From the NCBI GenBank assembly GCA_001724265.1, contig MEDY01000285.1, forward strand, positions 45,809-65,808: a stretch of DNA of 20,000 nt. Reading direction: 5' to 3'. The notes beneath the pieces were generated by a model. The model had not been told where the DNA came from and did not search any database. It saw nothing but the letters and a program-made list of their open reading frames with translations. Positions within the stretch are counted from its first letter, which is position 1. Each line of letters begins with the position of its first letter. This document shows positions 1 through 20,000 of the stretch, piece after piece. The translations under genes were made by a program, and so were the position numbers. This DNA comes from Rhizaria sp. SCN 62-66 (taxonomy: Eukaryota).

Positions 1-2
1 TG

Positions 3-641
3 GCGCCCGCGCCGCAGACTCTTAAGTACACCAAGTACGAGGTCCGCGACACGCTCGACGGGCTGATCGACAACGGCCCGCGCGACGATGGCGCGGACCC
101 CGAGGCCGGCGCTGGCGTGATCGAGCGCCGCGAGCGCGTGTTGAAATAGCACGCCGCGCGCGAGGCCGCGGCAGCGGAGCTGCGCGCGCAGGGCAAGGCG
201 GGCAAGAAAAAACTCAAGAAGAAGGCCAAGAACGCTGCTGCTGGTGCGAATACTGCGAAGAAGGACTCTGCGGCGGCGGTGGATGGAAGTGGGTCGTCGC
301 TGAGCCGGTCCAACTCGGCGTCTCTGTCAGCGAACGCGCCGCTCGCGCCTGGCGGGCTGGAGGGGTCGAGCTCCAGTGCGAGCGCCCGGGGCGGCCGCCG
401 CAGCAGCGACGATCTGGGCATGGGCATGGGACTGGGGCTCACGGCGGCGCAGCGCGGGGGCGCGAGCGTGGTCGACGGGCTCGCTTTTGACGATGATGAC
501 GGCGGTAATGAGGATGAGGACGAGGATGCGCTGGCGGAGGCACAGCTGGGACTGGGCACGCAGGCGAAACAACAGCAGCAACAGCAGCGGCGCAAGGACG
601 AGGACGAGGGTGAGGACGAGCTTGCGGGTATCCAGCGTTGA
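3..641 (+). CDS. 3' part of an unknown protein (5' end outside window) with Lys-rich, acidic and poly-Gln C-terminal tail; contains an in-frame TAG at 147-149
   Basis: Frame 3 reads APAPQTLKYTKYEVRDTLDGLIDNGPRDDGADPEAGAGVIERRERVLK*HAAREAAAAELRAQGKAGKKKLKKKAKN...DDDDGGNEDEDED...QQQQQQRRKDEDEGEDELAGIQR*. G/C-ending codon bias is continuous on both sides of the TAG. GC content falls only after TGA 639-641. Confidence 0.75.
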
Positions 642-1009
642 GTGAAATCACTGTTGATTGCGAGATTGTTCGAGGACATCGTGCGAAATCATCAATTGTC
701 CCACAGTGAGTTTACGCTCTGGGGCATGAAAGGATGAAGGCCAAGTTGGACCGTAGAGGGCCCTTTGTAAATTTACACATATTATCCAAATATCGACTGC
801 GAGTCAAATACACCCATAGTACCAGTTTTCTCACGCGTGTCTGTTTAATGGAGATAGCTTCGCTAAAAGGAGCGCACAACTACAAAAAAGCGTTTGTGGT
901 GGCCCAGCGTCCGCCACCAGACAAGATCCGTGACCAACTTTGGCTCAGGTGTTCTTCGTCACTCTGACATGGAAATTGACAAATGTTATTTTGTTGTGAT
1001 TTGAGATAG

Positions 1010-1048
1010 GCTAATGTGTATTTCTTGATTTCTCTTTTCTGCGCGCAG
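1010..1048 (+). other. 3' splice acceptor upstream of Skp1-like start (5'-UTR intron end or trans-splice site)
   Basis: GCTAAT branch site (1010-1015), TTTCTTGATTTCTCTTTTCT tract and GCAG ending at 1048, 12 nt before ATG 1061. Confidence 0.7.
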
Positions 1049-1060
1049 GTTTAAGACAAC

Positions 1061-1679
1061 ATGTCCCTGGACGATGATGTTGAGATGTTCACCCTCGTGG
1101 CCAAGGCCGACAACTTCTCTGTTGAGATCGCCAAGGACAACGTCATGGTCTCCGATTTCATCAAGTCCGCCGTTGAGCAGGGTACGTACCATTGTTATCT
1201 ATTGTTGAATTGTGTTTTCATGCCGCTATCCCTGATTTATGTTATACAAAGTCACCTCAAAAGGTTCACTGACCCGTCCTTCATGTTGGCCTCATTTCCC
1301 TGCCAAACCGTTCTTCCCCGCCTCTGCCCTCGCGCCCACAGACCCTTCCGCGACTCGCTTCGAGTTCGACGACATGACGAAGTCCGTTCTGGAGCAGATC
1401 GTGTCGTACCTCAACCACCACAAAGGCAAGCTGCCCCCCGCGGTCGAGACGCCGCTGCGCTCCAACGTGATGCGCGAGGTCTGTTCCGACCCCTGGGACG
1501 CCGAGTACATTGACGGCGTTGCGGGCGCCGGCAACGACGTCGCCGCGCTCTACGCGCTTATGCGTGGCATGCTGCTGCTGGCTATTGACACGCCGTTCCG
1601 TCTGGTTTGCGCCAAGATCGCGTCGCTCATCAAGGACAAGTCCATCGATGAGGCCCGCGACATCCTCAGCGCTAAGTAA
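1061..1679 (+). CDS. SKP1-like: Skp1-family protein (divergent, 152 aa); exons 1061-1181 and 1342-1679
   Basis: Splicing G|GTACGT(1182)...CACAG(1341)| joins two ORF-track frames into MSLDDDVEMFTLVAKADNFSVEIAKDNVMVSDFIKSAVEQDPSATRFEFDDMTKSVLEQIVSYLNHHKG...PLRS...WDAEYID...CAKIASLIKDKSIDEARDIL. This shows the Skp1 POZ motif (L..IV.YL.HH), WD.E(F/Y)I and C.K(I/V)A..IK.K motifs. Confidence 0.88.
1182..1341 (+). other. GT-AG spliceosomal intron (160 nt) in Skp1-like gene
   Basis: GTACGT donor, ACTGAC branch-like site, pyrimidine tract and CAG acceptor. Phase-1 splicing restores the Skp1 frame. Confidence 0.88.
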
Positions 1680-2155
1680 GCGCGCTGGCGGCACACGCGA
1701 TTGATAGTTCCTTGTTTGTCAAGGGCATAGTCGTTATTGTGGCTGTTGTTGTTGGTTGGTGTTGTATTGAACTCATGACCAATGAGGAAGTAGGAATGGA
1801 CCCGGTGACAAACGAACCGGTTAGAACGTCTTTCCAAAAGAATAAGTTACATAAGAATACACATTTTACGTTGAAATAAGTTGTCTTGCTTCGGTAATTT
1901 GCATTTTTTTTTCGTCCTGGTCCTAGAACAAAATCATGTGATATCTGCCTTAAAAGAACTCGTGACAACTCCAACCAGAACCAGTTTGTGGTAGGCCTGA
2001 TCAGCTTCAAGAAAGCACATAAAACGCGACTCAACTGCGACAAAAGATCCGACAATTGCGAATATGTAACTATATTTGTATACTTGTAACATACTATTGT
2101 CTGATAAATTCAACTTAATTGCGAAATCCCTTAATTAACACCTAGATATCCTCTT

Positions 2156-2178
2156 TCTAATCTCCTGTCTCTCCACAG
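2156..2178 (+). other. 3' splice acceptor upstream of TPR gene start (5'-UTR intron end or trans-splice site)
   Basis: TCTAAT (2156-2161), CTCCTGTCTCTCCA tract and CAG ending at 2178, 5 nt before ATG 2184. Confidence 0.7.
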
Positions 2179-2183
2179 ACTCG

Positions 2184-3965
2184 ATGGATAAGGCTGCCGC
2201 CACTTCCCCGGCCGCCGCAGCCCCCGCTGCCACCACCCCCGCGGCCGCCGCTCCCGCCGCAGCCTCCCCCGAGGCCAGCAGCGCTTCCCCCGCCGCGCCC
2301 GCCGCCGCCGGTACCGAGGAAGAGGAGGAGCTCCCGCGGTTGCTTGCGGCTGACACAGCAGCCGTGGCTGCCATGGACGCCGCCATCTCAACCCACGGGC
2401 TCGACAGCGTTCCTGCGCTCGCGGCCTGCGTCGCCGCGCTCGATGCGTGGATTCCGTTGTACAAGCTGCAGCCGATGGACGAGCTGCTGCAGCGCATCTG
2501 GGCGCTGTGCCGCGCGCGGTATCAGCCCGCGCCGGACCACGTCAAGCGCCTGCTGCAGGTGGTGCGCGACGCCAAGGAGGCCGGACTCACTGTCGTGCCC
2601 GGTCCGGGGCCTGAGGATACGGCGGAGAAAGACGACGCAGCTGCTGAGGCTAATGATGAGCCGACCGCAGACAAAAAGGCTGGCGACAACAACAACAAGC
2701 CCAGTGGCGGCCCGGATGATACCACGACGACTGCAACAACGGCGGCCACGAAAACGACCGCTGACGCAGACGCAGACAACTCGTCGTTCCCCGCCGCCGA
2801 CTCGGACGGCCACGAGCTGACCGCGCCGGCCCCGTCCCCCGCCGTGCGTGCGCGTCTCGCCGCGGCGGCCCGCACCGCGGCCTCCTTGCTGTCCGGCGTG
2901 GAGTTAACCGACTCTGCTGCCATCGACGCCGCCGTCGCGCGCGCGGACCTCCTGGACGCCACTGAGGCTGTGGCGCGGCGCAACGCGGGCGGGGACCTGC
3001 TTCCGCGCGCGATGCAGCTCAAGGCCTTCCTGCGGTACAAACAGCACCGGTTCCGCGACTCCCTGGCGCTCTTCGCCGCGTTCAAAGCGCTCGTCGGGCC
3101 CTCAGCGGAGCTCTTGGAGAACATGGGCCACGCGCACAACACCGTGGGCGAGCACGAGCGCGCCGTGGCGTGCTTCACCGAGGCGCTGGGCGTTGTCCGC
3201 CTTAAGGCGCAGCTCACGCCCGGGTACTCCGCAGAGGACCACTCCGGTGGGCTGCTACTGGGGCTCGGCGTCTCCCTCAAGCGGACGGGTCGGCTGAGGG
3301 AGGCGCTTGAGACGATGCAGCAGGCGAGGGACGTGTTCATTGCGCGGCACCGCGGGAAAGACCACTCGCTCGTCGGCAAGGCGCTGTCGGCGATGGCCGA
3401 GACGCACGCGCTGCTGGGGGAACCCAAGCAGGCCCTCGCGGCGCATCTGGAGACTGTGCGGATCTTCCGCGCAACGTGCGGCGTGTGCCCTCTGACTGCG
3501 AACGCGCTCGCCGCGCTCGGTCTGTCGCTCCTCTCTCTGGGGCTGGTTGCCGCGGCGCTCGAGGCGCTGGACGAGGCGCTGGCGCAGCACTGTGGGTTTG
3601 ACACGCTCGACCTGCCGGAAATGATCCGGATCACGGATGAGATGGTGCGCGTGCGCGGGGCGCTCGTGGGGCAGCCGTTCCCGAAGCGAGACTCGCCCGT
3701 GCTGACGCTGGGGCGCGCGTTCGGGCCCAGCGTGGCGCCGCTGCGGCGCGGCGTGGCCGCCATGGAGGGGCAGGGCCGCGGCGGCAGCGACGACGCGGCG
3801 GTGTTTTATAAGAGCGCGGGAGAAGTGCTGCTGCTGGCGGGGGAGAAGGCCGAGGCTAAGGTCTGGCTCGGCAAGTCGCTCGCGCTGCTGCGCAAGGTCA
3901 CTGCGGTTGATTGCACGGGGCTCATGGAGACGCTCACGACTCTTATCGCCTTCTGTGACAAGTGA
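2184..3965 (+). CDS. Tetratricopeptide-repeat (TPR) protein, 593 aa, single exon, with Ala/Pro-rich N-terminus and a low-complexity internal segment
   Basis: Long ORF with strong codon bias. TPR-like helix pairs include ELLENMGHAHNTVGEHERAVACFTEAL, LLLGLGVSLKRTGRLREALETMQQA, HSLVGKALSAMAETHALLGEPKQALAAHLETVRI, PLTANALAALG and FYKSAGEVLLLAGEKAEAKVWLGKSL. Confidence 0.8.
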   Translation: MDKAAATSPAAAAPAATTPAAAAPAAASPEASSASPAAPAAAGTEEEEELPRLLAADTAAVAAMDAAISTHGLDSVPALAACVAALDAWIPLYKLQPMDELLQRIWALCRARYQPAPDHVKRLLQVVRDAKEAGLTVVPGPGPEDTAEKDDAAAEANDEPTADKKAGDNNNKPSGGPDDTTTTATTAATKTTADADADNSSFPAADSDGHELTAPAPSPAVRARLAAAARTAASLLSGVELTDSAAIDAAVARADLLDATEAVARRNAGGDLLPRAMQLKAFLRYKQHRFRDSLALFAAFKALVGPSAELLENMGHAHNTVGEHERAVACFTEALGVVRLKAQLTPGYSAEDHSGGLLLGLGVSLKRTGRLREALETMQQARDVFIARHRGKDHSLVGKALSAMAETHALLGEPKQALAAHLETVRIFRATCGVCPLTANALAALGLSLLSLGLVAAALEALDEALAQHCGFDTLDLPEMIRITDEMVRVRGALVGQPFPKRDSPVLTLGRAFGPSVAPLRRGVAAMEGQGRGGSDDAAVFYKSAGEVLLLAGEKAEAKVWLGKSLALLRKVTAVDCTGLMETLTTLIAFCDK

Positions 3966-4353
3966 ACAGGCGTCTCGAATGCTTGGGCGAGAAGATTCAA
4001 GTGAGCTGCCTTCTGCTGCGCGAGGGAATTCTCGCGGTATATATTTGCTGATGAGGAATTCCATCAGGGGCCAGTGATATATTAATACAAAACTAAATCT
4101 ATCTTGTGAAATTTAACTTGGGGGCGCTTAGTACACGGAGAACTATCTTGAATTGTGTGTTCGCCACAAGTTGTTTTGGTGCCAAGCTGTCCAAGGGAAT
4201 GGGTTTGGCGCCCTCTGATCGCCAATGTTCATCGTTAAGTAGCGTGTCGACCATCCGTTACACGGAAATATCAATATTTGTTTCTGGTCTAATTTCTGAC
4301 TTTTGACCACATAATATAGCGACGACGCCTCCAGCGACGTATATCCTGTGCAA

Positions 4354-7300
4354 ATGCACATCAAGCAGATCATTGTCGAAGGGTTCAAGACCTACAAGGA
4401 CCGCACCGTTATCGACAACCTCAGCCCTGGCGCCAACGCTATCGTCGGTCCCAATGGTAGTGGTAAATCAAACATCTTTGCAGGTAAGTGTCTCTGCCCT
4501 CGCAAAACCTCCACCTCTGCTTTATCCTTTCCCCTGCCGACTCGCTCTCGTCGCGCCCTCCCCTCCCACTAATTTGTTGCCTGCACTTGGTATCTTCGCT
4601 CTCGTTTTTCTCATGCTTTCTTGACTTCTCTCTTTGCACACTTGCGCTCTAATCCGTCTCTTGCGCAGCGATTGAGTTCTTGCTCAGCAACGAGTTTGCT
4701 ACGCTGACCCCCGATGAGCGCCGCGCGCTGCTGCACGAAGGCGCTGGCCACCAGTCCGCCGCCGCGAGCGTCGAGATCATCTTCGACAACGCCGACGGCC
4801 GCATCCCCGTCGAGCGCCGTGACACAGTCTCGCTGCGCCGCACCATGGGCACCAAGAAGGATGAGTACTTCCTCGACGGCAAGCACATCACGCGCTCTGA
4901 AGTGGTTTCGCTGCTCGAGTCCGCTGGTCTGTCGCGGTCGAACCCGTACTACATCGTCCAGCAGGGCAAGGTTGCGAAGCTGATCAAGATGCGCGACGCC
5001 GAGCGCCTCGACCTTCTGATGGAGATTGCCGGCACGCGCACGTACGACGAGCGCCGCGCCGAGTCCCTGCGCGTCATGGCCGAGACCGACGCCAAGCGCA
5101 AGGAAGTCGCCGAAGTACTTGCGTCGATCGAGAAGCGCGTCGCCGAGCTCGAGGCCGAGAAGACGGCTCTGCGCGCGTTCCAGGACGCCGACGCCGACCG
5201 CCGCGCGCTCGAGCACGCGCTGCTTTCCCGCCGCGAGCGCAGGCTGGCCGAGGCGCTCGCCGCGCTCGACGCCGCGCGCGCCGCCGCGGGGGATCAGTCC
5301 GCGCAGCTCCACGCCGCCGCCGCCGCCGCCGCCAAGGAGAGCCAGGCGGCCGCGGCCGAGCTCGCGCGTGCTGGTGACGCCGCTGCTGAGGTGCAGGGCC
5401 GTCGCGCCGGCCTCGAGCAGACGCGTCAGACACGCGCGGTTGCATTAGCGCAGGCCGAGGCCGCGGCGCGCGAGGCCGCCGACGCGCGCGCCGCCGCCGA
5501 GGAGGCCGCGGGCAGTGCGCGTCGCGAGCGCGCGGAGCTTCTGGCTCAGATTGAGGCCGCGCGCGGGGAGGTCACGCGCGCGGAGGCCGCCGCGACGGCC
5601 GCGGCGACAGCTGCGAGCGAGGCACGCGCGCGCAGTGGGCTGCTCGAGCAGCGTAAGTTGCAGCTGCAGGCGAAGCAGGGCCGCGCGGAGCAGTTCGCGG
5701 ACAAGAAGGCCCGCGACGCGCACCTGACGGCGCAGATCAAGGCGCTTGAGAAGGAGGCCGCCGCCGCCGACGCCGCCGCGGCCGCCGCCGAGAAGGACGC
5801 CGCCGCGGCCGAGACCGCGCGCGCCGCCGCCGCCGCCGTCGCCAACGCCAAGCCCTCCGAAGTCGCCGCCGGTGAGGCCGCGCTTGCTTCACTCGAGCGC
5901 GACGCTGCGGCGGCCCGTGTGGAACAAGATGCGGCACAGAACGCGCGGCGCGAGGCGTGGCGCGCGCTTGAAGCCGCCGAAGCCGCCGTCAAAGACGCTG
6001 TGGCGAGGACGGAGGCGGCGCGGCGCGACGCGCAGGCGACGATGGACCGTGAGGTCTTCCGCGGACTCGAGGCCGTGCGGCGGCTGGCGCGCGAGCACGG
6101 CATTGCGGGCGTGCACGGACCGCTTGTGGACCTGATCCAGTGCGATAAGCTGTTCCAGCCGTGCGTCGAGACGGTCGCGGGCGGCGCGTTATTCCACGTC
6201 GTGGTCGACTCGGACGCCGTCGCGGCGAAGCTCATCGCGCTGCTGAACCGGGAGAAGGCCGGCCGCGTGACGTTCATGCCGCTGTCGCAGCTGCGCGAGT
6301 GGCCGGTGCGGTACCCGCAGCGACAGGACTGTCTGCCCATGCTCCAGCGACTCACGTTCGACCCCAGGCACCGCGCCGCAGTCTTTCAGGTACGGAAAGG
6401 CTTACTCACGCAAAACTATGACTGTCGCGTTGTTTGACTACAGTCGCATGTATTGTTTTCAATCGTATGTTACACTCTTTAAATCTAACTCATTTTGTAA
6501 TTTTTTGTTTTAACTTGATATCTTCAATCTGTGTAGGTGTTCGGTCGCACTGTGATCGTACGCTCGCTGCCCGTGGGCTCGGAGGTGTCCAAGTCGCACA
6601 ACCTCGACTGCATCACCGCTGGCTGCGAGCGCGTCTCCCGCCGCGGCGCACTGACGGGCGGTTTCGTCGACACCGACGTCTCCCGTCTGCGCCGCGCACA
6701 TGCCCACCGTGAGGCCATCACAGCGCAGACCGCGGCCGAGGCCGAGGTCGCCCGTCTGCGCACCGCCGTCGACGACGCCGACGCGCGCGTAACTGCGTTC
6801 ATGTCCTCGCTCGCCAAACTGGCACAGGCGCGCGCGGCCGCGGCGGAGAAGGTCCGCGCCGCGCAGACGCTGGCCACGGACGCGGCGGCCGAGGCGCGCG
6901 CGCTAGCCGACGCTGCCGCCGCCAAGCGCGTCGCCGCCGCGACGGCCGCCGCCAGCCGCGCGCTGCTGCAGGAGCAGCTCGACGCCCACCGGGCCGAGAT
7001 CAAGGCGCCTTTCGACGCGGAATTGGGCGCGAAGGACCGCCGCGCGCTGGCCGACATCACTGCGGAGGCCGCCGCGGCGGGCACGGCCGCCAACGACGCT
7101 GCGGGCGCCGAGGCCGAGGCCGCAGTCCGCGCAGACCGCGCGCGCGCGCACTTAGAGGGTTTTTTGCTGCGGCGCTTGGCCGAGGTGCAGGCCGCCGAGG
7201 CGCGCGCGCTCGCCGCCGCCGGTGAGGCCGCCGACGCGGCCGCTGCGGCCGAGACGGACCTGCGCGCGGCCAAGGCGGGCGCTGAGGAGGCCCGCGCCGC

Positions 7301-8687
7301 GCTCAAGGCCGCCGAGCGCGACGAGGCGGCGGCTGCAGAGGCCGTGACTGCGGCGGGCAAGCGCGCGGACGAGGCTCGCGCCGCCGAGGCCGGGGCACAC
7401 AAGGACGCCGCGGACGCCTCGCAGTCGGCCGGACAGGTGCTCGGCCGCGCGGCGGTGCTGGAGCAGCAGCTGGGCGAGACCCGCCGGGACATGGCCGCGC
7501 TGGGCGCGCTGCCGGCGGCGGCGCTGGACGCGTTTGCCAACACGCCGCTGCGGGAGCTCGAGGAGAAGCTTTCCCGCGCCGTCGCAGCCGTGGCGAAGCA
7601 CGCGGGCGTGAACAAGCGGGCGCCGGAGCAGGCCGCGGAGCTCAAGCAGCAGCGCGAGGAGCTCGAGGCGCGCCGCAAGGAGATCGACCGTGGACGCGCG
7701 AGCATCGTGGAGCTCATCGAAGGACTCGACCTGAAGAAGGATGAGGCGATTGACCGCACGTTTAAGGCCATCGGGCAGCATTTCTCGCAGGTATTCGCGG
7801 AACTCGTGCCCGGAGGCAAGGGCACGCTCGTGCTGCACTCGCGTGCGGGCGCGGGCGCCGGCGCCACTGCGGCTGCAGGCGAGGCGACGGACCTGGCTCA
7901 GGGCGGTGGGCGGATGCGCGATGATGACGACGACGATAACAAGGCCGGCTCAGAGTCCGAGTCCGATTCCGAGCAAGAGGAAGAGGAGGAGAGTGCTGAC
8001 GAAGGCGAGGATGCGCGCGCCGGCAGCCGCCGCAAGCGCAAGGCTCCTGGAGCCGCTGGCGCCGCGGGCAAGAGCCGCAAATCCATCTCCGCCGCCACTG
8101 CGGGCGCGCGCTCCCCGGGTCGTGCTTCTTCCTCCTCCTCCTCTGCGTCTGCGTCTGCGTCTGCGCAGGAGGAACGCAAGGAGAGCAAAGAAGGCAAGAG
8201 AGACAAGAAGAAGAGTGAGGAGGACCGCACGGGCGCCCGCCTTGCCGCGCTTGCCGGCGCGGGCGGGTCCGCGCTGCGCTTCTCCGGCGTCGGCATCCGC
8301 GTCGCGTTCTCGGGACAGAAGCAGCAGGCGACGGCGCTGCTGTCTGGTGGACAGCAGTGCGTTGTCGCGTTATCGCTCATCTTCGCCATCCAGCGCTGCG
8401 ACCCGTCGCCGTTCTACGTCTTCGACGAAATCGACGCCAACCTGGACGCCGTGCATCGCACCGCGGTCGCGGCGCTGCTCGCGAAGCAGAAGGCGACGAC
8501 GCAGTTCGTCGTCACGACGTTCCGGCCGGAGTTCCTGACCGCGATGGACCGCTTCTATGGTGTGCGCTTCCTCAACAAGACCTCGGTGGTGCGCGAGATC
8601 GGCCGTGCGGAGGCGCAGGCGCTGGTCAACTCTGGTGAGAGCGCCCCGCCCGCTGCCGCTGCTGCCGTCGCCGGCGCGGGCAAGTGA
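4354..8687 (+). CDS. SMC3: Structural maintenance of chromosomes protein 3 (cohesin), ~1333 aa; exons 4354-4483, 4669-6389, 6537-8687
   Basis: [14 protein letters not shown] start; Walker [18 protein letters not shown] (Eco1-acetylated KK pair, 4854-4859); [13 protein letters not shown]; hinge motifs [10 protein letters not shown]...GRVTFMPL...VFGRTVI...GALTGGF; signature LSGGQ; Walker [13 protein letters not shown]3-type [10 protein letters not shown]. Both splices preserve the frame. Confidence 0.97.
4484..4668 (+). other. SMC3 intron 1 (185 nt)
   Basis: CAG|GTAAGT donor, C/T-rich body, TCTAAT branch site and GCAG acceptor. Splicing gives ...[12 protein letters not shown]... Confidence 0.93.
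6390..6536 (+). other. SMC3 intron 2 (147 nt)
   Basis: CAG|GTACGG donor, AT-rich body and TAG acceptor. Splicing gives hinge sequence ...[12 protein letters not shown]... Confidence 0.93.
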
Positions 8688-9231
8688 GTCGTCAGTCACT
8701 CTCGCGGACTGTGGACTGCCAGTTGCTTGCGCGCTTGTGAAGGGAGTCGCCAGTCTCGAAAGCATCTGATGCCAGCTGTTGTCGAACCAACCTTAGCCTA
8801 ATTAGCAATGAGAAAGTATATGTAACAGGCCAGTTGACTCTTTGTTTGGATCTGACTGGCCATTTGAAAGTAACCATGTTGATCTGTGAACCGCAAAATA
8901 CAAAACAAACAATAATTCACACCTTGCTAGCTCGAAGAATCATGTTTTTGTGTTGTATTGATCATACATGAACTATAAAGACTCTAAACTGATTACAAAC
9001 CACATTGCCTGTTGTGGCGCTCAATGATGTCGCTGTGACTTGGCGAAGAGCTACAAGCTCCACGCACATTGTGTACAGACAATTTGTGAGAAACATAACA
9101 TAATGGCTAAACGCTGAAGTTTTTCTAACGGAAAACAGCAAACAAAACAAAACAAACTAGATTCTAGAAGATCCAGCGCGCAATGGTATCACATGCACCC
9201 GCTTAGATGTTCACACGTCGCCACACCCTAC

Positions 9232-11973
9232 TTACATGGGGAGGAGCTCGTCGCCAAGATCGCCGTCTCCCCAGTCGTCAGCAGTGTTGGGCGCGCCGGG
9301 CATGTTGACCGGTGCACCGCGGTGCGCAGGAGCAACCATATCCGCGTTATCAGTAAGACCAAAACCCTGCTGTTGATGCTGCTGTTGCTGCTGTTGCTGC
9401 ATGGCAACCTGCTGCTGGTAGGCCTGGTGCTGCTGGTATGCGAGCTCCTCGTCGTCCTGCTGCTGCATCTGCTGCTGCTCGTATTGCGCCTGCGCGCGCG
9501 CTTCCTCCATCTGCATCTGTTGTTGCTGCTGCTGCTCGTACTGCTGCTGTTGCTGGAGCTGCTGCGCCTGTGACTGGTGGTCACCGTACCCGCCCGCGCC
9601 GCCAGCCATGTTGGCCGCGTGCGCGCGCTCGGCCTGCGCGAGCAGCTCGGCGAAATGCGCCGCCTGCGGGTCGCCCAGCTCGCGCGTCAGCATCGCGAGA
9701 TACTTAAGGCACTCGACTGAGTCGGGGTCCTGCGCGTGGATCGCCTTGTAGAGCCCCAGCGCGGCCGCCGTGTCGCCCATGCGGCGGTAACACGCGGCGA
9801 CCATGAGACGCCACTTGCCCTCGTGCGGCTCGATCAGCGCGGCGCGGTGAAAGAACTTGATCGCCTCTTCGTGGTTGCCTTGCTTGACGTACCACACACC
9901 GAGCCAGGAGATGACTTCGAGCGCGACGGGGTACACGTGGTGCGCGTCGAGGAAGAACTGCGCCGCCGCGGCCTCGGACTCGTACCGGCACGCGATAGAG
10001 CCGATGCGGGCGAGCACCTTGGCGTCGTTGGGGACGACACCGTGGAGGATCTTGAACCACTCGGCCGCCTCACCGCCTTCGCGCATCACGTCGTACAGGT
10101 TGCCGATGTGGTAAATCACCTGCGGGTCCTTGGGCACAAGGCGGTGCAGCTTCTTGAACGCCTGCAGCGCGTCAGGGAGCTGGCCCAGCCGCTTATTGCA
10201 AAGACCGAGGTTGTAGATAGCCTCGACACAGTCGGCTTCGACACCAATGGCCTCGAGGTAGAGCTCGCGCGCGGCATCCAGCTCGTCCTTGACGAAGTGG
10301 ATGTTGGCCTTGTTCACCAGCGCGCGCGCGTTGTAGCGGTCCGCACGCACGGCCACGTCCGCCTTGGCCTCGGCGTTGGCGAAGTCGCCCTCGAGGAAGT
10401 ACAGGAAGGACAGATTGGTCGCGGCCTGGTCAACAAGGCCCTGATCACGCGCCTCGAACGATTGGAACACCTCGTACGCCTGCGCAATCTGTTTGTTCTT
10501 GAGGTACGCAATACCCTTGGCAATCTCCAGCTCCATCGCGATGTGCGGAAAGCCGCCGTGGATGTCCTTGGCACCGACCCGCGCGCCCTCACCGGCAGCA
10601 GCATCGTCGTCCTCGTGCGCCAGCGACGGGTTCTTGAGCTCCTCCATCACCCAGTCGTAGCCTTCGCTGAGGACGGGTGAGATGGCCGGCGCAAGCAGGC
10701 GCGCCGCCGTCTGCACGTACGAGTGGAAGCGCTTCTGACGCACGCGCATCTCCTTGACCAAGTCATCAGCGCCGGACTTGTCCGAGCCAGAGCCCGTGCC
10801 GGCGGAGGATAGCCCCATGGCGGAGAACGCGCCCCCCACGGTCGAGCCAAAAGGGTTGCTTGCGCCTGGCGCGGCAAAGACGGCGTCCTCATCGCCCGCG
10901 GTCTCGAACTCGTCCTTGACGGAGAGGAGGAGAGAAAACGCGCGCTGCATCTTGCCGACGTCGCCGGTGGCGTAGTGAGCGATGAAGAGGTTAAACACTG
11001 TCTGCGCGTCGGTGAGGCGCGCGGAGCCGATGGGGCCGCCCGCGGCGGTGCCGTCAAGCTCCAGCACGGCCTCGAAGGCCTGGATGGCCTCGTGGAAAGA
11101 CCCGGTGCGGAGGTGCGCGACGCCGATGTTGCGCATGATGCGCATGCGGAGTGCGCGGTGCGAGCCTGCGTCGAGCTGATCCACGGCCATGCGGTACATC
11201 TTAATCGCGGCGACGTACTTCTTAAGCTGGAAGTAGATGTTGCCGATGTTGACCTTGACACGGCCTGCAAGCGGGTGCTCACGGTCCTTGGCGATCGCAG
11301 TGTAGGCGCCAATCGCCTCGTTAGCCATGCCGGCGGACTGGTAAGCGTGCGCCAGAGCAAACGCGGCCGCGAACGTGAGATCCATGTTGTTCTGCTCGGC
11401 CGTATTAGTGGCCTTGCGGTGCTTAACGAGTGCGTGCTCACGCTTCACGGCCTCCTTGGCCATCTCCAGCGCCGGCAGCTTCTGCCCGGCCGCCGTCAGC
11501 GAGGCAGTCTCCTCCAGCGCACGGTGAACCGCCTTCTCGAGCTCGCGCGCCTGCTGCTCCGGCCCGTCAGTGCTCGTCTTGGCCAGCGCGGGCGCGGGGC
11601 CCTGCGTGGCCTGACCCAGGGGGTCGAACCGCTGCGTGCCGAGCATGGGCGCAGCGGTCGTTAACCCAGCGCCAGCAGGCTTGCCAGATGAGTATCCGGC
11701 GCCGCGGACGGAAGACAGCGCGCGGTGGACGTTGCCGCCCGCGCCAGTGTCGCCACCGGAGCCGGCGGCGCTGCCGGGGGCGCGCATCTGAGACGGCAGC
11801 GCGCCCGCGCCCGCGCCCGCGGCGCCGGGAGGACGGCGGGTGCCGAGCGGGCCTGTGGGGTTGGAGCGCGCGACGGAGGCGAGGATGCGCGAGGGCGCGG
11901 ACGCGAGCTCGTCGTAGCCCTCGTAGATGTCGTCGTCTTTCTTCGCCGCGACGGGCTTGCGGAGGGCGGACAT
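9232..11973 (-). CDS. IFT88: Intraflagellar transport protein 88 (IFT-B TPR subunit), 913 aa, single exon
   Basis: Motifs RVKVNIGNIYF..K.Y..AIKMYRMA.DQ, AATNLSFLYFLEGD, DRYNARALVNKAN, EAIGVEADCVEAIYNLGL, VISWLGVWYVK, KWRLMVA.CYRR.G and a C-terminal DDWGDGDLGDELLPM are all characteristic of IFT88. Confidence 0.96.
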   Translation of the reverse strand: MSALRKPVAAKKDDDIYEGYDELASAPSRILASVARSNPTGPLGTRRPPGAAGAGAGALPSQMRAPGSAAGSGGDTGAGGNVHRALSSVRGAGYSSGKPAGAGLTTAAPMLGTQRFDPLGQATQGPAPALAKTSTDGPEQQARELEKAVHRALEETASLTAAGQKLPALEMAKEAVKREHALVKHRKATNTAEQNNMDLTFAAAFALAHAYQSAGMANEAIGAYTAIAKDREHPLAGRVKVNIGNIYFQLKKYVAAIKMYRMAVDQLDAGSHRALRMRIMRNIGVAHLRTGSFHEAIQAFEAVLELDGTAAGGPIGSARLTDAQTVFNLFIAHYATGDVGKMQRAFSLLLSVKDEFETAGDEDAVFAAPGASNPFGSTVGGAFSAMGLSSAGTGSGSDKSGADDLVKEMRVRQKRFHSYVQTAARLLAPAISPVLSEGYDWVMEELKNPSLAHEDDDAAAGEGARVGAKDIHGGFPHIAMELEIAKGIAYLKNKQIAQAYEVFQSFEARDQGLVDQAATNLSFLYFLEGDFANAEAKADVAVRADRYNARALVNKANIHFVKDELDAARELYLEAIGVEADCVEAIYNLGLCNKRLGQLPDALQAFKKLHRLVPKDPQVIYHIGNLYDVMREGGEAAEWFKILHGVVPNDAKVLARIGSIACRYESEAAAAQFFLDAHHVYPVALEVISWLGVWYVKQGNHEEAIKFFHRAALIEPHEGKWRLMVAACYRRMGDTAAALGLYKAIHAQDPDSVECLKYLAMLTRELGDPQAAHFAELLAQAERAHAANMAGGAGGYGDHQSQAQQLQQQQQYEQQQQQQMQMEEARAQAQYEQQQMQQQDDEELAYQQHQAYQQQVAMQQQQQQQHQQQGFGLTDNADMVAPAHRGAPVNMPGAPNTADDWGDGDLGDELLPM
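9367..9578 (-). repeat. Coding CAG/CAA-rich poly-Gln region in IFT88 C-terminal tail
   Basis: Several (CTG/TTG)n runs on + strand encode QQLQQQQQYEQQQQQQMQM...QYEQQQMQQQ...MQQQQQQQHQQQ. Confidence 0.9.
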
Positions 11974-12652
11974 CAGGAGGCTTTGAAACTGGCGGCCGTC
12001 AAGCGCTGTCGAAGCGTTAGTTTCTCAGGTGAGTCGAAGTTGTGTAGTTCTGTCTCGAAGCCCAGGTGGCGTGAGTTGCAAGGGTTTAAGGAAAAAACTC
12101 TGCATTAAGTAGCAGTAAATCGCAAGTCAAATAAGATCAGTGAGTGTCATAAGTCGTTGCAATTAGGTTAAAGAAGCAAGAAAGAAAGTATCAACGAGGC
12201 AGGCAGCTAACCGTTGCTGGCTCGAACAGACCACTTTAGATACAAATTCACGCTGATGACATCGTGCTGATAAGCTAAAAATGATAACAAGAATACCTTA
12301 AATACGCTTAATAGCTATCATTAAATTGCTTTTCAAAAGAGACGCTCTATACCGAGTAATTGATCTCGCCGCTCGGGATTGAGTTTAAACGTTGACGCCC
12401 ACCCGTTTTCGGTGACCGTGAGCCAGCCACACAAAAATCTTGCTCTTTTGATCAGCATGCGACTTAAACCAGAAGGCATGGAGAGTAAATAACAGTAAAT
12501 AAATATGTATAATGGATTGACTCAAATAATCCGAGTTGTTAATAAGCTAAGGTGCACGCGTATCTCGCGCAAAGCCTGGCCCTCATGCATTGTCCTGCTG
12601 GTCACTTTCACTCCGATCTCAAGACGTTTCTCCGTCACTGGAAGCTCTGCAC

Positions 12653-14517
12653 TCAGGGCCGCGCCTCGTCATAGCGCGTCTCCTCCACCAGCTCCTCCAT
12701 CAGTTGCAGCAGCGACCCGGCCTCCTCTGCCGTGAACATGCGGTCCATGCCGCAGCGCCACCGCACGAGCCCGCGCTCGTCAAGCAGGAAGAAGTAGGAC
12801 GCACCTGCGTTGCGGCAGTCGAGCACAGTGCGCGCGCGCCCCAGCGGCTCCTCGGGCGTCGCCTCGAAGAACGGCAGCGTCCACTCGTGCAGGTGAGGCG
12901 GCACCTGACGCTCGAGGTTGCTGCGGATCGACCCCGACAGCAGAGACTTGACCAGGTGACCGTACGCGAGGCTCAAGTTGAGCGCGGTCACAGACACGGG
13001 GCGCGGTCCAGCGCCAGCGCCAGTGCCGGCGGGGGAGCCCTTCTTGCCAGAGCCGCGCGCGCGGTCCTTGCCCTGCGCACCCGCAGCCACAGCCGGAGCC
13101 ACGGCCACAGCAGCAGCAGCGTCAGCCTCGGTATTGTTCGCAGTAGCAGAAGCACTGTTAGCGCTGTTACTGTTGTTTCCGGGCGCGAGGGCAAGGAAGT
13201 GCTGCGCGACAATGCGCTGCATGCCAATCGTGGGGCCAAACCCCTTCTCCGAGGCCGAAAGCGCGATGAACGTCACGCGCCCAGGCACCTGCACGAGCTC
13301 GCGCAGAGTCACCTGTGCGCCTGAGAGCGCGCGCGCGTGCAAGTCCATGGCGCCCACCAGCGCCACGTCGGCCGCGGACACGCCGCCGGGCAACGCGGCG
13401 GCGGCGACGCCAGCGTTCTCGCCCGCCGCCGCGGCGGAGGCGGAGGCAGAGGGGGCGGCGGCAGCGCCACCGGCGGCCGCGGCGATGGCGGCCGCGGTGG
13501 CGGGGCGGGCCTGCATGCTCACAGTCGCACGCTTCAGCCCGCCCTCGGTCCCCGCCGCGCCCGCAGACGCCGCAGTGCCCTCAGTGGATGAGGACGCAGA
13601 TGCTGCGCCGGAGCTGTTGTCGCCGCCACCGCTGCTAGAGAGCATTTTGCGCGCGAACGTGCCCTCCATGTCTGTGCGGAGAGTCTGGAACTCTGCAGCC
13701 CACAGGGGCACGAACAGGGGGGCGCCGTGCGCGCGCGCGAGACGCGTCGGCGGGGGCGGGAAGACGATGCTTGCGTTCACAGCGGCCTGGCTCAAAGACA
13801 GGTCCATCGCGCGCTCGGCGGAGCGGGAACTAAGAGGGAAAAAAAGTAAGCAAACGAGATGAGTGTCAGCAATGGCAACACATCACATAGTACGGGAAAA
13901 TAAATATTAGGCGTGAAGTTGATGCATTGTTAAACGTACGCGCTGGCGTTGACAAACTCGCGGCGGGCGCGCCAGGCATCCTTAACCTTGGAGAAAAGCC
14001 CAGCTTTAGGCTCGTTTGCTTTGGCCTCGGCCTGAGCCTTGGCAACCTCCGGATCTGCAGCAGCGGCGGCAGCAGCGGCCTCGGCTGCCTCAGCTGCGGC
14101 GGCGTCGGCAGCTTCCCGTTCCTTGGCCTTCTCAACAGCAGTGCGCGCCTTGTCGATGACGGGTTTGAGCTTGCGCTGCATCTCGGCCTTCTTAGCGCGG
14201 GCGACGGCGCGTTCGGCAGCGACCTGTGCGTCAGTCTTGAGGTCAGCGAGTGAGTGCACTTCACCGGGCTGCGGCAGGGACTGCAGGTTCGGGTTTGCGC
14301 CCGGCTTGCCCGTGGCGGGCTTGTCCGCGGGGGGCGCCGCAGCGGGGTCAGGCTTGGAGAATAAAAACGGCCGACGGGGGGTCGCGGTGACAGTGACAAG
14401 GGCGCTGCCGCTGGCACTGACGCTGGGAAAGACAGGGGCCGCGGAGAACAAGCACGAGGGCGGGACCGCGCTGCGCATGGTCCGCGCCAGCGACGCAACA
14501 GAACGGAAGCGCTGCAT
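12653..14517 (-). CDS. ATP10: Mitochondrial ATP synthase assembly factor ATP10-like, 584 aa; exons 14517-13940 and 13829-12653
   Basis: N-terminus MQRFRSVASLARTMRSAV looks like a mitochondrial presequence. ATP10-like blocks are FPPPPTRLARAHGAPLF, GRVTFIALS, KSLLSGSIRSNLERQVPP and LDCRNAGASYFFLLDERGLVRW...TAEEAGSL. A phase-2 intron joins ORFs 13930-14547 and 12653-13807 in frame (...VNASA-SRSAERAMDLS...). Confidence 0.82.
13830..13939 (-). other. ATP10-like intron (110 nt)
   Basis: On the minus strand: GTACGT donor, GCTGAC branch site, TTTTTTTCCCTCTTAG acceptor. It is an AT-rich island between GC-rich exons and preserves the frame. Confidence 0.9.
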
Positions 14518-15114
14518 CGTTCGGGGCAGAGTGGCACAGAGGAACACTCACTGGGGCGCGGAGCGCAAAGGCTGGGAGGAAAGGCGACGCGACGGGAGTC
14601 CGAGTGGAGAGTTTGAGTCTAACGGAAAACTCGTTCCTGGTCTGAAATCAAGCCTATGTCAAAAGAATTTTTGCAACAAGGAAGAAAAATGAACGCGGTC
14701 TTCATAAAACACTATTAATATGTAAGTGTACGAGTGCTAATGCTGGTTTAGGACCTGTTTTTGTCAGTCTCATTGTCCCGCAACCTCATTTTTTCAGAAC
14801 CGCGGCCGACTCCACCAACTGCAGTCAACGTTGACGACCATCGTCATCCAGCAGAGCCTCGGCTGATCCGTCTTTCGAAAGTTTACAAACGTTTTTGTAG
14901 CTCACTTTGTTAATTCTCTATTTCTTGAAAGGATCTCATCTCCAATCCTTTGTCTTGCCCTTCAACGCACTCGCGCTTTCCAGCAGTCTTCGAACCTCTC
15001 TTGCGTCTTCTTCATAAGAGTCAAGCAGAACCCACACGCCGCTGATCTTGACTTTGAGTCTAACTCTAATCCAGCCATAGACGCAAACCCAACGCGTATT
15101 TGCGACAGTTCCCC
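14518..15114. promoter_or_regulatory. Divergent intergenic region between ATP10-like and DDX41 (probable bidirectional promoter plus 5' UTRs)
   Basis: Head-to-head start codons about 600 nt apart, with an AT-rich core near 14660-14730 and a perfect palindrome GTCAACGTTGAC at 14824-14835. Confidence 0.5.
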
Positions 15115-17268
15115 ATGGATCCCTCGTCGAGCTCAACAAGCGGGCGCGGCCTGAAGCGCCCCGCGTCTCCCGGCGGCGCTCCAACGGACAACAACACCAG
15201 CGACGGCGGCCTGGCTTTCGTGCCGCTGCACGTGCGCCGCGAACGCGAGCGCGAGCGCCTGGAGGAAGTGTCGCGCCAGACGGCCGCCGCGCACGTCCGC
15301 CGCCTCCGCGCCGCGGAAGACAACGCCCGCGCCGCCGCGATTGCAGCCGCCGCTGCGAACGGTGGAGCAAATGGAGCTGCGCCACCGGCGAACCCTGACT
15401 CGCAGAAGACGCTGATGCAGATCCAGCAAGAGCTGCTGCTGGAGCGCGGCGGCGTGCATATTACTGACGAAGAGCGGTTGCGCGCGGAAGAGCAGAAGCT
15501 GCTAGAGAACCTCTCGATGGAGCGCGCGCCGCTGCTGGGCCGCAAACAAGTCGCGGGCACTGGCGAGGTGTTCACTCAAGCGCTTGAGACCGGGTGGCGG
15601 CCGCCGCGGCACGTCCGCACGCTGCCGCAGTCCGCACACACGGCCACGCGCGCCAAGTTTGGGATCACGCTTGAGGGCGGGGCCGCCGAGGACGCGTCCG
15701 TGCCGCCGCCCATCACCAAGTTCGCGCACATGCGCCTGCCTCCCGCGATCTTGGCCGCGCTCAACGCCAAGGGGATCCACACGCCGTCGCCGATCCAGAT
15801 GCAAGGGCTGCCCGTGGTGCTCTCTGGCCGCGACATGATCGGCATCGCGCTCACAGGCTCCGGTAAGACCCTTGTGTTCACACTCCCTATGGTAGTCTTC
15901 GCGCTCCAAGCAGAGGCCGTTCAGCCGCTCGCGCGCGGCGAGGGCCCCGTCGGGCTGGTCATCGTCCCCAGTCGCGAGCTCGCGGTGCAGCACGCGGCCC
16001 TCGCGCGGCATTTCGCGGCGTATGTCAACGCTGCGACGGGTGCGTGTCCGCCGCCTGAGGGCGCTATCGAGGCCGGACTGGTACCGCCCGCGCCACTCGA
16101 TCTCAACAGCATCGACCACGGCGGCGCAAGCGCACCGGGCGGTTTCCATAGCAACAACAACAACAACAATCAGCAGTCGCGGTCGCAACAGCAGTACGCG
16201 GCCCAGAGTGCGCAGGCGCGTGCTCAGGGCCAGACCGCGGGCTCCGGCGCACTGCGTTTCCCTCAAGTCGGCAAGATCTCCGTCATCACGGCCATCGGCG
16301 GCGTGAACATGGCCGAAGAGTACGCCGGCGTCGCGCCCGGCTGCGGCGTCCACATCGTTGTCGCCACGCCCGGTCGGCTTGTCGGTATGCTAGAGCAGAA
16401 GAAGCTCAGCATGGCCCGCTGCGTGTACCTCGCGATGGACGAGGCTGACCGACTCGTGGACATGGGGTTTGAGGAGTCGATGCGCGCCGTGTTCGACGCG
16501 TTCCCGCACCAGCGGCAGACGGTGCTCTTCTCGGCGACAATGCCGAAGAAGATCCAGGAGTTCGCGCTCACTGCCCTCGTGGAGCCCGTGGTCGTCAACG
16601 TGGGCCGCGCCGGCCGCGCCAACATGGACGTGATCCAGGAGGTTGAGTATGTCAAGCAAGAGGCCAAGTCGCTGTATTTGCTTGAATGCTTGCAGAAGAC
16701 GCCGCCGCCGGTGATTGTGTTTGCGGAGAAGCAGAGCACGGTGGACCATATCCACGAGTACTTGCTACTCAAGGGTGTCGACGCCGCGGCAGTGCACGGT
16801 GGCCGCGGGCAGGAAGAGCGTACGCGCGCGATTAAGGAGTTCGAGACAGGCGTCAAGGACGTTCTGGTGGCCACGGACGTCGCCGCGAAGGGTCTCGATT
16901 TCCCGGCCATTCAGCACGTGATCAACTACGATATGCCGAAAGAAATCGAAAATTACATTCACCGGATCGGTCGTACGGGCCGTTCCGGCAAGACCGGTGT
17001 CGCGACGTCGTTCGTGAACCGCGACTGTGAGGAGCTGTTCCTGCTCGATCTCAAGCACTTGCTGAAGGAGGCGCGGCAGAAGATTCCGCCCGTGCTGAGC
17101 GCACTGGAGGATCCCAGTGAGTTTGTGGGCGCGGATGGTGATGAGACGCGTGTGTGCGAGTACTGTGATGGCCGTGGACACCGTGTGATTGAGTGCCCGA
17201 AGCTGCAGAAGAAGAATAAGGCGATGAAGAACACGTACGGATACGATATGGTCGAGGACCAGTCATAA
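15115..17268 (+). CDS. DDX41: DEAD-box RNA helicase DDX41/abstrakt (spliceosomal), ~717 aa, single exon
   Basis: TGWRPPRHVR; Q motif PSPIQMQGLP; GRDMIGIALTGSGKT; PSRELA; ATPGRL; DEADR; SAT; VEYVKQEAK.LYLLECLQKTPPP; IHEYLLLKGV; HRIGRTGRSG; LLDLKHLL.EA.Q..PP; C-terminal zinc knuckle CEYCDGRGHRVIECPKL. I prefer ATG 15115 over TTG 15100 as start. Confidence 0.96.
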   Translation: MDPSSSSTSGRGLKRPASPGGAPTDNNTSDGGLAFVPLHVRRERERERLEEVSRQTAAAHVRRLRAAEDNARAAAIAAAAANGGANGAAPPANPDSQKTLMQIQQELLLERGGVHITDEERLRAEEQKLLENLSMERAPLLGRKQVAGTGEVFTQALETGWRPPRHVRTLPQSAHTATRAKFGITLEGGAAEDASVPPPITKFAHMRLPPAILAALNAKGIHTPSPIQMQGLPVVLSGRDMIGIALTGSGKTLVFTLPMVVFALQAEAVQPLARGEGPVGLVIVPSRELAVQHAALARHFAAYVNAATGACPPPEGAIEAGLVPPAPLDLNSIDHGGASAPGGFHSNNNNNNQQSRSQQQYAAQSAQARAQGQTAGSGALRFPQVGKISVITAIGGVNMAEEYAGVAPGCGVHIVVATPGRLVGMLEQKKLSMARCVYLAMDEADRLVDMGFEESMRAVFDAFPHQRQTVLFSATMPKKIQEFALTALVEPVVVNVGRAGRANMDVIQEVEYVKQEAKSLYLLECLQKTPPPVIVFAEKQSTVDHIHEYLLLKGVDAAAVHGGRGQEERTRAIKEFETGVKDVLVATDVAAKGLDFPAIQHVINYDMPKEIENYIHRIGRTGRSGKTGVATSFVNRDCEELFLLDLKHLLKEARQKIPPVLSALEDPSEFVGADGDETRVCEYCDGRGHRVIECPKLQKKNKAMKNTYGYDMVEDQS

Positions 17269-17829
17269 GTTCATGTCCCTGGATCATGTTGTTGCGCGTA
17301 TAGAACATCGAACTATCTGTGGGTGTGTTTTCATTAAGTTAATATGTTTTATTGTCTGCGATTAATGACGAACGAATTGATATCGGGTTACTTTAGTCAC
17401 TATTTTTGGTCTGTTTTTGCTATCAGTTCCTGTCATGTCTGCGCATGGAGTCGTTGCTCAATACATACGAAATATGTTCATGTTTCATACTAAAAGCTAC
17501 AAGTCGTTCGATTAGATCTCTGAATGTGATGCTGTGAGTGGTGAGAGGGGCTGGGTCTAACATGTGCGTTATGTTATGTGTACGCAGCTTAAGGTTTTAA
17601 GCTTTTGCGCTGAATAAGGAAGTTTTTGTGATGATATTATTGCTTTTGATCTGCTGGTATTCATGTCTAACAGTCTATTGTTTTTATTGATGACCGACCC
17701 CTTTTCCGTAGTAGTAAAATGTACTTGTGGTTGAGTACTCGTCATTTCTGACGATCGAAAAACGGAGCGGTCAAAATTGGAAGCAGAAAAATATAAAAGC
17801 TATAAACGTATTAAATTCAAAAATAACAT

Positions 17830-17849
17830 TTTATTCAAATACATTTATT
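17830..17849 (-). promoter_or_regulatory. Tandem AATAAA hexamers, candidate polyadenylation signal of the 17940-20000 gene
   Basis: TTTATT on + at 17830-17835 and 17844-17849, within an imperfect direct repeat ACAT(T)TTATTCAA about 90-110 nt past the stop. Confidence 0.4.
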
Positions 17850-17939
17850 CAATTAAATCAACATATCAGGTTTCTTTTTGAAATAGTCAATATATAACGC
17901 GTCAAAGTACGCTTTTTAGTTTTCGCGCCATCACCGTGC

Positions 17940-20000
17940 TCAGAGCGTGCCCCACACCTCATCGATGACCTCCGTGGCCTTGGCCAGCGCGGCCTCCACC
18001 CGCGCCCCACGGCCCACGCCAAAGACCGCCTCGCCGGCCTGCGCCAGGAACGGCCCCAGCGCGTGTCGCGCCGTGAGCGCCGCCGCCGTCAGCGGCTCGG
18101 GCGGCTCGCCCCCCGCAGACCCCGCTGTCGCGACAGTGGAGTTGGCGCCCCCCACCGCAGTTGCGGACCGCGAACAGAGGCTGAACAGCGCGCCCAGCGC
18201 GTCAACGCCGTCAGACGCGAGCGCGCTGGGCGCCACGCTGACCGCCGCATCCCCCGCGGCCGCGCCGCGGCGCCGCAGCCGCGCGAAGCGGCCCGCGGCT
18301 GCGGCCTCGGCGTCAGCGCGCGCGGCGGCCGCGCCGAGGGGCCCAGCGGCGCGCAGCAGCCCGCGCACCGCCGCCGCTACGGCCGCGGCCGCCGCAGCGC
18401 CCCACAGCGCCGCGGCCGCGTTCCCAGCGGCATCCGTCTCACTCGCGGTCGCCGCAGAGTCCGCGGCGGAGTCTGCAGAGGCTGCGGCTGCAGCTGCGGC
18501 GCTGGCGATGGCGACGGCGACGGGCGCGGTTGCGAGGAGGGAGTTGGCCAAGCGCGCCAGCGGCGGGCACCGTAGCAGCAGCTGCGCCGCGCGCGGCAGG
18601 GCAGCCAGCGCCGCATCACTGTCCGGGCCCAGCCAGTACGGCTCGTCAGCGCCCTCTGCAGCCAGCGCTGCTGCAGCGGCTGCAGCGGAGTCGTTGCTGC
18701 CAGAGCCAGTGCTGTTACTGCCGCAGCTGCTGCCTGCGCCGGCGCAGCGGCGGAGGAAACTGCCCTCGGCCGCCGCGCCCGCGTGCGCCGTCGCGCGGAG
18801 CAGTGCCGCGGCAGCGGCGGCGGCGACGGCGCGCACAGCGGCGGGCGGCGCGGCGGCGGCGAGCGCGGCAATTTCCGCCGCGCTCGGCAGGAACAGGACC
18901 GTGGCACGGGCGCCCGCCGCCGCTGTTGCAGCCGCTGCTGAGGAAGCAGTGGAGTTGGCAAGGGTGGGCACGGCGAGTGCGGACGCGAGCAGTTGCAGCG
19001 GCGCGGCGGCGGCGACGGCCGGTGCGAGACACAACACGTCGACCGCGGGGGCCGCGAGAGCGCGCGCGGCCTCAGCTTCGGCCTCTGCGACGGCGTCGGC
19101 ATCAGCAGCTGCGGCAGCGGCGCCGGCGATGAGACCAGGCTGCGAGAATGCACCGTCACCAGGCGCAGTCGCCGGCGCAGTCGCGGGCGCAGGGAGCGCG
19201 GGCAGGCCCTGTGTCGCGAACGCGGCCGCAGTCAAAGCCGCAGCAGCCGCGGACTGCGCGTCTGTCCCGCTTGCAGTCCGCGCTGTCTCAGTACCCGCAG
19301 CAGCAGCGGTGGCGGCGGACGGGAACACGTTCGCTGCGACAGCTGCCGCGACCGCAGCGGCCGCGGAAGCCACACGCGTCCCCGCCGCGGCGATGGCGGC
19401 CGCGCTATCCGCGGCCGCGACCGCGGGACCAGCGGCTGCGGCCGCGGCGGCTGCGGAGGCGGCCGCGGCCGCGTCGGCTTCGCTGAGCGCGAGCGCATTC
19501 ACGCCACCGCTGTGCGTCGCGGCGGCGGCCACGGCGGCGGCGGCCGCGGCGTCGGCAGCCGCAAGCGCCTGCAGCGGCGACAGACCCGCGACACTGCCAG
19601 CCTGCGTGCCGCTCATGCTTGTCATCGCGAGCAGGGGCGCGAGGAGGGTGGCGACAGTGCCCCAGCCTGCAGCAGCCAGTACGGCCAGCGCGGCGGACAC
19701 TGGCAGCGCCTGCGCGCGCGCGGCCGCGAGGGACGCCGCCTCGGCCACCGCCGCGTCGCCAGAACTCGAACCTGCGCCAGAGCTCGAGCTTGCGGGGACC
19801 GGGGCGGCCGCGTCGTCACCGGCGTCGGCCGCGGGCATGACGAGAGCGGAGAGCACCGCCAGCAGGCGCGCACGCGCCGCGGTGAGGCGCGGTGTGGCCG
19901 CTGCGGCGGGGACAACGGCGGCGCGCGCGGCGGCCGCGGCGCGGGCGGCGGCGGCGGCGCGCGCGGCGCGGGCCAGCGTGCGCAGTGACGCCGGCGCGCC
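17940..20000 (-). CDS. 3' part of a large, extremely Ala-rich unknown protein (5' end outside window)
   Basis: The frame is open from position 20000 to TGA at 17942-17940, with no stop upstream of the ORF-track GTG 19856. GC drops sharply after the stop. Leu-rich helical blocks are separated by poly-Ala, and the protein ends ...ALGPFLAQAGEAVFGVGRGARVEAALAKATEVIDEVWGTL. Confidence 0.8.
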   Translation of the reverse strand, partial: GAPASLRTLARAARAAAAARAAAAARAAVVPAAAATPRLTAARARLLAVLSALVMPAADAGDDAAAPVPASSSSGAGSSSGDAAVAEAASLAAARAQALPVSAALAVLAAAGWGTVATLLAPLLAMTSMSGTQAGSVAGLSPLQALAAADAAAAAAVAAAATHSGGVNALALSEADAAAAASAAAAAAAAGPAVAAADSAAAIAAAGTRVASAAAAVAAAVAANVFPSAATAAAAGTETARTASGTDAQSAAAAALTAAAFATQGLPALPAPATAPATAPGDGAFSQPGLIAGAAAAAADADAVAEAEAEAARALAAPAVDVLCLAPAVAAAAPLQLLASALAVPTLANSTASSAAAATAAAGARATVLFLPSAAEIAALAAAAPPAAVRAVAAAAAAALLRATAHAGAAAEGSFLRRCAGAGSSCGSNSTGSGSNDSAAAAAAALAAEGADEPYWLGPDSDAALAALPRAAQLLLRCPPLARLANSLLATAPVAVAIASAAAAAAASADSAADSAATASETDAAGNAAAALWGAAAAAAVAAAVRGLLRAAGPLGAAAARADAEAAAAGRFARLRRRGAAAGDAAVSVAPSALASDGVDALGALFSLCSRSATAVGGANSTVATAGSAGGEPPEPLTAAALTARHALGPFLAQAGEAVFGVGRGARVEAALAKATEVIDEVWGTL

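What the first reader, a model, noticed from the sequence alone, without database searches (positions are those of the whole stretch)
3..641. In-frame UAG inside an uninterrupted coding-like frame, in a window where no gene ends in UAG: candidate UAG reassignment or programmed readthrough
Seen: TAG 147-149 (GTG TTG AAA TAG CAC GCC; ...ERRERVLK*HAAREAAAAEL...) falls mid-way through an apparent helix. It is followed by 163 more codons with typical coding bias, and the GC-to-AT transition comes only after TGA 641. The 8 apparent gene ends are 5 TGA, 3 TAA and 0 TAG, and this TAG's context (+4 C) differs from all of them (+4 purine). Known: UAG alone has been reassigned in some protists while UAA/UGA remain stops (Leu in an uncultured sainouroid rhizarian, Gln in Iotanema spirale). 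AA before the stop and C after it is also a classic leaky context. Inference: UAG may be a rare sense codon (Gln or Leu both fit) or a readthrough switch adding a Lys-rich/acidic/poly-Q tail. Against: no other in-frame TAG occurs in roughly 5,000 codons of the other seven genes, including Gln-rich IFT88, so a CAG>TAG base error or nonsense allele is a serious alternative.
Basis: partly seen in the sequence, partly recalled or inferred. Interest (0 to 1): 0.7.

Follow-up and report, generated by a model that had tools for sequence, protein, structure and literature searches.

The report
Protist reading UAG as glutamate
An uncultured wastewater protist appears to read the stop codon UAG as the amino acid glutamate while still stopping at UAA and UGA, a genetic-code variant I could not find described, and even its own translation-termination factor gene contains such a UAG.

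Summary
The TAG at 147-149 is real, and it is not special to this gene. It sits at codon 265 of a 428-residue EF-hand protein whose orthologue runs on through a similar tail. In 540 kb sampled from this 35-Mb eukaryotic genome, 19 TAGs lie inside coding segments, about 1 per 6,500 codons; gene-end-like stops were 31 TAA, 46 TGA and 4 TAG, none of the 4 a convincing terminator. The only eRF1 gene found carries a TAG where 106 of 117 homologues have Glu. A kinase carries one at the hinge, Glu in 20 of 27 paralogues. A well-formed tRNA with anticodon CUA is closest to the genome's tRNA-Glu(CUC), 47/73 against 33/73 for Gln, with all 21 stem pairs kept. Best reading: UAG is a rare Glu codon; UAA and UGA stay stops. 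UAG-only reassignments are known, but I found none to Glu with UAA kept as stop. Whether eRF1 still competes at UAG, making its own UAG a feedback switch, is open. No proteomic proof; lineage not identified.

The parts
3..146 (+). Last 48 codons before the TAG, in exon 2 of a calmodulin-like EF-hand gene. The gene starts upstream of the window (ATG at L001 721; one intron, L001 927-1060).
   Evidence: intron seen as a GT..AG joint in run X5; Pfam EF-hand_7, E 2.8e-7; 84% identical to orthologue P0242 over the best local alignment.
147..149 (+). In-frame UAG, codon 265 of the gene; most likely read as Glu. The site itself is not conserved (Ala in the closest orthologue if read without gaps), so it does not show the residue.
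150..638 (+). 163-codon C-terminal tail: helix end, Lys-rich patch, Ala/Gly/Ser-rich linker, acidic and poly-Gln stretches, acidic end (DELAGIQR). The orthologue has a Lys-rich patch at the same place and ends DELDGLVT with no stop at this site.
   Evidence: an X5 contig covers window 191-756.
639..641 (+). True stop, TGA with G at +4; GC falls from about 0.70 to 0.46 behind it.

Best explanation
This organism uses a variant nuclear code: UAG = Glu, UAA and UGA = stop. A copy of tRNA-Glu(CUC) changed its anticodon to CUA, which pairs with UAG but not UAA. It has since diverged to 64% identity from its parent while keeping every stem pair, and is presumably charged by glutamyl-tRNA synthetase. 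UAG has dropped out of use as a terminator and survives as a rare third Glu codon (about 1 per 6,500 codons, under 1% of Glu codons), rare because the genome's coding DNA is strongly GC-biased and only one such tRNA gene was found. The window's TAG is one ordinary instance. Shown: the codon, its spread through exons, the stop tally, the tRNA gene and its kinship, the aligned residues. Inferred: charging with Glu, efficient decoding, loss of UAG recognition by eRF1.
For: (1) Symmetric scan of 53 stretches, 540 kb: allowing each stop in turn inside coding segments gave 19 TAG in 17 segments among 122,957 codons, all exon-like on reading; 2 TAA and 9 TGA (in 5 clusters), which read as intron, UTR or wrong-frame sequence. 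(2) Stop classes in the same 540 kb: coding on both sides TAG 10, TGA 2, TAA 0; coding then non-coding TAA 31, TGA 46, TAG 4; unclear 11, 5, 4. Fisher p 7e-9 on the clear classes. Of the 4 TAG 'ends', one lies behind a GTACGT donor, two look like wrong-frame calls, one has 8 more coding-like codons before TGA. (3) Pkinase, 142 matches: lone TAG 9, lone TAA 1, lone TGA 0, mixed 4; 5 of the 9 TAG are exonic, 4 are intron acceptors. (4) eRF1 (1 of 3 PF03463 matches; the other two are one pelota-like gene) has TAG at codon 111 of 441, aligned to human Glu107; column E 106, D 10, V 1 of 117. A second assembly has the same TAG (L119; may be the same sample). (5) Kinase L252 has TAG at the hinge: E 20, D 4, other 3 of 27 paralogues. 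(6) Summed column log-likelihood over 7 aligned sites: E -13.2, D -16.6, Q -29.3, L -27.8. (7) tRNA(CUA) on contig C84: Rfam tRNA 58 bits; identity 47/73 to Glu(CUC), 40 to Glu(UUC) and His, 39 to Asp, 33 and 27 to Gln; 21 of 21 pairs kept, 5 by changes on both sides; T-run behind it and a gene in this genome's codon style beside it. (8) No tRNA with UUA or UCA anticodon seen in two pattern searches (5 of the matches run through ARAGORN).
Against: Only two aligned sites are well conserved, and each has a caveat: the closest eRF1 relative (P0005, 84% identical) has Val at the eRF1 site, and the top five solved relatives of kinase L252 have Ser (KSR) or Gln (RAF) at the hinge. Without these two sites D (-12.0), E (-12.5) and T (-13.2) cannot be told apart. 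Human NEK1 has Gln at the L198 site; a ubiquitin-like copy in a mobile-looking frame has TAG where the genome's ubiquitin has CAG; 5 of 39 hand-picked in-frame TAGs lie between Gln codons, and a flank-composition score over all 39 ranks Gln first. eRF1 keeps E55, NIKS, L69, S70, Y125, N129 and F131; its T32S change left all three stops largely unaffected in human eRF1 in vitro (PMC3632111, passages). The kinase columns use paralogues, not orthologues. About 2.5% of the genome was read (plus later fetches). tRNAs with introns would escape the pattern searches, and the Rfam search scored 63 of 506 candidates.
Confidence: 0.68

Rival explanations
1. Same residue, unfinished change: tRNA-Glu(CUA) competes with an eRF1 that still recognises UAG, so each UAG gives Glu most of the time and truncation some of the time. 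The UAG in the eRF1 mRNA then makes eRF1 limit its own synthesis.
For: UAG is very rare as a sense codon and only one CUA tRNA gene was found. eRF1 keeps most residues tied to UAG reading. eRF1 has GC3 0.90 and only 7 A-ending sense codons, yet carries the TAG, and its single AAA (1 of 32 Lys codons) follows it, giving A at +4. The chance of a TAG in a 441-codon gene is about 7% at the measured rate. Release factors gated by an internal stop are known in Mimivirus (PMC3521657, abstract).
Against: No convincing gene end at TAG in the sample. TAG is tolerated inside kinase domains, an E2 enzyme and ubiquitin proteases, and three times in one long helicase frame. The shortage of G after in-frame TAG (9 of 39) equals that after CAG codons (24%), so there is no sign of selection for leaky contexts. 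The closest eRF1 relative has Val, not a stop, there. 7% is weak.
Confidence: 0.2
2. UAG is a sense codon for Gln (as in Iotanema) or another residue such as Asp or Lys.
For: TAG in poly-Gln runs (5 of 39); Gln in human NEK1 and RAF at two sites; CAG-to-TAG in a ubiquitin-like copy; 3 of the 31 eRF1 alignment rows printed from metagenome loci have Gln at the eRF1 site. Asp is second in the column score.
Against: The only CUA tRNA found has the U1-A72, C2-G71, C3-G70, C4-G69, A5-U68 acceptor stem of both Glu tRNAs, unlike the Gln tRNAs. Gln is 0 of 117 at the eRF1 site, 0 of 120 at the UBE2J1 site and 0 of 27 at the hinge among paralogues. C-to-T change of CAG in unconstrained poly-Gln gives TAG whatever it means; such runs are also broken by GAG, CTG, CCG and AAG.
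Confidence: 0.08
3. Standard code with programmed readthrough of this one gene, adding an optional tail.
For: AAA before and C after the UAG, a context recalled as leaky; the EF-hand domains are complete before the codon.
Against: In-frame TAGs in many unrelated genes with mixed contexts; a cognate tRNA gene; TAG inside domains that cannot be cut; no downstream structure; the orthologue has the tail with no stop.
Confidence: 0.02
4. Assembly error, nonsense allele or pseudogene.
For: The assembly comes from metagenomes; the DNA run that confirms the codon may belong to the source campaign; contigs hide rare variants.
Against: Same TAG in X3 and X5 contigs and implied on 7 public contigs. Errors or decay would give TAA, TGA and frameshifts too, not TAG alone. 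The one eRF1 gene found cannot be a pseudogene.
Confidence: 0.02

Closest known systems
UAG-only nuclear reassignments: rhizarian exLh (Leu) and Iotanema spirale (Gln), PMC5304391 (abstract, sections 6, 8, 9); phyllopharyngean ciliates (Leu, Gln), Protocruzia tuzeti (Gln) and Scotinosphaera (Ser) as listed in PMC11687900 (abstract, Discussion)
   Same: UAG inside coding sequences, UAA and UGA as stops, a CUA-anticodon tRNA that cannot read UAA. Iotanema also has a change at eRF1 Thr32 (T32G).
   Different: Residue is Glu here. Use is far rarer: 17 of 173 coding segments here, against 78-91% of genes in those ciliates and about 8% of Gln codons in Iotanema. The eRF1 change is the mild T32S, with G57S, T58K and K130Q.
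Oligohymenophorea sp. PL0344, UAA = Lys and UAG = Glu, PMC10553269 (passages)
   Same: UAG = Glu through tRNA(CUA) genes most similar to tRNA-Glu.
   Different: There UAA is also a sense codon and UGA is the stop, with 10 CUA tRNA genes. Here UAA is a main stop and one CUA tRNA gene was found.
UAR = Glu codes: Blastocrithidia (PMC12153298, passages) and the peritrichs Campanella and Carchesium (cited in PMC10553269)
   Same: tRNA-Glu(CUA) derived from a Glu tRNA.
   Different: UAA is recoded too and a UUA tRNA exists in Blastocrithidia, where UAG is 1.4-1.7% of codons in an AT-rich genome. Here UAG is about 0.015% of codons in GC-rich coding DNA.
Self-limiting release factors: Mimivirus/Megavirus class-I release factor with internal stops (PMC3521657, abstract); plant eRF1-1 readthrough/NMD circuit (PMC5397192, abstract); bacterial prfB frameshift (recalled)
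   Same: A release-factor mRNA whose translation passes a stop codon.
   Different: Here it is a cellular eRF1 and the codon has a cognate tRNA; regulation is not shown. The plant circuit acts at the terminal stop and 3' UTR.

Membership tests
UAG-only nuclear stop-to-sense reassignment | In-frame UAG in many unrelated genes, including conserved domains | tested here: met
   19 sites in 17 of 173 segments; eRF1, 6 kinase domains, UBE2J1, 2 ubiquitin proteases.
UAG-only nuclear stop-to-sense reassignment | UAA and UGA end genes and are not sense codons | tested here: met
   31 TAA and 46 TGA gene-end-like stops; internal calls for them read as intron, UTR or wrong frame. Selenoproteins not examined.
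UAG-only nuclear stop-to-sense reassignment | UAG no longer ends genes | tested here: inconclusive
   4 candidate TAG ends in 540 kb and 2 more in other loci, each explained otherwise on reading; about 2.5% of the genome, no transcript ends.
UAG-only nuclear stop-to-sense reassignment | Cognate tRNA with CUA anticodon and none with UUA | tested here: met
   L041 1489-1561 minus; no UUA tRNA seen; intron-containing tRNAs not covered.
UAG-only nuclear stop-to-sense reassignment | One residue dominates at conserved positions | tested here: met
   Glu best over 7 sites by 3.4 log units over Asp and 16 over Gln; rests on two conserved sites.
UAG-only nuclear stop-to-sense reassignment | eRF1 that no longer recognises UAG | tested here: inconclusive
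   T32S, M34V, G57S, T58K, L124M, L126M, K130Q against 117 homologues; several are shared with relative P0005, T32S and G57S are not; T32S was neutral in human eRF1.
UAG-only nuclear stop-to-sense reassignment | Residue shown in protein | not testable with these tools
   Needs mass spectrometry.
UAR = Glu or UAA = Lys/UAG = Glu codes | UAA is a sense codon with its own tRNA | tested here: not met
Gene-specific programmed readthrough | UAG is a normal stop elsewhere and a cis signal follows this one | tested here: not met
   fold z +1.56 behind the window's TAG.
Pyrrolysine system | tRNA-Pyl architecture (recalled: six-pair anticodon stem, short loops, no TPsiC) and PylRS | tested here: not met
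   ARAGORN's Pyl label follows the anticodon; the tRNA is a canonical cloverleaf with a five-pair anticodon stem and GTTCGAATC. PylRS not searched.
Autoregulated release factor (prfB / Mimivirus type) | Internal stop codon in the factor's own frame | tested here: met
   TAG at codon 111 of eRF1.
Autoregulated release factor (prfB / Mimivirus type) | The factor terminates at that codon and the site is conserved | tested here: inconclusive
   Only close relative has Val; 31 other metagenome loci are distant and none shown has a stop there; termination activity not testable.

The most novel reading that the evidence does not exclude
A genetic-code change caught unfinished: a single tRNA-Glu(CUA) competes with an eRF1 that still reads UAG weakly, and the UAG inside the eRF1 gene is a bacterial-style feedback switch in a cellular eukaryote that holds UAG termination low enough for the new code to work.
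Probability: 0.15. Interest if true: 0.95.

Novelty: new variant of a known kind. Interest (0 to 1): 0.85.

Why it matters
It adds a nuclear code, UAG = Glu with UAA and UGA as stops, that I did not find in nine literature searches (open-licence PMC and bioRxiv only) or in the list of UAG-only codes in PMC11687900. It is the predicted one-step intermediate on the way to the UAR = Glu and Lys/Glu codes. Unlike the cases I read, the recoded codon is extremely rare and the coding DNA is GC-rich, so standard annotation truncates a minority of genes without raising an alarm (P0251 is such a truncated call), and similar codes may be hidden in other assemblies. The tRNA gene, the eRF1 sequence and the UAG in eRF1 make the codon-capture versus ambiguous-intermediate question testable in yeast or in vitro.

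Tried and rejected
Gln/Glu-run pattern search: 777 matches, not above the control, mostly other frames; uninformative. Codon-periodic pattern: 17 matches, mostly antisense; one looked like a GTPase NKxD motif (which would mean Lys) but is the tail of a P2X-like protein. First tRNA pattern for Glu anticodons was off by one base (redone in 30). Self-trained gene finder joined genes and over-called introns; not used for counts. A codon count did not test the opposite strand and is discarded. +4 context selection: G is short after TAG but equally after CAG, so splice-site avoidance or mutational origin explains it. Flank-composition score flips between Gln and Glu depending on whether poly-Gln sites are kept. 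Family searches with no exonic TAG: DEAD 43 matches (1 TAG, an acceptor), kinesin 54 (1 TAG, an acceptor), ABC_tran 20, AAA 22 (none), SNF2 25 (1 lone TAG, an acceptor); mixed-stop matches in SNF2 and UCH were not fetched. Sites too variable to call: UBE2J1 (D 35, N 32, H 16, S 15, T 12, E 7, G 3 of 120), CaMK-like L175, L203, CIMR repeat, USP5-like. A-to-I editing to Trp: Trp ranks last in the column score and the X5 contig shows TAG. Lineage: the 18S gene on C706 is very divergent and may not belong to this organism; ubiquitin junctions are not assembled; the eRF1 tree was only a quick tree and shows a long branch shared with unnamed P0005; cluster look-ups and the atlas gave no name. Runs X4 and X7 show no near-identical listed piece over the codon. 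PMC12440015 had no hit for the residues asked.

Full report
1. The observation. The window is the last 20 kb of contig C285 of a 34.9-Mb, 714-contig eukaryotic assembly whose DNA occurs in bioreactor and wastewater metagenomes. TAG stands at 147-149 in frame with the codons before it and is followed by 163 open codons to TGA 639-641. Upstream DNA shows the gene: ATG at L001 721, one intron at 927-1060 that appears as a GT..AG joint in run X5, and EF-hand domains. The TAG is codon 265 of 428. The tail scores as coding (GC3 0.78, log-odds 0.55 per codon) and the DNA behind the TGA does not (0.50, -0.84). The window's eight gene ends are 5 TGA and 3 TAA with a purine at +4. The codon is not a base error: an X3 contig spans it with no difference, an X5 contig covers it with 13 bases to spare, and a protein ending at it is recorded on 7 contigs. 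X3 may not be independent of the source campaign, and the tool marks X5 as possibly DNA although it has spliced contigs.

2. The tail is part of the protein. A search with the read-through frame found 2 proteins among 8,000 scored candidates. The closer one (P0242, full length P0244) matches up to ERRERVL and runs on through a Lys-rich patch to an acidic end, DELDGLVT against DELAGIQR here. It has Ala at the TAG position if read without gaps, so this site shows that the codon is passed, not what it encodes.

3. The rest of the genome. I trained a coding model on sampled DNA and treated the three stops alike. In 53 stretches (540 kb: the window, 4 upstream stretches, 48 from large contigs at fixed offsets), stops with coding-like sequence on both sides were 10 TAG, 2 TGA, 0 TAA; stops with coding before and non-coding after were 31 TAA, 46 TGA, 4 TAG; 20 were unclear, 11 of them TAG (Fisher p 7e-9 on the clear classes). 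A loose donor motif lay close to 11 of the 31 TAA and 15 of the 46 TGA, so some of these may be intronic. The 4 TAG 'ends' did not survive reading: one follows the genome's commonest donor GTACGT, two look like wrong frames, one has 8 further coding-like codons. A second, segment-based count gave 19 internal TAG in 17 of 173 segments (122,957 codons), against 2 TAA and 9 clustered TGA that read as introns or UTRs. Rate: about 1 in 6,500 codons; GAG and GAA numbered 4,315 and 714. Family searches agree. Of 142 Pkinase matches, 9 held a lone TAG, 1 a lone TAA, none a lone TGA, 4 mixed stops; 5 of the 9 are exonic. Further exonic TAGs: a RAF-like kinase, UBE2J1, two ubiquitin proteases, three in one helicase frame. 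DEAD, kinesin, ABC, AAA and SNF2 searches (164 matches) gave no exonic TAG among those fetched.

4. eRF1. The PF03463 search gave 3 matches: one eRF1 gene and two pieces of a pelota-like gene. eRF1 has four exons, 441 codons, ends in TAA and has TAG at codon 111, in the N domain. It aligns with human Glu107; 106 of 117 homologues have Glu, 10 Asp, 1 Val. The Val is in the closest relative, P0005. The same TAG is in metagenome locus L119, identical over 1,626 bases. The N domain differs from the homologues at T32S and G57S (117 of 117 otherwise), M34V, T58K, L124M, L126M and K130Q, but keeps E55, NIKS, S70 and YxCxxxF. Thr32 is said to contact the G of UAG (PMC5304391, section 9), yet T32S was largely neutral in human eRF1 in vitro (PMC3632111, passages). 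The sequence does not show that UAG recognition is lost.

5. The tRNA. A pattern for a CUA anticodon loop gave 4 matches (control 20); one, on C84, is a tRNA, 58 bits against Rfam's gathering score of 29. Among 42 distinct tRNA sequences recovered from the fetched loci, plus Asp fetched later, it is closest to tRNA-Glu(CUC), 47/73; then Glu(UUC) and His 40, Asp 39, Gln 33 and 27, Leu 33. It shares the first five acceptor pairs with both Glu tRNAs and the T stem with Glu(CUC). Against Glu(CUC) all 21 stem pairs hold, 5 through changes on both sides and 3 on one side, which points to an old gene under selection. Its free-energy fold alone was not significant (z -1.5). No UUA or UCA tRNA was seen. 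Phe, Pro and some Gly, Leu, Ser and Val isoacceptors were not recovered, so the comparison set is incomplete.

6. Which residue. Summing column frequencies over 7 aligned sites (eRF1, UBE2J1, five kinase sites) gives E -13.2, D -16.6, T -23.1, K -25.5, L -27.8, Q -29.3. The signal comes from eRF1 and the L252 hinge (E 20, D 4 of 27 paralogues); without them D, E and T tie, with Q still 7 units lower. Left out: the window's own site, L201 (insertion), the CIMR and USP sites (few or no homologues), and L211. Against Glu: RAF has Gln and KSR Ser at the hinge, NEK1 has Gln at L198, L211 has TAG where the genome's ubiquitin has CAG, and 5 of 39 hand-picked sites lie in Gln runs. These fit C-to-T mutation of CAG giving a tolerated Gln-to-Glu change, but they also fit Gln. 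The tRNA tips the balance. My odds: UAG read as an amino acid 0.96; as Glu 0.88.

7. Mechanism. Shown: distribution, stop tally, tRNA gene, alignments. Inferred: duplication of tRNA-Glu(CUC), C36-to-A change, charging by GluRS, loss of UAG from gene ends, and slow re-entry of UAG into coding DNA, kept rare by GC bias and a single tRNA. A CUA anticodon cannot pair with UAA, which is why UAA can stay a stop (PMC5304391, PMC11687900). The open point is eRF1. If it ignores UAG, the TAG in its gene is chance (about 7%). If it still competes, that TAG is a negative feedback loop like the internal stops of the Mimivirus release factor (PMC3521657, abstract). For this: rarity, a conservative N domain, and the gene's only AAA codon directly after the TAG. 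Against: no UAG gene ends, tolerance in conserved domains, no context selection, Val in the one close relative.

8. Known systems and novelty. UAG-only changes are described to Leu, Gln and Ser; UAG = Glu is described only with UAA recoded to Lys or Glu. Nine searches of open-licence PMC and bioRxiv found no UAG = Glu code with UAA as stop. Subscription papers, databases and supplements were not seen and could hold a prior report. The scan's own notes had nothing on this genome or these words; a sequence look-up returned a giant-virus eRF1 note that led me to the Mimivirus paper. The organism's lineage is not determined. It has spliceosomal introns, IFT88 and GC-rich, Ala-rich exons; if it proved to be a sainouroid, it would be a second, different UAG change in that group, but nothing here tests that.

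9. Verdict. Observation confirmed; reassignment supported; residue most likely Glu rather than Gln or Leu; new variant of a known kind; interest 0.85.

Noticed in passing
L007 1596-1591 minus (G000:C63, eRF1): The only AAA among 32 Lys codons of eRF1 directly follows its in-frame TAG, in a gene with GC3 0.90.
   Followed up: partly
L118 1501-5945 (G000:C706): 18S rRNA gene of about 4.4 kb, very divergent, with several long insertions that look like group I introns, one apparently holding a His-Cys-box-like reading frame (my reading, not tested); may or may not belong to this organism.
   Followed up: partly
L211 (G000:C681:1512-4727): A long frame with an internal repeat, a ubiquitin copy with TAG where the genome's ubiquitin has CAG, and a C-terminal stretch that recalls the chaperone domain of viral fibre proteins; possibly a mobile or viral insert.
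   Followed up: no
L209, L232-L235: Ubiquitin is divergent and starts MSMQIFVK; single copies and ubiquitin-L40 fusions were seen but no head-to-tail polyubiquitin among 23 matches.
   Followed up: partly
window 12653-14517 minus: Two open frames joined by an intron at about 13830-13939 form one gene with a mitochondrial-type leader; no Pfam match for either part; its end recalls ATP10 (recalled, untested).
   Followed up: partly
window 1061-1679, 2184-3965, 4320-8687, 9232-11973 minus, 15115-17268, 17940-20000 minus: Other genes: Skp1-like (weak Pfam hit), TPR protein (Pfam), SMC3-like, IFT88-like and DEAD-box helicase (by reading; DEAD also), and an Ala-rich frame without Pfam match.
   Followed up: partly
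L243 2-9997 (G000:C37): A frame of over 3,300 codons with a Dicer-like helicase start and three in-frame TAGs in its first 630 codons; Pfam finds only Helicase_C.
   Followed up: partly
L158 (G000:C150): A P2X-receptor-like gene (by reading) with an in-frame TAG 29 codons before its TAA.
   Followed up: no
L001 1057-1406 and 2856-3014, runs X4 and X7: Contigs 85-90% alike with mostly third-position differences show a related species in those samples; its code is unknown.
   Followed up: no
L132, L133: Divergent eRF1 transcripts from other metagenomes with in-frame stops in the match, probably other organisms with variant codes.
   Followed up: no
L005 7401 +, L089 3518 +, L189 2459 -: Two TGA and one TAA with coding-like sequence behind them, scoring about as well in another frame; possible long GC-rich UTRs, frame changes or selenocysteine.
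   Followed up: no
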